From NCBI GenBank assembly GCA_964558665.1, contig CAZLFA010000005.1, positions 7,603 to 71,602 of the forward strand: a DNA stretch of 64,000 nt. The letters are read 5' to 3'. Every line of letters starts with the position of its first letter. Within the stretch, counting starts at the first letter, position 1. This DNA comes from an uncultured Syntrophaceae bacterium (GTDB taxonomy: Bacteria > Desulfobacterota > Syntrophia > Syntrophales > PHBD01). Below, piece by piece: positions 1 to 64,000 of this stretch. The position numbers and the translations under genes are program-made. A model generated the notes under the pieces. That model saw only the letters and a program-made list of their open reading frames with translations. It was not told the origin of the DNA and ran no database searches.

Positions 1-3
1 TCC

Positions 4-549
4 ATGAAAACCATTTTCTCAATCATAATATCGACAGGAGTTTTCCTGCTGGTTTATCCCATCACCGCAACCATATCCGCGGAGTTGGCCCCAATTCCCT
101 CCGGCACCGTCGTCTGTGGCGGTCATGCCTACACCGTTGATCCCGACCCCAAAGGCATAAACATCAGGACAGCGCCTGATAAAAATTCCCCCGTTCTCCG
201 TGTGATTACCCATGACTCTGAAGGAACATCCGTGATACTTGCGGGCTCTTTTAAAGACTGGATACTCATCCAATCGGCTGAGGGAATAACTTCGGAGTTC
301 CGGTTTCAGGGAAAGGGATGGATCCATGCCTCGCTTCTTGCCGTTCGTGCCGTCCACAACAGCGGGCGAAAGGTTGTTCTCTACGGCAAGCCCGATACTG
401 GAAGTCAGGCGGTCAGAACATTTCCCGGAGAAACGGAAGTACGGTTGGCGGGATGCAAGGGGCAATGGATGCAGGTAAAGATCGGGAAAAAGCAGGGATG
501 GCTTGCGCCGGGCGAATATTGCGGCAATCCCGTTACAACATGTCCATGA
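4..549 (+). CDS. secreted protein with SH3b-like repeats (hypothetical)
   Basis: Complete ORF. Hydrophobic signal-like N-terminus (MKTIFSIIISTGVFLLVYPITA). Two blocks resemble bacterial SH3 (INIRTAPDKNSPVL...GWIHASLL; GQWMQVKIGKKQGWLAPGEY). Family call by eye. Confidence 0.45.
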   Translation: MKTIFSIIISTGVFLLVYPITATISAELAPIPSGTVVCGGHAYTVDPDPKGINIRTAPDKNSPVLRVITHDSEGTSVILAGSFKDWILIQSAEGITSEFRFQGKGWIHASLLAVRAVHNSGRKVVLYGKPDTGSQAVRTFPGETEVRLAGCKGQWMQVKIGKKQGWLAPGEYCGNPVTTCP

Positions 550-568
550 AAGGAGATATAAAGAAGGC

Positions 569-1246
569 ATGAAAAACATGAAATTCATAAAGCTCTCATT
601 GATCTTGTTCATTATCCTGTTGTGGACGGTTGAATCCCGCGCGGAAGGATTGCCTGTAAAGGACATTCCCGCCGCCGGAAAGTCATTGAATGCATTCCTT
701 CCCAGGGGATGGACAGTAGAGGATCACGCAAGCGGCGACCTGAATGGAGATGGAGTTTCCGATATATCAGCCATACTTATTCAAGGCAAAGCCGGGGGTA
801 GTATCCGTGAAGCGGATGATAATCCTCGCGCCTTGATAGTGCTTCTGGGGCACGACAAGGGTGAATTCACCCTGGCGGGAACAAATGATAGACTCCTGCA
901 ATGCAGGGGATGCTGCGGCGTCAAGGAGGGTGTCGGCATCAGCATCAGAAAAGGGGTAATCATCGTCCGGCAGATGACCGGTTCACGTGAGTTTTCCGAC
1001 GAGACATGGCGGTTTCGTTATGAACCTCAGAAACAGCGGTTCGTGCTTATCGGCCGGGACATTGAATCCGGAGACGGCATGCTGGGGACGGGAACCATAG
1101 TGAGTTTCAATTACCTGACCGGCCGGAAAATAACCAAGAACTACCGGTACGACAAAAAGGGTGAAAATAAAATGGTGACCGCTACAAAGCAAGAAAATGG
1201 TCCCCGGAAGACACCTTTTATGGAAGATGTCAAAGCGAGTTACTGA
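569..1246 (+). CDS. secreted hypothetical protein with FG-GAP/VCBS-like DxNGDGxxD motif
   Basis: ORF 503..1246. I prefer the ATG at 569, preceded by aggaga/gaagg and followed by a signal peptide (MKNMKFIKLSLILFIILLWTVESRAEG). Contains a DLNGDGVSD motif. Confidence 0.45.
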   Translation: MKNMKFIKLSLILFIILLWTVESRAEGLPVKDIPAAGKSLNAFLPRGWTVEDHASGDLNGDGVSDISAILIQGKAGGSIREADDNPRALIVLLGHDKGEFTLAGTNDRLLQCRGCCGVKEGVGISIRKGVIIVRQMTGSREFSDETWRFRYEPQKQRFVLIGRDIESGDGMLGTGTIVSFNYLTGRKITKNYRYDKKGENKMVTATKQENGPRKTPFMEDVKASY

Positions 1247-1329
1247 GTCCACAGCATGTCCTTGAACAGAAGAGAAGAAGTGGCAGAACAACTATATAAC
1301 AAAGGAGAAACACCATTACGGCTTTTAAT

Positions 1330-2427
1330 ATGGATTCCGAACCAGGTGCGCGGTCAGAAGTTTTACAAAAGAAAAATGTCATCAGGTTTATATGCCTGCT
1401 GTGCTTCATCCTGCTTACCGTGCCACTCACGGCACAGGCACAAACGGAAGCAATCTATACGATAGACCGTTTCAAATTCGAGAACGGCGTCGAAATCGCC
1501 GGCATGAAGGTAGGATATGTCATCCGGGGAAGGCTGAATAAGGCAAAAGACAATGCCATCCTGCTGCTGCCGGGCAGCAGCAACGGCAGGCATTTTGCCG
1601 ACGCGCATATCGGGCCTGGCAAGACCTACGACACGGACAAGTATTTCGTCATCTGCGTCGATCCGATCGGCGGCGGAAATTCGTCGTCGCCGAAGGACGG
1701 TATGGGCACGGCTTTCCCGAAATATACAGTACGCGACATGGTGCGCGCCCAGTATCTGCTGATTACCAAGGGTCTTGGTCTGACCCGTTTGCTGGCAGTC
1801 GGGGGCCCGTCGATGGGTTCCTTACAGAGTCTGGAGTGGGGAATCAGCTATCCCGATTTCGTAACCGGGTTGATTCTGATCGTGCCGGCGGCGCGCATGG
1901 ACCGCCATTTTACACCCGTTATGGATGGACTTGAAGCGATAATCAAACTCGACCCCAAATACCGGAACGGAAGATACACGGAGAACCCCGCAGAAGGTAT
2001 ACGCGGCGCCGCGCTCATCTTCTTTCCCTGGATATGGAGTGACGAATATCTTGCCACACTGGACGAATCCGCCTACGTAAAAGCCAAGTCCTCCATTGCC
2101 GACGGATGGGCAAAGGAGTGGGACGCCAACAGCCTTCTTTGGCGTTTCTATGCCAGCAGCACATACGATGCCTCAAAGCCGTTCGGCGGCGACATGAAGA
2201 AGGCGCTGAGCAGTGTGAAGGCTAGAGTGCTGGTGCTGTACAGTCCGACCGACCGCACCGTTCCGGGCTATCTGACACGGGAGTTGTGTCAGGGGCTGAC
2301 GGATGCAAGCTGCGTCGAGATTCCTTCGATCCGCGGCCACATGGCCGGCGTCATGCCCCCCGGCACTGCGGAATACGACTTTGTCGGCAGGAAGGTTAAG
2401 GAATTTCTTGTCTTGTTGAAAAAATAG
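1330..2427 (+). CDS. alpha/beta-fold hydrolase, MetX (homoserine O-acetyltransferase)-like, with N-terminal signal/TM segment
   Basis: GGPSMGS nucleophile elbow and overall MetX-like layout. N-terminal hydrophobic stretch IRFICLLCFILLTVPLTAQAQ. Confidence 0.65.
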   Translation: MDSEPGARSEVLQKKNVIRFICLLCFILLTVPLTAQAQTEAIYTIDRFKFENGVEIAGMKVGYVIRGRLNKAKDNAILLLPGSSNGRHFADAHIGPGKTYDTDKYFVICVDPIGGGNSSSPKDGMGTAFPKYTVRDMVRAQYLLITKGLGLTRLLAVGGPSMGSLQSLEWGISYPDFVTGLILIVPAARMDRHFTPVMDGLEAIIKLDPKYRNGRYTENPAEGIRGAALIFFPWIWSDEYLATLDESAYVKAKSSIADGWAKEWDANSLLWRFYASSTYDASKPFGGDMKKALSSVKARVLVLYSPTDRTVPGYLTRELCQGLTDASCVEIPSIRGHMAGVMPPGTAEYDFVGRKVKEFLVLLKK

Positions 2428-2491
2428 AGAGAAACAGACACCGTGAAATGCTTCCTCCGTTCTGCGGATTATGAAGGCATAAAAAGGACAA

Positions 2492-3058
2492 ATGGAAAAT
2501 AAGGCAATGAATAAATTCAATCCGGATACGTACTGCGGAATTTACTGCGGATCTTGTTCAGTAGCAATGTGCGGCAGCTCCGGTCACTCTGACGTGTTCG
2601 CTGCCTGCCTTGGAAACATACCGAAGGAAGAGCTTGCCTGCTGCGGATGCAAATCCGATACAGTGTACGCGGGCTGCAGCATATGCAGCCTCCGTCGTTG
2701 CGCACGAGAAAAAGGCATTGAACACTGCATCGATTGCGCCGACTATCCGTGTAAAATGTACAGAGCATGGCAGTCAACGGCACGATTTCTTCCGCACACC
2801 CAAGGGGCTCCATCCGGCCTGGAGGCAATCAAGCAAGACGGCGTCGGCCCCTGGCTCACGGCACAGAAAAAGCGCTGGTCATGCCCTGACTGCGGCACTC
2901 CGTTTTCGTGGTACGCACAGGCGTGCCACAGGTGCGGCTGCAACCTTATGTCAGAAACATACAGGCTGTCCGGCTGGAAGAAACTTTTGTGCCGATTAAT
3001 CTTCCCTATGGTGTACCGGAAAGCAAAAGCAAAAAAGCTTCAGAACACTGATCCTTAG
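2492..3058 (+). CDS. DUF3795-like cysteine-rich protein with C-terminal zinc-ribbon
   Basis: YCGIYCGSCS...CCGC...CSLRRCAREKGIEHCIDCADYPC pattern typical of DUF3795, followed by CPDCG...CHRCGC. Confidence 0.6.
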   Translation: MENKAMNKFNPDTYCGIYCGSCSVAMCGSSGHSDVFAACLGNIPKEELACCGCKSDTVYAGCSICSLRRCAREKGIEHCIDCADYPCKMYRAWQSTARFLPHTQGAPSGLEAIKQDGVGPWLTAQKKRWSCPDCGTPFSWYAQACHRCGCNLMSETYRLSGWKKLLCRLIFPMVYRKAKAKKLQNTDP

Positions 3059-3533
3059 CACCGGATAGCGGCACAGTGATCACATAAGATGTTTCAAAAG
3101 AACAAAAGCGTTTAACAAACTGCAGATAACGATCTGCGGCCCGCAGACCTGCTTCGGCTTGATTTTTGGCAGGAGAAGTTATCTTATATCGTCCTTAAAA
3201 TCTCTTAATGTAGGAACATGATGAAAATCTTAACCAGTCTTGGCAGCACCTTTCGCAGCATCAGGCTTGTTGTTATTGCCGCAGTCATGTTTGCTTGCTT
3301 CACGGGGAACGGCTTGCAGGTAGTGCATGCAGATCAATTTCTCGATGAAATGGTCGAATTCACCGTGGGCGTTTTTTCATTGCCGTCAACAAATTCGACT
3401 TCGACGCCGCTACGGCCGTGGCTGAAGCCGCCAATGACCTGATTGCGATAATCGCGCCGCAATAAGAGGGCTCACTGACACCAACTAACGGGTAACAATT
3501 GATCATGCAGCAACACATAGGAACGGAAGAATT

Positions 3534-4127
3534 ATGCTGAACGTCGGAATATTACTTTTCAATGATGTGGAAGTTCTTGATTTTGCAGGCCCCTTTGAAG
3601 TGTTCTCGGTTACGTCGGAACTCAACAACTGTGATCTGTTTAAAGTTTTTACAATCACAAAAGACGGGAAACTAATAACAGCGGTAAACGGTTTGAAGGT
3701 TTTGCCCGATTACTCATTCAACGATCATCCTCAAATAGACGTCCTTATTATACCGGGAGGAATCGGCACAAGGAAGGAGATGGAAGATGAAAATGTTCTT
3801 GAATGGATCAAAAACAAATACGCATCTTCGCAAATTACATTTTCGGTATGCTCGGGGGCAAGAATATTGGGAAAAGCAGGACTGCTTGATGAAATTGAGG
3901 CCGTTACCCACCATGAAGTAATACCGCACCTGAAAGAGATCGCACCGAAAGCAATCATCAATGAGAAGGCCAGGTTTATTGACAATGGCAGGATTATGAC
4001 CTGCGGCGGCATATCGGCGGGCATCGATCTTTCATTGTACATTGTTCAAAAACTGTTTGGAGAAGGCATTACAAAGAAAACAATCGGATACATGGAATAT
4101 GGAGATTGGAGAGGAGAGAAGATTTGA
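3534..4127 (+). CDS. DJ-1/PfpI family protein
   Basis: LIIPGG, nucleophile-elbow Cys in FSVCSGARILGKAGLL, GGISAGIDL. Confidence 0.8.
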   Translation: MLNVGILLFNDVEVLDFAGPFEVFSVTSELNNCDLFKVFTITKDGKLITAVNGLKVLPDYSFNDHPQIDVLIIPGGIGTRKEMEDENVLEWIKNKYASSQITFSVCSGARILGKAGLLDEIEAVTHHEVIPHLKEIAPKAIINEKARFIDNGRIMTCGGISAGIDLSLYIVQKLFGEGITKKTIGYMEYGDWRGEKI

Positions 4128-4197
4128 AATATAATTCGTGTTTGAAATCCGCGGCGGCAGACGAGATGGCTTCGCCGATAAGGAATACACTGAGGCA

Positions 4198-4824
4198 ATG
4201 ACAACAAAGCAGCCAACATATCGCCTTCGCAAATTCTCCCGCAGGGGAGATTTGCCGGAAAACTATCGGGGCACCTTCGAATTGCTCGATGATCAGACTC
4301 GACAGGTCATGGCTTCCTGTGACGTATCGGGTCACGCCACTTTCTCTCCGGTTTCGATTATCGACAGCGAACATCAGGCATGGACCATGAAACCGAATCG
4401 TAAGATCATGCCCACACGCTGGATTCTTACCGATCCCGGCCGGTCCGTCGCCATGCAATTCGATCAGAATCTGTCGAGCAAACTGAAAAAGTATAGAACC
4501 ATCCTCACGCTGCTGGACAGCCGGGACAAAGAGTTCTACCGCATTGTTGATCCACGGAAAAGTACTATCAACCGGATATTGGGGGTCGGCCCGGATGATT
4601 GGGCGATCATGGACGGCGACAAACTTGCGGCGAAGGTCACCTTCCTGACAGAAGCAAAGGCACCGCCTTCCGGCCTGTGGCAAAAGATCACGGATTTTCT
4701 TACATCCTCAGACAAAGGTATTGTAAGCATCGGTCTCAACCATATAATGCCGCCGCCGACAGCGCTTGCCATGATGCTGATCCTCAAGGAAGTGACGGCA
4801 TACGAAAGCTGCGACAAGACGTGA
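4198..4824 (+). CDS. hypothetical protein
   Basis: ORF 4138..4824. ATG at 4198 is preceded by tgagg. The composition looks protein-like, whereas the overlapping antisense ORF looks Arg/Cys-rich and non-protein-like. No family recognised. Confidence 0.45.
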   Translation: MTTKQPTYRLRKFSRRGDLPENYRGTFELLDDQTRQVMASCDVSGHATFSPVSIIDSEHQAWTMKPNRKIMPTRWILTDPGRSVAMQFDQNLSSKLKKYRTILTLLDSRDKEFYRIVDPRKSTINRILGVGPDDWAIMDGDKLAAKVTFLTEAKAPPSGLWQKITDFLTSSDKGIVSIGLNHIMPPPTALAMMLILKEVTAYESCDKT

Positions 4825-4892
4825 AGTTTTAATAACAGCAGCATGAATTGTTTTGTTCGGCAGTTTAGAATACAAAGGAGAAAAGCTATATC

Positions 4893-5537
4893 ATGAGCAA
4901 AGAAAAGCGGGAGTTCGATAAAGAGGCCGCCTCGTGGGATGAAAATCCCGGAAGAGTCAAGCTGGCTAACGATATTGCCCGGGCAATATCAAGGCAGATT
5001 ACACTGACGCCCGACATGAGCGTCATGGACTTCGGGTGCGGCACAGGATTGCTGACAATACATTTGCAACCTCTCGTCCGTTCCATTATCGGCGTTGACA
5101 GTTCGCAGGGAATGCTCGACATATTGAAGACAAAAATCGCCAAAATGAATCTGAACAATGTCAAAGCCGAACTTGTCGACCTTGACAGAGGCGATATCCT
5201 GACAGGTAGTTATAATCTTGTTTTGAGCAACATGACCCTTCACCATATAAAGGATATAAAGCATCTTTTCGATCAATTCCATAAAATCACGGCTCTGCCT
5301 GGTTATCTATGTATTGCCGACCTGGATTCCGATGAAGGCCGGTTTCACGATGATAACACAGGGGTATTCCACTTCGGATTTGCCCGTCCCGAGTTGCGCC
5401 GGATTTTCAAAGAAGCGGGATTTGATAATGTTCAGGATTTAACCGCAGCAGAGGTGATGAAACCGAGCAGTGACGGAGAGATGAAGTGTTTCACCGTGTT
5501 TCTCATGACCGGCCGCAAGGGGTCGGATAAAGAATGA
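4893..5537 (+). CDS. class I SAM-dependent methyltransferase
   Basis: Motif I VMDFGCGTGLL. RBS aaaggag upstream. Confidence 0.8.
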   Translation: MSKEKREFDKEAASWDENPGRVKLANDIARAISRQITLTPDMSVMDFGCGTGLLTIHLQPLVRSIIGVDSSQGMLDILKTKIAKMNLNNVKAELVDLDRGDILTGSYNLVLSNMTLHHIKDIKHLFDQFHKITALPGYLCIADLDSDEGRFHDDNTGVFHFGFARPELRRIFKEAGFDNVQDLTAAEVMKPSSDGEMKCFTVFLMTGRKGSDKE

Positions 5538-6010
5538 TCATGAATGTCACTATTATTAAGGCAAACGCAGATGATGCCGTTGAGATTCTTACCTTGCAGA
5601 AACTGGTATATGAAAGTGAAGCAAGGCTTTACAGAGACTGGAACATCCCTCCCCTCACCCAGACTATTTCTGAAATTGAAGCAGAATTTAAAGCCAATGT
5701 ATTTCTGAAGGCTGTATCGGGGGAAAGAATCATTGGTTCAGTAAGAGGTTGGCTTGCCTCCGGCACATGTCGGATAGGAAGGCTCATTGTTCATCCTGAC
5801 TATCAGGGAAATGGCATCGGTACATTGCTCATGGAGGGTATAGAGAGGGCATTCCCGGGTGCAGACAGGTTCGAGTTGTTTACCGGCACAAGGAGCGTCG
5901 CCAATATCCGGCTCTACCGAAGTCTCGGATATCGGGAGTGCCGTGAAGAGGAGCTGTCACCGGAAGTCCGGCTTGTCTTTATAGAGAAACTCCCGGTAAC
6001 CAGCCGATAG
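5534..6010 (+). CDS. GNAT family N-acetyltransferase
   Basis: RLIVHPDYQGNGIGTLLM (acetyl-CoA binding Q/RxxGxG). 4-nt overlap with the upstream methyltransferase gene. Confidence 0.75.
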   Translation: MIMNVTIIKANADDAVEILTLQKLVYESEARLYRDWNIPPLTQTISEIEAEFKANVFLKAVSGERIIGSVRGWLASGTCRIGRLIVHPDYQGNGIGTLLMEGIERAFPGADRFELFTGTRSVANIRLYRSLGYRECREEELSPEVRLVFIEKLPVTSR

Positions 6011-6107
6011 GCAATTAAAACTGATATCGTTTCTCCCGTGCACCACGACAGCATCCATTTTATAATGGTGAAAACAGCGGGGCAACCTCTTTATCTTTTG
6101 CATCCCG

Positions 6108-6884
6108 TCAATCAGGTTCCGCAAAGACTTCCCTAGCTGCCGATATCCCGTTCAATGCAGCGGGAAAGCCCGCATATACCGCCGTATGATACATAATCTC
6201 TATTATCTGTTCCTTCGTGAGACCTACATTGATGGCGGCTTTGATATGAACTTTCAGTTGCGGCCTCATGGTTCCTGCAGCGGTCATGCCGGCAATGGCG
6301 ATTATCTCCTTCCGGCAGGGAATCAGGACTTCCCGGCAAAAAATGGTGCCGTAGGAAAACTCGATCAGGAAATTCACCATGTCCGGGGCAATATCGCCGA
6401 GGCTCTCCATCACCTTCCGGCCCGCCCCCTTACTGGTTTCCTCAAGCATACGGATGCCGCGCTCCCGTTTGTCCGCCTTGCAGTCATCCCATGCGGCCGG
6501 TCTGAAATCCACCTGCCTTTCGTTAAAAACATCCCGCGCCGCAAAGATCGCGTTGAGGCCTGATGGAAAACCTGAATATACAGTCTGCACATAGATCGTA
6601 TCGATGATCTCCTGCGGCGTAATTCCGATATTCAGTGCAGCGCCGATATGCCACTTCAGTTGCGGCTGGGCATTTCCCAGAGCTGTCAGAATGGCGATTG
6701 TTGCCGTCTGCCGCGACACGGCGTCGAGGGCGGGGCGGAAATAAACGTCACCATATGCGAAGCAAACCAGAAACTGTGCCATATCCGGGGCAATATCGGA
6801 CAACCCTTTCAAAACCTGTTCTGCGCCCTCAGGGTTGAGGTTTTCCAATTGCCGGTACCCTCTGTCAAATCTGTCTTGCTCCAT
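6108..6884 (-). CDS. carboxymuconolactone decarboxylase (CMD/AhpD-like) family protein, tandem domains
   Basis: Two homologous halves (...DIAPDMAQFLVCFAYGDVYFRPALD... and ...DIAPDMVNFLIEFSYGTIFCREVL...). Start moved to the ATG at 6884, with aaggaggg 7 nt upstream. Confidence 0.75.
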   Translation of the reverse strand: MEQDRFDRGYRQLENLNPEGAEQVLKGLSDIAPDMAQFLVCFAYGDVYFRPALDAVSRQTATIAILTALGNAQPQLKWHIGAALNIGITPQEIIDTIYVQTVYSGFPSGLNAIFAARDVFNERQVDFRPAAWDDCKADKRERGIRMLEETSKGAGRKVMESLGDIAPDMVNFLIEFSYGTIFCREVLIPCRKEIIAIAGMTAAGTMRPQLKVHIKAAINVGLTKEQIIEIMYHTAVYAGFPAALNGISAAREVFAEPD

Positions 6885-7051
6885 AGCAATCCCTCCTTTC
6901 AATTAACCGTATTTCCTCGTCTAATGGGTATCTTCTCTCCAGGAGATTCGTATATTCGGTTTTTACATACCTATTTTTCTCTTGACGTTCTATCGTATTA
7001 CGGACAAGATACTACAGAATATGGACATTATATGTTCGCGGAACCGGATAT

Positions 7052-7840
7052 ATGGAAACAATGGATTTAGGAATAGACTGGAAAAAGTTCCATGCCATGG
7101 GACTGCACGGCAGCCTGGAGGACTTCTCTTCCGAAACGCTTCACATCCACCCTTTCCACCAGGTCCTGCATATCCGGAACGGCGTTGCCCTTCTTCAGGA
7201 TGCCGGGGGGACGCGTCCGCAATACGGACATATGGCGGCATTCATTCCCGCCTGCGTCCCGCACAGAACGGAAGTTATCGGGGATTCCGTGGCGTACCAG
7301 TCTTTATATTTCAGAGCATCCTTTTTTAGGTGGCGCGGCCGTACCGTACAGACGTTTCAGATGAGCCCTTTGGGGTTTGTCCTGCTGCAACGGATCAATG
7401 AGGAGGAACCGTTGCAGAACATCGAGCGCGGCATCGCCGGAGATTGTGTTGATCTGTTCCTGAAAATACTCCCGACTGATATGCAGAATGAAAGTCCGTC
7501 TCTTTTCCTGCCGGAATCAAAAACAGAGCTCAACAGAAAAGTCTGTCGCTTCCTCGAAAAAAACTATCGCACGCGGATAACGGCCGAAGATATTTCACGA
7601 GCAGCATCTTTCTCCTTCCGGCAGATTTCGCGGATATTCAAGGCCGATACGGGATTGACCGTCTTCGGATACCTGAAGGTCTACAGGATGCTTCAAGCCT
7701 CGATTGATCTCAGCACGACCGGCAACAAGATCATCTCCATAGCCTATGATTGCGGCTACGATTCAATTTCTTCTTTTTTTGTCGACTTCAAAAAACTCTT
7801 TGGTGTTTCACCGGCAGAGTTCCGCAGCGGCCATCGATAA
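7052..7840 (+). CDS. AraC family transcriptional regulator
   Basis: C-terminal AraC HTH (ISIAYDCGYDSISSFFVDFKKLFGVSPAEFR) and cupin-like N-terminal half. Divergent from the CMD gene. Confidence 0.8.
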   Translation: METMDLGIDWKKFHAMGLHGSLEDFSSETLHIHPFHQVLHIRNGVALLQDAGGTRPQYGHMAAFIPACVPHRTEVIGDSVAYQSLYFRASFFRWRGRTVQTFQMSPLGFVLLQRINEEEPLQNIERGIAGDCVDLFLKILPTDMQNESPSLFLPESKTELNRKVCRFLEKNYRTRITAEDISRAASFSFRQISRIFKADTGLTVFGYLKVYRMLQASIDLSTTGNKIISIAYDCGYDSISSFFVDFKKLFGVSPAEFRSGHR

Positions 7841-7916
7841 TCTGCGTACAGGCCGGATGGTTTAAACTTGACATTATATGCATTATATTTTATTTTTATG
7901 CATAAGGAGGCGGGTT

Positions 7917-8120
7917 ATGAGAACAACACTTGATTTACCTAAAGAGTTGATTGATGAGGCCATGAAGGCCACCAATATTAACACAAAGACTCAGGTTATC
8001 ATTACTGCGCTGGAAGATTTAATTAGAAAATCAAAAATAGCCGGACTGAAAAAGTTCAAAGGTAAAATCGACTTGAATATCGATATGAATGTTGTGAGAG
8101 GGCGTCGATGTCGGTATTAG
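7917..8120 (+). CDS. vapB: type II antitoxin, VapB-like (DUF2191-type)
   Basis: MRTTLDLPKELIDEAMKATN... N-terminus typical of this antitoxin class. aaggagg RBS at 7904-7910. Overlaps the PIN gene start. Confidence 0.65.
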   Translation: MRTTLDLPKELIDEAMKATNINTKTQVIITALEDLIRKSKIAGLKKFKGKIDLNIDMNVVRGRRCRY

Positions 8121-8488
8121 TAGATACCTCTGTATGGATAGAATATTTCAGGAACATACATAATTCAGAAAAGCTTGATTTTCTGATTGATGAAAACCTT
8201 GTTGTCACTAACGATCTTATTCTTGCAGAACTGATCCCTTTTTTGAAAGTTCGCAAACAGGCGAGGATTATTGATTTAATGCGCAGCATCAGCAGATTGG
8301 AGTTATCGATTGACTGGAACCAGATTATTGATTTCCAATTCAAATGTTTGAAAAACGGTTTAAATGCCGTTGGAATTCCGGACCTTATTATTGCACAGAA
8401 TGCAAAACAAAATTCCTGTGCAATATATTCACTCGATAATCATTTCCGACTGATGAAAGATATACTTGAGCTGCAACTGACAAAATAA
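8108..8488 (+). CDS. vapC: type II toxin, PIN-domain VapC
   Basis: VLVDTSVWIEYF N-terminal acidic PIN motif. About 126 aa. 13-nt overlap with the antitoxin gene. Confidence 0.75.
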   Translation: MSVLVDTSVWIEYFRNIHNSEKLDFLIDENLVVTNDLILAELIPFLKVRKQARIIDLMRSISRLELSIDWNQIIDFQFKCLKNGLNAVGIPDLIIAQNAKQNSCAIYSLDNHFRLMKDILELQLTK

Positions 8489-8568
8489 AAGGAATATTAC
8501 CAAACCGGCCATTTGCTGAAATTATGTTCCTGAGGGCGGTGATTTTAGTTTTTGAAAGGATTACCCTT

Positions 8569-9534
8569 ATGCTTCCAACTTTAGAGGATATTGAAAAGGC
8601 CGCAAAAATTGTCTACTCAGTAATGCCCCCCACTCCTCAGTACTGCTGGCCGCTCCTAAGCGAGCGCCTGGGTACGGAAATATGGGTCAAACACGAAAAT
8701 CATACCTCCGTCGGGGCGTTCAAGATTCGCGGCGGTCTTGTCTATCTCAACGCGCTTGCCGCAGAAAAAAAGGATTTGAAAGGGGTGATTTCCGCCACGC
8801 GCGGCAATCACGGCCAGTCGGTAGCTATAGCGGCACGTCGTTATGGTATACCGGCGAAGATCGTTGTCCCGTTCGGTAACAGCAGAGAGAAAAACGCAGC
8901 CATGAGGTCACTCGGCGCCGACCTGGTAGAATTCGGCGACGACTTCCAGACGGCGCTTGAACATGCACAAATGCTTGCGCAGGAAAATTCGCTCCACATG
9001 GTCCCGTCATACCACCAACTTTTGATCGCCGGCGTGGCAACCTACTGTCTTGAGCTGCTCAAGGCTGTCCCCGACCTGCAAACCGTTTACGTTCCCATCG
9101 GTCTCGGTTCCGGAATATCCGCCATGATCGCCGCGCGGACGGCTCTCGGATTGCAGACGGAGATCGTCGGTGTGGTTTCGTCCCAAGCGCGGGCTTACGC
9201 AGAGTCCTTCCGGCGCAAGACGCCGGTTGACTCCCCCGTAACCACCCGCATAGCCGACGGCATTGCCTGCCGTTCGCCTAATCCTGAAGCGCTCGATGTT
9301 ATCTTGAATGGTGTTGACCGCGTTGTTGAGGTGTCGGACATGGAAGTTGCGGAGGCGATCAGAACCATTTTCGAGTGCACCCACAACGTCAGCGAGGGCG
9401 CCGGCGCTGCGGGTACAGCGGCAGCGCTGCAGGAGAAATCACGCAACGCCGGGCGCAGGATTGCCGTAGTTATTACCGGCGGCAACATTGACAGGGAACT
9501 ATTTGCCGGTGTGCTGAATATGTCTTTTGCATAA
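8569..9534 (+). CDS. PLP-dependent serine/threonine dehydratase family enzyme
   Basis: HENHTSVGAFKIRG (PLP lysine motif), GNHGQS, GGNID. Start set at MLPTLEDIEKA. Confidence 0.8.
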   Translation: MLPTLEDIEKAAKIVYSVMPPTPQYCWPLLSERLGTEIWVKHENHTSVGAFKIRGGLVYLNALAAEKKDLKGVISATRGNHGQSVAIAARRYGIPAKIVVPFGNSREKNAAMRSLGADLVEFGDDFQTALEHAQMLAQENSLHMVPSYHQLLIAGVATYCLELLKAVPDLQTVYVPIGLGSGISAMIAARTALGLQTEIVGVVSSQARAYAESFRRKTPVDSPVTTRIADGIACRSPNPEALDVILNGVDRVVEVSDMEVAEAIRTIFECTHNVSEGAGAAGTAAALQEKSRNAGRRIAVVITGGNIDRELFAGVLNMSFA

Positions 9535-9589
9535 AACCCGAAGTGTGCACACACACTCTAAAAAATATACCAGGGAGGAGCAATATTTC

Positions 9590-9958
9590 ATGCAGCCAAA
9601 ACTGCGAACCACCATCGCTTACATAGCGGGAAAGCTTATCACAGAAATCAACACGTATTCCATTTACGATCATCTGCAATCCAAATCCGTGAATTTCGAG
9701 GGAAACGTAGCGCCGAATCATGTTACGGTCTTCAGCGATGACAGGGGGTGCTACACGTCAGGACCGGGGGAAGAAAACATCTTCGATCTCCATGACTACG
9801 GCGTCGGGCATCTTATCGACCTGCAGATAAACGGCAACAAGTTCAAGGGCTATGATGATTACACGCGTTTTAATTACAACGGCGAGGTCAACGGAAAAGA
9901 TATCTCCTTTTATGATGACGGCGAAGAAAAGACTTTCCTGTTCAGTTTTGAACATTAG
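9590..9958 (+). CDS. hypothetical protein
   Basis: ATG at 9590 preceded by gggaggag. No family recognised. Confidence 0.4.
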   Translation: MQPKLRTTIAYIAGKLITEINTYSIYDHLQSKSVNFEGNVAPNHVTVFSDDRGCYTSGPGEENIFDLHDYGVGHLIDLQINGNKFKGYDDYTRFNYNGEVNGKDISFYDDGEEKTFLFSFEH

Positions 9959-10081
9959 CGGAACTTGGGTAAAATGTTATTAACTGAGCATGAAAGCATG
10001 CTGAGATTCAAGAACCGTTTATTGTCACAATGCCGGGGTTCTTCTATTCCGGGACCGGATGGCCATTAACAGGAGGGAGAA

Positions 10082-10837
10082 ATGGACATCTTTTTATGGA
10101 TTATCGTCGCGCTGTTTTTGGCCCCGATGATTCTCGGACCAATCCTGGTCAAGTTCACCCACTGGGTCTCCACAAATGCGAATATCTCTGAAATGTCTCC
10201 GGACATGCTGGACCAGAATATAAGGTCTTACATCGATCAGGCAGGGACGGAGGTCGAAGCCCTTGGTTTTCGCTTTGTCGGATATATGACTCTATCCGAT
10301 TTCATGCCGGGCATTACATCGTATTTCGGCCTGTTCTCACACGACAGTGAGAAAGTGGGTTTCATGGCGGCCGTTATCAGGCATGGGTCCGGCAAGTCAG
10401 TACACTATTGCGAGTTTAGCAACAAATATTCCGACGGAAGCGTAATCAATGTCAACAATTCGTCCGTGATGGGGGGATACAGGAACCCCAAGAAGAAAAC
10501 ATATCGATACCCAAAAGTAGAATCACTGAAAATCCTCTATGAAATCAATGACTGGGTTAACAGAGCAGAAATGGTAATGTCATATCGCGAGGGGATGGGA
10601 AAGGGTCGTGAAAAAATCATCCTGAGTGATCATATCAATGAAGAAATTAGGCTTCAGGCTGCATACGGATACTACATGCCGGATGAGGGCAATAACAGAT
10701 ACCGGCTCACCTGGAAAGGCGCATTTATCATGACGGAAAAACAGGTATTTCCGTTTAAGAACATTCTTATGCATCTTGATCTTCAATCAGCGAAGAAGGC
10801 AATAGCAGGCAGCCCGCTGTATAAAGCGGCAGCCTGA
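10082..10837 (+). CDS. hypothetical protein with N-terminal TM helix
   Basis: aggaggg RBS. MDIFLWIIVALFLAPMILGPILV membrane anchor. No family recognised. Confidence 0.45.
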   Translation: MDIFLWIIVALFLAPMILGPILVKFTHWVSTNANISEMSPDMLDQNIRSYIDQAGTEVEALGFRFVGYMTLSDFMPGITSYFGLFSHDSEKVGFMAAVIRHGSGKSVHYCEFSNKYSDGSVINVNNSSVMGGYRNPKKKTYRYPKVESLKILYEINDWVNRAEMVMSYREGMGKGREKIILSDHINEEIRLQAAYGYYMPDEGNNRYRLTWKGAFIMTEKQVFPFKNILMHLDLQSAKKAIAGSPLYKAAA

Positions 10838-10884
10838 TTATCGTTGCAAGTAAAGAATACTTCATTACAGGGGCATTCACAATA

Positions 10885-11646
10885 ATGAAAAAAAACATCA
10901 CAAAACGGACGGCCGTATGTTTCGTCTCTCTATTGATACTGTTGGCAACCCCGTTTTGGGGACATGCTGAGTCATCAGCGATCAAACCCGGCAAGTATGT
11001 TACGGAAGGCGGCTGGGGTGACTTATCAATCATAGTGAAGGACGGCAAGCTGAGCTTTGCCATCACCTCGATAGGTTCCAATGCCCACACCTGCTCGCTG
11101 GATGGCATTATCAAAGACGGCCGTTATACAATGGAATCCTTTGACGAAGGCAAGCCGTGCATTGTGACTTTTCAACCCAGGGGACATGACATAGAAGTGA
11201 CGGACAATGAAGGCGCCTGCCGCTATTATTGCGGAGTGCGTGCCGGGTTCACGGGACTTTACCTGAAACCGAAGGCGGGTTGCGAAGGCGTGGCCATTCA
11301 AAAATCCCGCAGGAAGTTCAAGCAGCTATACGACAAAAAGGCATATCCGCAGGCGAAAGCCGTTCTAGAGCCGATACTCAAGGATTGTTCAAGATATATT
11401 CATTGGCTGGATGCTGCCTGGATCAGAAATGATTTTGCCATTACGCAATACAAACTTGGCGATTATGAAGGATGCCTGCAAACCCTGAAAACTCTGGAAG
11501 AAGATGCTCTGAAAACGGATGATCAACTCCGCGATTCATACCCTCCTGCCGACGCTGAAAGTGTTATACCCATTGCCAGGGCGACGCGTACTAATCTGAG
11601 CCTCTGCAGGAAGAAAAGCGAAAAAAAGACCATAAAGGATTACTGA
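10885..11646 (+). CDS. secreted hypothetical protein (Cys-containing N-domain plus helical C-domain)
   Basis: Signal peptide MKKNITKRTAVCFVSLLILLATPFWGHA. No family recognised. Confidence 0.45.
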   Translation: MKKNITKRTAVCFVSLLILLATPFWGHAESSAIKPGKYVTEGGWGDLSIIVKDGKLSFAITSIGSNAHTCSLDGIIKDGRYTMESFDEGKPCIVTFQPRGHDIEVTDNEGACRYYCGVRAGFTGLYLKPKAGCEGVAIQKSRRKFKQLYDKKAYPQAKAVLEPILKDCSRYIHWLDAAWIRNDFAITQYKLGDYEGCLQTLKTLEEDALKTDDQLRDSYPPADAESVIPIARATRTNLSLCRKKSEKKTIKDY

Positions 11647-11670
11647 AGATAATTTCAGCGGCAAGACGCT

Positions 11671-12567
11671 ATGGACAATATATGGATTGCAATGGGACTG
11701 ACCTTATTCGCCGGGATGGCAACCGGTATCGGCAGCGCCTTTGCGTTTGCCTCGAAAAGAACAAACTACCGGTTTCTCTCAATTGCCACAGGCTTTTCCG
11801 CGGGCGTTATGATTTATGTTTCTCTTGTCGAGATATTCCAGAAAGGCGTAAAATCGCTTACGGTCGTATACGGCGACTACTGGGGGCATTGGGTAAATGC
11901 GGCCTCCTTTTTTGGCGGGATGCTCTTTATCGGTCTGATCGACCATTTGATACCGGCTGCGGAGAATCCACATGAAACGCATTCGGAAGAGGAGACGGCG
12001 CCTCTTCATGATCCATCGGCACCGCTCCCCGTATTCCGTGCAACGGCTGGTGAAAATACTGCATCGGGAATGCATGACCACAGCGCAAGAACCAGAAAGC
12101 TCATGCGGATGGGGTTGTTCACAGCGGCAGCTATCGCCATTCATAACTTTCCGGAGGGACTGGCCACCTTCCTTGCAGCGCTTGACGATCCCAAGCTCGG
12201 CGTCGCTATCGCCATTGCGATCGCTCTTCACAACATACCGGAAGGGATAAGCGTGGCCGTACCGATATTCTATGCCACGGGAGACCGGAAGAAGGCCTTT
12301 TTCTACTCGCTGCTCAGCGGCCTGTCGGAACCCGTAGGCGCAGGGATTGCCTATCTGTTGCTTCTTATGTTTGTCGGTGCGGATTCAGGCATGTTTCTGC
12401 CTTCCGCAACCGGCATTCTTTTCGGCGGCATAGCCGGCATCATGGTCTATATCAGCCTCGATGAACTGCTGCCGACGAGCCGGGCTTACGGCAAAGGCCA
12501 CGACAGCATGATCGGGCTTGCCGGGGGAATGCTGGTGATGGCTATAAGCCTGCTGTTGATGAAATAG
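11671..12567 (+). CDS. zupT: ZIP family zinc transporter ZupT
   Basis: HNFPEGLA and HNIPEGISV motifs, multiple TM helices, His-rich loop. Confidence 0.85.
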
Positions 12568-12584
12568 TGAAATAAAGGAGCAAA

Positions 12585-13055
12585 ATGAGAAAAAAAGAAA
12601 GACAGATAACGGATCGCAGGCATATTGATTCCATCATCAGGCGGTGCCGCGTCTGCCGCATGGGAATGGCGGACGGAGGACAGCCTTACATCGTACCTTT
12701 TTGTTTCGGATACGACGGACATTCGGTTTATTTTCACATGGCAAATGAAGGCAGGAAAATCGACTGCCTCCGGAAAAACAACCAAGTGTGTATCGAGTTC
12801 GACTTACCCGGAGAGATAAGCGAATCGCCAAGCGCTTGCGCTTTCTCGATCTCTTATGAAAGCGTCATCGCGTTCGGGGTAGCGGAATTTCTTGAATCTG
12901 CCGAAGACAAGCGTTATGGTCTTATGCAGATCATGCGTCAGTATTCTGAAGCAGAAGCAGAATGGTCTTTTCCGGAAAATATTCTTGATAAAACCACGGT
13001 GGTGAAGGTCCTGTTAACGGAAATAACAGGCAAGGCCAAAGCAAACAAAATATGA
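12585..13055 (+). CDS. pyridoxamine 5'-phosphate oxidase family (flavin-binding split-barrel) protein
   Basis: MRKKERQITD...CRVCRMGMADGGQPYIVPFCFGYDG pattern typical of NimA/PNPOx-like proteins. Confidence 0.7.
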   Translation: MRKKERQITDRRHIDSIIRRCRVCRMGMADGGQPYIVPFCFGYDGHSVYFHMANEGRKIDCLRKNNQVCIEFDLPGEISESPSACAFSISYESVIAFGVAEFLESAEDKRYGLMQIMRQYSEAEAEWSFPENILDKTTVVKVLLTEITGKAKANKI

Positions 13056-13163
13056 TTTATCATTATGTAAAAAATAGCAACATTCTACAATACAGCATTC
13101 GCTTGCCCGGTTAGGCTTCTTTCAATGAGGCAGATAATCTGCCCGGTAACGAAAGGAGCAAAT

Positions 13164-13553
13164 ATGAAAAAAACGGAATGTATCGAATTCATCAACAGCG
13201 GCATGGTAACATCAACAGGGGGCGACATAAATATTGATGCAACATGGCATGAACACCCGAAATTCAGAGGGGTTTATTTGAAGCATCTCATAAAAGGAGC
13301 CGATACGAATGGCATGTTAAGTTCCCATGTGGTAAGAATAGCTCCGCATGCCGTCCTGGAGGAGCATGTCCATGATGCGCAGTGGGAGCTTCATGAGGTG
13401 ATCGAAGGTGAAGGCGTGTTTCTCCTGGACAAAAACGAAGCGCCCTATCATCCGGGACGCATGGCGGTAATCCCGAAAGGTGTTAAACACCGGGTAACTG
13501 CCGGAAGCAGCGGTCTGGTAATGCTGGCCAAATTCTTTCCTGCATTGCTGTAA
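13164..13553 (+). CDS. cupin domain protein
   Basis: HxH...E...H cupin pattern (EEHVHDAQWELHEVIEGEG...IPKGVKHRV). ATG at 13164 follows aaaggag. Confidence 0.65.
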   Translation: MKKTECIEFINSGMVTSTGGDINIDATWHEHPKFRGVYLKHLIKGADTNGMLSSHVVRIAPHAVLEEHVHDAQWELHEVIEGEGVFLLDKNEAPYHPGRMAVIPKGVKHRVTAGSSGLVMLAKFFPALL

Positions 13554-13581
13554 TCTCCGGCACGGATTAGAGACATATAAT

Positions 13582-14397
13582 ATGCAGAGAAAAACCGGAG
13601 GAGTTGTTCGTTTTTACAGTCATCCTGATTTGCCTGGTGTTCACGCCGTACATGGCGTTAACGTGCGGAATGATTTTACCCGTCATACGCACAACGGATT
13701 ATGTATCGGTATTGTCGAAAAAGGAGAGAGAATCATCGAGCAGAAATATCTCCAGACGGTAATTCCGGAAGGATCGCTGTTTGCAATCAACCCCGGTGTC
13801 TCTCACAGATGTAAATCCAGGCATGGCGAACACAGCTACCTTGTTTTCTGTATTGATCAGGACAGGGTAAAGACGGCTGCATCCCGCTTATTCGGGAAAG
13901 CAATGCCCATGCCGCATTTCAAAAGTGCACTCATCAATGATCGTCGAATGCGTATGAAAATGAACAGGCTCTTTATGCTTATACAGGAGAGAGGGCCAGT
14001 TTGTGAAATTGAGAAAGCATTAGAGTCTCTTTTGATCATGCTTATTATACAGACAGGCGAGGTTACGGCGCCGTCTATTCCCAAATCAAACAGAGCGGCC
14101 GTAAAAAGAGCATGCACGTTCATCAATAACAACTGCACGCATAATTTTACCCTGAAGGATTTATCAAAAGTTGCGCATTTGAGTCCATACTACCTGCAGC
14201 GTCTGTTTCTCGAAGAGAAAGGGGTTTCCCCCCACGAATATTCAATGCAGCAGAAGATAAGGAAGGCAAGAGAGCTTCTTTCAAAAGGGCATAGCATAGC
14301 AGGTATCGCTTTCGACCTTGGGTTCGCGGATCAAAGTCACTTTACGCGTTCCTTCAAGAAAGTGACGGGCACAACACCCGGAGCTTATCTTGCCTGA
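13582..14397 (+). CDS. AraC family transcriptional regulator
   Basis: C-terminal HTH IAFDLGFADQSHFTRSFKKVTGTTPGAYL. N-terminal AraC-type ligand-binding half. Confidence 0.8.
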   Translation: MQRKTGGVVRFYSHPDLPGVHAVHGVNVRNDFTRHTHNGLCIGIVEKGERIIEQKYLQTVIPEGSLFAINPGVSHRCKSRHGEHSYLVFCIDQDRVKTAASRLFGKAMPMPHFKSALINDRRMRMKMNRLFMLIQERGPVCEIEKALESLLIMLIIQTGEVTAPSIPKSNRAAVKRACTFINNNCTHNFTLKDLSKVAHLSPYYLQRLFLEEKGVSPHEYSMQQKIRKARELLSKGHSIAGIAFDLGFADQSHFTRSFKKVTGTTPGAYLA

Positions 14398-14447
14398 GGA
14401 TAAGGAATACTTTAATTGAGACTATCGTTGAAAGGAGAGTTATTTAC

Positions 14448-15431
14448 ATGAGACATGGAAATTCACGTTGTATTATGAATGTCGTTTTAACGATTGCCTG
14501 CGTGCTGCTGCTTGCCGGAAATTTCTCGGCGTCATGGGCAGAAGCCCCCATGGTTAAAACGCAGGTTCCGGCATACTACAGAATGATGGTGGGTCAGTTC
14601 GAGATTACCGCCCTGGCGGACGGATTTATAGACATGAATACGAAACTGATGCGCAACGCTTCCGAAGAAAAGCTTAATACGCAGCTTGACCGCTACTTCA
14701 CTGATCACGCCAAAGCGAAAGCGGCCGTCAACTCCTATCTGATCAATACCGGCAGCAAACTGGTGCTTGTGGATCCCGGGGCAGGCACGATGTTCGGAGC
14801 CGCGCTGGGCAAGCTTGCAATCAACATGAAGGCGGCGGGCTACGACCCTTCACAGGTCGATGCCGTACTGATTACGCATATGCACGTTGATCATATAGGC
14901 GGACTATTGGGCGCAGACGGCAAGCCCGCATTTCCGAAGGCAACTGTATATGTTTCAAAAGCGGAAAGTGACTTCTGGCTGTCCAAGTCCGAAGCGGAGA
15001 AAGTGCCGGTTGAAATGAGAAAATTTTTCACAATGGCGCAAAAGGCGGCAGAACCTTATATAGAGGCGAACAGGTGGAAGATATTCGAAGGCAGCGATCT
15101 TCCTGTTCCCGGCATCAGGGCGATCCCCATTCACGGGCACACAGCCGGACATACCGCCTTTGAAGTTAAATCAGGCAGCGATACACTGCTGATTATCGGC
15201 GACATGGTGCACAATATGGCGATTCAGTTTACTTTGCCGGATGTGGCTATTTTGTTCGACAAAGATATGAAACAGGCAGTAAAGGCAAGGCAGGACATGT
15301 TCAGGAAGGCCGCCCAAAGCAAGATACTTATTGCCGGTATGCACATACCTTTCCCCGGCATCGGCCATATAAGAGCAGAGGGTAAAAACAGCTACTCCTG
15401 GGTGCCTGTCGAATTTATGCCTATGCCGTGA
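14448..15431 (+). CDS. secreted MBL-fold metallo-hydrolase
   Basis: ITHMHVDHIGG (HxHxDH). Signal peptide ...LLLAGNFSASWAEAP. Confidence 0.8.
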   Translation: MRHGNSRCIMNVVLTIACVLLLAGNFSASWAEAPMVKTQVPAYYRMMVGQFEITALADGFIDMNTKLMRNASEEKLNTQLDRYFTDHAKAKAAVNSYLINTGSKLVLVDPGAGTMFGAALGKLAINMKAAGYDPSQVDAVLITHMHVDHIGGLLGADGKPAFPKATVYVSKAESDFWLSKSEAEKVPVEMRKFFTMAQKAAEPYIEANRWKIFEGSDLPVPGIRAIPIHGHTAGHTAFEVKSGSDTLLIIGDMVHNMAIQFTLPDVAILFDKDMKQAVKARQDMFRKAAQSKILIAGMHIPFPGIGHIRAEGKNSYSWVPVEFMPMP

Positions 15432-15472
15432 CGAAAAGCGGACGGAATCGAAAGAAAGGATAATTACCCGTC

Positions 15473-16309
15473 ATGGATAAGATCCATTATCGTGTATCAT
15501 TAAGGTCATTATTATCTTCGCTGATTGTCTGTACAATCTTAATAACGACAGGATGCGCAGCGGCGACGAAGCAGGCAATGCCGATTGTTATTATTCACGG
15601 TGCATGGTACGATTCGCAGTCCTGGTCTAAGGTTACCCCTCTCCTTGAAGCAAAGGGTCATTCTGTAACAGTGCCTGATATGCCCGGTTACGGGAAAAAC
15701 ATTGTCCCCTATGACACTATTACCTTCGAAAGTTATCTCAACGAAGTAAAGAAAGCCATCAGCAGATATCCCGGAAAAGTCCTGCTGGTAGGAAACAGCC
15801 TGGGAGGGACCTACATCAGCCAGACCGCGGAGCAGATGCCGGATCGCATCGCCGGTCTTGTCTATGTATGCGCGTTCATGCTTCGTGACAGCGAGTCGCG
15901 CATCTCTGTGGTCAAACTTGACCCTCAATCACTGGCTCTCAAGCACAGAAAGACAATCGGCAAGGGGCTTCTAACTTATGAAAATGCACACTTCGCCGAG
16001 ATTTTTTTCAACGACTGTGACCGGGAGGATATTGCGCGCGAGTTGGAGCGCATTAAGCCGCAGCCTGTTGCTCCCGTCAAAACCCCGCTCAAAATCACTC
16101 AGGAAAACTACGGACGTGTGCCGCGGTTTTACGTAAGATGCCTTCTTGACAGGGCGATCACGCCGGCATTTCAGGACGTAATGATCAAGGCATCGCCGGT
16201 AAGGAAGGTTTTCGACATTGACGCAAGTCATTCCCCCTTCATCTCCAAACCGGGTGAGCTTGCAGATATTATACTCCATGTTGTGAGAGAACTGGAAAGC
16301 AGCAATTAA
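15473..16309 (+). CDS. alpha/beta hydrolase lipoprotein (esterase-like)
   Basis: Lipobox-like LITTGC, GxSxG elbow (VGNSLGG), HSPF near the C-terminus. Confidence 0.7.
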   Translation: MDKIHYRVSLRSLLSSLIVCTILITTGCAAATKQAMPIVIIHGAWYDSQSWSKVTPLLEAKGHSVTVPDMPGYGKNIVPYDTITFESYLNEVKKAISRYPGKVLLVGNSLGGTYISQTAEQMPDRIAGLVYVCAFMLRDSESRISVVKLDPQSLALKHRKTIGKGLLTYENAHFAEIFFNDCDREDIARELERIKPQPVAPVKTPLKITQENYGRVPRFYVRCLLDRAITPAFQDVMIKASPVRKVFDIDASHSPFISKPGELADIILHVVRELESSN

Positions 16310-16334
16310 TGATATACAAGAAAGGATATAAACC

Positions 16335-16793
16335 ATGAGAAAAAACATTTTTACAGCGGTGATTCTGTGCATTCTTCTAATACCGGTTGCATCATCGGCT
16401 ATAGAGCCGACGGCCGACGTTAAAGTAACACCACTGCTGAAAGCATCGACAAGCTGGAACGGAGACCAAATTGTTTATCCGCAGGGGAAGGCGGAAGTTA
16501 CGGGAATTCTTGTTGAAGTGGCTCCCAACATGGAGACCGGATGGCATTCGCACCCGGTGCCCTCTTTCGCCTATATGCTGGAAGGCATTCTCGAGGTACG
16601 CCTTAAAGACGGCAGGATTAAGCGTCTCTATGCGGGAGATGCGCTGGCCGAAGTGGTAAATACATGGCATAATGGCAGGAATGTCGGGAAAACACCGGTG
16701 AAAATCGTTGTCTTCTATACCGGCGTGGCAGATGGTGCCGTAACCGTTAAAGCTCCATCAGGTGTTGCAGGGGAAGATAATAAGAAGAAATGA
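16335..16793 (+). CDS. secreted cupin domain protein
   Basis: Signal peptide MRKNIFTAVILCILLIPVASSA. Cupin motif GWHSHPVP...WHNG. Confidence 0.65.
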   Translation: MRKNIFTAVILCILLIPVASSAIEPTADVKVTPLLKASTSWNGDQIVYPQGKAEVTGILVEVAPNMETGWHSHPVPSFAYMLEGILEVRLKDGRIKRLYAGDALAEVVNTWHNGRNVGKTPVKIVVFYTGVADGAVTVKAPSGVAGEDNKKK

Positions 16794-16802
16794 AGGCGTG
16801 GC

Positions 16803-17168
16803 ATGAAAGCCATCACGATTTTTTACATTCTTAATGCAACGCTGCTTCTGCTGCACGAGATTGAATCAGCCTATGAAAAGGAATGGGATATTCTCAAGCT
16901 GCCCGGGGGTATAACCGGCTTCCTGATTATGCATGTTCCCATCATCGCTTTCTTTTTTTATGGATTGATTGAAATCGAAAAGAGTTCTTCCATAGGATTC
17001 TTATGCGGCATCATTACGGGGATCGGCGGCATTGTTCCCTTCATTGTACACAAGATAGCATTCAAAAAAAATGACCGGTTCAATCTGGCCGTATCAAATG
17101 CAATCATATTTCTGAATATTCCGTCAGGTTTAGGATTGCTTATTTTGTCGGTTCTTTCATTTGGCTGA
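16803..17168 (+). CDS. small integral membrane protein (hypothetical)
   Basis: Four hydrophobic segments. 9-nt gap to the upstream gene. Confidence 0.45.
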   Translation: MKAITIFYILNATLLLLHEIESAYEKEWDILKLPGGITGFLIMHVPIIAFFFYGLIEIEKSSSIGFLCGIITGIGGIVPFIVHKIAFKKNDRFNLAVSNAIIFLNIPSGLGLLILSVLSFG

Positions 17169-17186
17169 TATACGGAGGATTTGTAC

Positions 17187-17813
17187 ATGACAGCTTCTGA
17201 CTTCGGTATCATCGCAGTAATCGGGGTTGTGCTCCTTATCGCCAGCATTGCGATCTACCAATACAGCAATCAGAGGGGAAGCATGACTTCGGGGCGACTC
17301 ATCGGACATTACATAGCCGAGAAAACGGGAGATTCTTTCTATTTTAAGTGTAAAATCTATGTTACGGAAGGGATGAAGTGGTGCCGCTTGATTCTGGACA
17401 TAAAAAGCGAATCGTCTTTTGAGTATAGTTCTTTGCCGTTCAAGGAAGTGGCGGTGGCTGTCGGCGTCCCCTTTACTTTATCCATAAACAACGCCGGTGG
17501 TAACAAACTTTATGAAGACAAGGGAACCCTTGCGCCTTTCATCTCTTGGCTGGCGGGAAAAGGAGGATCAAGTGAGAGTTTCTTTAAAGAATCCGTCAAG
17601 GGCAGCCAGTATGGGGCATTTACACTGCTGGAATTTCTTCCTTCCGCGGCCGGACATTATGAAATATCTCTGCGGATGGACGCGCAAAACAGGACAGGCA
17701 CCGAAATTTCCAAGTCCCTGTGGGAATTGAGGGAGGCGCAGATGAAAATAATGGAGGACGTTGCCCCTCTGTCAAAGACAGTCAAATACCCGCACAAGCG
17801 CATTCATCTATAA
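17187..17813 (+). CDS. hypothetical protein with N-terminal TM helix
   Basis: ATG at 17187, 8 nt after ggagg. FGIIAVIGVVLLIASIAIY anchor. Confidence 0.4.
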   Translation: MTASDFGIIAVIGVVLLIASIAIYQYSNQRGSMTSGRLIGHYIAEKTGDSFYFKCKIYVTEGMKWCRLILDIKSESSFEYSSLPFKEVAVAVGVPFTLSINNAGGNKLYEDKGTLAPFISWLAGKGGSSESFFKESVKGSQYGAFTLLEFLPSAAGHYEISLRMDAQNRTGTEISKSLWELREAQMKIMEDVAPLSKTVKYPHKRIHL

Positions 17814-17922
17814 AGTGTATTCATCCATAATAAACAAGAAATGATTTCTTTCGGCTTTCCATCAGAGATAACGGCAAAACAGCCGGTGCTCTGACAGGGA
17901 ACCGGGAACAAGGATCCGGCAA

Positions 17923-18357
17923 ATGAGACTCTGGAGCCTTCACCCGAAATACCTGGATGCACGAGGATTGACTGCCCTCTGGCGGGAAGGACTGCTTGCC
18001 AGAAAGGCGCTTTTGGGAGAAACAAAGGGTTACAAAAACCACCCCCAGTTGGAAAGGTTCAAGTCGACGGCGGATCCGGTGGCAGCCATCGACTATTATT
18101 TGTCGTATATCTTCAGGGAAGCACAAAAACGCGGATACGGTTTCGATCACAGCAAGCTGGGTTCAGGATTGGAAACTGTCAAGATGTCCGTCACTGAAGG
18201 ACAGTTGAAATATGAAATGAAGCATCTCAAAAAAAAACTGAAACTGCGGAACATCGGGCAATACGGCAAAATAGCGTCGATTGACAACCCGGAACCTCAT
18301 CCCGCCTTCAATGTTGTGCCAGGAGAAATCGAATTATGGGAACGCGTTGTCAAATAA
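17923..18357 (+). CDS. pyrimidine dimer DNA glycosylase/endonuclease V family protein
   Basis: N-terminus MRLWSLHPKYLDARGLTALWREGLLA is the signature start of this family, as I remember it. Confidence 0.7.
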   Translation: MRLWSLHPKYLDARGLTALWREGLLARKALLGETKGYKNHPQLERFKSTADPVAAIDYYLSYIFREAQKRGYGFDHSKLGSGLETVKMSVTEGQLKYEMKHLKKKLKLRNIGQYGKIASIDNPEPHPAFNVVPGEIELWERVVK

Positions 18358-18477
18358 ATATCATGACACGTATCAGTAAAGGAAAAGTACCGAAGCGCGG
18401 CAGCCATCAAAAGGCCAATACACAATACAGTTTGTATAACAAGCGTTATACGGCCGCACAGGTGCCTGCCGAATCGA

Positions 18478-19854
18478 TTATCTGCCTATTCGCTGCCTGA
18501 GTTCGGGTTTGTTTATTATATCGGTCGTATATTTTCCTGACACGAAATCTTCATCTTCCAGGAGAGCTTTGTGGAACGGGATCGTTGTATGTATCCCTTC
18601 GACCCTTATTTCACTGAGAGCTCGCTTCATCCTGGCGATAGAATATTCCCGCTTTCTTCCCCAGCTCATGATCTTCATCAAAAGCGAATCGTAGTATATG
18701 GAAACCTCGCATCCTTCATAGATGCCCTCATCGATTCGAATATTGGACCCATGGGGAAGGCGAAGCCTGCTGATAACGCCTGGTGAAGGAATGAAGTTGC
18801 GGGCGGGGTCCTCAGCCATGATGCGGCATTGCATGGCATGATAATCGAAGCGGATGTCATCCTGGCTGCATTGGAGGGGCATGCCGGAGGCAATGCGAAT
18901 CTGTTCCTTGACTACGTCCAGGCCGGTTGCAAGTTCGGTGACGCAATGCTCAACCTGGAGGCGTGAATTTATTTCATTAAAATAGAACTGTCGTGTTTCC
19001 GGGAAATAGAAAAACTCAACGGTCAGCGCGTTGACATATTGGAGTATCATGGCCACGTCGATGGCGGCTGCCCCCATCTTCATGCGGAGAAAAGGCGTCA
19101 TTATCGTGCTGGGCGTCTCCTCGACCAGTTTCTGGTAGCGCCGCTGCACGGAACAATCCCTGTCTCCAAGATGAAGGATGTTGCCGTGATTGTCGGCCAG
19201 AATCTGGAATTCTATATGCTTCACACCCTCCAGATATTTTTCAATATAAAAGGCCGATATACCAAATGCGTTTCGGCCTCTCAACTCCGCAAACTTTATC
19301 GCTCTGTCCAGTTCCTCCTGATCACGGGCAATGCGGATACCGATGCCGCCGCCTGCTCCTGACGGTTTAACTATCACCGGATAGCCGATCTCGGCGGCAA
19401 TTTCCCTCGCCTTTTTCACACCCCTGGTTCCGGTGTTCATTATTGCCTCATCGCTGCCGGGGGTCACCGGTATGTTGATCATCTTCATGAGCTGCCGGGC
19501 GCGATTTTTCGGCTTTGCCTTATACATGCACTGGCTTGGCGGTCCGATGAAAACGATGCCGCGCTGTTCGACCATATCGACGAACTCCGGATTCTCAGCC
19601 AGAAAACCGTATCCGGGATGAATCGCCTCGGCTCCGCTTCTTTCCGCAACTTCAATTATTTTCTGCATGACAAGATAACTCTTGGAAGGTCTGGGAGTTC
19701 CGATCTCGTAAGCCTCATCGGCAAGCCTGACATGAAGAGAATTCCTGTCCGCCTCGGAATAGACTGCGACAGACTTGATGCCCATATCTTTGCAAGTGCG
19801 GATAATGCGAACCGCTATCTCACCGCGGTTAGCGATAAGGATTTTCCTAAACAT
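18478..19854 (-). CDS. accC: biotin carboxylase (AccC / pyruvate carboxylase subunit A type)
   Basis: MFRKILIANRGEIAVRIIR, ATP-grasp and biotin carboxylase C-terminal blocks, 458 aa. No accB or carboxyltransferase gene adjacent. Confidence 0.9.
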   Translation of the reverse strand: MFRKILIANRGEIAVRIIRTCKDMGIKSVAVYSEADRNSLHVRLADEAYEIGTPRPSKSYLVMQKIIEVAERSGAEAIHPGYGFLAENPEFVDMVEQRGIVFIGPPSQCMYKAKPKNRARQLMKMINIPVTPGSDEAIMNTGTRGVKKAREIAAEIGYPVIVKPSGAGGGIGIRIARDQEELDRAIKFAELRGRNAFGISAFYIEKYLEGVKHIEFQILADNHGNILHLGDRDCSVQRRYQKLVEETPSTIMTPFLRMKMGAAAIDVAMILQYVNALTVEFFYFPETRQFYFNEINSRLQVEHCVTELATGLDVVKEQIRIASGMPLQCSQDDIRFDYHAMQCRIMAEDPARNFIPSPGVISRLRLPHGSNIRIDEGIYEGCEVSIYYDSLLMKIMSWGRKREYSIARMKRALSEIRVEGIHTTIPFHKALLEDEDFVSGKYTTDIINKPELRQRIGR

Positions 19855-19995
19855 GGTAAATTCCTCCAGGCTGACAAGAATTGACGACAGAGTAAATACT
19901 TCAAGAGGATACGCCGGCCCTCAACCTCTGTCGCGGCTCCATAGCATAAAATGAAGGCAATTTGAAATCATTCTTTGCGATAAACTAATTAAAAC

Positions 19996-20023
19996 TTGAC
20001 AAAATACTTCTGTTGATTAAGAT
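19996..20023 (+). promoter_or_regulatory. sigma70-like promoter candidate for tRNA-Gly/rimP operon
   Basis: TTGACA (19996-20001), 16-nt spacer, TAAGAT (20018-20023), about 28 nt before the tRNA. Confidence 0.4.
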
Positions 20024-20051
20024 TGCCTTTCATTTTTACTGCCTTTACAGA

Positions 20052-20126
<75 letters not shown>

Positions 20127-20256
20127 GTTATTTCTCCCCTTCCTTCCGGCATAGCATGCACCGAACCGCTATAAGCCTCGAAAAACTTGATTTTTCTCTT
20201 GCAATGGCAGGGGCGCTGTGCTATGGGATTTCGAAAATCATCGGTTCTCAATGATG

Positions 20257-20279
20257 AGTGGGCGTTTGCCCACTTTTTT
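20257..20279 (+). terminator. intrinsic-terminator-like hairpin in the rimP-nusA leader (candidate attenuator)
   Basis: AGUGGGC-GUUU-GCCCACU followed by UUUUUU, ending 18 nt before the rimP ATG. Confidence 0.5.
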
Positions 20280-20296
20280 GTTTCTGGGGCAATTTT

Positions 20297-20764
20297 ATGG
20301 AGCGCATCGAAGACAGGATCAGTGAACTGGCAGATCCTCTCGTCGAATCAGAAGGGATGGAATTGATTCATGTGGAATGCGTGAAGATGAAATCCCGCTG
20401 GATAATACGGCTTTTTCTCGACAAGGAAGGCGGCATTACAATCGATGACTGCGCTGAAATCAGCAATCAGTTGGGCGACATCCTGGACGTACACGATGTG
20501 CCTCCGGGACCATATACCTTGGAAGTATCGTCACCGGGGCTGGATCGCCCTCTTTCACGGGACAGGGACTACAATAAATTCAAAGGAAGAAGAATACACG
20601 TGAAACTGATTGAAAAAGTCAACGGCAGTAAAAATTTCGATGGACTACTCGTTGACTATATACAGGAAGCAGAAGGAAAAACCATCATTATGGATGTTGG
20701 CGGCAGTATTCTGCATATTCCAAGACAAAAAGTTGCGAAGGCCAATATCAAAGAGGATATCTGA
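20297..20764 (+). CDS. rimP: ribosome maturation factor RimP
   Basis: PYTLEVSSPGLDRPL motif. Position upstream of nusA. ATG at 20297 chosen over the upstream GTG. Confidence 0.85.
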   Translation: MERIEDRISELADPLVESEGMELIHVECVKMKSRWIIRLFLDKEGGITIDDCAEISNQLGDILDVHDVPPGPYTLEVSSPGLDRPLSRDRDYNKFKGRRIHVKLIEKVNGSKNFDGLLVDYIQEAEGKTIIMDVGGSILHIPRQKVAKANIKEDI

Positions 20765-20828
20765 GACAACCGGGCATTTGGTTAAATCGCCTTAAAGGTC
20801 TTATATATAAATACTGGAGGAGCTTTCA

Positions 20829-22091
20829 ATGTTTTCAGAGCTTAAACGTCTGATTGAACAGATGGGCAAAGATAGGGGAATCGATAAACAAATCATTATC
20901 GAGGCGCTTGAGGCGGCTATGCTGACGGCTGCGCGCAAAAAACTCGGTCCCGAAGTTGATATCGAATCCCATTATAACGAAGAAGCCGGCGAGATCGAAG
21001 TGTTTCAGTTCAAAAAGGTCGTGGAGAAAGTAGTCGATCCGGACACACAGATATCTCTGGCCGAGGCAAGGACCAGCCTGGACGAGGAAGCCGAGCCGGG
21101 TGACAGCCTGGGGATGAAAATTGATACCAGCACATTCGGCAGAATCGCCATACAGACAGCAAAACAGATCATCATCCAGCGGGTAAAAGACGCGGAACGC
21201 GACAATATTTACGACGAATATAAGGACAAAAAGGGAGAGTTGGTGAACGGCTTCGTCCAGCGTTTTGACGGTGGAGCGATAATTGTCAATCTGGGACGTG
21301 CGGAAGGGGTAATCCCTACTTCTGAACAGATTCACAGAGAAGTATATAAACGGGGAGAAAGAATAAGAGCCTATATCTTCGATATAAAAAGGATATCCAA
21401 AGGGCCGCAGATTATTCTGTCACGGACGCATCCGGGATTCTTAAAGTCTCTTTTTGAAGTGGAAGTGCCTGAGATATCGGAAGGGCTGATTGAAATAGTC
21501 AACGTGGCCAGAGAACCGGGGAAACGCGCCAAGATATCGGTTCGTTCCAAGGATAAGGATATCGATCCCGTAGGAGCCTGTGTCGGCATGAGAGGCTCCC
21601 GCGTCCAAAGTGTAGTTCAGGAACTTCGGGGAGAAAAAATCGATATCGTGCCCTATGCGGACGATCAGGCAAAATATGTATGCAGCGCGCTGTCCCCGGC
21701 AAAGGTTGACCGCGTCTTCATGGATGAAGACAACCGGTCGATGGAGATCATCGTTCCCGACGACCAGTTGTCGCTGGCAATAGGAAAGAACGGACAGAAT
21801 GTCAGGCTCGCAGTCAAATTGACAGGCTGGAAAATTGATGTAAAGACGGAGGCCATCGCCGCCGATCAGCAGGAGGAAGGGTATCAGTCCCTGATGAACA
21901 TTCCGGGCATAGGGGAAGTTACAGCCGAGCGTCTTTACAATGAAGGACTCAAGAGTGTTGCGATGATAGCCGCAACAGATGTGGAAACGCTTTCAGCCAT
22001 ACCGGGGATTGGTGAAAAGACCGCTTCCCAGTGGATCGATGCTGCAGTGAAGATCATAGAGCAGAAAGCCGGTGGAGAAAAGAGCGATTAA
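20829..22091 (+). CDS. nusA: transcription termination/antitermination factor NusA
   Basis: N-terminal domain, S1 and two KH blocks (GACVGMRGSRVQ), C-terminal HhH region. Confidence 0.95.
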   Translation: MFSELKRLIEQMGKDRGIDKQIIIEALEAAMLTAARKKLGPEVDIESHYNEEAGEIEVFQFKKVVEKVVDPDTQISLAEARTSLDEEAEPGDSLGMKIDTSTFGRIAIQTAKQIIIQRVKDAERDNIYDEYKDKKGELVNGFVQRFDGGAIIVNLGRAEGVIPTSEQIHREVYKRGERIRAYIFDIKRISKGPQIILSRTHPGFLKSLFEVEVPEISEGLIEIVNVAREPGKRAKISVRSKDKDIDPVGACVGMRGSRVQSVVQELRGEKIDIVPYADDQAKYVCSALSPAKVDRVFMDEDNRSMEIIVPDDQLSLAIGKNGQNVRLAVKLTGWKIDVKTEAIAADQQEEGYQSLMNIPGIGEVTAERLYNEGLKSVAMIAATDVETLSAIPGIGEKTASQWIDAAVKIIEQKAGGEKSD

Positions 22092-22133
22092 TACATATTT
22101 ACATTTTTAACCATCTTTATGGGAGTTTCAGGG

Positions 22134-24761
22134 ATGTCCAAAAAAAGGGTATACGAGCTGGCTAAAGAATTGGGGATAGAAAACAAAGAGCTGATCGGAC
22201 GTCTTGAGAAGCTGGGTATTGCCGTAAAATCGCACTCCAGCAGTCTCGAAGATAGCGATGTAGAAAGGGTCAGGAAGGATTTTCTTTCCACCGAGGCACG
22301 GGAGGTGGTCGAAAAGAGGATCAAATCTACGGTCATCAGAAGAAGATCTGTAGTAACTCATACAGAGGAAATCGCTGCGGTTGATGCGGAATCTGCAGTA
22401 CCTGATGCGGCTATAGAGCCACAAAAAGAAGACAAGGTCGAAATCGAAGTGGTGCCACCCAAACCGGCGGCAAAAGAAGAACCTGTCGTCCAAGCCGTGC
22501 CTGTGAAAGAAGAAATTCCGGAAAAGCAGGAACCGCCCAAGGCGCCGCAAGAGATAACGCCGCAGGAAGCCGCAGAGGAAAAGCCCATCGTCCAGATGCC
22601 GCCCAAGGCTGAGATCAAGAAGTTCCCCCCCAAAAAAGACAAGGCACCGGAGCAACCAAGGCCGAAACATACTGAAGCTAAGGAAGTGCATAAAGAGGCG
22701 CCTAAAAAAGAGCATCCGTTGACACCGGGACTCAAGGTTGTGAAGCCTGCGCCTCCCTCCGAAGAGGCCAAACCATTAAAGCTTGAGCCGGAAAAATTTG
22801 CCAAAAAGGGGAAAAAACCGGTTGAAGTGGTAATGGGGGATCAGGCGGCGACCCGCAAAAAGGCTTTCATAAAGAAGAGCGTGGATAAAAAGGATCGCCG
22901 GGAAGACACTGATACTGTGGATGACCGACCGCTCAAATGGGTGCCAAAGTGGAAAGAGGAAAAAAAACCGACGGTCGCCAAGATGAAAAAGACCGAGATT
23001 ACCGTTCCCAAGGCGATTAAAAGACGCATTAAGGTTGTGGAAGCAATAACCGTCGGCGATCTCGCAAAGAAAATGGGCGTTAAGGCCAACGAGGTAATAA
23101 AGAAACTGGTTGCATTGGGTCTGATGGTCACAATCAATCAGGCCGTGGACTGCGATACCGCATCAATCATAGCTTCCGATTTCGGTTATCAGGTCGAGGC
23201 GGCGGTTGAGTATGAAGAAGCGTCCTACAAACCCGAGACGCAGTCGGACAATCTCAAGCCCCGAGCGCCGGTCGTAACGATTATGGGACATGTCGATCAC
23301 GGTAAGACGTCCCTCCTTGATGCGATACGCCAGACCAATGTCATCGGTGGCGAAGCGGGCGGAATTACGCAGGCAATAGGGGCATATCACGTACATATTA
23401 AAGACAGGGACATCGTCTTTCTGGATACTCCCGGTCATGAAGCATTTACAGCCATGCGCGCACGCGGAGCAAAAGTTACAGATATTGTGGTTCTGGTAGT
23501 TGCAGCAGACGATGGGGTTATGGATCAGACAATAGAGGCCATCAACCACTCCCGTTCTGCAGGCGTTCCCATCATGGTTGCCATCAACAAGATAGACAAG
23601 CCGGGCGCAGATCCCGGTAAAATAAAGCAGGCTCTTACCGAATACAGCCTGGTGGCCGAAGAATGGGGCGGTGATACTATCTTTTCCGAAGTCTCCGCAA
23701 AAAAGAAAACCGGAATAGAAGAATTGCTTGAACTCATTCTGTTGCAAGCCGATATCCTGGAGTTAAAAGCAGATCCCGACCGTCCCGCAAGCGGTGTTAT
23801 TATTGAATCAAAGCTTGATCGGGGCCGCGGACCGGTTGCCACAGTGCTCATTCAGGAAGGCACCCTGAGAGAAGGCGATGCCTTTGTGTCGAAGACTGAA
23901 TTCGGCAGAGTGAGAGCTTTGATAAATGATCAGGGCAAGAGGGTCAAAGAGGCCGGACCCGCAATGCCGGTTGAAGTAATTGGCTTTTCCGGGGTTCCTC
24001 AGGTCAGCGCCGAATTCACCTGCGTTGAGGATGAAAAGAAAGCCCGCAGTATCGGAGAATACTGGATGAGAAAAGAGCGGGAACGTGAACTTTCCGCGTC
24101 ATCTAAAATAACCCTGGAACAGTTATATCAAAAAATAAAGGAAGGCATCAAAGAGCTTAATGTAATCATTAAAGGTGATGTTCAGGGGTCAATAGAGGCC
24201 CTTTCAGAGTCTTTAAACAAACTGAGCACGCCTGACATCAAGGTAAAGATAATTCACAGTTCAACAGGAACTGTTACAGAGACGGACGTCATGCTCGCGT
24301 CGGCGTCAAACGCCGTAATAATCGGATTTAATGTCCGCCCGGACGCGAGGGTTACAGAACTCGCCGAAAAGGAAGGCGTTGACATCAAGCTGTATGACAT
24401 CATTTACAACGTCATCTCGGATGTTAAAGCCGCAATGGAAGGGCTGCTGGAACCGGTTTACAAAGAGGTTACACAGGGAAGAGCGGAAGTCCGCCAGCTC
24501 TTCAAGGTCCCCAAGGTGGGCACGATAGCAGGCAGCTATGTACTGGACGGCAAGATTACACGGCAGAGCAGCCTCAAGCTGGTGAGAGACGGTGTTGTTA
24601 TCTATACTGGAAAAATCTCTTCGTTACGGAGACTGAAGGATGATGTCCGGGAGGTAATGTCCGGGTTTGAATGCGGTATAGGCATAGAAAACTTTAACGA
24701 CCTTCATGAAGGGGATGTGATAGAAGCCTATACCAGCGAAAAAGTTGAACAAAAACTTTAG
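22134..24761 (+). CDS. infB: translation initiation factor IF-2
   Basis: [14 protein letters not shown] start, Pro/Lys/Glu-rich N-region, G domain [24 protein letters not shown]. Confidence 0.95.
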
Positions 24762-24826
24762 CAACAGATTCGGCCAGTTAAAACTGATTGTTAAAAGCAA
24801 TTCAGAGAAAAACATAGAGTCACTCT

Positions 24827-25165
24827 ATGATTATAGGTTCAGGCATTGTTGAACTGCTCATCGCAGAAAGTCGATCTCTTAAAGAAAAGCGATCTGTTCT
24901 TAAGAGCATACTGAAGAGAACACAGAACGAATTTAATATATCGATTGCCGAGATAGGCGACAACGATCTATGGGGACGCGCCAGGCTGGGATTCAGCATG
25001 GTCGGCAACGACAAGCGATTGATCGACGCCAAGATCAATCATATGCTCAAGTTCATTGAAAGCATGAATCTGGCAGAGATAGTCAACGCAAAGATTGAAA
25101 TGATCGGCATGTCAGACGAATTGCCTCCTGTGCAATATGAGGAGGAAAAATATGACATCATTTAA
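24827..25165 (+). CDS. DUF503 (YlxP-like) protein
   Basis: About 110 aa between infB and rbfA, as in the B. subtilis ylxP position. SLKEKRSVLK motif. Confidence 0.7.
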   Translation: MIIGSGIVELLIAESRSLKEKRSVLKSILKRTQNEFNISIAEIGDNDLWGRARLGFSMVGNDKRLIDAKINHMLKFIESMNLAEIVNAKIEMIGMSDELPPVQYEEEKYDII

Positions 25166-25526
25166 AAGAGCTGACCGGGTTGCAGATCTCATCAAGGCTG
25201 AGATATCCGATATACTGTTGAAGCAGATAAGAGATCCGCGAATTGGTCTGGTGACAATCACCGGTGTGAAAATGACCGACGATCTTCGTATTGCCAAGGT
25301 GTTTTTTGTCGAGATGGGCAAAGATACCTTAAGCGACGAGACCGTCAGCGGATTGAACAAGGCAAAAGGATTTTTGAAAAGAGAGCTCGGCAAAAGGCTG
25401 AAGCTTAGATATATGCCCGATATCATTTTTCATTATGATCCGTCATTCGCGTACGGGAACCGTATTGAAAAGCTGATAGCAGAGATACACCACGAAGAGG
25501 AAGTGAATGCTGAAGAAGATCGCTGA
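25152..25526 (+). CDS. rbfA: ribosome-binding factor A
   Basis: RADRVADLIKAEISDIL...DPRIG...VTITGVKMTDDLRIAKVFF. aggagg RBS before the ATG at 25152. Confidence 0.9.
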   Translation: MTSFKRADRVADLIKAEISDILLKQIRDPRIGLVTITGVKMTDDLRIAKVFFVEMGKDTLSDETVSGLNKAKGFLKRELGKRLKLRYMPDIIFHYDPSFAYGNRIEKLIAEIHHEEEVNAEEDR

Positions 25527-26460
25527 TGTCATCGTACAACATGACAAATTTCTTGTGACATCACATGTGAGACCTGACGGGGATTCATTGGGATCCACCC
25601 TGGCTTTGTATCACATGCTTCGGAACATGGGGAAATCTGTTACAGTTTATAATCAGGACAAAACCCCGGACAACTACCGTTTTCTTCCCGGAGCCGGAGA
25701 GATTGTGCATGAACTGCCTGCTGTATACGCTTACGACGTAGTATTCATACTGGATTGCAGTGAACTGGAAAGAATCGGAGAGGAAGCGGAAAAGATTACC
25801 AGTGGCCGCCTGATGATCAATATAGACCACCATATATCCAACAGGCAGTTTTGCGAACTGGCATTCATAGACGGACACGCCAGCTCCACGGCCGAACTTT
25901 TATTTCGACTCGCCGATGTCATGTCCATCAATTTGACTAAGGATATAGCAGACAATCTATATACAGGCATTCTCACGGATACAGGCGGTTTTCGCTACGG
26001 GAGCACAAGCAGGGAATCATTGGCGGCAGCATCATTAATGGTGGCCCATGGCGCCGATCCTCAGTGGCTTTCAGAAAACATATACGAGAATAATCCTGAA
26101 GCCAAAATCAAGCTGCTTGCACGGGTTCTTGAAACACTTTCTTTCGACCTTGATGGAAGAGTTGCTTCCCTGGTAGTTTACCAGAAAAGCCTTGATGCCG
26201 CCGGCGCCATGATGGAGCATACGGAAGGTTTCGTAGACATTCCACGATCGATTGCCGGTGTGTCAGTCTCCATATTATTCAGTGAAATGAACGACACTCT
26301 GTATAAAATAAGTCTGCGGTCGAAAGGGCATTACAATATTGCTCGTGTCGCCGAAAAATTCGGTGGAGGCGGCCATGCAAACGCAGCGGCGTGCAGACAT
26401 AAAGGTGATATCTCCGATGTAAAAGAGAGCATCTTGAACGCAGTGGCCGATGTATTTTAA
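25507..26460 (+). CDS. nrnA: DHH/DHHA1 phosphoesterase (NrnA-like oligoribonuclease/pAp phosphatase)
   Basis: HVRPDGDSLGS, NIDHHISN, GGGHANAA. Confidence 0.8.
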   Translation: MLKKIADVIVQHDKFLVTSHVRPDGDSLGSTLALYHMLRNMGKSVTVYNQDKTPDNYRFLPGAGEIVHELPAVYAYDVVFILDCSELERIGEEAEKITSGRLMINIDHHISNRQFCELAFIDGHASSTAELLFRLADVMSINLTKDIADNLYTGILTDTGGFRYGSTSRESLAAASLMVAHGADPQWLSENIYENNPEAKIKLLARVLETLSFDLDGRVASLVVYQKSLDAAGAMMEHTEGFVDIPRSIAGVSVSILFSEMNDTLYKISLRSKGHYNIARVAEKFGGGGHANAAACRHKGDISDVKESILNAVADVF

Positions 26461-27402
26461 ATGAATATGGATGGGATTGTTGTAATTAATAAACCCGCGG
26501 GCAAGACATCACACGATATAGTTTATGATGTGAAAAAAACTCTTGGCGCAAAAAAGGTGGGACACACGGGAACACTGGATCCCTTGGCTACGGGCGTGCT
26601 CCCCATTTGTATCAACGAAGCCACCAAGATTGCACAATATCTTACTCAGGATAAAAAAGAGTATCGGGCCACGATGCAATTGGGCATAAGAACCGATACC
26701 CTGGATATAGAAGGCAATATAATAAACCGAAGCAATCCTTGTGTTACCAGAGGGGATGCAGAAAGAGTTCTCGGCAGACTAACGGGCATCATAGAACAGT
26801 TGCCGCCTATGTTCTCTGCCGTTAAATATAAAGGAAAAGCTTTATACAAATGGGCCAGGCAGGGCATTGCCGTCGAGACAACATCCAGAACCGTAGAGAT
26901 TCAGAAGATCGAGATACTGGATTTTTCTCTGCCGTATGTCACCTTTGATGTATGCTGTTCCAAAGGCACTTACATCAGGTCTATATGCTCGGAAGCAGGT
27001 GATATGTTGGGATGCGGTGCATGTCTCACCGCGCTGGAGAGAACCAGGAGCGGGGCATTTACCAGCAGCATGGCGATATCCCTGACGGGTTTGAACACCG
27101 AGGAGAAAAGAAAAATTATCGGAAGGGAAACAATCCGCTTAAGGGACAGCCTGCCGGATGTTTCTTCCCTGATCATTGACAAATCATATGCGGATAAAAT
27201 CAGGGACGGTTATCAACCGTCGGTGGAAGCCATGAAAATGTATCATATTCCTTTTCTTGCATCAGGAGATATGATAAAGTTTATAATAGATGAAGAAGGC
27301 CTGATTGCCTTAGGTAAAATGATGTGCTCATCGGATGAATTATCATCTCTTGAGGACAGGAAACAGGCTGTAAAAATATTAAGGGTTTTCAACAGCGGAT
27401 AG
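26461..27402 (+). CDS. truB: tRNA pseudouridine(55) synthase TruB
   Basis: GHTGTLDPLATGVL catalytic Asp motif. C-terminal PUA-like region. Confidence 0.9.
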   Translation: MNMDGIVVINKPAGKTSHDIVYDVKKTLGAKKVGHTGTLDPLATGVLPICINEATKIAQYLTQDKKEYRATMQLGIRTDTLDIEGNIINRSNPCVTRGDAERVLGRLTGIIEQLPPMFSAVKYKGKALYKWARQGIAVETTSRTVEIQKIEILDFSLPYVTFDVCCSKGTYIRSICSEAGDMLGCGACLTALERTRSGAFTSSMAISLTGLNTEEKRKIIGRETIRLRDSLPDVSSLIIDKSYADKIRDGYQPSVEAMKMYHIPFLASGDMIKFIIDEEGLIALGKMMCSSDELSSLEDRKQAVKILRVFNSG

Positions 27403-27501
27403 CTTGAAATTCAATGGCGTTCGGAAAATTAGTTTGCCGGAAAACAATCTATGAGGCTGTAAACTAATCAGAGATGAATAGAATAAGGAGGAGATAAGGC
27501 A

Positions 27502-27768
27502 GTGTTAGATACGGAAAGAAGAAAAGACATCATTGGCAAATATAAAGTCCATGAGAACGATACAGGTTCTCCGGAAGTTCAGATTGCATTGATCAGCGCC
27601 AGGATAGAATACCTCACACAGCATTTCAAGGCGCATAAAAAAGATCATCACTCCCGCCGAGGATTACTGAAACTTGTCGGACAGAGAAGACGCCTTCTTG
27701 ATTACTTGAAGAAGAAGGATGTGGAGCGATACAGAAGTGTCATCCAGCGTCTGGGACTCCGGAAATAG
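27502..27768 (+). CDS. rpsO: 30S ribosomal protein S15
   Basis: [38 protein letters not shown] start after ggaggag. Confidence 0.95.
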
Positions 27769-27791
27769 TTTTTATCTTCATCGGCATGAAG

Positions 27792-27832
27792 AGGCAGTGC
27801 AACATTGCATAGGGCATTGTTGCAGAGTGCCT
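27792..27832 (+). promoter_or_regulatory. long imperfect hairpin in the pnp 5' leader (candidate RNase III/PNPase autoregulatory site)
   Basis: AGGCA-G-UGCAACAUUGC / GCAUUGUUGCA-GAG-UGCCU. About 16 pairs folded by hand, 58 nt before the pnp ATG. Confidence 0.35.
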
Positions 27833-27889
27833 TATTCCTATGCTGATGGCAGAATGTCATTTGCTTTGGCAATGAAAGGAAATTAAATA

Positions 27890-30013
27890 ATGAGTCAAGT
27901 ATTTAGTGAAGATTTTGCAGGAAGACCCATCTCACTGAAAGCGCGGTATATGGCCGAACAGGCTGATGGTTCAATCCTGGCAAGATATGGAGATACCGTT
28001 GTGCTTGTGACAGCTGTATCTTTGAAGTCCGCGAGGGAGGGCCTTGATTTTCTGCCTCTTACAGTAGACTACCAGGAGATGACATATGCGGCAGGCAAGA
28101 TACCGGGCGGTTTTTTCAAACGGGAGGGAAGGCTTAACGAAAGAGAGGTACTGACATCACGTATTATCGATCGCTCTATCCGACCGCTCTTTCCCAAAGG
28201 ATATTTCTTTGAAACCCAGTTAGTAGCAACGGTACTATCTGTGGATGGGGAAAATGATTCAGACGTAGCGGCAATGTTAGCAGCGTCTGCTGCCCTCGAG
28301 ATATCCGATATCCCGTTCAGTGGACCCATTGCCGGAGCACGTGTCGGGCGTATCGATGGGAAGCTTGTCTGCAATCCGTCACCGGAGACCATGGCGCAGA
28401 GCGATATCAACCTCTTCCTGGTGGGAAGAAAGGTTGTTCCGGGCACAGGCGGAAGAGATTATGATGTGAACCTTGTTATGCTCGAAGGAGATGCCAAGGA
28501 GGCAGATGAAGATTCAATTGTCGAGGCCATCAATTTCGGTCTGGAGTCAATACGACCCATGATTGACCTGCAGGACAAAATGCGCAAGTCAATTGGAACG
28601 GCCAAGCGACAATTCAGCGCGCCGACGATTGATGTATCTTTGATCGAGAAACTGTCGGGAGAAGCGGATGCCGGATTACGTGATGCCTATAGCACACCAA
28701 GAAAGCAGGAAAGATATGCCAAGCTCGACTATATCAAGGAAAACCTGATCAAATCCTTCGTAACCGAGAATGGAGAAGTATCCTCATCAACCGTGGCAAA
28801 CATTTACGAAGGGCTGGAACGAAAAGTTCTGAGAGAGAAGATTCTGCAGGAAAAAAAGCGCATCGATGGACGCTCCTTTACCGACATAAGATCTATATCA
28901 TCAGAAGTAGGAATTCTGCCCCGTGCCCACGGATCTGCTCTGTTCAACAGGGGAGAGACCCAGGCTCTGGCAGCACTTACTCTCGGTACGTCATCCGACG
29001 AGCAGAGGCTTGATTACATAGCAGGGGAAGAACGGCGGGCCTTCATTCTCCACTATAATTTCCCTCCTTATAGCGTCGGAGAGGCAAGGTCGCTGAGAAG
29101 TCCGGGTAGAAGAGAAATCGGTCACGGAAACCTTGCCAGAAGATCATTATTGCCGATACTTCCTTCGCCTGAGACATTCCCCTACACAATAAGGATTGTC
29201 TCGGAGATTCTGTCTTCCAATGGTTCCTCATCCATGGCGACAGTATGCGGCGGCACTCTCGCCCTTATGGACGCAGGGGTGCCGGTAAAGGATATTGTTG
29301 CCGGTATTGCCATGGGCCTGCTTAAAGAGGGTGATGATGTTGTAGTCCTTTCCGACATCCTCGGCGACGAAGATCATGCCGGAGACATGGACTTCAAGGT
29401 GTGCGGTACGAAAAAAGGCGTCACAGCAATGCAAATGGATATAAAGATAGACGGCTTAACCGAAGACATCCTAAAGAAGGCTCTCTATCAGGCCAGGGAC
29501 GGCAGAGTTTTCATAATCGACAAGATCAGCGAAACGCTTGCCGAACCGAGAAAAGATATATCTCTCTATGCACCACGAATTACAACAGTGATGGTCAGAC
29601 CGGAAAAGGTCCGAGACGTGATAGGATCCGGCGGCAAGAACATCAGACAGATAATCAGCGAGACAGGCGTAACTATAGACGTGGAAGATGATGGAACTGT
29701 TACGATAGCCTCCAGTGATGCAGATGCGGCAGCCCGTGCAATAGCAATGGTCAAGTGGCTTACGGAAGATGCCGAGATTGGCAAGATATACAAAGGGACA
29801 GTAAAGAAGGTTGTTGATTTTGGAGCCTTCGTTGAAATTCTGCCGGGAACTGAGGGCTTGGTGCATATATCTCAACTGGCAAAGGAACGTGTTAACAAGG
29901 TTACCGACGTCGTTAAAGAAGGCGATGAAATATACGTCAAGGTTCTTGAAATTGACAAACAGGGAAAGATCAGGCTGAGCAGGAAGGAAGCCTTGGGATT
30001 CAATGATCAATAA
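27890..30013 (+). CDS. pnp: polyribonucleotide nucleotidyltransferase (PNPase)
   Basis: Two RNase PH domains, FKVCGT, KH (GSGGKNIRQI) and S1 (GKIYKGTVKKVVDFGAFVE) domains. Confidence 0.95.
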   Translation: MSQVFSEDFAGRPISLKARYMAEQADGSILARYGDTVVLVTAVSLKSAREGLDFLPLTVDYQEMTYAAGKIPGGFFKREGRLNEREVLTSRIIDRSIRPLFPKGYFFETQLVATVLSVDGENDSDVAAMLAASAALEISDIPFSGPIAGARVGRIDGKLVCNPSPETMAQSDINLFLVGRKVVPGTGGRDYDVNLVMLEGDAKEADEDSIVEAINFGLESIRPMIDLQDKMRKSIGTAKRQFSAPTIDVSLIEKLSGEADAGLRDAYSTPRKQERYAKLDYIKENLIKSFVTENGEVSSSTVANIYEGLERKVLREKILQEKKRIDGRSFTDIRSISSEVGILPRAHGSALFNRGETQALAALTLGTSSDEQRLDYIAGEERRAFILHYNFPPYSVGEARSLRSPGRREIGHGNLARRSLLPILPSPETFPYTIRIVSEILSSNGSSSMATVCGGTLALMDAGVPVKDIVAGIAMGLLKEGDDVVVLSDILGDEDHAGDMDFKVCGTKKGVTAMQMDIKIDGLTEDILKKALYQARDGRVFIIDKISETLAEPRKDISLYAPRITTVMVRPEKVRDVIGSGGKNIRQIISETGVTIDVEDDGTVTIASSDADAAARAIAMVKWLTEDAEIGKIYKGTVKKVVDFGAFVEILPGTEGLVHISQLAKERVNKVTDVVKEGDEIYVKVLEIDKQGKIRLSRKEALGFNDQ

Positions 30014-31268
30014 AACGATTCTCGACAACGGTGTTCGTGTAATTACGGAAGAGATCAGCCATGTTCATTCCGTATCCATAGGTGCATGGATTCGATGTGG
30101 TGCCCGCCATGAAAGCAACGGCACAAATGGAATGTCTCATTTTATTGAACACATGCTCTTTAAGGGAACGAAGACACGATCGGCATTTGACATAGCGTCG
30201 GCGATAGATTCCGTCGGCGGTATAATGAATGCATTCACGGGCAAGGAGTACACTTCGTTTTATATTAAAATCCCCGACTATCATCTGGGGCTTGCGATTG
30301 ATCTTCTCGCAGATATATTTCTCAACTCAGTCTTTGATAAAGAAGAGTTTTCCAGGGAAAAAGCTGTTATTCTTCAGGAAATACTCCTGTTGGAAGATTC
30401 GCCTGACGAACATATTCATGACCTTTTCGAAACCATGTTCTGGAACGGCAACTCCCTGGGATTGCCTATATTGGGGAAAAAAGAGCAGGTCGAAGGTTTT
30501 AAAAGAAAAGACGTCATCGAATTTTTCAAAGGGCACTATTGTGGAGATAACCTGGTAATCACAGCAGCCGGCAATCTCAAACATGACATTCTGGTCGATT
30601 ACGCAAACAGGCACTTTGGTTCACTGCAAAGGAGCTACGAGCATTATAACAAGAAAGATATGTCAGTCCCTCTAGTATCAGCGAAGATTGAATCTTTTGA
30701 AAAGGAACTGGAACAGGTTCATCTGGTTATCGGCACGGTAGCGCCATCGGTTGTCAGTGATAAGAGACATGCCGGAGTGCTTATCAATGCCATTCTCGGC
30801 GGCAGCATGAGTTCAAGGCTTTTTCAGGAAATAAGAGAAAAAAGAGGGCTTGCATACGCCATTCACTCATATATTGTGCCTTATATAGACACGGGGATGC
30901 TGGGCATTTATGCGGGCATGATGGAGGACAAGCTGCAGCAGGTTATCGGGCTGATTCTTGATGAATTGAACCGTTTGTCTGTAGAAGGACTCACAGAAAA
31001 AGAGCTGTCCTCCACAAAAGAACTGATTAAGGGAAACTTCCTCCTGAGCATGGAAAGCACTGACAACCGGATGTCACGACTGGCAAAAAACGAGTTGTGT
31101 TTCGGGCGTCATGTTCCTTATGAAGAGATAATAGCACGTATAAATGCCGTTGAGGTGAAAGATATTCTTGAATTGTCGAAGGAGTTGTTCAACCCGGCGA
31201 TAATATCCATAGCGGCAACCGGCAAGGTATCTAACAAGGATCTTACTCTTGGAATCCTTCGAGGGTAA
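30003..31268 (+). CDS. M16 family zinc peptidase (insulinase-like)
   Basis: HFIEHMLFKGT (HxxEH) motif. 421 aa. Confidence 0.85.
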   Translation: MINKTILDNGVRVITEEISHVHSVSIGAWIRCGARHESNGTNGMSHFIEHMLFKGTKTRSAFDIASAIDSVGGIMNAFTGKEYTSFYIKIPDYHLGLAIDLLADIFLNSVFDKEEFSREKAVILQEILLLEDSPDEHIHDLFETMFWNGNSLGLPILGKKEQVEGFKRKDVIEFFKGHYCGDNLVITAAGNLKHDILVDYANRHFGSLQRSYEHYNKKDMSVPLVSAKIESFEKELEQVHLVIGTVAPSVVSDKRHAGVLINAILGGSMSSRLFQEIREKRGLAYAIHSYIVPYIDTGMLGIYAGMMEDKLQQVIGLILDELNRLSVEGLTEKELSSTKELIKGNFLLSMESTDNRMSRLAKNELCFGRHVPYEEIIARINAVEVKDILELSKELFNPAIISIAATGKVSNKDLTLGILRG

Positions 31269-31272
31269 GTCC

Positions 31273-31731
31273 TTGAAAGAAGATATTCATATATCAATTA
31301 AAAAAAAACCGGGGTGTGAGGACATTCCTCTGCCGACCTATATGACGGAAAACGCCGCCGGCATGGATATATACGCTGCGGTGGAGAGCGATACAATTGT
31401 TCTGCCGGGAGAAAGGATACTTATTCCGACAGGTATATTTATCGCGTTGCCGGAGGGCTATGAAGCGCAAGTAAGGCCTCGAAGCGGACTCGCAATTCAC
31501 AGGGGAGTCACTCTGCTCAACGCTCCGGGAACCATAGATGCAGATTATCGGGGAGAAATCGGAGTGATCATTATCAACCACGGCCAAGATCCCTTTGTTG
31601 TAAAAAGGAGGGATCGAATTGCTCAGATAGTTGTCCATAAGGTTTACAGGGTATCCTGGAAAGAAAGTGATAATCTGGAAACATCTTCCCGGGGACAGGG
31701 AGGATTCGGGCACACTGATCGAGAAATTTAA
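31273..31731 (+). CDS. dut: dUTP diphosphatase
   Basis: IPLPTYMTENAAGMDIYA, RPRSGLAIHRGV, GTIDADYRGEI. A TTG at 31273 (7 nt after gaggg) fits the family N-terminus better than the ATG at 31249. Confidence 0.88.
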   Translation: MKEDIHISIKKKPGCEDIPLPTYMTENAAGMDIYAAVESDTIVLPGERILIPTGIFIALPEGYEAQVRPRSGLAIHRGVTLLNAPGTIDADYRGEIGVIIINHGQDPFVVKRRDRIAQIVVHKVYRVSWKESDNLETSSRGQGGFGHTDREI

Positions 31732-31841
31732 AACGGTCAATAAGACAAGGTTTTAGCACGTAAATATTTTTATACAGGCAAGAAAGTATCAAAAGTTTCC
31801 GGATAGAAACTACCATAAGCAACAAGCGGGGATGAGAGCTT

Positions 31842-33020
31842 ATGAAAAAGCACAAAGTTAACAAGAGCTACAAAGAGATCAATGAAAGAATCAGACAGGG
31901 CAAGGCTGTTGTCGTAACCGCTGAGGAGATTATTGATATTGTAGAAAGGCATGGCGATGTAGAAGCAGCCCGTAAGGTGGATGTAGTAACGACCGGCACC
32001 TTCGGACCGATGTGCTCCTCAGGGGCTTTTCTTAATATCGGTCATGCTTCACCAAGAATCAAGGCGTCGAAGGTCTGGCTCAACGATGTCCCGGCATACG
32101 CAGGTATTGCGGCGGTTGATTGTTATATAGGTTCGACAGAAGTTGTTGAAGGAGATCCACTAAACAGTGTTTATCCCGGTGAATTCAACTATGGCGGTGG
32201 CCATGTGATTGAAGATTTTGTGGCGGGAAATGTTATTCGTCTTCGCGCAGAAGCATACGGCACTGACTGCTATCCATCGAGAAGACATGAAAAAAATATC
32301 ACTATTAATGATTTAAGAGATGCCATGCTCTTTAATCCGCGCACAGCTTACCAGAACTACAGTTGCGCTGTAAATATGTCGGACAAGACTATATATACGT
32401 ATATGGGTGTTCTAAGACCACGTATGGCGAATGCCAACTTTTCGACTGCCGGCCAATTGAGCCCTCTGTTGAATGACCCCCACTATAAGACGATAGGCAT
32501 AGGAACCAGAATCTTTCTTGGGGGGGGCCAAGGCTTTGTGGCCTGGCATGGTACGCAGCACAGCCCGAATGTGCCGAGAGGTGAAAATGGCGTCCCTAAA
32601 CAGGGTGCCGGCACAATATCAACTATTGGAGATATGAAGGCCATGAGTCCTGAATGGCTGGTCGGCGCCAGTTTGATAGGATATGGCGTATCTTTATATA
32701 TTGGCATAGGCATACCTATTCCCATTCTCAATGAAGAGATGGTGCGTTATACAGCAGTAAAAGACGAGGATATTTTCGTGCAGGTATATGATTACAGCAT
32801 GGATTATCCAAAAGGCGGTTCTCCAAAAAGTTTGGGGGAGGTAAGTTACAAAGAACTTCGCAGCGGTACGATTACGCTTAACGGCAAGGTAATTTCATCA
32901 TCACCCCTTTCCAGCTATTACAAAGCTCGGGAAATTGCATATATCCTGAAAGAGTGGATTGAACGGGGAGATTTTATTCTTGGAGAGCCGCAACAAACTT
33001 TACCTGATGCAGACAGTTGA
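31842..33020 (+). CDS. COG1900/DUF39 homocysteine-biosynthesis-type protein
   Basis: N-terminus KSYKEINERIRQGKAVVVTAEEIIDIV and about 390 aa length match my memory of the DUF39 family. Confidence 0.7.
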   Translation: MKKHKVNKSYKEINERIRQGKAVVVTAEEIIDIVERHGDVEAARKVDVVTTGTFGPMCSSGAFLNIGHASPRIKASKVWLNDVPAYAGIAAVDCYIGSTEVVEGDPLNSVYPGEFNYGGGHVIEDFVAGNVIRLRAEAYGTDCYPSRRHEKNITINDLRDAMLFNPRTAYQNYSCAVNMSDKTIYTYMGVLRPRMANANFSTAGQLSPLLNDPHYKTIGIGTRIFLGGGQGFVAWHGTQHSPNVPRGENGVPKQGAGTISTIGDMKAMSPEWLVGASLIGYGVSLYIGIGIPIPILNEEMVRYTAVKDEDIFVQVYDYSMDYPKGGSPKSLGEVSYKELRSGTITLNGKVISSSPLSSYYKAREIAYILKEWIERGDFILGEPQQTLPDADS

Positions 33021-33147
33021 GATGCCCTTGATATGATTAGCAAAAGAATCTGTTTTGTGCAACATGTCAATATAATTGATGTTTTGCATGCAGGATTTGC
33101 TGCTCGCAGATATAAATGATTGCTTTCAAATACTTCGAATTTTTGTG

Positions 33148-33176
33148 TTGCAAAGTTACGATTTTTGTTATATATT
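33148..33176 (+). promoter_or_regulatory. sigma70-like promoter candidate upstream of ftsB/pilM
   Basis: TTGCAA, 17-nt spacer, TATATT. Confidence 0.3.
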
Positions 33177-33232
33177 TCGCTACATGGATTTTACAATTTC
33201 AATAATTAGTCTGTTCCAGGATGGTGTTCACC

Positions 33233-33499
33233 ATGAAAGTGGGCAGGTATCTGGTTGTTTTTGCAGTGTTTATGGGGTTGCTAATCGTTTTTGGTAACAG
33301 AGGACTCCTTGACAACTATAGACTAATGCAAAGACTGGAGGATGTTAAGCAGAAAAATCAAGTCATTAACGCAGAAAACAAGGATATTAAGAAAAAAATT
33401 GTTTTACTGAGAACAAATCTCCCGTACATAGAAAACATCGCCAGAAGCGAATTAGGAATGGTCAGGAAAGGGGATATCGTATATCGGTTTTCAAATTAA
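33233..33499 (+). CDS. ftsB: septum formation initiator (FtsB/DivIC family)
   Basis: TM helix, then a coiled coil, then ARSELGMVRKGDIVYRF C-terminal signature. Start could be 33221 or 33233. Confidence 0.7.
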   Translation: MKVGRYLVVFAVFMGLLIVFGNRGLLDNYRLMQRLEDVKQKNQVINAENKDIKKKIVLLRTNLPYIENIARSELGMVRKGDIVYRFSN

Positions 33500-33597
33500 G
33501 CCGGTATAAACAAAAAAAGACAATTCATACAGAGCAACCTCAGGCCAGCGAATTATTGACGTAAACACAATGAAGGGATAAAAAAAACGGGGTCCCA

Positions 33598-34677
33598 ATG
33601 TTCGACATCAAAAGTCTTTTTAGCAAAAGAAAATCAATAGTTGGACTCGATATTGGGTCAAGTTCCATAAAACTTTTGGAAATAGCCGATACACCAAAAG
33701 GATATCAACTTAGCCATTTCTCGATGCTTCCTCTCCCCAGAGGAGTAATTGCTGATGGAGTTATTCATGATCCAAAGGCTCTTACAGATCACATCAAAGA
33801 ATTATTCAAAAAAACAAGTTTTGCCCGCAAGGGAATTGCGACATCATTGTCAGGACATTCAGTAATAGTCAAAAAAGTTAATTTCAATCTGATGGAAGAC
33901 AATGAATTGCGGGAACTTCTCAAGGACGAAGCAGGCAAATATCTGCCCTTCGATAATATGAATGATGTAAGTTTTGATTTTCACATCCTTGGGCCCACAG
34001 ATTATAATCCTAACCAGATGAATGTAATGCTAGTTGCCGCTAAGAAAGATGTCGTGAACAGTTATGTGGATTCACTATCAGACGCGGGTATGACCGCCAC
34101 CATCATGGATGTCGATTCATTTGCCCTTGAAACGATGTTTGAAGAAAACTACAGCTTCGATGAAAACGAGGTAACCATTCTCGTCAACATTGGAGCAAGT
34201 ATAACCAATATCAATGTTGTTCAGGGTGGGTCTTCCATTTTTACCAGAGATTTTACTCTGGGAGGAAATGCCATAACCGAAGCCATACAGGAAAAAATGG
34301 GCATATCATTTGAAGAAGCAGAAGACATAAAATTAGGAACTGCTGAAGTTGATGAATCCGTGCTCAAGGAAATTCACGACAGCCTCCTGATTTTTGCCGA
34401 ACCCCTCTGTTCAGAAATTGAAAGGTCCATTGAATATTTCACATCAACCTATGGTTCTGAATCGGTCAAGAGGGTTATTCTTTCAGGCGGGGGGGCAAAT
34501 ATTCCTGGGATAGCTGCAGACTTATCACACAGATTGAATATTGAAGCAGAAATCGTAAAACCCTTTCAGAAAATTGAAATTGGAAAGAATGTCATTGATG
34601 CTAAAGACATTTCCAATATCGCTCCCATTGCAGCGGTAGGAGTGGGTTTAGCATTAAGGAGGGTTGGGGACCGATGA
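33598..34677 (+). CDS. pilM: type IV pilus assembly protein PilM
   Basis: Actin-like ATPase fold, VGLDIGSSSIKLLE. Followed by pilNOPQ. Confidence 0.9.
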   Translation: MFDIKSLFSKRKSIVGLDIGSSSIKLLEIADTPKGYQLSHFSMLPLPRGVIADGVIHDPKALTDHIKELFKKTSFARKGIATSLSGHSVIVKKVNFNLMEDNELRELLKDEAGKYLPFDNMNDVSFDFHILGPTDYNPNQMNVMLVAAKKDVVNSYVDSLSDAGMTATIMDVDSFALETMFEENYSFDENEVTILVNIGASITNINVVQGGSSIFTRDFTLGGNAITEAIQEKMGISFEEAEDIKLGTAEVDESVLKEIHDSLLIFAEPLCSEIERSIEYFTSTYGSESVKRVILSGGGANIPGIAADLSHRLNIEAEIVKPFQKIEIGKNVIDAKDISNIAPIAAVGVGLALRRVGDR

Positions 34678-35222
34678 TAAAAATCAACCTTCTTCCTTAT
34701 GTTGAAGCAAAGAAAAAAGAAACAGCGGTAAGCCAAATTATTATCATTGCAGCATCATTAGCACTGTTTGCAGTTATTATTGCCGCTGTCTTCCTTTACA
34801 TGATGCTCAGCATTATGGGACTTGAAAAAGATCTAAAAGATAGTGAAGCCAAACTGGCGGCATTGACCAAGGTTGTCGGGGAAGTTGAAAATATAAAGGC
34901 AGAGAAACAAATTGTTGAAAAGAAATTGGCAATTATTAGAGGACTTGAGGAAAATAAACTTTATCCAATAAAAATGCTTGATCAGTTCTCAACTCTGGTA
35001 CCGGCAAAGGAGATTTGGCTGGAAAAAGTGTCGGAAGTCGGCACAGACATGAACATAGATGGCATTGGAAGAGACGGTATTGCCGTTGCCAAGTTTATGA
35101 AAACACTGGAAACCGCAAACTTCATTAATTCAGTTGAGCTTATCGCTTCAAGACAGAAAGAGATTGCCGGGGTTAAACTACAGCAATTCTCATTAAAATG
35201 CGCTACCAAGAGGAAGAAATAG
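34674..35222 (+). CDS. pilN: type IV pilus assembly protein PilN
   Basis: MIKINLLPY start, single TM helix, coiled coil. 4-nt overlap with pilM. Confidence 0.8.
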   Translation: MIKINLLPYVEAKKKETAVSQIIIIAASLALFAVIIAAVFLYMMLSIMGLEKDLKDSEAKLAALTKVVGEVENIKAEKQIVEKKLAIIRGLEENKLYPIKMLDQFSTLVPAKEIWLEKVSEVGTDMNIDGIGRDGIAVAKFMKTLETANFINSVELIASRQKEIAGVKLQQFSLKCATKRKK

Positions 35223-35225
35223 ACC

Positions 35226-35945
35226 ATGGCAATTGATATGGAAAGCATTAAAAATATGAATCCCAAGATGAAAGCCCTGCTTGTGGGGCTATTGATGATT
35301 CTCGGGGCTTATTTGTTCTGGTTTCTATATTTGGATTCGGCACTTGCAACAAAAGCTGATCTGACAAAAAAACTGGATGAAGTGCAAAAAGATATAAGCG
35401 CTAAACAGCTAATTGCCAATCAAAAGCAGAAATACCTTAGCGAAATTAAAGACCTGAGGGAGCTCTTTAATATCGCCCTGACAAAGCTTCCTGAGCAAAA
35501 GGAAATTCCAGGCCTTTTCCTGTCGGTTTCTGAAGCGGGGAAAGAAGCCGGCGTTGAATTTGTTCTTTTTGAGCCCCAGGCACCACCGAAGCAGCCTCCA
35601 CCAAAACCGGATGTCAAAGCCAATTTAAAGCCGTCCGATCAGAGGGCTGACCAACCGGCCAAAGACCAGAAACCTGATGCAGCAAAGGCAGCAGCGCCAA
35701 AGAAACCAGCAGAACCTGAAAGGTTTTACGAAGAAATACCGGTTCGCGTATCTGTAAATGGAGGCTTTCATAACACGGCAATTTTCTTTGACAAAGTTGC
35801 AAAACTATCCAGGATCGTTAATATAGAAGATATAAGCATGGGCGAGGGCAAAGATACGAAGGGGCGGGGACGTGTTGTTAATACTTCCTGCGTTATCAAA
35901 ACATACATGTTTTTGGAAAAGAAGGATGCAAAAACACAAAAATAG
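35226..35945 (+). CDS. pilO: type IV pilus assembly protein PilO (with Pro/Lys-rich insert)
   Basis: TM helix, coiled coil, C-terminal FYEEIPVRVSVNGGFHNTAIFFDKVAKLSRIVNI block. Operon position. Confidence 0.75.
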   Translation: MAIDMESIKNMNPKMKALLVGLLMILGAYLFWFLYLDSALATKADLTKKLDEVQKDISAKQLIANQKQKYLSEIKDLRELFNIALTKLPEQKEIPGLFLSVSEAGKEAGVEFVLFEPQAPPKQPPPKPDVKANLKPSDQRADQPAKDQKPDAAKAAAPKKPAEPERFYEEIPVRVSVNGGFHNTAIFFDKVAKLSRIVNIEDISMGEGKDTKGRGRVVNTSCVIKTYMFLEKKDAKTQK

Positions 35946-36651
35946 CCTGAAAGTAAAAAGTATATTTGTATTGACGGTATCTGTCATGACGGTAATGCTT
36001 TTTACCGTTGCAGAAGCAAGAGTATCAGTTAAATCATTCAAGTCGTCTTCACCGTCAAAATCCGTTGCACCGGCCCCAGCCCCTGCAGCACCGGCAAAGG
36101 CGGCGTCAGATAAATCTACCCTGTCAACTGCGGCAGGAGCAGCCGTTGGCGCAACGGCAGGAAGGGCTGTAGGCTCGGCAGTGGCAGGCACCCCATCAAA
36201 ACCAGCCACAACTACGCCGGCAGCAGCGCCAATAACAGATATAGCAGCAACCAAGACTGCTTTGCTTAACCCGGAAACATTTACATACACCCCTCTAGGG
36301 AAATCGGATCCCTTTAAACCGTTTATCGAAACGGATATTAAGGCTGCGTCTGCTGAAGGACGTGTGAGATCTATTCCTCTATCACCCTTGCAGAGACTGG
36401 ATGTAGAACAATTTACTCTTGTCGGAGTCGCCGGAAGTCCTAATCGCCGTGTCGCTATGGTAGAAGATAAAATGAACAAGAAATTTTACCCCGTAACAGT
36501 AGGGACGTCAATCGGTAAAAATAGTGGAAAAGTTGTAGATATTCTTGCTGATCGCGTAATAGTGGACGAAAAAGGAACTGTCTTCGAGGGTTCAAAAATA
36601 AAACCAAAGAGAATTATCATGAGGCTTTCAAGAGACGAGGTAAAACCATGA
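35926..36651 (+). CDS. pilP: type IV pilus assembly protein PilP (Ala/Pro-rich linker)
   Basis: Signal/anchor MQKHKNSLKVKSIFVLTVSVMTVMLF. C-terminal beta domain (DPFKPF...LVGVAG...VAMVED...Y.V..G). Start at the in-frame ATG at 35926. Confidence 0.65.
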   Translation: MQKHKNSLKVKSIFVLTVSVMTVMLFTVAEARVSVKSFKSSSPSKSVAPAPAPAAPAKAASDKSTLSTAAGAAVGATAGRAVGSAVAGTPSKPATTTPAAAPITDIAATKTALLNPETFTYTPLGKSDPFKPFIETDIKAASAEGRVRSIPLSPLQRLDVEQFTLVGVAGSPNRRVAMVEDKMNKKFYPVTVGTSIGKNSGKVVDILADRVIVDEKGTVFEGSKIKPKRIIMRLSRDEVKP

Positions 36652-38369
36652 AAAAACCCGCATCAATAATATTGTCGGTCATTGTATCTTGCGCAGTTTT
36701 TTGTTTTTTACTGGTGCCTTCCGCATCTATTGCACAGGAGAACAAAAGTGCCGGTGTCCGATCTGACAATGTCGGTATTTTGGAGAATATAGTTTTTCAA
36801 AAACTAAAGGGCAAAGAACGGATTGTTATTACACTCACCAAGAAGTCCCCTTTTAAAACTGAAGATAAGGCGGGAAGGACCATCACAATCAACCTTGAAA
36901 ATGCATTTGTACCGGAAGATTTGAGAAGGTCACAGGGTGAGGGGCAGCTTGACAATATTACACAGGCAGTACCCGATCAAAAGACAATTAATGGCAAACA
37001 ATGGATTTCTGTATCCATTGATCTTAAAGAACGTGTACCCTACAGCGTCAGGCGGGATGGGAAAAAGATAATTCTCGATTTTAATATTGCCTCTCTCGCG
37101 GGAAGAACACCTGCTTCACAGAGATCAGAAGCATTTGCAGATTCTTCGCCGGTAATGATCAAAAAAACCGAAAGAGACATTGCCGCAGGGCAACCGGGGA
37201 AATATTCCGGTCACAAGATAACAATTGATTTTCAGGATGCTAACATAAAGTCAGTACTTCGTCTGCTGGCGGAAGTGAGCGGCAAGAATATCGTCTCTGG
37301 AGAAGATGTGAAAGGCAACGTGTCTATAACCATGAAAAACGTTCCTTGGGATCAGGCACTGGATACGGTACTGGCTTTAAACGGTCTTGCAAAGCTGGAA
37401 AGCGGCAATGTCATATCTGTCATGACCTCCGAAAGACTCAGGAAAGAGACGGAAGAAAGGCGCAAAGCTGAGGAAGCCATCATAGCGGAGGAGAAGAAAC
37501 GCAAAGAGGAAGAGGTAAAGCTTCTCTCAGAACAGGGAAAATTAAGGCAGATTGCGATAGAAGCAAAGATTGTGGAAGCCTCGGATGAATTTGTACGCAA
37601 CCTCGGAGTTCGATGGGGTGGTAATACTCAGCAAAAAATGCATACCGGTGATTATTCATACGGGCTTTCCGGCGGGACAAACGTTTCTCAAACCAACCAG
37701 ATGATGTATAATTATCCTAGCGGCATCGGTTATACGAACGCAACAACGGGTCTACCGCTTACAATGGCGCCTGTTAACCTCCCCTCTGCATTGGCAGCAC
37801 CAACTTTCGGACTGGTTATCGGAGGTGCCAATGCTGTTCTGGAGGCGCAGATTCAGGCCCTTGAGACAACCAGCCAGGGTAAAATTATTTCTTCTCCAAA
37901 AGTAACCACAATGGACAATGTCAAAGCCGTTATTGAACAGGGACAGGATATACCATATGTTACCCCGGCAAGCGCTTCATCTCCGGCAACAGTCAACTTC
38001 AAAAAGGCGACACTTAAACTTGAAGTAAAACCTACCATCACATCTGAAGGCAAAGTTTCTATGGAAATTGCGGCAACCAACGACAGTGCAGACTACACAA
38101 AGGCTGCACAGCTTCAGGGAAATCCACCCATTAATACAAATCGCATTGAATCAAAGGTTGTCCTTAATGACGGCGATACCCTGGTCATTGGTGGTGTGCT
38201 AAAGACGGAAGATACAAAGGGTGTAACCGGAGTCCCCTGGCTCTCCAAAATTCCCATCCTGGGCTGGCTTTTCAAGGAAGAAGATGTCACCAAGAAGAGA
38301 AGGCAGCTGCTGATATTTGTGACACCGAAGATTTTGAAGACGGGAGACAAAATAGCGGAAAGAAGATAA
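36648..38369 (+). CDS. pilQ: type IV pilus secretin PilQ
   Basis: AMIN-like N-terminus, N0 block (ITIDFQDANIKSVLRLLAEVSGKNIV), secretin C-domain (VPWLSKIPILGWLFK). Confidence 0.9.
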   Translation: MKKPASIILSVIVSCAVFCFLLVPSASIAQENKSAGVRSDNVGILENIVFQKLKGKERIVITLTKKSPFKTEDKAGRTITINLENAFVPEDLRRSQGEGQLDNITQAVPDQKTINGKQWISVSIDLKERVPYSVRRDGKKIILDFNIASLAGRTPASQRSEAFADSSPVMIKKTERDIAAGQPGKYSGHKITIDFQDANIKSVLRLLAEVSGKNIVSGEDVKGNVSITMKNVPWDQALDTVLALNGLAKLESGNVISVMTSERLRKETEERRKAEEAIIAEEKKRKEEEVKLLSEQGKLRQIAIEAKIVEASDEFVRNLGVRWGGNTQQKMHTGDYSYGLSGGTNVSQTNQMMYNYPSGIGYTNATTGLPLTMAPVNLPSALAAPTFGLVIGGANAVLEAQIQALETTSQGKIISSPKVTTMDNVKAVIEQGQDIPYVTPASASSPATVNFKKATLKLEVKPTITSEGKVSMEIAATNDSADYTKAAQLQGNPPINTNRIESKVVLNDGDTLVIGGVLKTEDTKGVTGVPWLSKIPILGWLFKEEDVTKKRRQLLIFVTPKILKTGDKIAERR

Positions 38370-38391
38370 TAAGTTTTAAAGAGATTATTTG

Positions 38392-38429
38392 AACTGCCTG
38401 CTTTATTCATTTTTAGCAGGCAGTTTTTT
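38392..38429 (+). terminator. rho-independent terminator after pilQ (convergent junction)
   Basis: AACUGCCUGCU / AGCAGGCAGUU 11-bp stem followed by UUUUUU. The T-tract overlaps the stop codon of the convergent minus-strand gene. Confidence 0.7.
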
Positions 38430-39276
38430 ATTTGCTTCCGAGCTGATACTCAAAGACCTTAACAACCTTGTTGCCATCCGTATCGGTAACAGATGCTCCG
38501 AATTTGTATGCACCAGGTTTTTCAGCCATCCAGATTATCTTACCGGAATCCTTATTGATGGTCATACCTTCCAGAAGGGGTTTCTCAAGGGCATATATCA
38601 GCTTTTCTCCTTCCGACCCTTGACCCGTTAATTGTATTTCAAAAGGAGCTCCCCGTTTAAGGCTGCTCGACAACACCTTCATTTCCAGAGTAGGTGGAAG
38701 TGTATGAATGACAACCGCACTCGTGAACGGCTCAGATCTGACTCCATCAATGACAGGAACCACAGTGATACCGACCTCGTCTTTCTTTTTCAGGGTGTAT
38801 GACCGCAACTCGTTTCCTCTGGCATTCTCTATAACATTTCCGTTTATTTTCCATTCGTACTCGAAGGAGACTTCTGCCGTACCATTATAGTCATAGATCA
38901 CTTCCGCCTTAATCGGTTCCGTTGCCGTAGGCTGATCAGGAATGAACCTTACAGCTTTTATATTAACCTTGTTGCTTATTGGCAGTCGAGACTGGTCTAT
39001 GGGCTTGTCCTCACTGCCCATGATGAATTTTACCGGTGTTTGGACACCATCTTTTTGAACAGCTGCTTCCTGGACGTTCTTTTTATCCGGTACGGCAAAG
39101 AAATAAACTGCCGTTCCCACTAAAATCACGGCAGCCGATGCAATAGCAATTTGATTTACATATTTTGGTTTTTGCTTTACGGCTAGTTCAGGTTTTCCTG
39201 GTTTTCCCGGTGCCCCCGGTTTTCCCACTTTTCCTGGTACTTTCTTTTTTTTCGCTGTTGTCTTTTCAGTTTCCAA
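38428..39276 (-). CDS. membrane-anchored protein with GKPG repeats and two Ig-like extracytoplasmic domains (hypothetical; last gene of minor-pilin operon)
   Basis: N-terminus KKKKVPGKVGKPGAPGKPGKP, TM helix IAIASAAVILVGTAVYFF, then beta-rich repeats (FEYEWKINGN...; YALEKPLLEGMTINKDSGKIIWMAEKPGAYKF). 21 nt downstream of pilY1. No prepilin motif. Confidence 0.5.
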   Translation of the reverse strand: METEKTTAKKKKVPGKVGKPGAPGKPGKPELAVKQKPKYVNQIAIASAAVILVGTAVYFFAVPDKKNVQEAAVQKDGVQTPVKFIMGSEDKPIDQSRLPISNKVNIKAVRFIPDQPTATEPIKAEVIYDYNGTAEVSFEYEWKINGNVIENARGNELRSYTLKKKDEVGITVVPVIDGVRSEPFTSAVVIHTLPPTLEMKVLSSSLKRGAPFEIQLTGQGSEGEKLIYALEKPLLEGMTINKDSGKIIWMAEKPGAYKFGASVTDTDGNKVVKVFEYQLGSK

Positions 39277-39297
39277 TTTATAAACCTGTCGACTTTT

Positions 39298-42200
39298 TTA
39301 TTCCAGTCTCTTGTCTTTCCAGTAAAGTATATTTGTCCGGTTCGAAACGCCCGGCGGATTGAAGTTGATGCGTGTCGTATTTGCTGAAGTTCCGCTGCCG
39401 CCGCTTACTGTCACGTAAAGATCAGACATTGATGACCCGCCCGGTCTCATTGATATGATCGGGGCTGACGATATGCCTGATCCCACCGACATCGACCTGC
39501 TTCCGCTCGAGAAAACCGGCCCGCCCGTTACCATGTTTATCGCGTAAAGATACGAAGCTCCTCCCTGGTCGCACGGATTGTTTCCACTTGCGGGAACATA
39601 AGATGTGAAATAGGCGACACCGCCAAAAACAGTAGGATCAGCCAGAATCTTTTCGCCGCTTCCCGACAGGTTTATGTAATAACCGACTTTTGTTGTTGAA
39701 GATGTATCATATGTCGATCCGGCGGAAGTAATGTTATCGAGATCGTTTATGCTGTATGTCGTCGTGCGGTTGTTGTCCTTCACGGCAAAGAATTTCTCCT
39801 GCGCGTTGGATGCCGTAGGATCTACCTTGTCGCCCGTACCCCATTGAACCCACATATTGCCGCTCGAATCCTTTGCCACCACGGGAATTGTATAGATCGG
39901 CCTGATTGTGCCCGTCGATGCTCCAAAGAGTTTGCTTCCGGTCCAGTTTCCGGTATTGCAGGTGGCAGAGGCATCAAGCATCGCCTTGGTGCACATCTTG
40001 AAACGCCACATGGTGCCGCCGAGATCTCCGATATACACGGTATCTACGAAACTGTCGTTGTCTGTATCCACAATGGCCGCTGTTCCCGGAAGGCTGTAGT
40101 CCATGTCGGCGTTATCGGCATGGGTGTAGCTCCAGAGGATATTTCCGTTGCTGATATCTACAACGTAGAAACCCTTGCCCCGCGTATCGCAGGTGCCGCC
40201 TCCGGAACAGTCGGCGGCGTTGTATCCGGCCCCGACAAAGGCGGCCCATTTCTCTTCTTCGGAACCGCTGGTTTTGATCAGAACTCTGCCTGTCATGAAC
40301 TTGTTCCAGGGCTCCCCTATATACGGCGCCAACGTGGAACCAGGATTGATGCGCCAGGGAGATTTCGACGCCGTCGGGTAATCCGTTTTGCTTGATACAT
40401 TAGTAATAGGATCAGTAATGTCAAATATCCAGTATCCGCAGTAGTAAGGATACGATGTGGAATATGTAGCGGAAAATCCTTCGTCACAGTACTGGGAAGA
40501 GCTCCATGTCCACGAGGAAGCGCCGCGGCCCTCGCCGAATGCAAGAATTGTATGCCAATCGGTGCTTGTTTTCGATGTCCCGCTGCTTCCGGCCGACCAC
40601 CACACATCCGCCACGGTCACAGGGCCATCGACAAAATAGGCATGTGTCTGGGTGGTAGGATGGACGTTGTGGGCTATGTTTTTCAGCTTCAGCATCAGGT
40701 TCGGCGGGACAAAGCTCCAGGCCTCCGAGCCGTCGGTGGTTTTAAAGGCATGGAACTGCCCGTCATTCGCACCTGCCACGATCAGGCGATTTCCCTGTTC
40801 GGTGGTTGTGGCACAACTTGCAGCCCGGCAATGATCGCAGCGGTGCTTGGCAAAGGCGTTGATTGAGGTGGTAGTGCCGCAGCTATATGTTTTATTCGTG
40901 TCCCGCGCATCGTCATAGAACGCCGAAGGCGTCCCGACGGTTATCGGCGTGGCGCGGAAGATGTCCCCCAGTTTCCAGTTTTCCAGATTATAAGTACTGT
41001 CTCCGCGTATGAAGCCGACGATCATGGTCGCCTGCGAACTCGTGCAGTTATAACTGCAGTTCGTCTGTGATACCGTGCAAAAACCGCTGTTGCAGTTGGT
41101 GCCGGTACAGTTGGTCGTATCTGCCGTACAGGCGGAACTGTTTCCGTAAAGTATGCTTGTATATAAATCTTCAGTCGCAATATTGGAGGTTGTAAACTTT
41201 TTCAATTCCGCGGTGCCCGTTAAAAGACCGGTTCCGGAATCGCGACTCCTCTTGTAAGTCAGGATGTTCCGGCAGCCGGAACCTGCTGACGTCAGCGTGG
41301 TGGTGCACTCCGAAGAGACCGCAGACTGCAGGACACTGCCGGCGTCCCATATAACGGATCCCACCGAGCCGTCGGAGTTGATCTGGTACTTTTTCAGGTG
41401 GCCGAGCCAGAAAGACTCATTTTCGACGGGCTGGAAGGAGCCTTCGTAGAGGTAGTTTTCATCCTGGGTACGCGATGACTGCACGGAGGCCTGTGAAAAT
41501 GAATAAGTCGCTTCCCTGATGATATCGATGGCGGAACGCATCGCCTGTGAAAGCTGAGTGGCGTTTCCGGCCAGAAAGGCATAACCGGCAAGAGAGGCGG
41601 TACCGGGTTCGTTGGTTGTCGCACAATCATATGATGTTGAACCTGAACCCGTACAGGCGGCGGAGGTATCAGACATGCAGGAAGTAACGCCTGTCGGAAA
41701 CAGGTTGGCGGCACCGGAAGCGATAGAGTAACCGGTGGTAGAGCCGGTGTTGACCAGAAGCGGATTGTCGGTCCCGCCGTAGTAGGCCATCCAGTTGAGA
41801 GTGTTTTCAAAGATGTCGGGCATTCCTGAACCGAAACCGACGATAAATGTCTGATAGCCGGCCTCCTTCAATGCCTTCGCTTGTGCTACAGATTCCCGAC
41901 GCCTTTTGTAGGAACCGGACGTGTATTCAGCGCCGTTGCCCCCGCAGGCGTAGGTATCCGAGCCGTCGGTCATCATGATGACAAATTTTTTCCGGCAGCT
42001 TCCCGCATTGTCCGCCGCCTTGTTGGCGTCGAGATAGAGTTTTGCCTCATTGAGCGCCGCCGCCAGGGGCGTGCCGCCGCTGGCATATTCTCCGACTGCG
42101 CACTCTGTGGCCGTGGAGCATTTGTCGCCGCCGGATGTAACGCAAGAGGTTGTAGTCGTTGAACAGCTTGTTTTGTTGTTGCAGAAGATGCAACTGTACT

Positions 42201-42630
42201 TTACGCCCAGCTCTTTTCCGCTCACCAGGCGAATGCTGCCTGTTGAATAGTCGCCGTCGTCATTGCCGCCGGCATCCCGGTAACGCATAAAACCGATGCG
42301 GATCCCCAGGGTACTCTCATCCTGGGCATCGATCGTGCCGTCGCCGTTGTCGTCGAGGACATTGGCTATCGCGCGCTTGGCGATGGCAAGCCTGCTGCAG
42401 TCAACGGTATGGCCTGAACCGGAACTGCTGTAAAACGGGCCGGCACAGGTTGAATCCCCGTATATATTGCTTCCCCCGGCGGGATTCCATGACATACTGC
42501 CGGAGAGATCGAGGACAATGAGGGCGTCGGGGGCCACGGAGGTGAAGATGGCGGTCTCGTCGGCCTGTGCTCCGCCGACGGCAAGAACAACCATCAATGC
42601 ACAAATAATTTTCAGCAAATGCTTCTTCAT
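39298..42630 (-). CDS. pilY1: PilY1-like type IV pilus tip-associated protein with N-terminal vWA domain, unusually Cys-rich
   Basis: Signal peptide, vWA MIDAS DLSGSM (42493-42510) and MMTDGSD, C-terminal propeller-like region with a DTDNDSFVD loop (40042-40068). Follows pilX with a 10-nt gap. Confidence 0.85.
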   Translation of the reverse strand: MKKHLLKIICALMVVLAVGGAQADETAIFTSVAPDALIVLDLSGSMSWNPAGGSNIYGDSTCAGPFYSSSGSGHTVDCSRLAIAKRAIANVLDDNGDGTIDAQDESTLGIRIGFMRYRDAGGNDDGDYSTGSIRLVSGKELGVKYSCIFCNNKTSCSTTTTSCVTSGGDKCSTATECAVGEYASGGTPLAAALNEAKLYLDANKAADNAGSCRKKFVIMMTDGSDTYACGGNGAEYTSGSYKRRRESVAQAKALKEAGYQTFIVGFGSGMPDIFENTLNWMAYYGGTDNPLLVNTGSTTGYSIASGAANLFPTGVTSCMSDTSAACTGSGSTSYDCATTNEPGTASLAGYAFLAGNATQLSQAMRSAIDIIREATYSFSQASVQSSRTQDENYLYEGSFQPVENESFWLGHLKKYQINSDGSVGSVIWDAGSVLQSAVSSECTTTLTSAGSGCRNILTYKRSRDSGTGLLTGTAELKKFTTSNIATEDLYTSILYGNSSACTADTTNCTGTNCNSGFCTVSQTNCSYNCTSSQATMIVGFIRGDSTYNLENWKLGDIFRATPITVGTPSAFYDDARDTNKTYSCGTTTSINAFAKHRCDHCRAASCATTTEQGNRLIVAGANDGQFHAFKTTDGSEAWSFVPPNLMLKLKNIAHNVHPTTQTHAYFVDGPVTVADVWWSAGSSGTSKTSTDWHTILAFGEGRGASSWTWSSSQYCDEGFSATYSTSYPYYCGYWIFDITDPITNVSSKTDYPTASKSPWRINPGSTLAPYIGEPWNKFMTGRVLIKTSGSEEEKWAAFVGAGYNAADCSGGGTCDTRGKGFYVVDISNGNILWSYTHADNADMDYSLPGTAAIVDTDNDSFVDTVYIGDLGGTMWRFKMCTKAMLDASATCNTGNWTGSKLFGASTGTIRPIYTIPVVAKDSSGNMWVQWGTGDKVDPTASNAQEKFFAVKDNNRTTTYSINDLDNITSAGSTYDTSSTTKVGYYINLSGSGEKILADPTVFGGVAYFTSYVPASGNNPCDQGGASYLYAINMVTGGPVFSSGSRSMSVGSGISSAPIISMRPGGSSMSDLYVTVSGGSGTSANTTRINFNPPGVSNRTNILYWKDKRLE

Positions 42631-42640
42631 TTAACCCTCC

Positions 42641-43156
42641 TCATCTCGACATCGTCGAAATTTCAATTGGCCCGTAGCCGACTCCGACCCCGATAGCCGC
42701 AGTTGTATTGTACTTGGTATTCCGGCCTGTAACAGTTACATTGTAGCGCCTCTGCCCCCACGTCTGACCTCCTCCGATGGAATACCCGACCATGGGAATA
42801 AATACCGGCCCCGTAGTCGGTACGGTAGGCGTACCTATTGTGTACAGCGACGTCGGATCGACGGCGATGTCATCCGCAACCGTGGTTCCGGCACTGGCGG
42901 CAAGATTCTGCGGGTCAAAGGTCATGGTAAGGCGGTTAATGCCCTTCTCTGCAGCGGCAAGCGCCTTCTTGTCTCCCATGACCTGTACACTTGTCCTGAC
43001 ATCCTGAGTTGACAAGGCAACGACGAGCATCGCCAGGGCCATCAGGATCATAGAGGCGATTATCGCCAGAACCAGGGCAAATCCCTGCTGAGATCCCAGC
43101 CTGGGAAGGTTACCGATCATAATAGCCGTGATATCCTTTTTATTGTGCTGGTGCAT
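42641..43156 (-). CDS. pilX: PilX-like minor pilin
   Basis: QQGFALVLAIIASMILMALAMLVV hydrophobic N-terminus without Glu5, as is usual for PilX. Operon position. Confidence 0.6.
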   Translation of the reverse strand: MHQHNKKDITAIMIGNLPRLGSQQGFALVLAIIASMILMALAMLVVALSTQDVRTSVQVMGDKKALAAAEKGINRLTMTFDPQNLAASAGTTVADDIAVDPTSLYTIGTPTVPTTGPVFIPMVGYSIGGGQTWGQRRYNVTVTGRNTKYNTTAAIGVGVGYGPIEISTMSR

Positions 43157-43859
43157 GGTTCCTCACAATCACACTTGATGAATAGATTATCCTTGACGGC
43201 TGATTGGTTGTCGGATTCGCGTATTCCGTTTCCACGGCAAGAATTATGTCAATCCTCCTGATATCCGGCATGGTGGCGGCGGTAAGGGTTGACCCGGGTA
43301 GCAGCTCCGTCCCGGATCCGTTGAAGTAGCGAAAAACAGGCAGGCCCAGGGTGGTGTTTATCACCCTGACAGTTTTCTGATTGCCAACGCTGCCGCCCAA
43401 TAGAGGCTGGCCGCCGGGACTGCAACTGCCGGGCGGAGGTCTTTTGGATTCTCTGGTAATCTGCTGGTTAGCCGTATCGTAATTAAAGCGGATGATTTCG
43501 TTTTCCACATCACCGATTGATGAACTCTCGTTTATATCCATTTGAACAGTAATGGAGTTGGCGGTCGCTTCCTGAATTCCTTTATAAGTGGGAGTTGCAG
43601 AGGTACTGAAACAGTTCGCGGTGCTCAGCCACAATTCGGAGTCCATCACAAAATTGGGGTTGAACGATGCCATGCGGATTTCCATTTCCATCAACCCCAG
43701 GGCTGCCTTTTCGTCCTGTTGTGCCATTACTCTTCTTTCAATACCGCTTGATGAGCGTTGGGCTATATTCACAACGCCGTAAATCGCCACCAGCAGCAAC
43801 ATGCCGATCGTCATCGCCACTACAATCTCAACCAGGGTAAAACCTTTATGATTTTTCAT
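43140..43859 (-). CDS. pilW: PilW-like minor pilin
   Basis: Prepilin motif KGFTLVEIVVAMTIGMLLL. The ATG at 43859 forms an ATGA overlap with the pilV stop. The long upstream extension in the ORF track was rejected. Confidence 0.7.
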   Translation of the reverse strand: MKNHKGFTLVEIVVAMTIGMLLLVAIYGVVNIAQRSSSGIERRVMAQQDEKAALGLMEMEIRMASFNPNFVMDSELWLSTANCFSTSATPTYKGIQEATANSITVQMDINESSSIGDVENEIIRFNYDTANQQITRESKRPPPGSCSPGGQPLLGGSVGNQKTVRVINTTLGLPVFRYFNGSGTELLPGSTLTAATMPDIRRIDIILAVETEYANPTTNQPSRIIYSSSVIVRNHAPAQ

Positions 43860-44293
43860 ACGCATCCAAACCTGAAACGTTCCTGCCTTGTAACAACAAG
43901 GCTTTCCGTTACTCCTGTATTGTTTATCGGGGGCCAGGTAACCGTGACAGTCACCCGCCATGCGTTTGTAGCAATATTCGTTATTGTCGTTTGTACCTGA
44001 TATACGGCATCTCCCTGAACCGAGCCTGTCGTACCGCTTATCTTTACAGACTCTGTCGGTAAAGTGCCCGTGGTTACTGCAAAGCAGGGGTTCATGATCA
44101 GCGATTCCCGCAACTCCAGCTGGCTTTGCAGTATGCCTGCCGCCCGGCCAAGATAGTCTGATCTGGCTGTCATCTTCCATGCTGATGGCTGCAGGGCAAG
44201 CAGCGCCAGGATGCCGGTTACGGTTATCATTATTGCTATCAGCACTTCTATTAAGCCGAATCCTCGTTTATTATTGCATATTGAAAGTGACAT
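43856..44293 (-). CDS. pilV: PilV-like minor pilin
   Basis: KRGFGLIEVLIAIMITVTGILAL prepilin cleavage/methylation motif. Confidence 0.7.
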   Translation of the reverse strand: MSLSICNNKRGFGLIEVLIAIMITVTGILALLALQPSAWKMTARSDYLGRAAGILQSQLELRESLIMNPCFAVTTGTLPTESVKISGTTGSVQGDAVYQVQTTITNIATNAWRVTVTVTWPPINNTGVTESLVVTRQERFRFGCV

Positions 44294-44747
44294 AGGCCTT
44301 TCCTGTCGTACTTACAGTGATGACTGCTGTTGACCCCCTGCTGTTTCTTAAAGTAACCGTACCGTTTGGATCGCTTGTTCCCCGTACTCTGAAGAAAATT
44401 TGCTTTGTGCCTGAAAAATTGGCTGCTGATATCGCAATATCGGCGTCAAATGTTCTCGGTGTCTTGGTTTGATAAGTATTAAATACCGTCGGCGTAGCCG
44501 TCTCTGCATAAGATATAACATAGTTGTTATTGCTGGAATCATCAAAAGTAATTTTGTAGATTCTGCTCTCGCTTCTCGCCTTTTCTTTTGCATTTGCCAT
44601 GTCTGCTTGGACATCCCTGGCTGCTGATCGCAAATTGGCATTTGAAGAGTATCTGTTCCAGGTAAATGTGGTAAAAGTTGCCAAAATGCCCATAATGAAC
44701 ATTACGATCAGTACTTCCACCATTGAAAAGCCGCGTCTGTTTTTCAT
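44271..44747 (-). CDS. fimT: FimT/FimU (GspH-like) minor pilin
   Basis: MKNRRGFSMVEVLIVMFIMGILA prepilin motif. About 158 aa. First pilin of the operon. Confidence 0.7.
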   Translation of the reverse strand: MKNRRGFSMVEVLIVMFIMGILATFTTFTWNRYSSNANLRSAARDVQADMANAKEKARSESRIYKITFDDSSNNNYVISYAETATPTVFNTYQTKTPRTFDADIAISAANFSGTKQIFFRVRGTSDPNGTVTLRNSRGSTAVITVSTTGKAYVTFNMQ

Positions 44748-45601
44748 TACATCTTTCCGTCTATGGTCTGTATAAGTTCATCCTCGGGCAACGCCCCTTC
44801 GCGAACCCGCCCATCCGGCATGATTATGGTCGGAGTTGCTCCGAAACCGAGAGATTGCGCCAATTTTTTTGAATTATCGATCTCCTCGGTGTTGCATTCC
44901 ACTTTTTTTATCTCTTTTCTATCGAAATTATCTTCAAGCATTTTCATTGATTTACTGCACACGACACTCTTTGCCTTCCAATATGCGTCCTTATGAAAAT
45001 CGAGTGGAAAAAATTTTATATAGAAGGAGATGTCTTTTCGTTTCAAAGCAATCTGCTTAATCGTCTTATGAAGCTGGCCGCAGAAACCGCAATCCGGGTC
45101 CGTAAACAAAATTACCTTTTTTGAAGCTGCAGTTTCACCTACCACCAATGCCTCATTCAAAGGAATCGCTGATATATCGACTTTTTTATTATCCTTTATC
45201 TTCCGTATCGTCTCTGCCGTAAAATTTACCATGGGATCAAGTCCGATCAGCGAACCCATCATCACATATTTCTTGTTCACATCGACATATAGAATATATG
45301 GCTTCCGCCTGCTTTCAATTACAATCTCGCAAAATCCCTTTGCCGCACTGTCCGACCAACTGACAATTTTTACATCCGATGCATCAAGCTTTTTCAATAC
45401 ACCCCTGATATCCTCCTCGGTGAAAGTTGTACAAGTTGTCTGCGAAGATTTCTGCTGTATAACCTTTGAAGATTTCTTGCCCCTGTCACTCTTGGATTCC
45501 TTTCCCCAGGCTGCAGTTCCCGTCTGAACAATAAACAATAATAAGACGAAACAAAAAACCAGACCTTGATTCTTCGGCTGTTCAAATCGATTCATTATCA
45601 A
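44747..45601 (-). CDS. DsbC/DsbG-like periplasmic thiol:disulfide isomerase
   Basis: FTDPDCGFCGQLH (compare E. coli DsbC FTDITCGYCHKLH), thioredoxin fold with an N-terminal domain, signal peptide. TTG at 45601 lies 9 nt after AGGAGG (45611-45616); the ATG at 45595 is an alternative. The stop overlaps the fimT ATG by 1 nt. Confidence 0.75.
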   Translation of the reverse strand: MIMNRFEQPKNQGLVFCFVLLLFIVQTGTAAWGKESKSDRGKKSSKVIQQKSSQTTCTTFTEEDIRGVLKKLDASDVKIVSWSDSAAKGFCEIVIESRRKPYILYVDVNKKYVMMGSLIGLDPMVNFTAETIRKIKDNKKVDISAIPLNEALVVGETAASKKVILFTDPDCGFCGQLHKTIKQIALKRKDISFYIKFFPLDFHKDAYWKAKSVVCSKSMKMLEDNFDRKEIKKVECNTEEIDNSKKLAQSLGFGATPTIIMPDGRVREGALPEDELIQTIDGKM

Positions 45602-45789
45602 GCGGCAGCACCTCCTGAAGTTTATCAACCATTTATTATTCTTTAAAAAAATGTTTAATAATTATACCTTGAGTTAAAAGTTTTAACAATATATTTACTT
45701 TGCTCGGTTTTAGGAATTTGTTTTTGGCAGGGGCTTTGGAACACCTCTTCCGGGGCTAAACACCTATCCCAGAGGAGGTGCTATGCTCA

Positions 45790-45880
45790 CCCGGCAACCC
45801 TGCTGCCATATCCAATTCACTTAAGACTTAGGCCAGAAGCTCTGCGTCCCACCCTTTCGGATGGTTTGCCTTTATCAGGA
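45790..45880 (-). promoter_or_regulatory. c-di-GMP-I (GEMM-I) riboswitch aptamer
   Basis: Minus-strand AAAGGCAAACCAUCCGAAAGGGUGGGACGCAGAGCUUCUGGCCUAAGUC..GGAUAUGGCAGCAGGGUUGCC. It matches the remembered Vc2 core GGGCAAACCAUUCGAAAGAGUGGGACGCAAAGCCUCCGGCCUAAAC almost base for base. GAAA tetraloop hairpin plus both halves of the 11-nt tetraloop receptor (CCUAAG/UAUGG). Confidence 0.8.
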
Positions 45881-45933
45881 AAAGCAATCAACAATGAGAA
45901 ATTGACACTTGTTTACTATTAATGGGGTGATAA

Positions 45934-45962
45934 ACAGTAACACCAATAGATTATGTTGTCAA
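45934..45962 (-). promoter_or_regulatory. sigma70-like promoter candidate for the riboswitch-led operon
   Basis: Minus strand: TTGACA (45957-45962), 17-nt spacer, TACTGT (45934-45939), about 50 nt upstream of the aptamer. Confidence 0.3.
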
Positions 45963-46089
45963 TAAAAAATATTACCCACGCCGAATTCTCTCTTGACACG
46001 TTACAGGTGCTGTGTTAGCGTTCAAACCAATTCTAATAATATTGAAATATCGCAATAATATCAATGCACAACAGCATGCGGTTGCCTTG

Positions 46090-46776
46090 ATGATCACGGA
46101 AACTGATTCCCTAAAAAAAAGAATAGCTGATTGTATCGAAAGAAAAAAATTGGCCGATGCCAAGAATCTCTTAATGCAGCAATTGAATGAACACCCCATG
46201 GATATTGAAGCAAAAATGCTTCTTGGAAGGGTATTGATTGAGGCAGGGGAAGTGCGAGCGGCATTTGAAGTTTTTCGAGAAATCGAATCCGCTTTTATTG
46301 ACTTAAGCATGTTTTTTGTGCATCTTGGCGACATATACAGAAACCGGGGCATGAACAGGGAAGCCACGGACTGTTATCATAAATTTCTGGATTTAAACCC
46401 CGGATCGGCAATTTCCAAGGAACTCTCAGTTACCATAGATTCTTTAATCGGTAATCATGAATCATACAGCGGGGACAAAGATTCCTCAAAAGAAATGGCA
46501 GGAATTGCACCTGAATTCTATACAATCACATTAGCTGATCTTTATGTAAGGCAGGGACATATAGACATGGCCTGCGAAGTTCTTGAGAAAATGCTTATAA
46601 AAAACCCTGCCAACGAAGATGCAGCGAAATTGCTGAGAGAACTTAAGCCAGTTACTTGTAGCGAATCGGATTCAGGTGTTTTAAAAAACAAAAAAATGGA
46701 AATTGTTATTAACAAGCTCACCCAGTGGCTTAATAAGTGCATTGATCGCAAGGCAGATCAACCAATGGTGCATTGA
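46090..46776 (+). CDS. TPR repeat protein (cytoplasmic)
   Basis: Several TPR-like helical pairs (LLGRVLIEAGEVRAAFEVF..., LGDIYRNRGMNREATDCYHKFLDLNP, LADLYVRQGHIDMACEVLEKMLIKNP). The start is uncertain. 4-nt overlap with pepP. Confidence 0.55.
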   Translation: MITETDSLKKRIADCIERKKLADAKNLLMQQLNEHPMDIEAKMLLGRVLIEAGEVRAAFEVFREIESAFIDLSMFFVHLGDIYRNRGMNREATDCYHKFLDLNPGSAISKELSVTIDSLIGNHESYSGDKDSSKEMAGIAPEFYTITLADLYVRQGHIDMACEVLEKMLIKNPANEDAAKLLRELKPVTCSESDSGVLKNKKMEIVINKLTQWLNKCIDRKADQPMVH

Positions 46777-47846
46777 TGGAAGAAAATAATCGCATCTCCA
46801 GAGTTCTAACGATTGTAAACAACGCCGGCGTGGACGGGCTGATTTTTTTCAATATCACTAATATAAGATACTTAACGGGCTTTTCTGGAAGCGAAGGAAC
46901 ACTTCTAATCGACAAAGAGAAAATAACCCTGTTGGTCGATGGAAGATACATTAACCAGGCTAAATCGGAAACAACAAATATTGCGATTGTTGAATATCAG
47001 GATAAGATCGACGGCATAGTTAATCTAGTTAAAGAACATAGATTGAAAAAGGTCGGCTTTGAATCTACAGCTATTGATGTACACACGTTCGTACAGATAA
47101 GACACAAACTCGAACCTGTTGATCTGCTCCCCGTTGCACAAGAAATTAGACTACTGAGAGCTCGCAAGGAAGATTCTGAAATCTCACTGGTTAAAAAGGC
47201 TTCTACTCTGGCTAGCTCAGCTTTGCTCAACACATTAAAGATTATCAAGCCCGGCATTAAGGAAAAAGATCTTGCGCTTGAGATAGATTATACGATCAGG
47301 CAATTAGGCGCCAGCAATACATCCTTTGACACGATAGTGGCGTCTGGCTTAAATTCAGCCTTGCCTCATGCAAAGCCGACCATCAAAACACTTGCAAAGG
47401 GTGATGCTGTTGTGATTGATTACGGAGCAGTAATAGAAGGATACAGATCCGATGAAACGTGTACTTTTTTCTTAGGCCCGGTTAATGAAAAACAGCAAAA
47501 AGTATACAACATCGTTAAGACCGCACACGATCTGGCTATAGAAGCTATAAAGGCGGGAATTTCTTGCAGAGAAATCGATCGTATCGCAAGAGAGTATATA
47601 AGCAAACACGACAAAGGGCATTTTTTTACACATGCAACAGGGCATGGAGTTGGATTGGATGTACATGAATCACCGAGACTTTCTCCAAAGTCCGATGAAA
47701 TTCTTGAAGCAGGAATGCTTATAACCGTTGAACCAGGTGTGTATATCCCCGGCTCTTGGGGAGTAAGGATAGAAGATACGGTGATTGTCAAGGAAGATGG
47801 TTGTGAGATAATAACTGAAATGTCAAAAGAACTTACCATATTATAA
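46773..47846 (+). CDS. pepP: M24 family Xaa-Pro aminopeptidase
   Basis: Creatinase-like N-domain, VVIDYGA, HATGHGVGLDVHE, VEPGVY, RIEDT metal ligand blocks. Confidence 0.85.
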   Translation: MMEENNRISRVLTIVNNAGVDGLIFFNITNIRYLTGFSGSEGTLLIDKEKITLLVDGRYINQAKSETTNIAIVEYQDKIDGIVNLVKEHRLKKVGFESTAIDVHTFVQIRHKLEPVDLLPVAQEIRLLRARKEDSEISLVKKASTLASSALLNTLKIIKPGIKEKDLALEIDYTIRQLGASNTSFDTIVASGLNSALPHAKPTIKTLAKGDAVVIDYGAVIEGYRSDETCTFFLGPVNEKQQKVYNIVKTAHDLAIEAIKAGISCREIDRIAREYISKHDKGHFFTHATGHGVGLDVHESPRLSPKSDEILEAGMLITVEPGVYIPGSWGVRIEDTVIVKEDGCEIITEMSKELTIL

Positions 47847-47923
47847 CAGTAAACGACCCGATGTCTTTTCTTATATATTGTTAAACAGGAAATAATAAAG
47901 TTTATCGCTTTGGAGTTATAAAA

Positions 47924-48319
47924 ATGAAAGTTTTTCCGGATGATCTTCTTTACAGTCGCGAACACATGTGGGTTCGAGTCGATGGTGAATTGGCCACGAT
48001 AGGCGTCACAGATTATGCTCAGGAGCAAATGGGAGAAATTCATGCGATTGAACTTCCCAATGTCGATTCTTCAGTTGATCGTGATGAACCTTTCGGAAGC
48101 ATAGAATCGGTAAAAGGTGTTATCGAACTCATATCTCCTGTCAGTGGCGATGTCGTCCATTCTAACGAAGACCTTGTTGATGACATTGGAATTATCAACA
48201 GTGATCCTCATGATACGGGATGGATGGTTGTCGTAACGATGTGTGACTTGGAAGAGCTCGATGACCTTCTTGACTCCCGGGGATACCATGACTTTGTGCT
48301 GCAGGAATTGGGGGGGTAA
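47924..48319 (+). CDS. gcvH: glycine cleavage H-protein family lipoyl carrier
   Basis: YSREHMWV..., lipoyl-lysine block GSIESVKGVIELISPVSGDV. Confidence 0.85.
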   Translation: MKVFPDDLLYSREHMWVRVDGELATIGVTDYAQEQMGEIHAIELPNVDSSVDRDEPFGSIESVKGVIELISPVSGDVVHSNEDLVDDIGIINSDPHDTGWMVVVTMCDLEELDDLLDSRGYHDFVLQELGG

Positions 48320-48329
48320 TTAAGCCCTC

Positions 48330-49160
48330 GTGAACAAATGGAGAATCATTCCCTTCAGGGTCGGAAGTGCCTATGAAAATATGGCTATTGATGAAGCATT
48401 GTTTCGACTGAACCACAAAGATGATTCACCTCCTGTCCTAAGATTCTATTCTTGGCAAAACCCAACTGTATCACTCGGCTATTTCCAGAAAACAGTTAAG
48501 GAAATAAACGTTGAAGCTTGTTCCCAACTGGGTATTGATCTGGTAAGACGACCTACTGGAGGTAAGGCCGTCCTCCACAGTAATGATTTAACCTATGCGG
48601 TTGTTGCCAAAGAAACCAACCACTTATTTTCAAAAGATCTTCTTGATACATACAGAACTATAAGTCATTGTCTCGCGGAAGGCTTGAGAAGATTAGGGAT
48701 ATGTGCTGTTATGGCAGATGAACCAAGAAAGGAAATATCACCTTCTTTAAAAAATTACTGTTTCTCCTCACCTTCCCGTTATGAACTGCTTGTTAGCGAT
48801 AAGAAAATATGTGGCAGTGCCCAGGCAAGAGCTCAAGGTGTATTTTTACAGCATGGAGCCATGTTGCTTGATTTTAATGCAAATGAAAGCTTGTCCGTTC
48901 TTAAACAGCATGACGATGCCCCCGATCAGTTTCAATACCTCGTAAATTCCGTAACGTCGATTCGTCAGTGCATAGGTCGCAATATCGACATAATAAGACT
49001 TTGTAACATATTGCAATCCGGATTTGAAAATATTTTGGGTATTAGCTTTGATGTCATTGACTTGACCTCTGAGGAGAAGGCATTAGCAAAAGAACTGATT
49101 AAGAACAAATACTCTCTACGTCACTGGAATATGGATGGTGGAATGAGCAAAAGTGATTAA
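48330..49160 (+). CDS. lipoate-protein ligase/octanoyltransferase family protein (BPL/LplA catalytic domain only)
   Basis: RRPTGGKAVLHSNDLTYAV and the KICGSAQ catalytic lysine block. 276 aa, no LplA C-terminal domain. GTG start. Confidence 0.8.
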   Translation: MNKWRIIPFRVGSAYENMAIDEALFRLNHKDDSPPVLRFYSWQNPTVSLGYFQKTVKEINVEACSQLGIDLVRRPTGGKAVLHSNDLTYAVVAKETNHLFSKDLLDTYRTISHCLAEGLRRLGICAVMADEPRKEISPSLKNYCFSSPSRYELLVSDKKICGSAQARAQGVFLQHGAMLLDFNANESLSVLKQHDDAPDQFQYLVNSVTSIRQCIGRNIDIIRLCNILQSGFENILGISFDVIDLTSEEKALAKELIKNKYSLRHWNMDGGMSKSD

Positions 49161-49201
49161 ATAAATTTCAGGTGCAAATTTTATTTTTTGGTTGCACTTT
49201 T

Positions 49202-49230
49202 GGTATAGATCGCGTATACACTGAGATATT
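49202..49230 (+). promoter_or_regulatory. sigma70-like promoter candidate in lplA-rpsU spacer
   Basis: TTGCAC, 17-nt spacer, TATACA. Confidence 0.3.
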
Positions 49231-49236
49231 CCAAGG

Positions 49237-49436
49237 GAGTATCCCGATCATCTCTTTAGAGATAATACAAAAAATACATAAGGTAACCGTTGGAATAGGC
49301 GATGAAAACAGTGAGTTTATTAGCTCTTTTAAGGAAATTCTCGCCGAAGCAAGGAGCGTGATTTAAACATAAGAAACATTTAAAGGGTAGAGAGCGGTAT
49401 TATGGTGTGTACCATAAGCCGTGCTGCCCTTTTTTT
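49237..49436 (+). ncRNA. candidate structured small RNA or 3'UTR element (unclassified)
   Basis: Bounded by the promoter-like motif and a strong terminator. Hand-folded helices: UAUUCCAA (49237-44) / UUGGAAUA (49300-07) enclosing two small hairpins, and GGCGA...UCGCC. No convincing ORF or RBS. Confidence 0.3.
49382..49436 (+). terminator. rho-independent terminator
   Basis: AAAGGG..CGG..UAUGGU-GUGU-ACCAUA..CCG..CCCUUU composite stem followed by seven U residues. Confidence 0.6.
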
Positions 49437-49485
49437 GTATCTTCTAAGTGGTTGTTTTATATAAAAAATCATCAAAAAGAAAGGA

Positions 49486-49686
49486 ATGAATGTCTTGGAA
49501 GTTAAAGTATTCGACAATGATGTAGAAAAAGCTTTGAAGATTCTCAAAAACAAGCTTTCTAAAAGCGGCCTGTTTAAAGAATTGAAACTGCGGCGAGCCT
49601 ATGAAAAACCATCGGTAAAAAAGAAGAGAAAGGCAATCGAAGCTCGAAGACGCTTTGCCAAGGTTCAGAGAAGAAGAAGCGCATAG
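49486..49686 (+). CDS. rpsU: 30S ribosomal protein S21
   Basis: VEKALKILKNKLSKSGLFKELKLRRAYEKPSVKKKRK... typical S21. Confidence 0.9.
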   Translation: MNVLEVKVFDNDVEKALKILKNKLSKSGLFKELKLRRAYEKPSVKKKRKAIEARRRFAKVQRRRSA

Positions 49687-49758
49687 GGGAATAGGCTGGT
49701 TAAAATTTCTGAAGAAAAGCAGCAAGTCTGAAGACAGCGTTTTTATTAATTAACAGGT

Positions 49759-50418
49759 GTGCGAGTGGAAGAAAAGCAATACCTCGTTGATGCCTTACGA
49801 ATAGAAGAATCATGGCGGATATTCAGAATAATGTCCGAGTTCGTAGAGGCGATAGAAGAGCTATCCAGATTGCAAAATGCAGTTACGATCTTTGGATCAG
49901 CGCGTACTGAACCAGATGATATTTATTATAGAAAATCAGAAGACCTTGCACGCAGATTGGCTCTGAAAGGGTTTAGCGTCATTACGGGTGGCGGACCTGG
50001 AATCATGGAGGCGGCCAATAAGGGGGCTGCTGAGGCCGGAGGCAAGTCGGTCGGCATGAACATTCGTTTGCCCTACGAACAGAAACCCAACGCCTACGCA
50101 AATATCAGCATTGATTATAAATATTTTTTCATCCGTAAAGTCATGTTTGTCAAATATGCCGTAGCCTATGTTATACTACCCGGAGGCTTTGGCACGATGG
50201 ACGAGTTGTTTGAAGCATTAACACTGATTCAGACAAGACGCATCAAAAGCTTTCCTGTAATTCTTATGGGCAGCGAATATTGGAGCGGCCTTGTCGAATG
50301 GTTGAAAACAACAATGCTGAAAGAAGGGAAGATCGACAAAGAAGACTTGGATCTATTGCATATTATTGACGAACCCGAGGATGCTGTTAAGCATATTCAG
50401 AAATTCGTTATATTATAA
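49759..50418 (+). CDS. TIGR00730/LOG family Rossmann-fold nucleotide-binding protein
   Basis: GGGPGIMEAANKGA and PGGFGTMDELFE motifs. Confidence 0.85.
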   Translation: MRVEEKQYLVDALRIEESWRIFRIMSEFVEAIEELSRLQNAVTIFGSARTEPDDIYYRKSEDLARRLALKGFSVITGGGPGIMEAANKGAAEAGGKSVGMNIRLPYEQKPNAYANISIDYKYFFIRKVMFVKYAVAYVILPGGFGTMDELFEALTLIQTRRIKSFPVILMGSEYWSGLVEWLKTTMLKEGKIDKEDLDLLHIIDEPEDAVKHIQKFVIL

Positions 50419-50463
50419 AGCATCATACCTCGATTCATTCTTTTAACTCCAAATCAAATAATC

Positions 50464-51885
50464 ATGTCATCCAGCCAGAGACACACCGAAGATACAATAT
50501 CACTGGACAAGGTACTTAAAGATCTCAAAAAAGGGGTATTCCATCCGTGTTATCTTCTCTACGGCGAGGAAGAGTATCTCGTTAAAGACTCAACACAAAA
50601 AATAATAGATTTGATGATTCCTAGTAAGGCTGACCGGGATTTCAATCTTTTCATAATAGATGGGGATCAACAGGATATAAACAGTGTTTGCGAATCACTC
50701 CAAGCCATCCCACTTTTGCCGGTAAGAAAAGTAATTCTTCTGAAAGACACTTCCGTTTTCCAATCGAGAGAAACAGCACCTGATATCATTAGGAATATCA
50801 AGGATTGTATCGATAAAGATCCTTCAAGGGCATGCAGGTACTTTCTGACTTTCTTGAGGATCTCAGGCTGGAATCTCAAGGATTTTTATAATGACGGCTG
50901 GAAAAGAATTTCAAATGATCAATGGCAATCAATAACCGGCACCAGTGATACAACACATCGAGAGGATTGGATTCCCAAAGTCGTTGATCTGTGTATTCAG
51001 CGTGGCATGGAAGAAAAATCATTTAACGAAACAGATCGTTTGAGTAATTTGCTGAAGAGCGGTCTTCCAGAGGAAAATCATTTGATTTTAACAGCCAATG
51101 CGGTCGACAGGAGAAAATCTCTATTCAAGATAATATCCGAACTGGGCATTGTTATTAATTTTCCCAAAATAAAGGGAGATTTAAAACAACGTAACATGCT
51201 TCAGGAAATAGCAAACAGAACCCTGCTTGATCACGGGAAAGCTTTATCAAAAGATGCCTGGCAGGCAATAGGGCGAAAAACAGGTTTTAATTTGAGAGAT
51301 GCAATGGGCGCCATCGAACAAATAGTCGATTATACAGGAGACAGCAAATTTGTTGAAGAGAAGGATATAGAAGAAATTGTCGGCAAGACCAAAGAGACTG
51401 CTGTCTTTGATCTCACAGCGGCTCTAGTTGAAAAAGATACACAAAAAGCGCTTATCACCCTTGACGCACTTTTCAAACAGGGCGTTAATCATATCCTGAT
51501 ACATTCCGTCCTGGCAAGAGAGATCAGAATGCTGATTCATGCGAAAATAGTAACAAAAGCGTTATCCATTAAACCATTAACACATGAATTGGACTATAAC
51601 CGGTTTCTTAAAACAATCCATCCTGTTATAAAGGAACGTTCAAAGTCGCTGGGATTGCAGGGAAGCTTGGCCAATCAGAATCCCTATGTAATCTTCATGG
51701 CAATTAAAAACTCGATCTCTTTTTCTTTCGAAGACCTCAGAATATATTTGCAGAAACTGGTTGATATGGACATTTCTTTTAAGTCGACTCCTAAAGATCA
51801 CAGAATATTACTTGAACATTTTTTAATTGATGTCTGCTCTTCTTCAAAAAACAGTTCTCAGCAATCCTCGATTGCGAACTTGTAA
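50464..51885 (+). CDS. holA: DNA polymerase III delta subunit (HolA), extended
   Basis: CYLLYGEEEYLV and PLLPVRKVILLKD N-domain blocks, C-terminal helical domain. 473 aa, longer than the roughly 340 aa I expect. Confidence 0.7.
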   Translation: MSSSQRHTEDTISLDKVLKDLKKGVFHPCYLLYGEEEYLVKDSTQKIIDLMIPSKADRDFNLFIIDGDQQDINSVCESLQAIPLLPVRKVILLKDTSVFQSRETAPDIIRNIKDCIDKDPSRACRYFLTFLRISGWNLKDFYNDGWKRISNDQWQSITGTSDTTHREDWIPKVVDLCIQRGMEEKSFNETDRLSNLLKSGLPEENHLILTANAVDRRKSLFKIISELGIVINFPKIKGDLKQRNMLQEIANRTLLDHGKALSKDAWQAIGRKTGFNLRDAMGAIEQIVDYTGDSKFVEEKDIEEIVGKTKETAVFDLTAALVEKDTQKALITLDALFKQGVNHILIHSVLAREIRMLIHAKIVTKALSIKPLTHELDYNRFLKTIHPVIKERSKSLGLQGSLANQNPYVIFMAIKNSISFSFEDLRIYLQKLVDMDISFKSTPKDHRILLEHFLIDVCSSSKNSSQQSSIANL

Positions 51886-51903
51886 AGCAGCCATAGCGAC
51901 ACC

Positions 51904-52824
51904 TCATTTATGAGTAAAGGTGACCTCGATTCTTCTATTGGCTTCTCCCGATGCTTTTGGATAAATACTTGATTCTGTTCCTGCTCCGGCAACAGTAAGC
52001 GAGGATGCATCCATCTTGCCTCTTTCCACAAGGAGATCCTTAATTTTTTTTGCCATGTCATCAGTGGCTTTGATGTTTTCATTTTTTAAAGGTTTACCAT
52101 ATCCGAAAACCATAACGCCTATTTTATATTCAGGGTTTTTAGAAGCCAAAGCAGCAATATCCGTTGCAATCTTGTCGGCTCCAGGAGCCGGCTCTGGACC
52201 CTTTCTTCCAATCTTAATCATATTGCTTCTAGGGATGATGACGGTGGCCCCATCTGACGTTATTTTCGTCACAAGACCCATCTGACTGAGTCCCACAAGC
52301 AATGCTCTGGCTTTTGATGATGCAACATACTCCACGCCTTTCTGGGCAATGATGCCATTGAGATCGCCCTTCATTTTCTGGTTTTCACTCTTTAAAGATA
52401 AAATCTCCTTTTTTTGATCATCATATATTTTTATTTTTTTCTTCATTAATTCTGTGTTCTTCTCTATCTCTTCTTTTTCCTTCAACAAATTTGCTTTTTC
52501 GAAACGGGCCGCTACAATAGCTATTGTTACATCTGCCATAGAAGTATAGTGAAGGATAATGGGTTCTGCTTCATCTTTAAGTCCGCCCATTATTCCCAAT
52601 CCCTTATTAAATTCAGTTTCAGCCCAATTCAGATAGTTTTTGGCAATAATTACATCATCCTTGTATTCACTGCTGTCAGCACCTTTTTTAAGCAGATTAT
52701 CGAGGCTTGTTTTCGTGTTCACAATGGCATTAAGAGCCTTGTCCTTGTCTGCTGCCGATACTGCGGATGAAAACATGCTAAAACAAATAAAGAATAATGA
52801 AACAAAAAAAACAGTCCTTTTCAT
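51904..52824 (-). CDS. secreted DUF4398-like/OmpA-like C-terminal domain protein
   Basis: Signal peptide, helical N-region paralogous to the upstream gene, coiled coil, C-terminal OmpA-like end (ASGEANRRIEVTF). Confidence 0.6.
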   Translation of the reverse strand: MKRTVFFVSLFFICFSMFSSAVSAADKDKALNAIVNTKTSLDNLLKKGADSSEYKDDVIIAKNYLNWAETEFNKGLGIMGGLKDEAEPIILHYTSMADVTIAIVAARFEKANLLKEKEEIEKNTELMKKKIKIYDDQKKEILSLKSENQKMKGDLNGIIAQKGVEYVASSKARALLVGLSQMGLVTKITSDGATVIIPRSNMIKIGRKGPEPAPGADKIATDIAALASKNPEYKIGVMVFGYGKPLKNENIKATDDMAKKIKDLLVERGKMDASSLTVAGAGTESSIYPKASGEANRRIEVTFTHK

Positions 52825-53219
52825 TTCACTTCTCCTTTCCCGGCCAAAATATCTTCCATTCTTTGTTCATACTTTTTCAGTTCTGCTCGCGCTTTGGCCG
52901 CGCTCTCGGCAGCTTCCCGCTGATCGGCAGTAACTTTTGCCAAAGTAATCTGAAGATTTGTTATTTCCAAAACTTGCTTAGTAATCTTTTCATCTCCCGC
53001 TTCAATTGCCTGCTGAGCCTTAAGGACGCTATTATTCACCTTTTCGATAATGTCTTTTGCATACTTGCCGGCATTGGCCCCCACTAGTTTGTCCGCGGCA
53101 TTTTTTATCTGCCGGTACTCATCAATCGTTGCTTTTGAAACACCTTCTCCCGCAAATGTAATGCCAGAGAACATAAACGTTGTTAAGACTAAGGCAAACA
53201 TAAATTTTTTGATTTTCAT
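52821..53219 (-). CDS. secreted DUF4398-like helical protein
   Basis: Signal peptide MKIKKFMFALVLTTFMFSGITFA and a helical repeat body. 4-nt overlap with the downstream gene. Confidence 0.5.
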   Translation of the reverse strand: MKIKKFMFALVLTTFMFSGITFAGEGVSKATIDEYRQIKNAADKLVGANAGKYAKDIIEKVNNSVLKAQQAIEAGDEKITKQVLEITNLQITLAKVTADQREAAESAAKARAELKKYEQRMEDILAGKGEVK

Positions 53220-53310
53220 ATAACCTCCTGATGGGGAAAGAGTTATGAATTGTTTTTATCTATTAGTTATAGGGCATAAAGACGACATATGTCAATTTAA
53301 AAACCGGCAT

Positions 53311-53832
53311 TTACAGTTTACTGGTTTTAATGAGCGATTCCCTCTTCGCCTTCGATAGTTTTCTTGACGGCCCTTTTTTCCTTGTTCCTCTTTTTGTCGA
53401 CTCATCTTCTCCGTTGTCGCCCTTTTCCTCTTTTACAATAATTGTTGATTTATTCATCCTGGTTTCAAATTCCTGTGCACTGATTACAACTTTACTTCTA
53501 TGAGTTACAAATGAGGCTATATCACGGTCTGAAGTTACAACAACAATATCTTCTCCTCTGTTAGTCTGCACAATTCGCTTGATGACATCATCAGCTTTTT
53601 CTCCAAGTCGTGAATAAATGATATTCATTCCTCCGTATCTGTCTCGTTCTTCCTGGATTGATCCACCCAGCCAACCATCAAAAACAATGGTTATCCGATG
53701 GTTTCTATCTTTGTTATAAAGAAATAATCTTTTGACCAACTCCCGCCTTCCTTCATCAAGACCGCGTCGTTCAAAATCTCTTAACGAAACGGATTGTCTG
53801 ATAAGGTTGTAACCATCTACAATTATATGCAT
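53311..53832 (-). CDS. NYN/YacP-like (PIN-related) RNA-binding/nuclease domain protein
   Basis: MHIIVDGYNLIRQS start, ITIVFDG, VVTSDRD blocks typical of the YacP family. Confidence 0.7.
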   Translation of the reverse strand: MHIIVDGYNLIRQSVSLRDFERRGLDEGRRELVKRLFLYNKDRNHRITIVFDGWLGGSIQEERDRYGGMNIIYSRLGEKADDVIKRIVQTNRGEDIVVVTSDRDIASFVTHRSKVVISAQEFETRMNKSTIIVKEEKGDNGEDESTKRGTRKKGPSRKLSKAKRESLIKTSKL

Positions 53833-53933
53833 ATTAATATTTGGCCAAAATAATTAATTGACAGGCAAACACTCACTACAATTATGCTTTAAGGATAAAA
53901 AGAAATGGTAGAATAAGGTTGATTTCCATTAAC

Positions 53934-54935
53934 TTAAAACAGGAAACTTAACATTACATAAAGAATCGCTGATATTGCTGCCGATAGCGGTATCGTTAAA
54001 ATCCATGCCCAGACAATCTCTCCGGCAACGCCCCATCTCACTGCTGTCAGGCGCTTTGTGGCTCCTACACCTACAATGGCACCAGTTACTGTATGAGTTG
54101 TACTAACCGGTATACCACCCAGCGATGCGCTGATGATTGAGATAGCCGCAGCCGCTTCAGCGCAGAAGCCACCCATTGGCTGAAGCTTGGTTATCTTGTT
54201 GCCCATGGTTTTAACAATGCGCCAGCCACCAGTCATTGTCCCAGCTGCTATTACAACATAACATGATAACATAACCCAGAAGGGCACATAAAATTTCCCC
54301 TCAAGATATCCACCACTGAAAAGGACAATAGCAATAATTCCCATTGTCTTTTGAGCATCATTCATACCATGACTCATGCTGTAAACGGCTGATGACAGAA
54401 GTTGCATTTTTCGAAAGAAAGAATCGGAACGGCGTACATTGCTGTTACGAGACATATTCAATGTAATAATCATCAATATAAAACCAAGCAGTAAACCTAA
54501 GGCCGGTGAAACAACAATGAATATGGTTGTCTTCAATATGCCTTTCCACACAAGGATATCTGCACCGCCTTTAACTATGCCAGCCCCTATCATGCCTCCT
54601 ATCAAAGCGTGTGAAGAACTGCTTGGCAATCCCAGCCACCAGGTAATTAAATTCCAGATTATGGCCCCCCCCAGTGCGGCAAGAATGAGGTAATTTTCCA
54701 CTATTTGGGGATCAACGATACCTGTGCCAATGGTTCTTGCAACAGGAATACCGCCTATAAAGAAAGCCATAAATTCGAAGGAAGCTGCCCAGATAACGGC
54801 ATTACGGGGAGACAGAACACGGGTAGAAACAACTGTAGCTATTGCATTTGCGGAATCATGAAAACCGTTAATAAAGTCAAATATGTAAGCAACGGCAATA
54901 ATAAAAATGATTAACGCCAGTGAATGGCTATCCAT
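53934..54935 (-). CDS. pit: inorganic phosphate transporter, PiT family
   Basis: GFHDSANAIAT and GMNDAQKTMG signature repeats. Polytopic membrane protein. Confidence 0.9.
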   Translation of the reverse strand: MDSHSLALIIFIIAVAYIFDFINGFHDSANAIATVVSTRVLSPRNAVIWAASFEFMAFFIGGIPVARTIGTGIVDPQIVENYLILAALGGAIIWNLITWWLGLPSSSSHALIGGMIGAGIVKGGADILVWKGILKTTIFIVVSPALGLLLGFILMIITLNMSRNSNVRRSDSFFRKMQLLSSAVYSMSHGMNDAQKTMGIIAIVLFSGGYLEGKFYVPFWVMLSCYVVIAAGTMTGGWRIVKTMGNKITKLQPMGGFCAEAAAAISIISASLGGIPVSTTHTVTGAIVGVGATKRLTAVRWGVAGEIVWAWILTIPLSAAISAILYVMLSFLF

Positions 54936-55548
54936 GTTTAAGGACTATTCCTTCCACAACATTAGACACATCCTCACACATATCAATACCCTCTTCGACT
55001 CTCTCAAAAATCTCTTTAACCTTTATCAGTTCAACAGCATCCTTTTCCGTTTGAAAAAGCCTGGCCATTGCCTGCCTTAATATATAGTCTCCTTCATTTT
55101 CCAAGGTATTGATTTCAACACATGCCTTTATAATCATATCGGAATTTTTCTTATTTCTCATGGCATGAACAATCTTTTTTACAAGAGCAATGGCGTTATT
55201 CAATATCAATGCCAGTTCTTTCACCTCGTTGGCCGGTTTTTTGACCTTATAAAGATATAGCCTGACGGCAGCCGCTTCAATAATGTCGAGTATACTATCC
55301 ATCTTGTTTGCAAGGGCATAAATATCTTCTCTATCCAATGGAGTTAAGAATGTTTGGTGCATTTTATTATATATCTGATGAGTAATTTTATCTGCCTCAT
55401 GTTCAATCTCTTTAAGGGTAGACACCTTTGCTTCTGAATGCTCATAATTGTCTAATATGTCAATAAAGAGCTTCCCCCCTTCTTCTATCTTGTCTGCCAA
55501 CTGTTCAAAAAAATCAAAAAACTTCTCTTCTTTGGGAACTAAAATCAT
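54928..55548 (-). CDS. DUF47 (PhoU-like) PiT accessory protein
   Basis: Helical about 206 aa protein (EADKITHQIY...REDI...). 8-nt overlap with pit. Confidence 0.8.
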   Translation of the reverse strand: MILVPKEEKFFDFFEQLADKIEEGGKLFIDILDNYEHSEAKVSTLKEIEHEADKITHQIYNKMHQTFLTPLDREDIYALANKMDSILDIIEAAAVRLYLYKVKKPANEVKELALILNNAIALVKKIVHAMRNKKNSDMIIKACVEINTLENEGDYILRQAMARLFQTEKDAVELIKVKEIFERVEEGIDMCEDVSNVVEGIVLKHG

Positions 55549-55642
55549 GAAGAATACCTCCTCATATGTTGCTTTTTCGGGTCATGCCTTTAACACAAAA
55601 GAATTCCATTTGTCCATCTAAAGGGCAAAAGGTATTGTATAC

Positions 55643-55675
55643 AAAAAAGGGGTTAGAATTTAATTTCCAACCCCC
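55643..55675 (-). terminator. rho-independent terminator after tRNA-Leu
   Basis: Minus strand: GGGGUUGGAA-AUUAAA-UUCUAACCCC followed by UUUUUU. Confidence 0.7.
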
Positions 55676-55710
55676 ATTTTCAAGTGAGAAAACTCACCCT
55701 CTTTCCTATT

Positions 55711-55797
55711 TGGTGCCGAAGCCGGGACTTGAACCCGGACGAGCGGTGCTCACTACCCCCTCAAGATAGCGTGTCTACCATATTCCACCACTTCGGC
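55711..55797 (-). tRNA. tRNA-Leu (anticodon GAG)
   Basis: Hand fold: acceptor GCCGAAG/CUUCGGC, anticodon arm CUAUC-UUGAGGG-GGUAG, long variable arm, T loop UUCAAGU, encoded CCA. Confidence 0.9.
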
Positions 55798-55902
55798 ACT
55801 ATGTATTACTCAGCTATACAGTTTTAAACTTGCAAATGATTGCTACATTTTCAGGAACATTTTGTCAACCCGAAAAGTATTTCAGGTACCTTTATTGCTG
55901 AA

Positions 55903-56250
55903 TTACTTGCCGGGCGAAGGCTGTGCCTGCTGCGTAGTTGCCGGCGGAGCTTGAGGCACCTGCGCGCCGGTTTTGCTGTCCTGTTGTTTAACTGCTCCCT
56001 TCATCAGAGATCCGCCACTTGCATTGTTGAATGTCGGATGCGAAAGAGCCAGTGATGTCAGCATAAAAATGATGGCTATCCATGTGGTCATTTTGCTTAA
56101 GAAAGTAGCAGGACCGCTACTTCCAAACACTGTCTGGCTTGATCCGCCAAAGGCGGCTCCCATACTGGCCCCCTTGCCTGCCTGAAGCAGAACCACCATA
56201 ATCAAAACAACACAAACTATAACATGTGTGACTGTTATCAATATTTGCAC
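55903..56250 (-). CDS. secG: preprotein translocase subunit SecG
   Basis: VVLIMVVLLQAGKGASMGAAFGGSSQTVFG signature. GTG at 56250 lies after aaggag. Pro/Ala/Gln-rich tail. Confidence 0.85.
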   Translation of the reverse strand: MQILITVTHVIVCVVLIMVVLLQAGKGASMGAAFGGSSQTVFGSSGPATFLSKMTTWIAIIFMLTSLALSHPTFNNASGGSLMKGAVKQQDSKTGAQVPQAPPATTQQAQPSPGK

Positions 56251-56293
56251 TTTATTGCTCCTTAACCAGTAAATTAGTCGGTTACACAATACT

Positions 56294-57043
56294 TCAATGT
56301 ATTATTATTTTAAGGAAGGATTCTATTTCTAAGCTTGCTCCTCCTACCAATACACCATTGATATCCGGCATTTCCATAAGCCCTTTTATATTATCGGGTG
56401 TTACGCTTCCACCATAAATCACCCGCGATTCTTTTGCGAGATCATAATTATATGCATCGCTTAAGAAACGCCTGATTCCCGCATGCACCTCGTCAGCCTG
56501 CGCCGGAGTGGCCGTCTTCCCGGTTCCTATAGCCCAGACAGGCTCATATGCGATGACGAGGCGCCGTATATCATTGGTTGTAAGATTATTCAATCCTTCT
56601 TTAATCTGTTTTTCTATAACCTCAAACGTAGTTCCCGATTCTCTCTCCTGAAGAGTTTCTCCTACGCAAAAAATGGGAAAAAGCTTATGCATCAACGCCT
56701 TATGAATTTTACGGTTAACAAGAGAATTATCTTCCTGAAAAAGCGTCCGCCTTTCCGAATGTCCTACAATAACATACCGGCAACCGGCATCTGCGATCAT
56801 CATGGCTGACACCTCTCCCGTGTAGGCGCCGCTGTCCTGATCGTGAAGGTTTTGAGCTGCTACAGAAACAGAGGATCCTTCGCACACCCTGGCAACACTG
56901 AATAAGGCAGTAAAAGGCGGTGCTATGACGACTTCTCTGTTTGGAGAATTATTCAGCAGGGACTTTAGATTAGAAGCAAACTCGACGGCCTGACCGATCG
57001 ATTTGTTCATCTTCCAGTTTCCGACAATAAGAGGTCTTGTCAA
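56294..57043 (-). CDS. tpiA: triosephosphate isomerase
   Basis: GNWKMN, IVGHSERR, AYEPVWAIGTG. Confidence 0.95.
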   Translation of the reverse strand: MTRPLIVGNWKMNKSIGQAVEFASNLKSLLNNSPNREVVIAPPFTALFSVARVCEGSSVSVAAQNLHDQDSGAYTGEVSAMMIADAGCRYVIVGHSERRTLFQEDNSLVNRKIHKALMHKLFPIFCVGETLQERESGTTFEVIEKQIKEGLNNLTTNDIRRLVIAYEPVWAIGTGKTATPAQADEVHAGIRRFLSDAYNYDLAKESRVIYGGSVTPDNIKGLMEMPDINGVLVGGASLEIESFLKIIIH

Positions 57044-57051
57044 TTGTATAA

Positions 57052-58065
57052 CTATGCTCCCAGTTTCTTTCCCATAAACAAAGCAAGATCACGCATCCGG
57101 CATGCATACCCGCTCTCATTGTCATACCACGAAAATACTTTTACAAACGATCCATCCATTACTGCTGTAAGAGGAGCATCAACTATGGATGAATAAGGAC
57201 TGCTCGTAAAGTCCACACTTACAAGTTCTTCATCGCAGTAAGCAAGAATACCCTTCATTCTTTCCTGAGATGCCTTCTTCAATGCAGCATTAACATCATT
57301 TACTGTTACTTTCTGATCAACCTGAACTGCAAAATCGACCAGTGAGACATTGGGGGTCGGCACTCTCAGCGCAACACCATCGAGTTTTCCCTTGAGATCC
57401 GGTATAACCTCTGCAACGGCCGACGCTGCTCCTGTGGAAGTAGGCACGATAGACATTGCCGCCGCTCTCGCCCTCCTCAAGTCTTTATGTGATCCGTCAA
57501 GAAGACGCTGGTCCATTGTGTATGCATGAACCGTTGTCATAAAGCCTCTGACTATCTTGAATTGTTCATGAATTACCTTTGCAACGGGTGCAAGACAATT
57601 TGTGGTGCACGAGGCATTTGACACTATATGGTGTTTTTCCGGATTATAGCTCTCCTCATTTACTCCCATAACAAAGGTGCCGTCAATCCCTTTGCCAGGG
57701 GCGGCCAGAATTACCTTTTTTGCTCCCGCCTTGATATGACCCGACACTTCATCCTTTTTCCTGAATTTACCCGTTGATTCAAGAATAATGTCTATACCAA
57801 GCGACTTCCAGGGCAGTTCCTCCAGGTTCTTTGTCTCTCCTAAGACTTTAATTTTCTTGCCATTAACCAAGAGAGTATCCTTATCGCTGGAGATATCCGC
57901 ATCTAATGTACCATGAACCGAGTCATATTTAAGCAGGTGAGCTAATACTTCCGGATTAGCCCGGGAATTAACAGCCACAATATCAATGTCATCACGTCCC
58001 ATGCATGCTCTTACAAGATATCTGCCAACCCTTCCAAATCCGTTAATTGCCACTTTAACAGTCAT
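57052..58065 (-). CDS. gap: type I glyceraldehyde-3-phosphate dehydrogenase
   Basis: INGFGRVGR, SNASCTTNCLAP active site, WYDNE. Confidence 0.95.
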   Translation of the reverse strand: MTVKVAINGFGRVGRYLVRACMGRDDIDIVAVNSRANPEVLAHLLKYDSVHGTLDADISSDKDTLLVNGKKIKVLGETKNLEELPWKSLGIDIILESTGKFRKKDEVSGHIKAGAKKVILAAPGKGIDGTFVMGVNEESYNPEKHHIVSNASCTTNCLAPVAKVIHEQFKIVRGFMTTVHAYTMDQRLLDGSHKDLRRARAAAMSIVPTSTGAASAVAEVIPDLKGKLDGVALRVPTPNVSLVDFAVQVDQKVTVNDVNAALKKASQERMKGILAYCDEELVSVDFTSSPYSSIVDAPLTAVMDGSFVKVFSWYDNESGYACRMRDLALFMGKKLGA

Positions 58066-58104
58066 AATGCACTCCTTTGCTGATTACCTAAATATCGGGG
58101 AGGG

Positions 58105-58133
58105 ATAATACTGTCCCCCCAATCAATAGTCAA
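58105..58133 (-). promoter_or_regulatory. sigma70-like promoter candidate for gap-tpiA-secG-tRNA-Leu
   Basis: Minus strand: TTGACT, 17-nt spacer, TATTAT. Confidence 0.4.
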
Positions 58134-58150
58134 TATTTTTCTGGCAGGGC

Positions 58151-58702
58151 TTATTTCGTGGGATCACCAAAGATGTCTGCTGAAAACACAAATATTTTCG
58201 TTTCTTTGTCTTTCCAGGAATTTGAAGGCAGACCTGCCTTCCGGCATGTTTGCTCCAGAAAAGTTTCCCTGTCCCACTCATACTCTGTAGCAACCTGGGG
58301 CAGAAGAAGCCCCGAAAAAGAGCCCCTTGTTATGTAGAGTCCATGTAAGCCGACAACTATTTCTTCCATGTTTTCAATCTCTTTTAGCGGCGTCAGCACA
58401 GAAATTTCAAAAGAAAGCTGAGAAAGCTCTCCTTCTGTTACAGGAGGAAACCTGGGATCATTGAAGGCGGCTGCTCTGGCCATTTCTTTTACCGTGGATT
58501 CTAAATCCTTGACGGCATGTATATAACCGATGCATCCTCTGAGAAGTCCTTTTTTCTTGATAGTAACAAATGCCCCTCTTTTCTCTCCCAAGGCCGGATC
58601 ATCGTCTTTAAACTCAGGCATGGGTTTGTTTTTCAGTCGGTTTTCTATACTTTTTTTCGCTGCCTCAAGAAGCGCTTTTTTCCCTTTTTCCGTTAGTTCC
58701 AT
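58151..58702 (-). CDS. AmmeMemoRadiSam system protein A (AMMECR1 domain)
   Basis: GAFVTIKKKGLLRGCIGYI and LPQVA blocks. Confidence 0.85.
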   Translation of the reverse strand: MELTEKGKKALLEAAKKSIENRLKNKPMPEFKDDDPALGEKRGAFVTIKKKGLLRGCIGYIHAVKDLESTVKEMARAAAFNDPRFPPVTEGELSQLSFEISVLTPLKEIENMEEIVVGLHGLYITRGSFSGLLLPQVATEYEWDRETFLEQTCRKAGLPSNSWKDKETKIFVFSADIFGDPTK

Positions 58703-58738
58703 AAAATCCTTCTATAGACCAAGAACTATTTTGATAAA

Positions 58739-59566
58739 TCACTTTTTGATGAATGCCGCAGATGCATATCCCACCACACGCGACCTGTCTCCTGTTACAT
58801 CACCGGAATTTGCATATTTCAAAATCTTAGCTTCACTCGCCCCCATCATTTTCGAAGTCATGACAGTAACCGCGGCAGGACCTCCGCCACAGGCTTCACA
58901 TTTACCACTTTTTAAATCTGCGAGCATCCCCCGTACATCCATTTTCCCCAAATTCCCCAAAAATTGAGAATCCTTTTTTACTGCCTGATTATAATCATGA
59001 AAATGAGAAAGATCGGAACTGCCGACAATGAGAATATTGCTATCACCGGCGGACTGGAATATGGCATTTGCCAGTTCTTCACAGGTTTTTGAATCCTGAT
59101 TACCCATAACCAGGGGAACAAACGAGAATTCTCCCAATGCCACCTGAAGGAAGGGAAGTTGAATCTCGAGGGCATGTTCCTGGATGTGAGCAGAAGGAAT
59201 GTCATCAATCATTCGGCTGAAATTCATCAGCCTGCCTGCCATGGCTCTGTTTACCGGCACAACTCCCAGGGGAGTTTCATATCCGCCGCCGAGGTAAACA
59301 GAAACACCGGGAAACGCCATACGATGGGACGGGCTTATAACAAACACCGTATCGTATAGTTTTTTTCTTATTGTGTGGTATGCATATGCGGCAACCTGAC
59401 CTGAATATACATAACCTGCATGAGGGGCGACAAGACCGACAATATGACCCTCTATCTTGTCAACGGCAACATTGCTGAAATAGTCTTCGATATCCTTTTT
59501 CAGGATACTTGAGTCTCCAGGATACCATGAGCCGGCAATTACAGATTTTCTTATGTCATTAATCAT
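58739..59566 (-). CDS. AmmeMemoRadiSam system protein B (Memo1 family)
   Basis: AGSWYPG, VAPHAGYVYSG, SSDLSH blocks. The ATG at 59566 forms an ATGA overlap with the stop of the upstream fusion gene (track start 59581 is also possible). Confidence 0.85.
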   Translation of the reverse strand: MINDIRKSVIAGSWYPGDSSILKKDIEDYFSNVAVDKIEGHIVGLVAPHAGYVYSGQVAAYAYHTIRKKLYDTVFVISPSHRMAFPGVSVYLGGGYETPLGVVPVNRAMAGRLMNFSRMIDDIPSAHIQEHALEIQLPFLQVALGEFSFVPLVMGNQDSKTCEELANAIFQSAGDSNILIVGSSDLSHFHDYNQAVKKDSQFLGNLGKMDVRGMLADLKSGKCEACGGGPAAVTVMTSKMMGASEAKILKYANSGDVTGDRSRVVGYASAAFIKK

Positions 59567-61875
59567 GACTTGAATCTCCATACCATGCCGTCAGGCGTGT
59601 CGGACACTTCAATCCCTATTTCATGAAGTTTCATCCTCATCGAATCTGACTCCTGCCACTTACCCTCACGTCTCATTGCTTCTCTTTCATCAAGAAGCTT
59701 TTTAATCTCCTCGCTAATAGGTTCCTGCTTAAATTCCATAACACCCAATACGGTATCCAATGCTTTCATAGTATTAATTATATGATCTCTATTCTGCTCA
59801 CTCAACAACTTTCTGGAAAGAGGTACATTGACTTTCTTAACAAACTCAAAAAGAGAAGCTAAAGCACCGGAGATGTTCAGATCATCATCCATGGCATCAG
59901 CAAACCCCTGCTTTATATCATAGATAATCTGCTCGGTATCCGGATAGCCCTCGCCCTTCGTATAATGAAGTAATCTCTGAATGAAACCGTCAAGCCTTTT
60001 TACTGTATTTCTTGCCGAGTCAAGCGCGCCAAAGGAAAAATGAAGAGGTTTTCGATAATGTGACCCTAGAAGGAAAAAACGGATTTCTCTTCCGTTGTAT
60101 CCGCGTCTTTCCAAATCTTCAATTGTCAGAATATTATCCAGAGAACGGGACATTTTCTTACCGCCTACCATCAGCAGCTCCGTGTTTATCCAGTAGTTTG
60201 CCATCTGTTTTCCCGTTGCAGCTTTTCCGATAGCCATTACATTTTCACAATGAGGGAAAATAATATCAGAACCACTGGCATGGATGTCGAAATTGTCTGC
60301 AAGGTATTTAAGTGAGATAGCTGCACATTCCAAATGCCAGCTTGGTCTTACATTGCCCCATGCCGTTTTAAAATAGACACCCCTTTTCAATTCCGCCAGA
60401 CTTGATCTTTTTAGCAAAGTAAAATCCACGGGACTGTCTTTTGCGTAATCATCGAGGTCAACAGTCTTTCCGGGTTTCATTTTTTTAAGATTGACATTAG
60501 ATAGCCTGCCGTAATTATCCAGCTTTGAGATATCAAAATATACGGATCTCAGCTTCTCATATGCAAACCCTTTTTCAACGAGCCGCTCAGTAAGCTTGAT
60601 CATGGCATCCACATTTTCACTGGCTTTAGGAAGCGGTTCATCATGCTTGATGTTGAGTTTCTCAATTCCCCCGGTGAAGGTTGCCGTACATTTTTCGGAA
60701 TAATCTCTTATTTCCATTTGCGCGCGCTCTGCCCCGCGTATTGACCTGTCTGCAAGGTCAATTACATTCATGACATGCTTAACCCGATAACCTTTATATT
60801 CCAGATAACGCCTGATCAAATCCGAAACTACAAAGCGCCGGTAACTGCCTATATGAGGCACATCGTGCACTGTAGGGCCGCAAGAGTGCATCAAAACCTC
60901 TGTAGGCCTGATGGATTTAAAGTAATCCTTTTGCTTGGTAAGGGTGTTAAACAAGCGCAATGTTGTCTCTTGTCTGTCAGCAAAAAGTTCCGTACTGAGG
61001 TACCGTTCTCCACTGTCCGGGCATATAACGACAATCAAGCCATCCTGCATTGTTTTGGCCTTTTCTATTGCCACATGCATAGCAGCACCCGAACTCATGC
61101 CGACAAACAGGCCCTCTTCTTTGCTGAGCCTCCTGGCCATTTCGAAGGCATCCTCATCAAGAATATTGATTTTTTCATCAAGTCGATCCCTGTCAAATAT
61201 ACCGGGCATGTACGACTCTTTCATATTTTTCAGCCCTTGAATCTTGTGCTGAAGATAAGGTTCCACACCGACAATTCTTATTTCCGGGTTATATTCCTTG
61301 AGACGCTTCGAAATGCCCATCGCTGTACCGGTTGTGCCAAGAGCTGATACAACCATGGTAACTGCGCCGTTGGTCTGACGCCAGATTTCCTCGCCTGTAC
61401 CATGATAGTGTGCCATGATATTATCTTCATTATTGAACTGATCTGTTCCAAAGTACTTATCCGGATTGTCGCGAAGCAGTTTGTAGGCCATCTCAATGGC
61501 ACCATCAGTTCCAAGACCGGCCGGTGTAAAATGGATTTCCGCGCCCATGGCTTTAAGTATCCTCTTTCGCTCTTCGCTCGCGGCTTCCGACATAGCAAGG
61601 CAAAGGCGGTACCCTTTGGCGGCGGCAACCATAGCAAGACCGATACCTGTATTGCCGCTTGTGGCCTCAAGAATTATCTTCTCTTTGGACAGTTCCCCCC
61701 TTTTTTCAGCTCCCTCAATCATGGCAAGAGCAACCCTGTCCTTTATAGAACCGCCAGGGTTGCAACTTTCCAGCTTTGCGTAGATTGTGACTTTTTTATT
61801 AGGATTTAAACGAACAATCTGAACAAGCGGGGTGTTGCCTATTGTTTCTGTAATATTATTGTGAAGTGAAGACAT
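59563..61875 (-). CDS. fusion protein: CysK/CysM-type cysteine synthase (aa 1 to about 300) plus full-length cysteinyl-tRNA synthetase (aa about 305-770)
   Basis: N-terminal half: TIGNTPLV, NPGGSIKDR (PLP Lys), TSGNTGIG, LGTTGT. C-terminal half: LFNTLTKQK, SCGPTVHDVPHIGS (HIGH-like), WHLECAAI, FPHCENV, KMSRS, and a helical anticodon-binding end DGMVWRFK. One uninterrupted 770-codon ORF. Confidence 0.85.
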   Translation of the reverse strand: MSSLHNNITETIGNTPLVQIVRLNPNKKVTIYAKLESCNPGGSIKDRVALAMIEGAEKRGELSKEKIILEATSGNTGIGLAMVAAAKGYRLCLAMSEAASEERKRILKAMGAEIHFTPAGLGTDGAIEMAYKLLRDNPDKYFGTDQFNNEDNIMAHYHGTGEEIWRQTNGAVTMVVSALGTTGTAMGISKRLKEYNPEIRIVGVEPYLQHKIQGLKNMKESYMPGIFDRDRLDEKINILDEDAFEMARRLSKEEGLFVGMSSGAAMHVAIEKAKTMQDGLIVVICPDSGERYLSTELFADRQETTLRLFNTLTKQKDYFKSIRPTEVLMHSCGPTVHDVPHIGSYRRFVVSDLIRRYLEYKGYRVKHVMNVIDLADRSIRGAERAQMEIRDYSEKCTATFTGGIEKLNIKHDEPLPKASENVDAMIKLTERLVEKGFAYEKLRSVYFDISKLDNYGRLSNVNLKKMKPGKTVDLDDYAKDSPVDFTLLKRSSLAELKRGVYFKTAWGNVRPSWHLECAAISLKYLADNFDIHASGSDIIFPHCENVMAIGKAATGKQMANYWINTELLMVGGKKMSRSLDNILTIEDLERRGYNGREIRFFLLGSHYRKPLHFSFGALDSARNTVKRLDGFIQRLLHYTKGEGYPDTEQIIYDIKQGFADAMDDDLNISGALASLFEFVKKVNVPLSRKLLSEQNRDHIINTMKALDTVLGVMEFKQEPISEEIKKLLDEREAMRREGKWQESDSMRMKLHEIGIEVSDTPDGMVWRFKS

Positions 61876-61886
61876 TATGCTGATTA

Positions 61887-62300
61887 TTAACTATTGAGTT
61901 TTGGGTAAGGAATTTTCATGAATTTTATTCCCTCTTCGGAGAGCATTGATTCTTCTTCTTTTGTGGTTGTTCCTTTGATATTTCTTGCCTCTTCTTCTCC
62001 CTTGTGGATACTGACTGCCACCTCAGCAAAACGGTCCCCTACATCATCGAAATTCCGATTAATAAAATCATAAAGGGATTGAAGGGTCTTAGCTGCAGAT
62101 AACTCTTTTTCATTTACCCGTACAGATTGATTATTCTTGCCGACCACTTTAAGTGAGGGCATGATGACATCTACACCGGCATCACCACATACAGGACAAG
62201 AAATAAGATTTTGAACCTTCTGTTTTTCAAATGAGTCAATATCCTTAAACCAACCTTCGTATTTATGGTTGTTCTTGCATTTAAGATCGTAAATTATCAC
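61887..62300 (-). CDS. DUF1178-like zinc-ribbon protein
   Basis: IYDLKCKNNHKYEGWF...SCPVCGD pattern. GTG at 62300 lies 7 nt after aggag. Confidence 0.6.
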   Translation of the reverse strand: MIIYDLKCKNNHKYEGWFKDIDSFEKQKVQNLISCPVCGDAGVDVIMPSLKVVGKNNQSVRVNEKELSAAKTLQSLYDFINRNFDDVGDRFAEVAVSIHKGEEEARNIKGTTTKEEESMLSEEGIKFMKIPYPKLNS

Positions 62301-62376
62301 TACTTTACTCCTCTGCGCCAGGTGCAAAAAAAGTTATGGACATTTAATTATAAATTATATATCTTGCGCGCCAAGT

Positions 62377-62453
62377 CGGGATGTGGCCCAGCCTGGTAGG
62401 GCACTGCGTTCGGGACGCAGGAGTCGCGCGTTCAAATCGCGCCATCCCGACCA
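62377..62453 (+). tRNA. tRNA-Pro (anticodon CGG)
   Basis: Hand fold: acceptor CGGGAUG/CAUCCCG, anticodon arm CUGCG-UUCGGGA-CGCAG, T loop UUCAAAU, encoded CCA. Confidence 0.9.
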
Positions 62454-62487
62454 TTTATTGATAAACTTCTTAAACACTAAACCATCA

Positions 62488-63696
62488 TTATCCGACAACG
62501 GATGCCATTTTGAATATCGGCAGGTACATCGCTATAATCATCCCGCCGACAACGCCACCCAGAAAAACCATCATAAAAGGTTCCAGCAGAGCCGTCATAG
62601 CATCAACAGCCGTATCAACCTCATCGTCATAAAAATCTGCAATCTTGGCAAGCATTGCATCAAGGGCACCCGTAGCTTCTCCGACGGCAATCATCTGTAC
62701 AACCATACTGGGAAATATGCCTGTTTCTGTAAGAGGCTCGGCAATCGTCTTCCCTTCACTGATGCTTTGCCTGACCTTTATTAATGCATTTTCAATTATC
62801 ACGTTTCCGGCGGTTTTACTAACGATGGTTAAGCCTTCAAGAATAGGTACCCCACTCGACATCATCGTGGCCATGGTTCTTGTAAATTTTGCCACAGCTA
62901 CCTTTTTTAAAAGAGGACCAAAAACCGGTGATTTTAGAACCAGATTATCGATCATATACGTACCTTTTTCGGTTTTCTTGAAAGCCTTGAAGGCACTGAA
63001 AAGACCTATGACTATCCCAAGCATTATCCACCAGTAGCTCTGCATAAACGCGCTCGCATTAACGAGAAACTGCGTAGGCCCGGGCAACTCCCCCCCCATT
63101 CCTTCGAACATTTTTTGGAACACGGGAATAACCTTCAGCAACAGCAATGCAACAACACCTATTGAAATGACGAGAACCGAAGCCGGATATGTCATGGCCC
63201 CTTTGACCTTGCTTTTCAATTTGGCTGCTTTTTCCATGTAAGCAGATAAACGGTTTAATATAACATCCAATATACCGCCACTTTCGCCGGCGGCAACAAG
63301 GTTCACAAAGAGCTGATCAAAGATATCCGGATATTTCTTCAAGGCATCGCTGAGCGTTGAGCCACCTTCAATATCATCTTTAATAGTCTGAATAATCTTT
63401 TTAAACGTCTTATTATCCTGCTGATCGCCTAAAATTTCCAGACACTGAATAAGAGGCAGCCCCGCATTAATCATAGTCGCAAATATTCTACAAAAAACGA
63501 CAACATCCTTTTCCTTGACCTTCTCTTTCAGAAAAGGGAAGTATTCCATAAGATCTTTGGGTTTTTCCTTAACCGTGATGGATTTGAATCCCTGCTTACG
63601 AAGTATGTTTCGAACTGCAGCCTGATCAACGGCCTCAAGTTCTCCTTTTTTTTCCTGACCTTTTCTTGTGGTTGCTTCCCATAGAAATACCGGCAT
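62488..63696 (-). CDS. pilC: type IV pilus assembly platform protein PilC (GspF family)
   Basis: Two GspF repeats, three TM regions, 402 aa. Confidence 0.9.
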   Translation of the reverse strand: MPVFLWEATTRKGQEKKGELEAVDQAAVRNILRKQGFKSITVKEKPKDLMEYFPFLKEKVKEKDVVVFCRIFATMINAGLPLIQCLEILGDQQDNKTFKKIIQTIKDDIEGGSTLSDALKKYPDIFDQLFVNLVAAGESGGILDVILNRLSAYMEKAAKLKSKVKGAMTYPASVLVISIGVVALLLLKVIPVFQKMFEGMGGELPGPTQFLVNASAFMQSYWWIMLGIVIGLFSAFKAFKKTEKGTYMIDNLVLKSPVFGPLLKKVAVAKFTRTMATMMSSGVPILEGLTIVSKTAGNVIIENALIKVRQSISEGKTIAEPLTETGIFPSMVVQMIAVGEATGALDAMLAKIADFYDDEVDTAVDAMTALLEPFMMVFLGGVVGGMIIAMYLPIFKMASVVG

Positions 63697-63749
63697 AGTT
63701 CATACCCTTTCTTGAAAAAAAGCTTCCATTGCAAATTAATTATACTCCG

Positions 63750-64000
63750 TCATTCACTGACAATTAGTAATCTTCTGGATACTTCATAAAGAATTATCCC
63801 TGCCGCTACAGATACATTCATAGAATCTATCTGCCCCAGCATGGGAATAGACATCAGGAAATCACATTTTTTTTTGACCAGATGTCTCATACCCTCTCCC
63901 TCGCTTCCCACAACTATAGCAATATCTGTTTCATACTCAAGAGAATTCAGCGGCTTTCCTGAATCAGTATCTGTTCCGTATATCCAGAAGCCTCTATCTT
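63750..64000 (-). CDS. SpoU/TrmH-family RNA 2'-O-methyltransferase (RlmB-like), C-terminal part; 5' end beyond the window
   Basis: My own translation of the minus strand: ...DIAIVVGSEGEGMRHLVKKKCDFLMSIPMLGQIDSMNVSVAAGIILYEV...*. These are SpoU motifs 2 and 3. Not in the ORF track because it is truncated. Confidence 0.6.
   Translation of the reverse strand, partial: DRGFWIYGTDTDSGKPLNSLEYETDIAIVVGSEGEGMRHLVKKKCDFLMSIPMLGQIDSMNVSVAAGIILYEVSRRLLIVSE

Follow-up and report, generated by a model that had tools for sequence, protein, structure and literature searches.

[quoted passage not shown] Whether and where a type IV pilus starts, and what it sticks to, is decided by minor pilins and PilY1, whose known regulators are proteins. 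In the window (the whole stretch of DNA that was analysed, 64 kb), seven tightly packed minus-strand genes, 45601..38428, lie behind one leader. The explanation favoured here, taken as a whole, is that a functional c-di-GMP-I (GEMM-I) aptamer lies in the leader of those transcripts that enter this operon from a distal promoter, and it is considered probable.

Operon anatomy

Gene positions were taken from the open reading frame list and the junctions were checked directly (table 1). The seven genes, with all overlaps and gaps given for them in the original prediction, matched exactly: the dsbC-like gene and fimT overlap by 1 nt (TAATG), fimT and pilV by 23 nt, pilV and pilW by ATGA, and pilW and pilX by 17 nt, with gaps of 10 nt between pilX and pilY1 and 21 nt between pilY1 and the last gene. 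The genes are co-oriented, the overlaps and gaps are too short for promoters or terminators, and a hairpin follows the last gene. Inside the operon, matches to a promoter-like consensus were not enriched (8, versus 10.2 ± 3.0 in shuffled sequence), nor were matches to a terminator-like consensus (8 versus 9.0 ± 3.1). Judged from the junctions, the seven genes would be carried on a single transcript. The inverted repeat between the operon end and pilQ was skipped by the terminator scan, which was limited to loops of at most 8 nt; it is likely to be a terminator common to the operon and pilQ. As had been stated, pilMNOPQ is convergent (33598..38369, plus strand) and pilC/T2SSF lies at 62488..63696; pilMNOPQ adjoins the operon but has no aptamer of its own.

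Table 1. Features of the operon and its leader in the window.
Feature	Coordinates	Strand	Evidence
Second promoter consensus match, TTGATA-17-TATTAT	46064..46036	-	scan
Candidate distal promoter, TTGACA-17-TACTGT	45934..45962	-	sequence; conserved in L165; presumed function
c-di-GMP-I (GEMM-I) riboswitch aptamer	45879..45789	-	Rfam 66.3 bits, E 1.9e-13
13-bp hairpin	45742..45780	-	sequence; present in MFE fold
Box 1, containing GCCCCUGCC; candidate anti-aptamer strand	45724..45745	-	pairs with aptamer 3' strand GGCAGCAGGG
P2, promoter-like TTGTTA-17-TATAAT, between aptamer and dsbC	45689..45661	-	10/12 consensus match
Shine-Dalgarno AGGAGG of dsbC-like gene	45616..45611	-	sequence
TTG start codon of dsbC-like gene	45601..45599	-	sequence
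dsbC-like gene (TTG start)	45601..44747	-	Pfam DsbC_N + Thioredoxin_2
fimT, FimT/GspH-like minor pilin	44747..44271	-	Pfam N_methyl + GspH
pilV, PilV-like minor pilin	44293..43856	-	Pfam N_methyl; position kept in relatives
pilW, PilW-like minor pilin	43859..43140	-	Pfam N_methyl; conserved synteny
pilX, PilX-like	43156..42641	-	weak PilX_N, 20.6 bits (cut-off 25.5); conserved synteny
pilY1, PilY1-like tip protein	42630..39298	-	T4P_PilY1 beta-propeller (C-terminal), E 3e-12
Last (seventh) gene, single-pass membrane protein, Ig-like domain, TTG start	39276..38428	-	Pfam He_PIG
10-bp inverted repeat ACUGCCUGCU / AGCAGGCAGU, 12-nt loop, between operon end and convergent pilQ	38393..38424	.	sequence

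The gene content is that of a type IVa minor-pilin/PilY1 priming operon: three genes have N_methyl, the first of them also GspH, and a PilX-type gene is followed by PilY1 with its C-terminal beta-propeller. Since PilX_N scored below its cut-off, the PilX assignment rests on position and conserved synteny. The N-terminal part of PilY1 is cysteine-rich and gave a VWA match (E 0.016, 15.9 bits) below the Pfam cut-off of 23.8; MIDAS-like motifs (DLSGSM, GGT and TDGSD) were spotted in the protein by eye, and a PDB sequence search with it returned no match. Cysteine makes up 3.0% of PilY1 (33 residues) versus 0.7% of 13 other proteins of the window. The dsbC-like protein matched DsbC_N with 28.1 bits and Thioredoxin_2 with 57.5 bits, and its translation has a CGFC active-site motif (CxxC) and a hydrophobic N-terminus/signal peptide. 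With N-terminal dimerization domain, thioredoxin fold and export signal all present, it is predicted to act as a periplasmic disulfide isomerase of the DsbC/DsbG type; it would most plausibly serve PilY1, and the locus offers a candidate dedicated folding catalyst for this protein. In the best explanation, the products of the operon, four of them minor pilins (FimT-, PilV-, PilW- and PilX-like), make up the priming/tip complex of a type IVa pilus or help to fold it.

Identity of the aptamer and its ligand

The aptamer, located 188 nt before the dsbC-like TTG start, was the sole cis-regulatory RNA match to Rfam in the 64 kb. The proposal of a GEMM-I-type aptamer in cis, on the correct strand and in the only sizeable upstream non-coding region, was borne out by Rfam and by covariation. 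The Rfam score in table 1 belongs to RF03167 (c-di-GMP-I-GGC; gathering score 59), the top member of clan CL00126 for the window; orthologous aptamers of relatives scored 67–81 bits against RF01051 (gathering score 35), and the window aptamer scored 102.4 bits against a purpose-built covariance model. Across 20 homologues, 98.8% of cells in the two-hairpin fold (P1, P1a with a GAAA cap, and P1b) were paired, and pairing dropped to 33–46% in slid-partner controls. Compensatory change on both sides was counted in 10 of 25 aptamer pairs, equalled by 0 of 500 shuffles, in an alignment that had been fitted to the model.

The ligand-contact nucleotides of c-di-GMP-I, which we take to be G20, A47 and C92 (Vc2 numbering), are canonical in the window (45870, 45843 and 45794, respectively), and the corresponding columns are conserved in 19, 20 and 20 of the 20 homologues. 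The only homologue to depart at position 20, L086, has an aptamer that looks partly decayed. Identity as GEMM-Ib (3',3'-cGAMP) was rejected, since in place of its A20 signature the window and 19 of 20 homologues have G. The name GGC of RF03167 presumably denotes G, G and C at positions 20/47/92, and this variant identity was rejected despite the score above gathering, since alignment column 43, where G would be expected at the A47 position, is A in 20 of 20. The cmscan alignment sets the RF03167 consensus GACGC-GA-AgCc against GACGC-AG-AGCU in the window, with both middle positions mismatched.

At position 48, beside the intercalating A47, the window has G (45842) and most relatives have A; A48G is common to the window, L165 and L171. 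The G at this position in the window sub-clade and the best Rfam label, GGC, a variant without an established ligand, are observations that run against a plain c-di-GMP reading. That the sub-clade senses another ligand, for example another cyclic dinucleotide, through an altered pocket neighbourhood (GACGC-AG-AGC) is nevertheless considered very unlikely. RF03167 is the top clan member for L165 (64.9 bits) as for the window, and A48G is conserved in all three lineages, as such a reading would have it; yet A stands in place of the G47 that names the variant, both G20 and C92 are canonical, the A20 of cGAMP aptamers is missing, and the orthologous aptamers are canonical in 15 other lineages. The third lineage, L171, has a pocket identical to that of the window and reaches 74.8 bits with plain RF01051, so that it is the distal stem-loop, and not the pocket, that decides the GGC label. 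The aptamer is thus best read as one for c-di-GMP.

Conservation in relatives

The order aptamer–dsbC–fimT–pilVWX–pilY1 recurs in 18 further lineages, giving with the window about 19 uncultured Syntrophales-like lineages, counted at 95% nucleotide identity. A total of 148 dsbC-like homologues was found at E ≤ 1e-10; the aptamer was present in 21 of the 24 fimT-linked dsbC loci whose upstream sequence extended to 330 nt or more, and before 0 of 96 unlinked dsbC homologues. Synteny with the riboswitch, on whose presence in relatives the original prediction had been made to depend, was thereby found and is specific to pilin-linked dsbC. The TTG start and its Shine-Dalgarno sequence were kept in 23 of 24 related leaders.

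Three lineages have lost the aptamer and kept the operon, which is intact in L005, and the switch is therefore dispensable; these lineages constitute a natural experiment. Only in L034, a Nitrospiraceae MAG, was pilY1 followed by a relative of the seventh, Ig-like gene; the eight syntenic loci L005–L011 and L018 from genomes showed none, and most other loci are too short to show it.

Promoter-like elements and probable bypass of the switch

The candidate distal promoter, as judged from its sequence, would transcribe the aptamer. Relatives have sigma54-like and sigma28-like motifs at this place instead, and no sigma54-like site was found in the window. At the place equivalent to P2, TTGATT-N14-TG-N-hexamer is present in 23 of 26 related leaders, with fixed spacing and variable spacer sequence, and this bipartite element also occurs in the three loci without a working aptamer. 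Its retention where the aptamer is lost indicates that part of the expression probably bypasses the switch. P2 would thus probably supply riboswitch-independent transcripts, activity being presumed for both promoters, and c-di-GMP would tune and not fully gate the operon. Gating of the production of the whole module, as first proposed, is too strong a description in view of this downstream element.

A more extreme bypass, in which the operon is expressed essentially from P2 and the aptamer transcripts are mostly short RNAs of c-di-GMP-dependent stability or abundance, similar to the P1-Vc2 sRNA, with little effect or a trans effect on the pilus genes, is considered quite improbable. It would agree with the wide occurrence of the bipartite element and its persistence after aptamer loss, with the intact operon of L005, and with the precedent of V. 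cholerae, where most Vc2-containing transcripts are without tfoY (10.1101/617340). However, the -10 hexamer in relatives is without the conserved final T and so fails simple sigma70 scan criteria, conservation of the element does not extend to L171, and no terminator follows the aptamer. The aptamer is also strictly tied to the operon, never occurring at unlinked dsbC, and this linkage argues for a role in cis.

Leader folding and sign of regulation

Between the aptamer and the dsbC-like gene no intrinsic terminator was found by scanning, and the 13-bp hairpin was ruled out as one, there being no U-tract after it. Its 5' arm, CACCUCCUCUGGG, contains a 9-nt perfect complement to the dsbC Shine-Dalgarno region (with the preceding G, GCACCUCCU), and its 3' arm, CCCGGAAGAGGUG, is Shine-Dalgarno-like; among the window, L165 and L171 the arms are invariant and the loop is variable.

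Within the leaders, the aptamer 3' strand paired best with box 1 in nearly all lineages (-19 to -27.5 kcal/mol in most leaders). The unconstrained MFE used this pairing in all four leaders inspected (the window, L006, L008 and L010), and in most leaders enforcing the aptamer cost about 10–15 kcal/mol of stability relative to the MFE (range 2.6–24). The CCCUGCC core of box 1 keeps its position from group to group; the loci in which it is mutated are exactly the two whose aptamer has lost its 3' half. Pairing of box 1 with the aptamer beat shuffled leaders in the L008, L009 and L010 groups (0–6 of 100 shuffles as good); in the window the energy of -18.8 kcal/mol was unexceptional (24 of 100 shuffles as good), anti-aptamer pairing in L006, L007, L095 and L018 was likewise unexceptional against shuffles, and RNAalifold found no conserved leader structure beyond the aptamer. 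An anti-aptamer helix may form in the window itself.

For the sign and the level of regulation we infer the following mechanism. Without ligand, the conserved C-rich box (…CCCUGCC…), 40–60 nt downstream, would capture the aptamer 3' strand; with c-di-GMP bound, the aptamer would close and the box would be set free. As a best guess, the freed strand would lower expression of the distal-promoter transcripts, either by pairing with the Shine-Dalgarno/start region, or by leaving a C-rich unstructured stretch exposed to Rho, or by both. The resulting design would be that of an OFF switch, similar in construction to Vc2-tfoY of Vibrio cholerae.

Folding models lean weakly to OFF. Enforcing the aptamer reduced accessibility of the Shine-Dalgarno/start region in 15 of 21 leaders, left it equal in four and raised it in two, with small shifts (about 0.07 on average). 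Among partners in the leader, box 1 matched the Shine-Dalgarno region best in 16 of 18, by a complementarity no better than that of random coding windows or of a shuffled Shine-Dalgarno sequence (median rank 0.22 and 0.33, respectively). In the L006 group this region reads GGCAGGGAGG, mimicking the aptamer strand.

An ON switch made of the same riboswitch and operon is considered unlikely. In such a switch the ligand-free 5' aptamer half, or the anti-aptamer fold, would block translation or elongation, and c-di-GMP would relieve the block and raise the tip complex. Both characterized pilus-associated examples, Geobacter pilM (PMC9262584) and the type IV pilus operon of C. difficile (PMC11477304), are ON; the P1b 5' strand of the aptamer is, by inspection, complementary to the Shine-Dalgarno sequence (AGCUUCUG in the window and GCCAC in the L008 group, about 5–6 bp each), and blocking the 5' half lowered, and did not raise, Shine-Dalgarno accessibility in the window and L006. 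These points are opposed by the accessibility counts given above and by the lack of a ligand-free terminator, no U-tract following the anti-aptamer helix in the window. Moreover, ON designs normally place the inhibitory element in the ligand-free helix, but the helix here does not contain the Shine-Dalgarno sequence. In the window itself no clear expression platform could be delineated, and the OFF design stands as a best guess.

Discussion

There are known precedents for riboswitches for cyclic dinucleotides on pilus genes; what is new is the target set of minor pilins, PilY1 and a DsbC-like isomerase, by which the target list of the class is extended while the way in which the class works is unchanged. 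Through a conserved c-di-GMP riboswitch on this operon, the second messenger would act back on pilus initiation directly, by way of RNA, which would close a loop so far drawn in one direction only (from PilY1 to c-di-GMP, in Pseudomonas). The Syntrophales and Smithellaceae relatives are syntrophic, largely uncultured anaerobes, with pili linked to cell–cell contact and electron exchange. Across the Syntrophales-like clade, c-di-GMP might set the number of pilus initiations via RNA, throttling the priming complex and its dedicated isomerase and sparing the assembly machine, the motor and the major pilin. The switch would be layered on a distal promoter of sigma54 or sigma28 type and a constitutive proximal promoter, as a three-input gate, and A48G in the window sub-clade may shift ligand affinity or specificity; this wider picture is possible but doubtful.

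Comparison with known systems

The fimU-pilVWXY1E operon of P. aeruginosa has the same order of GspH/FimT-type pilin, PilV, PilW, PilX and PilY1 and the same proposed priming/tip role. Its regulators are proteins (AlgR/FimS and Vfr), with PilY1 placed upstream of c-di-GMP synthesis; to our knowledge, it lacks a riboswitch as well as the dsbC-like gene at its start and the Ig-like gene at its end. To describe the window as wired in the opposite sense to Pseudomonas, as had been suggested, is a framing beyond what sequence can show. No paper was found in which a c-di-GMP riboswitch is paired with PilY1 or minor pilins as its target.

In C. difficile, the type IV pilus operon CD3513-03 (pilA1) is preceded by a c-di-GMP-II riboswitch, which is an established ON switch (PMC11477304). 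The window resembles it in having a c-di-GMP riboswitch directly on a pilus operon, at the RNA level; the C. difficile system differs in its class II aptamer, its Gram-positive pilus, an operon that begins with the major pilin, and its ON sign. The Geobacter pilM riboswitch, a GEMM-Ib (3',3'-cGAMP) element upstream of pilMNOP(Q) (PMC6456294, PMC9262584, PMC1950547), is alike in fold, in its deltaproteobacterial lineage and in having type IV pilus genes as its target. There, A20, cGAMP and transcriptional ON control with a terminator are found before pilMNOPQ, whereas the window has G20, no terminator and a minor-pilin/PilY1 target.

Similar in design is Vc2-tfoY of V. cholerae, where promoters lie within or after the GEMM-I aptamer and an anti-RBS OFF model has been put forward (bioRxiv 10.1101/617340). 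The aptamer class is the same, as is a long leader without an obvious intrinsic terminator; in both, an anti-RBS strand is proposed to alternate between the aptamer 3' side and the ribosome-binding site, and extra promoters would give riboswitch-independent transcripts. The promoters and the anti-RBS role are here proposed from sequence, the upstream promoter in relatives is sigma54- or sigma28-like, and the target, which in V. cholerae is a regulator of motility and T6SS, is here a set of pilus structural genes.

Conservation of the aptamer-operon arrangement

Loci around homologues of the dsbC-like gene (80 from genomes and 80 from metagenomes, plus contigs of two closer relatives) were scanned both with the window proteins and with an eight-aptamer covariance model based on an Rfam-derived structure. 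Relatives of the dsbC-like protein were found in Syntrophales, Syntrophaceae or Smithella MAGs, and more distant ones were annotated as Nitrospirota; the species of the window itself was represented by metagenome contigs only (runs SRR12489245-47 and ERR14964770). dsbC was followed directly by fimT at 37 loci, with pilV-pilW-pilX-pilY1 next wherever the contig reached. A strong aptamer (76-117 bits) was present at 21 of the 24 fimT-linked dsbC loci having at least 330 nt upstream and at none of the 96 dsbC homologues without a following fimT (Fisher p = 1.4e-20, the loci being phylogenetically non-independent). The aptamer-positive loci formed 18 clusters at 95% nucleotide identity, the window being an extra one, so the synteny that the original prediction had looked for in relatives was found. 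The linkage of riboswitch to operon is genuine, has been conserved, and is specific to the composite operon.

Three related loci had lost the aptamer. L005 (9734-9834) and L093 (164-266) held remnants scoring 24.9 and 30.2 bits, respectively, with the 3' half deleted (~36 nt) and the GGGACG core mutated, and L085 (1-520) had no aptamer and kept the bipartite element of the leader. The full operon was retained through pilY1 in L005, and on the short contigs of L093 and L085 the genes were kept to the contig limit (pilX and fimT, respectively). The switch is thus dispensable for having the operon, and these loci served as natural controls for leader features.

Among loci reaching past pilY1, a relative of the Ig-like gene followed it in L034 only. 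This Nitrospiraceae MAG locus carried the full fimT-pilV-pilW-pilX-pilY1-Ig-like set (10001-19903) with 36-44% identity to the window proteins; the set lay 2.4 kb beyond the downstream side of a dsbC homologue and had no aptamer. Separately, a Nitrospirota MAG locus (L081) contained a c-di-GMP-I aptamer (517-606, + strand; 56.5 bits versus RF01051) immediately before a 270-aa protein with a C-terminal end resembling a PEP-CTERM sorting signal (VPIPAAAYLFGSGLLGMFGLRRK), with a dsbC homologue 2.6 kb downstream.

Aptamer identity and ligand pocket

The GEMM-I element predicted before the operon was recovered on the right strand as the sole cis-regulatory RNA in the window by Rfam (66.3 bits, E 1.9e-13). 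Pocket positions follow Vc2 numbering, with the roles of G20, A47 and C92 as assigned in the structural literature. Across 20 aligned homologous aptamers, G20 was conserved in 19 and A47 and C92 in all 20; position 48 was A in 17, and G solely in the window sub-clade (window, L165 and L171). The fold was likewise conserved, with 98.8% of cells paired, 10 of 25 pairs changed on both sides, none of 500 shuffles scoring as high and slid partners pairing at only 33-46%, these pairing statistics resting on a model-fitted alignment.

The top Rfam model for the window aptamer was the c-di-GMP-I-GGC variant RF03167, not RF01051. In the cmscan alignment, RF03167 reads GACGC-GA-AGCC and the window GACGC-AG-AGCU, so the variant-naming position is A in the window, as in the canonical class. 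L171, with a pocket identical to that of the window, was labelled plain c-di-GMP-I (74.8 bits), which indicates that the GGC label depends on alignment of the distal stem-loop, and orthologous aptamers of other relatives scored 67-81 bits against RF01051. True GGC-variant membership was rejected from the pocket columns together with the L171 label and these RF01051 scores. cGAMP specificity was also rejected from the pocket columns, which lack A20, the nucleotide that marks cGAMP sensing in Geobacter GEMM-Ib. G20 is a selectivity position (PMC9262584). One metagenome aptamer (L086, 2627-2723) apparently has A, not G, at position 20, a cGAMP-type change; it shows a gap at that position in the covariance-model alignment, broken pairs in stem P1b and a low score (76 bits with our own model, 54.5 bits with Rfam), and may be decaying or mis-assembled.

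Operon genes and junctions

The seven minus-strand genes and every overlap and gap predicted between them proved exact by the ORF list and a direct junction check, and Pfam bore out the names DsbC-like, FimT, PilV, PilW, PilY1 and Ig-like. The name pilX rests on position and synteny, because the PilX_N match is below its cut-off. As for the description of PilY1 as a vWA protein, the beta-propeller is clear and the N-terminal vWA match only weak (E 0.016), with MIDAS-like DLSGSM, GGT and TDGSD motifs visible; a sequence search of PilY1 against the PDB gave no matches. PilY1 contains 33 cysteines (3.0%, versus 0.7% across 13 other window proteins). As the operon's first gene, conserved across the clade, the dsbC-like gene would most simply encode a DsbC-type isomerase acting as a folding catalyst dedicated to PilY1.

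Promoter-like and terminator-like consensus matches within the operon were not commoner than in shuffles. The inverted repeat beyond the operon end, which escaped the consensus scan, has a T-run after it on the + strand and probably terminates transcription, clearly that of pilQ and perhaps in both directions. The Ig-like seventh gene of the window also has a TTG start. Elsewhere in the window, a 770-aa ORF (59563-61875, - strand) encodes a fusion of a PALP (cysteine-synthase-type pyridoxal-phosphate) domain with an entire cysteinyl-tRNA synthetase, and an HcyBio homocysteine-biosynthesis gene lies at 31842-33020.

Table. Positions and characteristics of the operon, its leader elements and neighbouring pilus genes.
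Feature	Position	Strand	Characteristics
Sigma70-like element	45962..45934		TTGACA-17-TACTGT; window sub-clade, upstream of aptamer
Aptamer	45879..45789	-	c-di-GMP-I (GEMM-I)
Box 1	45734..45726		C-rich; GCCCCUGCC in window, (A)CCGUCUGAACCCUGCC in most lineages
Box 2 (relatives)			TTGATT-N14-TG-N-hexamer; ends 33-57 nt before start codon
Box 2 counterpart (window, L165)	45689..45661	-	TTGTTA-17-TATAAT, 10/12 match
dsbC-like	45601 (TTG)..44747	-	DsbC_N + Thioredoxin_2 (Pfam); CGFC motif
fimT	44747..44271	-	N_methyl + GspH (Pfam); overlap with dsbC-like is the single A of TAATG
pilV	44293..43856	-	N_methyl (Pfam); 23-nt overlap with fimT
pilW	43859..43140	-	N_methyl (Pfam); ATGA overlap with pilV
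pilX	43156..42641	-	PilX_N below cut-off; 17-nt overlap with pilW
pilY1	42630..39298	-	PilY1 beta-propeller, E 3e-12; 10-nt gap after pilX
Ig-like gene	39276..38428	-	282 aa; He_PIG (Pfam); 21-nt gap after pilY1
Inverted repeat	38424..38393		Perfect 10 bp, 12-nt loop; between operon end and convergent pilQ end
pilMNOPQ	33598..38369		Convergent with operon
T2SSF/pilC gene	62488..63696		

Leader structure and sign of regulation

The distance from aptamer to start codon was 160-202 nt in every lineage. The dsbC-like gene began with TTG behind a good Shine-Dalgarno sequence (SD) in 23 of 24 lineages, ATG being found only in L018 and, in addition, in L171; this conserved use of a weak start may contribute to regulation. 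An upstream in-frame ATG, seen in some relatives, was discarded as an alternative start or leader peptide as it was not conserved across groups.

An intrinsic terminator was rejected as the expression platform: there was no terminator-like site at 45789-45601, and the hairpin at 45780..45742 had no U-tract. Only one subgroup of relatives had a CCAUUC/GAAUGG hairpin ahead of a U-rich run, and that run belonged to box 2. RNAalifold on nine leaders returned no consensus structure beyond the aptamer stem. With neither terminator nor consensus leader structure, RBS occlusion, Rho-dependent termination or RNA stability remain as modes of action.

Box 1 (segment CCCCUGCC) was located 40-61 nt past the aptamer in most leaders and was, in most lineages, the best within-leader partner of the aptamer 3' strand (GGCAGGGUUGCCGGACG; -19 to -27.5 kcal/mol). 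The unconstrained MFE used this helix in all four leaders inspected, and in most leaders it was favoured over the aptamer-enforced fold by ~10-15 kcal/mol. In the decayed-aptamer loci L005 and L093, the CCCUGCC core of box 1 was mutated (CGCUGGC or CACUGGC), as expected if box 1 exists for pairing with the aptamer. Compared with shuffled leaders, the anti-aptamer pairing energy reached significance in three subgroups, where 0-6 of 100 shuffles did as well, and not in the window (24/100), L006, L007, L095 or L018; box 1 of the window therefore rests on motif conservation, being invariant in the window, L165 and L171, and not on energy. Just past the window aptamer, a 9-nt perfect anti-SD (GCACCUCCU) lies inside a 13-bp hairpin with an SD-like partner, the arms invariant in three lineages and the loop variable.

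Ligand binding was mimicked by enforcing the aptamer fold. Accessibility of the SD/start region was then lower in 15 of 21 leaders, unchanged in four and higher in two, with a mean change of only ~0.07. The released box 1 found its best partner in the rest of the leader in the SD/start region (16/18 leaders), the SD region of the L006 group (GGCAGGGAGG) copies the aptamer strand, and in the aptamer-enforced MFE of the window the anti-SD GCACCUCCU pairs with the real SD. Box 1 was rejected as a statistically supported anti-SD, its pairing being no stronger than with random coding windows or a shuffled SD. The lower accessibility and the predicted pairing of box 1 and the anti-SD with the SD point weakly to a Vc2-tfoY-type OFF switch, in which the ligand-bound aptamer would free box 1 to pair with the SD/start region. 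By analogy with Geobacter pilM and the C. difficile pilus operon, the element may instead be an ON switch.

Promoter-like elements

Box 2, its spacing fixed and its spacer sequence variable, was present in 23 of 26 leaders and intact in all three aptamer-less loci. Fixed spacing, a free spacer and independence of the aptamer give it the look of a DNA element, a -35 plus extended -10, rather than of RNA structure. It may constitute a second promoter or an operator; against a promoter, the -10 hexamers of relatives (GATAAA and similar) have no T at the last position, and neither form occurs in L171. The whole module had been proposed to be gated by c-di-GMP: the riboswitch link stood, and the proximal promoter-like element probably makes the gating partial.

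In most relatives (15 loci, including L007 at ~9520-9600, L008, L009, L010, L006, L089 and L098), a sigma54-type -24/-12 element (TGGCATATTGATTGCA and similar) was found 68-150 nt upstream of the aptamer. Nine loci carried a sigma28/FliA-type TAAAG-N13-17-CCGATA, at 62-73 nt upstream in eight and ~200 nt in L096. Given these motifs, promoters for alternative sigma factors would precede the riboswitch in most relatives. Neither type was found at 45880-46100 of the window, where the sub-clade has the sigma70-like element. A sigma54 promoter before the window aptamer was rejected: the only nearby match was the aptamer's own 3' strand TGGCAGCAGGGTTGCC (45793-45808, - strand), with two mismatches to the -24/-12 pattern, and such matches numbered 62 in the window versus 65 expected, so this one is probably a coincidence. 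In the divergent intergenic region, a conserved block TTGAACGCTAACACAGCACCTGTAACGTGTCAAGA (45991-46025, - strand), also present in L165 and in aptamer-less L085 (95-130), is possibly an ECF-type promoter or operator.

Comparison with known systems

Full-text literature searches for a c-di-GMP riboswitch with PilY1, or GEMM with minor pilin, did not find the arrangement described, and the list in the quoted passage of PMC1950547 contains no minor pilin, pilY1 or dsbC. For Vc2-tfoY, an anti-RBS model has been put forward, and riboswitch-independent transcripts arise from promoters inside and downstream of the aptamer (10.1101/617340). The Geobacter GEMM-Ib aptamers have A20, whereas the window aptamer has G20; the Geobacter pilus-gene elements are cGAMP-sensing ON switches (PMC6456294, PMC9262584). 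The pilus operon of C. difficile likewise has an ON switch, a class II c-di-GMP riboswitch (PMC11477304). The window element belongs to a known riboswitch class, and controlling pilus genes through cyclic dinucleotides is itself a known kind of role; what is new is the target set, previously undescribed, and the lineage, unstudied for such control.

Follow-up and report, generated by a model that had tools for sequence, protein, structure and literature searches.

Type IV pili meet the outside world through PilY1, and syntrophic anaerobes are candidates for using their pili to attach to surfaces and to partner cells. The window analysed here, a 64,000-nt stretch of DNA from an uncultured Syntrophaceae bacterium, holds a pilY1 gene that an earlier note had singled out for its many cysteines and its Cys-rich inserts. 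What do these cysteines do in a pilus protein of a host that is probably a (strict) anaerobe? The anaerobic lifestyle, raised in the note as a condition, appears probable because the named homologues are Syntrophales, Syntrophus or Smithellaceae MAGs.

Translation of 39298-42630 placed the ORF and all previously quoted motifs at the residues and nucleotides that had been given for them (Table 1). The Cys tally had to be corrected from 34 to 33, of which 32 rather than 33 belong to the mature protein, because C10 sits in the signal peptide. Cleavage is predicted from the AQA motif to occur between MKKHLLKIICALMVVLAVGGAQA and DE. Cysteine accounted for 2.97% of the product; the genome-wide share was ~0.96% in predicted exported and 1.43% in cytoplasmic proteins, as estimated by a crude whole-genome ORF call. 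The clustering of the cysteines exceeded random placement. Spacings of at most 8 residues made up 14 of the 31 Cys-Cys spacings (simulated mean, 6.7), and when 32 Cys were placed at random, 2.9% of the placements gave a 31-aa window with six Cys; PilY1 has two such windows.

Table 1. Features of the pilY1 locus (positions are those of the window).
Feature	Residues	Nucleotides	Strand	Remarks
282-aa membrane protein with Ig-like (He_PIG) domain		38428..39276	(-)	directly downstream of pilY1; He_PIG E 6e-6
pilY1 ORF	1-1110	39298..42630	(-)	1110 aa, 33 Cys; translation free of stops
Signal peptide (predicted)	1-22	42565..42630	(-)	contains C10; read from the translation
Enlarged vWA domain	~31-375	41506..42540	(-)	MIDAS D41, S43, S45, T187, D222
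DLSGSM	41-46	42493-42510	(-)	
Cys/Ser/Thr loop in vWA, CIFCNNKTSCSTTTTSCVTSGGDKCSTATEC	147-177	42100..42192	(-)	6 Cys; ends 10 residues before T187 (MIDAS)
MMTDGSD	219-225		(-)	
Lineage-specific insert	~439-453	41272..41316	(-)	C442, C453
Lineage-specific six-Cys insert, CTADTTNCTGTNCNSGFCTVSQTNCSYNCT	501-530	41041..41130	(-)	linker immediately before the propeller domain
C-terminal PilY1 beta-propeller domain	~531-1110	39301..41040	(-)	Foldseek and profile match to 3HX6
Hot-spot loop	580-607	40810..40893	(-)	C584, C598, C601, C606
HRCDHCRAASC	596-606		(-)	
DCSGGGTC, C808/C814 pair	807-814	40189..40212	(-)	co-occurrence phi 1.0, n=104/120
Calcium-binding loop DTDNDSFVD (predicted)	855-863	40042..40068	(-)	aligned with DNNSDGVAD of 3HX6
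pilX-like minor pilin		42641..43156	(-)	PilX_N, E 4e-4; syntenic in 15 related loci
pilW-like minor pilin		43140..43856	(-)	N_methyl; read from internal start MKNHKGFTLVE
pilV-like minor pilin		43856..44293	(-)	N_methyl
fimT/GspH-like minor pilin		44271..44747	(-)	N_methyl and GspH
DsbC-like thiol:disulfide isomerase (predicted)		44747..45628	(-)	first operon gene; CGFC active site
c-di-GMP-I-GGC riboswitch aptamer		45789..45879	(-)	Rfam RF03167, 66.3 bits (gathering 59); upstream of the operon

The assignment of the gene to PilY1 was borne out by three matches. The Pfam model T4P_PilY1 (PF05567) matched aa 791-920 with 46.6 bits (cut-off, 28.1), and the pilY1 product was its only match in the genome. 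The model of the C-terminal part (pLDDT 80.5) had 3hx6_B as its best Foldseek match (E 9.2e-17, TM(target) 0.63), and the family profile matched 3HX6 with an E value of 3.5e-32; the profile was needed to reach this structure, since a single-sequence phmmer search of the PDB gave no match. The minor-pilin operon in which the gene lies, with its synteny in 15 related loci, also speaks for this identity. We read the product as the PilY1 of a type IVa pilus, a protein whose location at the tip would follow by analogy. Pseudomonas aeruginosa PilY1 (PA4554; 3HX6) likewise has an N-terminal vWA domain with a MIDAS and a C-terminal beta-propeller, its gene follows the fimT/U-pilVWX minor pilins, most of its cysteines lie in the vWA domain, and an RGD motif is aligned in the two proteins. 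It differs in having 11 Cys instead of 33, and the propellers are only ~17-18% identical. The proposed likeness of DTDNDSFVD to the P. aeruginosa calcium loop also held in the alignment: D855, D857, D859 and D863 were invariant in 81 sequences, arguing for a calcium site here as well. The calcium motif 1 of the PilY1 propeller is Dx(D/N)xDGxxD (PMC13190605), and its sixth position is S860 in our protein but G in >90% of homologues and in P. aeruginosa PilY1.

The N-terminal part proved to be a vWA fold with a full MIDAS and with segment 147-177 inside it, as had been claimed. An AF2 model of aa 1-480 (pLDDT 82.9) showed the vWA-like alternation of strands and helices. Foldseek matched it to ITIH1 (6fpy, E 5e-5), to the vWA-bearing pilin PilB of S. 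sanguinis (7b7p, E 8.4e-5), and further to TRAP (4hql) and RGLG vWA domains. The MIDAS signature DxSxS...T...D was complete; in the family alignment D41, S45, T187 and D222 were invariant and S43 was >90% conserved. Pfam VWA (PF00092) stayed below its gathering score (15.9 vs 23.8 bits) and covered aa 181-268 only, because long loop insertions interrupt the domain.

Segment 147-177 had been described as an insert, a view that we revised: it is mostly a family-wide loop, with C150 and C156 present in 96% of homologues, C177 in 29%, and C147, C163 and C171 rare. Across the family this loop measured 20-46 aa and held 0-8 Cys, two homologues having 8. It was modelled at pLDDT 80-96 despite having no regular secondary structure. 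The conserved C150/C156 pair adjoins the MIDAS, and the P. aeruginosa vWA domain, similar in size, carries a variable pair, Cys147/Cys152, whose mutation impairs surface signalling but not twitching; Cys152 has been proposed as a labile switch. Together with the c-di-GMP riboswitch ahead of the operon, these features would suit a Cys-rich loop that is a mechanosensor and no static staple, some of its disulfides being labile 'allosteric' bonds that serve as a force or redox switch. The sequence, however, holds nothing that tells labile from structural disulfides, and we regard this reading as quite improbable.

We compared the protein with 120 homologues, mostly from Syntrophales MAGs. They contained 15-47 Cys each (median, 19), several having 29-47, and a 2026 paper reports median Cys counts of 17-41 with 5-20 predicted disulfides for myxobacterial PilY1 clades (PMC13190605). 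The notion that such a Cys density is unusual for PilY1 thus had to be dropped; our protein is a moderately Cys-enriched member of an already Cys-rich PilY1 group. Judged by their description, close counterparts are Myxococcota PilY1.3 and clades 1.5-1.7, which combine a vWA domain and a propeller with medians of 30-41 Cys and 5-20 predicted disulfides, and which differ from lineage to lineage in length and in Cys count, as does the present family (PMC13190605). The query matched this Cys-rich vWA-type profile in architecture and, with 33 Cys against a bar of ~25 or more, in Cys number; its many disulfides are predicted from pair co-occurrence and parity. The Myxococcota clades belong to a different phylum, and the extra cysteines of our protein sit in short loops instead of long domains added to the protein.

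Conservation divided the cysteines into two sets. About 15 positions were conserved family-wide, and ~17 Cys of the query were additional, located in five loop hot spots that contributed +4, +2, +6 and +4, with the fifth adding C336 alone. PilY1s from Syntrophales and related MAGs were 50-58% identical to the query over the full length and agree with it in these 15 positions, in the Cys loop of the vWA domain, in the calcium site and in the operon. A pair that 75% of them have, 120/132, is missing from the query. Orthologues from the same family contained 20-22 Cys and were devoid of the inserts. Segment 501-530 was query-only, with no counterpart in 119 homologues plus 19 orthologues from related genomes (alignment occupancy, 0.01-0.18). 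Lineage specificity thus applies to the ~17 cysteines and to segment 501-530, but not to the vWA loop with C150/C156. In the hot-spot loop 580-607, other homologues had either a 584/598-type or a 601/606-type pair alone. On the family tree, a content of at least 28 Cys was gained or lost at least four times, and the query is the sole member with at least 28 Cys in a well-supported clade of 48.

Segment 501-530 was modelled at pLDDT <50 and may be disordered. Tandem Repeats Finder detected no repeat in the DNA under either 147-177 or 501-530, leaving an origin of the inserts by slippage unsupported. The inserts could be composition-driven, largely disordered expansions that are tolerated at permissive surface sites and serve neither adhesion nor structure in any specific way, their cysteines mirroring the neighbouring loops. 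Ser, Thr, Gly and Asn make up 39% of the whole protein, hot-spot loop lengths vary widely in the family, and the low-confidence segment 501-530 is unique, all of which would fit such an origin. Against it speak the missing repeat or slippage signature, the even number of cysteines added in four of the five expanded loops, the independent recurrence of similar paired gains at the same sites, and the position of Cys as the residue rarest to accumulate neutrally in exported proteins, to judge from its low share in the exported set. We consider this explanation unlikely.

The distribution of the cysteines across the family pointed to pairing. Cys columns co-occurred as local pairs with phi 1.0 at 120/132 (n=90), 150/156 (n=115) and 808/814, and many rarer column pairs did likewise. 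The mature Cys count was even in 90 of the 120 homologues (75%) and odd in 25%. Since cysteines come and go as local pairs and three quarters of the counts are even, disulfide-stapled surface loops are suggested, the disulfides and their pairing pattern being predicted from the alignment. The confident modelling of the vWA loop, the DsbC-like gene at the operon head, the disulfides predicted in other PilY1s and the variable Cys147/Cys152 pair of P. aeruginosa also favour disulfides. No obvious partner was seen for invariant C1020 or for C336; a search for a C1020 partner among mutually exclusive variable Cys columns gave patterns that were too mixed. The earlier proposal of a disulfide-knotted or metal-binding module was hence backed indirectly on its disulfide side, and its metal side found no positive evidence.

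The operon runs in the order DsbC-like gene, fimT, pilV, pilW, pilX and pilY1 on one strand, with four prepilin-type genes directly upstream of pilY1, a pilin-pilY1 arrangement kept in 15 related loci. The downstream He_PIG membrane protein had no counterpart in these 15 loci. The DsbC-like protein matched DsbC_N (27.9 bits) and Thioredoxin_2 (57.4 bits), carries the motifs CGFC and ATPT, and matched E. coli DsbC (1EEJ) with an E value of 5e-9. By its domains, CxxC motif and Thr-cisPro loop, it is a predicted member of the DsbC/DsbG isomerases. Its gene stood at the operon head in 9 of the 15 related loci, including all eight from the same family. Among the relatives examined, its occurrence did not track the Cys-richest PilY1s: it was present with 20-22 and 29 Cys and absent beside one 31-Cys orthologue. 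To our knowledge, neither a DsbC gene nor a riboswitch has been described for the Pseudomonas PilY1 operon. The F-plasmid proteins TraN, TraU and TraH with the DsbC-like TrbB (PMC11315126) provide another appendage cluster that has its own isomerase beside Cys-rich exported proteins; that system is a conjugative T4SS and ours a type IVa pilus, so the analogy is functional only. In the present genome, a cluster of this kind (contig C43) contained a TraN-like protein with 91 Cys, TraU and a DsbC-like protein.

We scanned the genome (98.5% complete) in six frames for oxidative folding. The Pfam models for DsbB, VKOR and DSBA found nothing at E <= 0.001. A cluster on contig C15 encodes a Trx-like protein, CcdA, a DsbA-like protein (CPPC) and a weak VKOR-like protein (CPFC). 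We withdrew the idea that the genome is devoid of any disulfide oxidase and speak more softly of a missing oxidase because this divergent VKOR-like/DsbA-like pair is a candidate.

The extra cysteines might instead be free thiolates that, in a reduced habitat, bind to redox-active partners, to metal ions or to the surfaces of metal-sulfide minerals. This would agree with a host that, by the names of the homologues, is probably a strict anaerobe, with the undetected canonical DsbA, DsbB and VKOR, and with the short C-x3-8-C spacings. It would also agree with the finding that even Cys counts are not in excess among predicted exported proteins (even share 0.545, vs 0.554 in cytoplasmic proteins), a comparison made with a crude home-made ORF caller and a signal-peptide heuristic and with no positive-control genome. 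Within the family, however, the gain and loss of cysteines in local pairs and the preponderance of even counts suit disulfides better; the inserts are rich in Ser, Thr, Asn and Gly and showed neither an enrichment of His, Asp or Glu nor a recognised motif for metal binding; and both the DsbC-type isomerase at the operon head and the candidate oxidase pair on C15 speak against thiolates. We therefore judge free thiolates very unlikely.

Taken as a whole, we consider it likely that the gene encodes a PilY1 tip adhesin in which mostly local disulfides staple the loops with the assistance of the DsbC-like protein, a reading that builds on what was shown above for the identity of the protein, its folds and motifs, its pattern of conservation and the synteny of the locus. 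On the model of P. aeruginosa and M. xanthus, the C-terminal propeller with its conserved calcium loop would dock on a FimT/PilV/PilW/PilX complex. The enlarged vWA domain with its complete MIDAS would form the distal head, which is adhesive and bears the force. Of the 32 cysteines in the mature protein, the majority would most likely be engaged in disulfides within the molecule, mainly local ones, that staple long surface loops, among them one adjoining the MIDAS and one at the vWA-propeller junction, making them stiffer against pulling force and less prone to proteolysis. The ~15 conserved cysteines would be the basic set, and the other ~17 would have been gained in the query lineage as extra pairs at variable loop hot spots, as is expected of exposed, specificity-determining loops. 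Because the possible pairings are many, the operon's DsbC-type isomerase could help to sort them; PilY1 would then be its client.

The locus leaves the general knowledge of PilY1 unchanged, since the literature already knows Cys-rich PilY1s in which the vWA domain is interrupted. A wider proposal, which we hold to be speculative and improbable, is that the head loops of Syntrophales-type PilY1s gain and lose Cys pairs to yield lineage-specific stapled recognition loops, and that the operon's c-di-GMP-controlled DsbC-type enzyme frees the folding of the adhesin from the general oxidative pathway, the canonical form of which would be mostly missing from such genomes. If this is true, the loops could serve, for example, to recognise surfaces or partner cells within syntrophic consortia. 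The case shows an adhesin head that diversifies as Cys pairs are gained in a small number of loop hot spots, and ties this to a c-di-GMP riboswitch and to a disulfide isomerase encoded in the operon.

The pilY1 ORF translated into 1110 codons without a stop. The Pfam model of the PilY1 beta-propeller matched residues 791-920 of this query protein over its curated cut-off, and the genome (3.86 Mb, 98.5% complete) gave no other such match. An AlphaFold2 model built with 81 homologues as input (pLDDT 80.5, pTM 0.77) found its best structural match in 3HX6, the solved C-terminal beta-propeller domain of Pseudomonas aeruginosa PilY1 (E 9e-17), and the family profile matched 3HX6 at E 3.5e-32, bearing out the assignment to PilY1 made in an earlier note. 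The tripeptide at aa 542-544 is RGD in the query and RGE in the family consensus. It aligned with the integrin-binding RGD of P. aeruginosa PilY1; the position is therefore probably structural rather than host-specific. Profile alignment also placed the family loop D-x-D-x-D-G-x-x-D against DNNSDGVAD, the published calcium site of P. aeruginosa PilY1 (motif from PMC13190605). The query loop reads DTDNDSFVD, with Ser at a position that is Gly in more than 90% of homologues; its four Asp residues were invariant in 81 sequences, which together with the alignment supports the calcium loop proposed for it.

Residues 1-480 were modelled separately (pLDDT 82.9), and Foldseek matched this model to the vWA domains of ITIH1, Plasmodium TRAP, RGLG and PilB, the last being a vWA-bearing pilin of Streptococcus sanguinis. 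The MIDAS residues D41, S45, T187 and D222 were invariant in the aligned family, and the vWA domain with MIDAS claimed earlier was thus supported. The Pfam VWA sequence model remained below its cut-off on the query because long loops interrupt the domain. These alignments and models supported the query as a vWA-type PilY1 with a putative calcium loop. The conserved C62...C78 loop reads C-A-G-P-F-Y, and several aligned homologues carry extra Cys pairs there.

Each motif quoted in the earlier note was found at its residue and nucleotide position; its total of 34 Cys was corrected by recounting to 33, with an even 32 in the mature protein. Cys makes up 2.97% of the query; in a crude prediction of the genome's exported proteins, it had the fourth-highest number of Cys. 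The Cys residues were clustered more than random placement gives: 14 of 31 Cys-Cys spacings were ≤8 residues (simulated mean, 6.7), and two 31-residue windows held six Cys, such a window arising in 2.9% of random placements. Contigs C20 and C84 of the same genome each encode a predicted exported protein of about 1400 aa, the two being paralogues with 38 and 35 Cys.

The 120 best homologues (50-58% identical to the query) contained between 15 and 47 Cys (median 19); besides the query, eight had 29-47. Myxobacterial PilY1 clades have median Cys numbers from 17 to 41 and 5-20 predicted disulfides (PMC13190605). Sequence comparison therefore indicated that high Cys content is not unusual in the PilY1 group, and the idea that such density is special to the query was not supported by these homologues and clades. 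In P. aeruginosa PA14 PilY1, 7 of 11 Cys lie in the vWA domain (residues 48-368), which is similar in size to that of the query; Cys147 and Cys152 of this domain are both missing from PAO1-clade alleles.

Whether orthologues share the Cys pattern had two answers. Fifteen query positions (62, 78, 150, 156, 212, 229, 318, 326, 715, 731, 808, 814, 880, 891 and 1020) were kept in 73-100% of homologues, whereas about 17, in five loop segments, were rare or absent elsewhere (147, 163, 171, 177, 336, 442, 453, 501, 508, 513, 518, 525, 529, 584, 598, 601 and 606; C177 was present in 29% of the family). Orthologues from seven species of a neighbouring genus of the same family had 20-22 Cys and none of the query's added ones. 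A FastTree tree built from the 120 proteins required at least four changes in the state '28 or more Cys', and the query was the sole protein with that state in a well-supported clade of 48. The vWA insert, noted earlier as striking, proved to be mostly a family-wide loop (IFCNSxxSC...) of 20 to 46 residues with 0 to 8 Cys; the query version was among the longest, and two homologues had 8 Cys there. The 501-530 insert was lineage-specific, lacking a counterpart in 119 homologues, four of which carried a small two-Cys version at its site. In the 575-612 loop, homologues have a 584/598-type or a 601/606-type pair alone, and the query has both.

Cys columns were gained or lost as local pairs, with phi 1.0 for 120/132 (kept by 75% of homologues, lost in the query), 150/156, 808/814 and many rarer local pairs. 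The mature Cys count was even in 90 of 120 homologues, a figure whose significance is overstated because related sequences are not independent. The Cys added by four of the five expanded loops were even in number; the remaining loop added C336 alone. The vWA loop was modelled at pLDDT 80-96 although it has no regular secondary structure. Pairing, parity, loop pLDDT and a DsbC-like gene in the operon point indirectly to local Cys pairs as disulfides. Against this, the 501-530 insert had pLDDT <50, and C336 and the invariant C1020 had no evident partner; P. aeruginosa PilY1 has a Cys aligned with C1020.

Location of the features discussed (bare coordinates refer to the window)
Feature	Location	Strand	Remarks
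pilY1	39298-42630	-	
Signal peptide of PilY1			C10 inside; cleavage between MKKHLLKIICALMVVLAVGGAQA and DE
C62...C78 loop	about 42397-42447		aa 62-78
RGD	about 40999-41007		
Pilus-tip operon		-	six genes in order: DsbC-like, fimT/GspH-like, pilV-like, pilW-like, pilX-like, pilY1
DsbC-like gene	44747-45628	-	CGFC; first gene of operon
c-di-GMP-I-GGC riboswitch aptamer	45789-45879	-	RF03167, 66.3 bits; upstream of operon
282-aa Ig-domain membrane protein	38428-39276	-	He_PIG Ig-like domain; directly 3' of pilY1
pilMNOPQ			opposite strand, faced by operon
Thiol-redox cluster	contig C15, 14948-17185	-	four genes; outside window
F-type conjugative T4SS cluster	contig C43, about 12328-28607		TraU, TraN-like, DsbC_N protein
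Cys-rich predicted exported protein	C20:20106-24353	+	
Cys-rich predicted exported protein	C84:4156-8395	+	

The DsbC-like protein combines DsbC_N with a thioredoxin fold bearing CGFC/T-cisPro motifs (classes in PMC4597128) and resembles E. coli DsbC (E 5e-9). Its gene, lying between divergent TPR/aminopeptidase genes and fimT, came first in the operon at 9 of 15 related pilY1 loci (L028-L035 and L039), representing all eight same-family genomes examined and one of another family; among these relatives, its presence did not follow PilY1 Cys number, a further limit on the disulfide reading. The He_PIG protein has one TM helix and an N-terminus rich in Lys, Pro and Gly. tblastn found no counterpart in any of the 15 related loci; there, pilY1 is followed by pilQ or by other genes.

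The named homologues come from MAGs labelled Syntrophales, Syntrophus, Smithellaceae or 'Deltaproteobacteria', which makes a strictly anaerobic host very probable. A six-frame genome scan with the DsbB, VKOR and DSBA Pfam models gave no match at E ≤ 0.001; across 41 genomes of the order, DsbB was found once and VKOR over cut-off four times. The predicted exported proteins had no even-Cys excess in a crude test without positive control. The thiol-redox cluster on contig C15 encodes an exported thioredoxin-like protein (CIPC), CcdA, an exported DsbA-like protein (CPPC; Thioredoxin_4 over cut-off) and, overlapping the DsbA-like gene, a 155-aa membrane protein (CPFC) with a sub-threshold VKOR match (E 0.001, 19.6 bits). 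The last two are a plausible candidate for a divergent disulfide-oxidase pair, and the organism is therefore not shown to lack oxidative folding. A DsbA-like paralogue lies on contig C99. Strong DSBA-family matches in seven relatives (G002, G013, G015, G022, G023, G034 and G036) each contain one in-frame TGA and may be selenocysteine-containing DsbA-like proteins. The sole other DsbC_N protein of the genome (CPYC) belongs to the conjugative cluster, beside TraU (20 Cys) and a TraN-like protein (about 1043 aa, about 91 Cys). This mirrors the F plasmid, which carries TrbB along with Cys-rich TraN, TraU and TraH (PMC11315126).

We propose that PilY1 would act as a pilus cap, its propeller and calcium loop docking on the minor-pilin complex and its vWA head directing the MIDAS outward. 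The 147-177 loop stops ten residues short of the MIDAS Thr and, by vWA topology, would therefore be expected on the ligand-binding face. If stapled by disulfides, the loops at this face and at the junction between the domains would keep the head stiff under retraction force; as lineages differ in these loops, an influence on specificity is also probable. Mispairing among the 32 Cys would be repaired by the co-transcribed DsbC-like enzyme, and c-di-GMP, via the riboswitch, would control how much of the entire tip module is made. High-Cys PilY1 proteins are already known from the literature, to which the paired-Cys loops and the operon-encoded DsbC would be tidy but modest additions.

What the first reader, a model, noticed from the sequence alone, without database searches (positions are those of the whole stretch)
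45790..45880. GEMM-I (c-di-GMP-I) riboswitch aptamer in the 380-nt gap upstream of the minor-pilin/PilY1 operon
Read on the minus strand, the gap contains AAAGGCAAACCAUCCGAAAGGGUGGGACGCAGAGCUUCUGGCCUAAGUCUUAAGUGAAUUGGAUAUGGCAGCAGGGUUGCC.

- This lines up almost base for base with the V. cholerae Vc2 aptamer core as I remember it (GGGCAAACCAUUCGAAAGAGUGGGACGCAAAGCCUCCGGCCUAAACC...).
- The first hairpin, CCAUCC-GAAA-GGGUGG, carries a GNRA tetraloop.
- The second hairpin carries both halves of the canonical 11-nt tetraloop receptor (CCUAAG ... UAUGG).
- The ACGCA(A/G)AGC junction is present.
- The position equivalent to Vc2 G20 (the G just before CAAACC) is G here. That argues for c-di-GMP rather than the 3'3'-cGAMP-selective GEMM-Ib subclass, but this rests on a hand alignment.

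No ORF explains this conservation-like pattern.
Basis: partly seen in the sequence, partly recalled or inferred. Interest (0 to 1): 0.75.

Follow-up and report, generated by a model that had tools for sequence, protein, structure and literature searches.

The report
c-di-GMP riboswitch before pilus-tip operon
The flagged 91 bases are a genuine class I c-di-GMP riboswitch in front of a type IV pilus tip operon of an uncultured, probably Syntrophales, bacterium: a correct call of a well-known RNA class, with one changed binding-pocket base and no terminator.

Summary
Rfam places a full-length match at 45879-45789 (-). The top hit is the variant model RF03167 (c-di-GMP-I-GGC; 66.3 bits, cut-off 59). 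With the P1 flanks trimmed, the parent model RF01051 scores 62.6 bits (cut-off 35).

The GGC label is a near-tie, not membership. The two consensus sequences differ in the core only at ACGC-G-AA versus ACGC-A-AA, and the window has ACGC-A-G-A. So G20, A47 and C92 are canonical and A48 is G.

Seventeen orthologous leaders share the same synteny (TPR gene, then dsbC-like gene, four minor pilins, pilY1). They keep the fold: 96.5% of cells paired, five compensatory pairs. Most carry AA at positions 47-48.

The first downstream gene is a DsbC-like oxidoreductase, not a pilin.

No intrinsic terminator was found. A conserved CCCUGCC box (45733-45726) is the best downstream partner of the aptamer's 3' half in 17 of 17 leaders. 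A 10-nt perfect anti-Shine-Dalgarno (45782-45773) sits just after the aptamer.

Best model: c-di-GMP sensing with a translational output resembling Vc2/tfoY. I lean towards an OFF switch, but the direction is unproven.

This is a new member of a known kind.

The parts
45789..45879 (-). c-di-GMP-I (GEMM-I) aptamer. P1 is CCUG 45879-45876 paired with CGGG 45793-45790.
   Evidence: RF03167 66.3 bits on the full length. RF01051 62.6 bits on 45873-45793. My own covariance model R1 gives 105.5 bits. Across 17 orthologs 96.5% of cells are paired and 5 pairs change on both sides.
45849..45864 (-). P1a hairpin CCAUCC-GAAA-GGGUGG, with the GNRA tetraloop at 45858-45855
   Evidence: Two of its six pairs change on both sides among orthologs.
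45870..45870 (-). G at Vc2 position 20, which contacts one guanine of the ligand
   Evidence: Aligned to 'AAaGGCAAAc' of RF01051. Numbering is anchored on GAAA = residues 32-35 and the G14-C93 pair (PMC3764141). Role of G20 from PMC5888326.
45842..45843 (-). Junction nucleotides: A47 (45843, canonical, the intercalating base) and G48 (45842, A in the consensus)
   Evidence: cmscan leaves only this column unmatched in GACGCA-A. The RF03167 consensus has G-A here and RF01051 has A-A.
45794..45794 (-). C at Vc2 position 92, the Watson-Crick partner of the second guanine
   Evidence: It is the unpaired C between P2 and P1 in the RF03167 structure line. It is invariant in 17 orthologs.
45827..45832 (-). 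Tetraloop-receptor 5' half, CCUAAG
   Evidence: CCUAA is invariant in orthologs.
45806..45810 (-). Tetraloop-receptor 3' half, UAUGG
45796..45807 (-). P2 3' strand GGCAGCAGGGUU, the switching strand. It pairs either with the P2 5' strand or with the downstream box.
   Evidence: Minimum-energy folds pair it with the box in 5 of 5 leaders folded and in the window sub-fragment (-37.9 kcal/mol, z -2.56).
45773..45782 (-). Anti-Shine-Dalgarno AGCACCUCCU, a perfect 10-nt complement of 45616-45607
   Evidence: It is the best partner of the SD region anywhere upstream: -23.7 kcal/mol against -15.6 for the next best.
45742..45780 (-). Hairpin H (CACCUCCUCUGGG ... CCCGGAAGAGGUG), which sequesters the anti-SD
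   Evidence: -21.4 kcal/mol, z -3.22, 0 of 200 shuffles as stable. Both arms are identical and the loop varies in the 89% and 60% orthologs.
45726..45733 (-). Conserved box CCCCUGCC (core CCCUGCC), complementary to the P2 3' strand
   Evidence: The exact core is present in 15 of the 16 leaders scanned for it, and CUCUGCC in the other. A window over it is the best downstream partner of the aptamer 3' half in 17 of 17 leaders. Duplex energies are -15.8 to -27.0 kcal/mol.
45607..45616 (-). Shine-Dalgarno region AGGAGGUGCU, 6-15 nt upstream of the TTG start
   Evidence: The start at 45601 follows from the 284-aa gene call on four metagenome contigs.
44747..45601 (-). First regulated gene: a secreted DsbC-like thiol:disulfide isomerase (284 aa)
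   Evidence: Pfam Thioredoxin_2 2.1e-15 and DsbC_N 1.7e-6. Homologs are named DsbC family.
42641..44747 (-). Four minor pilin genes: GspH/FimU-like 44271-44747, 43856-44293, about 43140-43865, and PilX-like 42641-43156
   Evidence: Pfam N_methyl, GspH and PilX_N.
39298..42630 (-). PilY1-like gene (1110 aa)
   Evidence: Pfam T4P_PilY1 3e-12.
38428..39276 (-). Last gene of the run, a He_PIG Ig-domain protein
   Evidence: Pfam He_PIG 6.1e-6.
45934..45962 (-). Candidate leader promoter: TTGACA, 17 nt, then TGT-TACTGT (extended -10)
   Evidence: Read from the sequence. Conserved in the 89% ortholog apart from one base of the -10. Not reported by the consensus scan because the -10 matches only 3 of 6. 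Weak evidence.
45661..45689 (-). Promoter-like site TTGTTA-17-TATAAT between the box and the SD
   Evidence: 10 of 12 matches. But 2 sites were found against 2.6 expected by chance, so this is a lead only.

Best explanation
This is a functional class I c-di-GMP (GEMM-I) riboswitch. It lies in the 5' leader of a minus-strand operon: dsbC-like gene, four minor pilins, pilY1 and an Ig-domain protein. The operon sits next to pilMNOPQ in an uncultured, probably Syntrophales, bacterium.

The ligand-contacting positions G20, A47 and C92 are canonical, so the expected ligand is c-di-GMP. The neighbouring pocket base A48 is G. That change, not a true GGC genotype, makes Rfam rank the GGC-variant model first.

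The switch does not use an intrinsic terminator. When the aptamer is not locked by ligand, its P2 3' strand and P1 3' strand pair with a conserved downstream box (CCCUGCC, 45733-45726). This forms a long irregular hairpin that extends hairpin H and keeps the anti-Shine-Dalgarno (45782-45773) buried.

When c-di-GMP locks the aptamer, that clamp is lost. The anti-SD can then pair with the distant SD (45616-45607). Translation of the first gene falls, and possibly, through polarity, so does expression of the operon. That makes it an OFF switch, as reported for Vc2/tfoY.

What is shown: the aptamer's identity, its conservation, the complementarities and the absence of a terminator. What is inferred: the ligand, the coupling between the elements and the sign of regulation. 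I put OFF at about 0.55 and ON at about 0.35-0.4.
For: Identity:
- RF03167 66.3 bits against cut-off 59.
- RF01051 62.6 bits against cut-off 35.

Pocket:
- cmscan alignments.
- Numbering anchored by PMC3764141. Roles of G20, A47 and C92 from PMC5888326.
- The RF03167 and RF01051 consensus sequences differ in the core only at ACGC-G-AA versus ACGC-A-AA.

Conservation:
- Same synteny in relatives at 89%, 60% and about 50-55% DsbC identity.
- 17 aptamers are 96.5% paired with 5 compensatory pairs, against 34-49% paired when partners are slid.
- Orthologs outside the window clade score RF01051 at 75.9-77.4 bits.

A48G is tolerated elsewhere:
- 45 genome loci across many phyla, 41 covariance-model hits.
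- Their downstream genes include flagellin, a pilin, PilM, TadE and adhesin-like proteins.

Expression platform:
- No terminator-like site between the aptamer and the start codon.
- The box is the best partner of the aptamer 3' half in 17 of 17 leaders.
- Minimum-energy folds use that pairing.
- The anti-SD is a 10-nt perfect complement of the SD at -23.7 kcal/mol.
- Modelled anti-SD:SD pairing in the window goes from 0.0 to 12.1 expected base pairs when the aptamer is locked.
- Modelled SD accessibility falls from 0.32 to 0.09 in the window, and falls in 12 of 17 leaders.

Precedent: Vc2 is an OFF switch with an anti-RBS downstream of the aptamer (bioRxiv 10.1101/617340).
Against: - No binding or expression data exist.
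- A48 is described as a key ligand-recognition nucleotide, and the effect of G there is unknown.
- The aptamer alone is not the nearest-neighbour minimum-energy fold (z -0.06). This is usual for riboswitches, but it means the fold rests on homology.
- The box and the P2 3' strand are both nearly invariant. Their pairing is supported by conservation and two wobble-compatible changes, not by true covariation.
- The anti-SD complementarity is strong only in the window: 6 bp in the 89% ortholog and 5 bp in the 60% ortholog.
- Modelled accessibility changes are small in most leaders.
- In the unlocked state the freed 5' half of the aptamer is also predicted to pair with the SD (4.1 bp in the window, 10.1 bp in L004). 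That would give the opposite sign.
- A promoter-like site between the box and the SD could make part of the operon's expression independent of the riboswitch.
Confidence: 0.8

Rival explanations
1. Same riboswitch, opposite sign: c-di-GMP turns the operon ON. Without ligand the box takes the P2 3' strand. The freed pyrimidine-rich P2 5' strand (CUUCUGG) or P1 5' strand (UCCUGA) then masks the SD, or invades hairpin H and releases the anti-SD. Alternatively, the long box helix acts as a U-tract-less terminator.
For: - In the unlocked ensemble the 5' half of the aptamer pairs with the SD: 4.1 expected bp in the window and 10.1 in L004.
- The geometry, with a competitor helix whose 5' side is the P2 3' strand, is that of the common GEMM-I terminator ON design (PMC1950547).
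- From memory, c-di-GMP riboswitch control of type IV pili in Clostridioides difficile is activating.
Against: - No U tract follows the box helix.
- The anti-SD next to the aptamer is the strongest SD partner by 8 kcal/mol.
- Modelled SD accessibility is lower in the locked state in 12 of 17 leaders.
Confidence: 0.35
2. It is a true member of the c-di-GMP-I-GGC variant class (RF03167) and senses something other than c-di-GMP.
For: RF03167 is the top clan hit on the full-length element, in the window (66.3 bits against 59) and in L004, L007 and L012.
Against: - The single core position that separates the two consensus sequences (G at 47) is A here.
- RF03167 drops below its cut-off when P1 is trimmed, while RF01051 stays at 62.6 bits.
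- The 60% ortholog has the same junction and is called RF01051 at 74.8 bits.
- RF03167 also wins on other ACGCAGAGC aptamers such as L021, L041 and L043, so the model attracts A48G sequences.
- That 'GGC' means positions 20, 47 and 92 is my inference from the consensus sequences. The defining paper (Weinberg et al. 2017, PNAS) was not available.
Confidence: 0.07
3. The aptamer mainly forms the 3' end of a small RNA, or is otherwise uncoupled from the operon, and a promoter between it and the SD drives the pilus genes. This is what was found for most Vc2-containing transcripts.
For: - A promoter-like TTGTTA-17-TATAAT lies at 45689-45661.
- A conserved TTGATTT ... TG-GAGATA block sits at the equivalent place in other orthologs.
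- Vc2 precedent with promoters downstream of the aptamer and sRNAs ending at the aptamer.
Against: - The promoter scan is at chance level: 2 found, 2.6 expected.
- The ortholog block lacks the T at the last -10 position and is not reported by the scan.
- A 10-nt anti-SD/SD complementarity makes sense only on a read-through transcript.
Confidence: 0.15
4. It senses 3'3'-cGAMP, or both dinucleotides, like Geobacter GEMM-Ib.
For: It comes from a deltaproteobacterial-type lineage and is pilus-associated, as in Geobacter. One ortholog (L067) carries A at position 20.
Against: Position 20 is G in the window and in 16 of 17 orthologs. The signature of GEMM-Ib is A at that position (A14 of Gs1761).
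Confidence: 0.05

Closest known systems
c-di-GMP-I riboswitch (GEMM-I, Rfam RF01051), type example Vibrio cholerae Vc2
   Same: The two-hairpin fold, GAAA tetraloop with receptor, G20/A47/C92, the GGCAAAC and GACGC motifs, and a 5' leader position in front of motility or surface genes.
   Different: - A48 is G.
- P1 is only 4 bp.
- There is no terminator.
- The regulated operon begins with a dsbC-like gene.
Vc2/tfoY expression platform (translational OFF switch with an anti-RBS downstream of the aptamer and promoters on both sides)
   Same: - The anti-SD lies a few nucleotides 3' of the aptamer.
- The SD is far downstream, about 165 nt.
- There is a possible second promoter between the aptamer and the gene.
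   Different: - Here a separate conserved box about 55-75 nt downstream competes for the P2 3' strand.
- The anti-SD is held in its own hairpin.
- No experimental data exist.
c-di-GMP-I-GGC variant (Rfam RF03167)
   Same: The overall fold. Its model gives the best E-value on the full-length element.
   Different: The variant's distinguishing G at position 47 is absent. The window instead has A47 and G48.
GEMM-I with a terminator overlapping P2 (the common delta-proteobacterial ON design; Weinberg et al. 2007)
   Same: A downstream strand competes for the 3' side of P2, and the element is associated with pilus genes.
   Different: The competitor helix encloses a 45-70 nt insert and is not followed by a U tract.
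GEMM-Ib (3'3'-cGAMP riboswitch, Geobacter Gs1761)
   Same: The fold, a related lineage and a pilus or extracellular gene context.
   Different: It has A at position 20. The window has G.

Membership tests
c-di-GMP-I (RF01051, GEMM-I) | Covariance-model score at or above the curated gathering score (35 bits) | tested here: met
   62.6 bits, E 8.9e-13, on 45873-45793 although cut at both ends. The full-length run also reported one hidden clan hit above threshold.
c-di-GMP-I (RF01051, GEMM-I) | P1a/P1b hairpin plus P2 hairpin closed by P1, maintained by compensatory changes | tested here: met
   17 orthologs, 25 pairs, 96.5% paired, 5 pairs with changes on both sides. Slid controls give 34-49% paired.
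c-di-GMP-I (RF01051, GEMM-I) | GNRA tetraloop on P1a with a receptor in P2 | tested here: met
   GAAA at 45858-45855, CCUAAG at 45832-45827 and UAUGG at 45810-45806. The rule is stated in PMC1950547.
c-di-GMP-I (RF01051, GEMM-I) | Ligand-contacting G20, A47 and C92 | tested here: met
   G at 45870, A at 45843 and C at 45794. Numbering and roles.
c-di-GMP-I (RF01051, GEMM-I) | A48, listed among the highly conserved key pocket nucleotides | tested here: not met
   G at 45842. The same change occurs in 45 genome loci from many phyla, so it seems tolerated.
c-di-GMP-I (RF01051, GEMM-I) | 5' regulatory configuration to a gene for the cell surface or motility | tested here: met
   Same strand, 187 nt upstream of the dsbC-like gene, minor pilins and pilY1.
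c-di-GMP-I (RF01051, GEMM-I) | Binds c-di-GMP and changes gene expression | not testable with these tools
   Needs in-line probing or ITC, and a reporter assay.
c-di-GMP-I-GGC (RF03167) | Score at or above its gathering score (59 bits) | tested here: inconclusive
   66.3 bits full length, but not reported once P1 is trimmed. The near-identical ortholog L008 goes to RF01051.
c-di-GMP-I-GGC (RF03167) | G instead of A at the intercalating position 47. This is the only core difference between the two Rfam consensus sequences. | tested here: not met
   The window has A at 45843. The meaning of 'GGC' is inferred, because the source paper was not held.
GEMM-Ib (3'3'-cGAMP) | A at position 20 | tested here: not met
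   G at 45870.
Terminator-type GEMM-I expression platform | GC-rich hairpin overlapping the P2 3' strand, followed by a U tract | tested here: not met
   No terminator-like site on the minus strand between 45789 and 45601. The box helix is followed by AAAAAC.
Vc2-like translational platform | Anti-RBS just 3' of the aptamer, complementary to a distant RBS | tested here: met
   45782-45773 is a perfect complement of 45616-45607 and the best SD partner at -23.7 kcal/mol.
Vc2-like translational platform | Ligand-dependent masking of the RBS | tested here: inconclusive
   Thermodynamic models only: 0.32 to 0.09 in the window, with small or no change in several orthologs.

The most novel reading that the evidence does not exclude
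The A48G junction (ACGC-A-G-AGC) may mark an unrecognised pocket subtype of GEMM-I. It has arisen repeatedly in Actinomycetota, Clostridia, Chloroflexota, Gemmatimonadota, Planctomycetota and Proteobacteria, and it may have altered affinity or selectivity for cyclic dinucleotides. In this lineage it is joined to a terminator-less, long-range 'clamp' expression platform built around a conserved CCCUGCC box, which has not been described for GEMM-I.
Probability: 0.12. Interest if true: 0.55.

Novelty: new member of a known kind. Interest (0 to 1): 0.3.

Why it matters
It adds a clear case of direct RNA-level c-di-GMP control over the pilus-priming and tip complex (minor pilins plus PilY1) and over a dedicated disulfide isomerase. 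The host lineage is an uncultured, probably syntrophic, delta-proteobacterial type in which pili may matter for cell-cell contact.

It has practical value for annotation. The Rfam GGC-variant model captures ordinary GEMM-I aptamers that carry A48G, so RF03167 hits should not be read as 'variant ligand' without checking position 47.

The conserved CCCUGCC box and the anti-SD give a testable non-terminator platform.

None of this changes what is known about the riboswitch class.

Tried and rejected
- **Variant paper.** I could not read the paper that defines the c-di-GMP-I variants: DOI and PMC id not held, and it is absent from the 224-RNA paper. The meaning of 'GGC' therefore rests on comparing the two Rfam consensus lines.
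- **Hidden clan hit.** The clan filter hid the RF01051 score. Trimming the P1 flanks exposed it.
- **Intrinsic terminator.** None in the window leader or in L060. L070 has one weak site at chance level.
- **Box as a universal anti-SD.** The complementarity is good in L070 and L076 and moderate in the L060 group, but weak in the window and the L064 group. Rejected as a general rule.
- **Conserved proximal sigma-70 promoter.** The window site is at chance frequency. The conserved ortholog block lacks the last T of the -10 and is not detected. Kept only as a lead.
- **Thermodynamic test of ON versus OFF**. It leans OFF but is not decisive, because the unlocked aptamer's 5' half also pairs with the SD.
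- **Source organism.** Exact look-ups gave only unnamed metagenome contigs. 'Syntrophales' comes from the names of homologs.
- **Baseline for A48G.** The genome scan for ACGCAGAGC did not return the window's own genome.
Full report

A gathering-threshold scan of the whole window against Rfam 15 gives three hits. Two are tRNAs. The third is a full-length match at 45879-45789 (-) to RF03167, c-di-GMP-I-GGC: 66.3 bits, cut-off 59, E 1.9e-13. One lower-ranked hit from the same clan was suppressed.

The tool keeps only the best clan member, so I re-ran the scan on 45793-45873, which removes the P1 flanks. RF03167 then falls below its cut-off and RF01051 (c-di-GMP-I) is reported at 62.6 bits (cut-off 35, E 8.9e-13), although the match is cut at both ends.

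A core pattern with 20 specified bases matches once in the window, against 0.00 expected. No ORF of 60 aa or more covers the element.

**2. Anatomy**

| Element | Sequence | Position (-) |
|---|---|---|
| P1 | CCUG / CGGG | 45879-45876 / 45793-45790 |
| P1b | G-C, C-G | 45869-45868 with 45845-45844 |
| P1a with tetraloop | CCAUCC-GAAA-GGGUGG | 45864-45849 |
| P2 with receptor halves | CCUAAG / UAUGG | 45832-45827 / 45810-45806 |

I tied the numbering to the Vc2 crystal numbering through facts stated in PMC3764141: the tetraloop is residues 32-35, C22 pairs with G45, and G14 pairs with C93. This gives:
- G20 = 45870 (G)
- A47 = 45843 (A)
- A48 = 45842 (G)
- A49 = 45841 (A)
- C92 = 45794 (C)

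G20 and C92 read the two guanines of the ligand. A47, the intercalating base (PMC3764141), also contacts a ligand 2'-hydroxyl through its backbone phosphate (PMC5888326). The three classic contacts are therefore canonical. The neighbouring A48 is changed to G; PMC3764141 lists it among the highly conserved key pocket nucleotides.

**3. Why Rfam says 'GGC', and why that is not membership**

- The RF03167 consensus printed by cmscan is ...AAAGGCAAACC...GGGACGCGAAgCc...GcUGCcg.
- The RF01051 consensus is ...AAaGGCAAAc...GACGCAAAgCc...GcUgCCg.
- In the conserved core they differ only at the base after ACGC, G versus A, which is position 47. I therefore read 'GGC' as G20, G47, C92.

The paper that defined the variant was not available, so this reading is an inference.

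The window has A at 47 and G at 48. That is two mismatches to the RF03167 junction and one to the RF01051 junction.

The call flips with trivial changes. The ortholog L008 has the same junction and differs at six aptamer positions, and it is assigned to RF01051 at 74.8 bits. L004 goes to RF03167 at 64.9 bits. RF03167 also wins on unrelated aptamers that carry ACGCAGAGC, such as L021, L041 and L043.

The defining feature was tested and not met. I do not file the element under RF03167.

**4. Context**

Downstream on the same strand:
- a secreted DsbC-like thiol:disulfide isomerase, 44747-45601, with a TTG start that matches the 284-aa gene call
- a GspH/FimU-like minor pilin, two further N-methyl minor pilins and a PilX-like protein
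- a 1110-aa PilY1 homolog
- a He_PIG Ig-domain protein

pilM ... pilP, pilQ (33598-38369, +) converge on this operon. Upstream and divergent are a TPR protein and an M24 peptidase.

Homologs of the DsbC-like protein are named Syntrophales or Syntrophaceae in public records.

**5. Conservation in orthologous leaders**

The arrangement GCV_H, M24 peptidase, TPR, then divergently DsbC, minor pilins and PilY1, recurs on contigs whose DsbC is 89%, 60% and about 50-55% identical.

Seventeen leaders carry the aptamer at the same place. On their alignment:
- The GEMM-I structure has 96.5% standard pairs.
- Five pairs change on both sides.
- The covariation score was reached by 0 of 500 shuffles.
- Slid registers pair only 34-49%.

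Outside the window's small clade the junction is ACGU-AA-AGC, and Rfam calls these RF01051 at 75.9-77.4 bits.

Among 80 metagenome loci encoding relatives of this DsbC, only the 14 closest carry the aptamer. A complete genome with the same synteny lacks it: L063 had no hit. The association belongs to one sub-lineage.

**6. Is A48G special?**

A scan of 185,579 species genomes for GGCAAACC-N(8-20)-GGGACGCAGAGC returned 45 loci. They come from Actinomycetota, Clostridia, Chloroflexota, Gemmatimonadota, Planctomycetota, and Alpha- and Deltaproteobacteria.
- 41 matches in the searched set (40 in those loci, plus the window itself) were found by a covariance model built from the orthologs, with ordinary J2/1 (G/A, then C) and G20.
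- 14 of the 17 submitted to Rfam pass a GEMM-I cut-off.
- Their downstream genes include flagellin, a type IV pilin-like protein, PilM, TadE, and fn3/PKD or CAP-domain secreted proteins. This is the classic GEMM regulon (PMC1950547).

The simplest reading is that G48 is a tolerated natural variant of a c-di-GMP aptamer. I could not measure how rare it is relative to A48, and its effect on affinity is unknown.

**7. Expression platform: what is shown**

(a) There is no terminator-like site between the aptamer and the start codon. The only conspicuous hairpin is H (45780-45742): -21.4 kcal/mol, z -3.2. It is followed by UUCCAAAG, not by a run of U.

(b) A CCCUGCC box lies 55-75 nt after the aptamer in every ortholog examined, in otherwise diverged sequence. 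It is exact in 15 of the 16 leaders scanned and CUCUGCC in the other. In the window it is at 45733-45726. L067, which was outside that scan, has a degenerate version.
- It is the reverse complement of the P2 3' strand (GGCAGGG).
- In all 17 leaders the 16-nt window over the box is the best partner of the aptamer's 3' half anywhere downstream: -14.5 to -26.3 kcal/mol, against -11.4 to -19.5 for the runner-up.
- Unconstrained folds use this pairing in 5 of 5 leaders.
- In the window it forms a long irregular hairpin that continues into H (45812-45720; -37.9 kcal/mol, z -2.56).
- The two substitutions seen (C to U in L076; A to G next to the box in several leaders) keep pairing through G-U. This is compatible with pairing, but it is not covariation.

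(c) The 5' arm of H, AGCACCUCCU (45782-45773), starts 7 nt after the aptamer. It is a perfect 10-nt complement of the SD region AGGAGGUGCU (45616-45607) and by far its best upstream partner: -23.7 against -15.6 kcal/mol. The L070/L076 group has an equivalent CCUCC element at the same place, with flanks that match its own SD.

**8. Expression platform: what is inferred**

- Without ligand, the box clamps the P2 and P1 3' strands. This lengthens H and keeps the anti-SD buried, so the SD is free.
- With c-di-GMP the aptamer holds those strands. H stands alone, and the anti-SD can take the SD.

In partition-function models of the window, expected anti-SD:SD pairs go from 0.0 to 12.1 when the aptamer is locked. 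Mean SD accessibility goes from 0.32 to 0.09, and accessibility falls in 12 of 17 leaders, mostly by little.

This is the logic proposed for Vc2/tfoY. That riboswitch is an OFF switch with an anti-RBS downstream of the aptamer, and it has promoters on both sides of the aptamer (bioRxiv 10.1101/617340).

The sign is not secure. In the unlocked ensemble the freed 5' half of the aptamer is itself predicted to pair with the SD (4.1 bp in the window, 10.1 bp in L004). The complementarity is also much weaker in the two closest orthologs.

A Rho-dependent component is possible but untested. The stretch around and after the box is C-rich and G-poor, and it is exposed only when the aptamer is locked.

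I put OFF at about 0.55, ON at 0.35-0.4, and the remainder on no cis effect.

**9. Promoters**

A TTGACA-17-TGTTACTGT site at 45962-45934 could start the leader. I read it from the sequence. It is conserved in the 89% ortholog apart from one base of the -10, but it is too weak for the scan.

A TTGTTA-17-TATAAT site at 45689-45661 lies between the box and the SD. The scan finds promoter-like sites at chance frequency there: 2 found, 2.6 expected. Neither site counts as evidence.

**10. Comparison and verdict**

The element works like, and is a member of, the c-di-GMP-I class: model score, fold with covariation, tetraloop and receptor, G20/A47/C92, and a 5' position before pilus genes.

It is not a GGC variant and not GEMM-Ib. 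It differs from the commonest GEMM-I design in lacking a terminator, and from Vc2 in having a separate conserved anti-P2 box.

GEMM association with pilus assembly genes in delta-proteobacteria was noted when the motif was discovered. A full-text search for a c-di-GMP riboswitch in front of minor pilins or PilY1 found nothing specific, so the gene association is a modest extension.

Overall this is a correct first-stage call of a known kind, with two details worth recording: the A48G pocket change, which misleads Rfam's variant model, and the box/anti-SD platform.

Noticed in passing
window 33598-38369 (+): A pilM ... pilP, pilQ (secretin) cluster converges on the riboswitch-controlled minor-pilin/pilY1 operon, so the window holds a compact type IV pilus locus (Pfam PilM_2, PilP, Secretin).
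   Followed up: partly
L067:1129-1222 (+): An orthologous aptamer, in front of a DsbC-like gene 56% identical to the window's, has A instead of G at the G20 position (AAAAAAGCAAAC). It also has a weakened P2 and a degenerate box (CUACC). It is either a cGAMP-type switch or a decaying copy.
   Followed up: no
L060:2470-2530, L064:2400-2450, L070:1330-1380 (alignment A4, columns about 140-180): A conserved DNA block GA..TTT.(C/T)TTGATTT, then 14-15 nt, then TG(T/A)G(A/G)(G/C)ATA lies between the box and the SD in orthologs outside the window clade. It looks like a -35 plus extended -10 element but lacks the final T of the -10, and it forms no conserved hairpin. Its function is unknown.
   Followed up: partly
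L044:3713-3913 (-): An Oscillospiraceae contig carries two GEMM-I aptamers in tandem. One has the canonical AA junction and the other the AG (A48G) junction.
   Followed up: no
L063:2138-2501: A complete 4.57-Mb genome has the same TPR / DsbC / minor-pilin / PilY1 synteny but no GEMM-I aptamer in the 363-nt intergenic region. The riboswitch has been gained or lost within this gene neighbourhood.
   Followed up: partly
L008, L011 (5' ends): Contigs of the 60% ortholog from different samples begin at the same base, the 5' edge of the aptamer. Such assembly breaks might indicate a repeat or strain variation just upstream.
   Followed up: no
window 20052-20123 (+) and 62377-62450 (+): Two tRNA genes (Rfam RF00005, 64.2 and 62.1 bits).
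   Followed up: no
window 43140-44180 (-) and 45972-46367 (-): The longest-ORF listing overstates two features. The third minor pilin is called as 239-241 aa on metagenome contigs, not 346 aa. The 131-aa ORF at 45972-46367 lies antisense to the TPR gene and is probably spurious.
   Followed up: partly
L070:1242-1269 (+): In the L070/L076 group the hairpin that occupies the place of H (GGTGTTGATCAAGGCGCC) is followed by TTTATTATAT and is flagged as terminator-like. Related leaders may therefore use a different output from the window.
   Followed up: no
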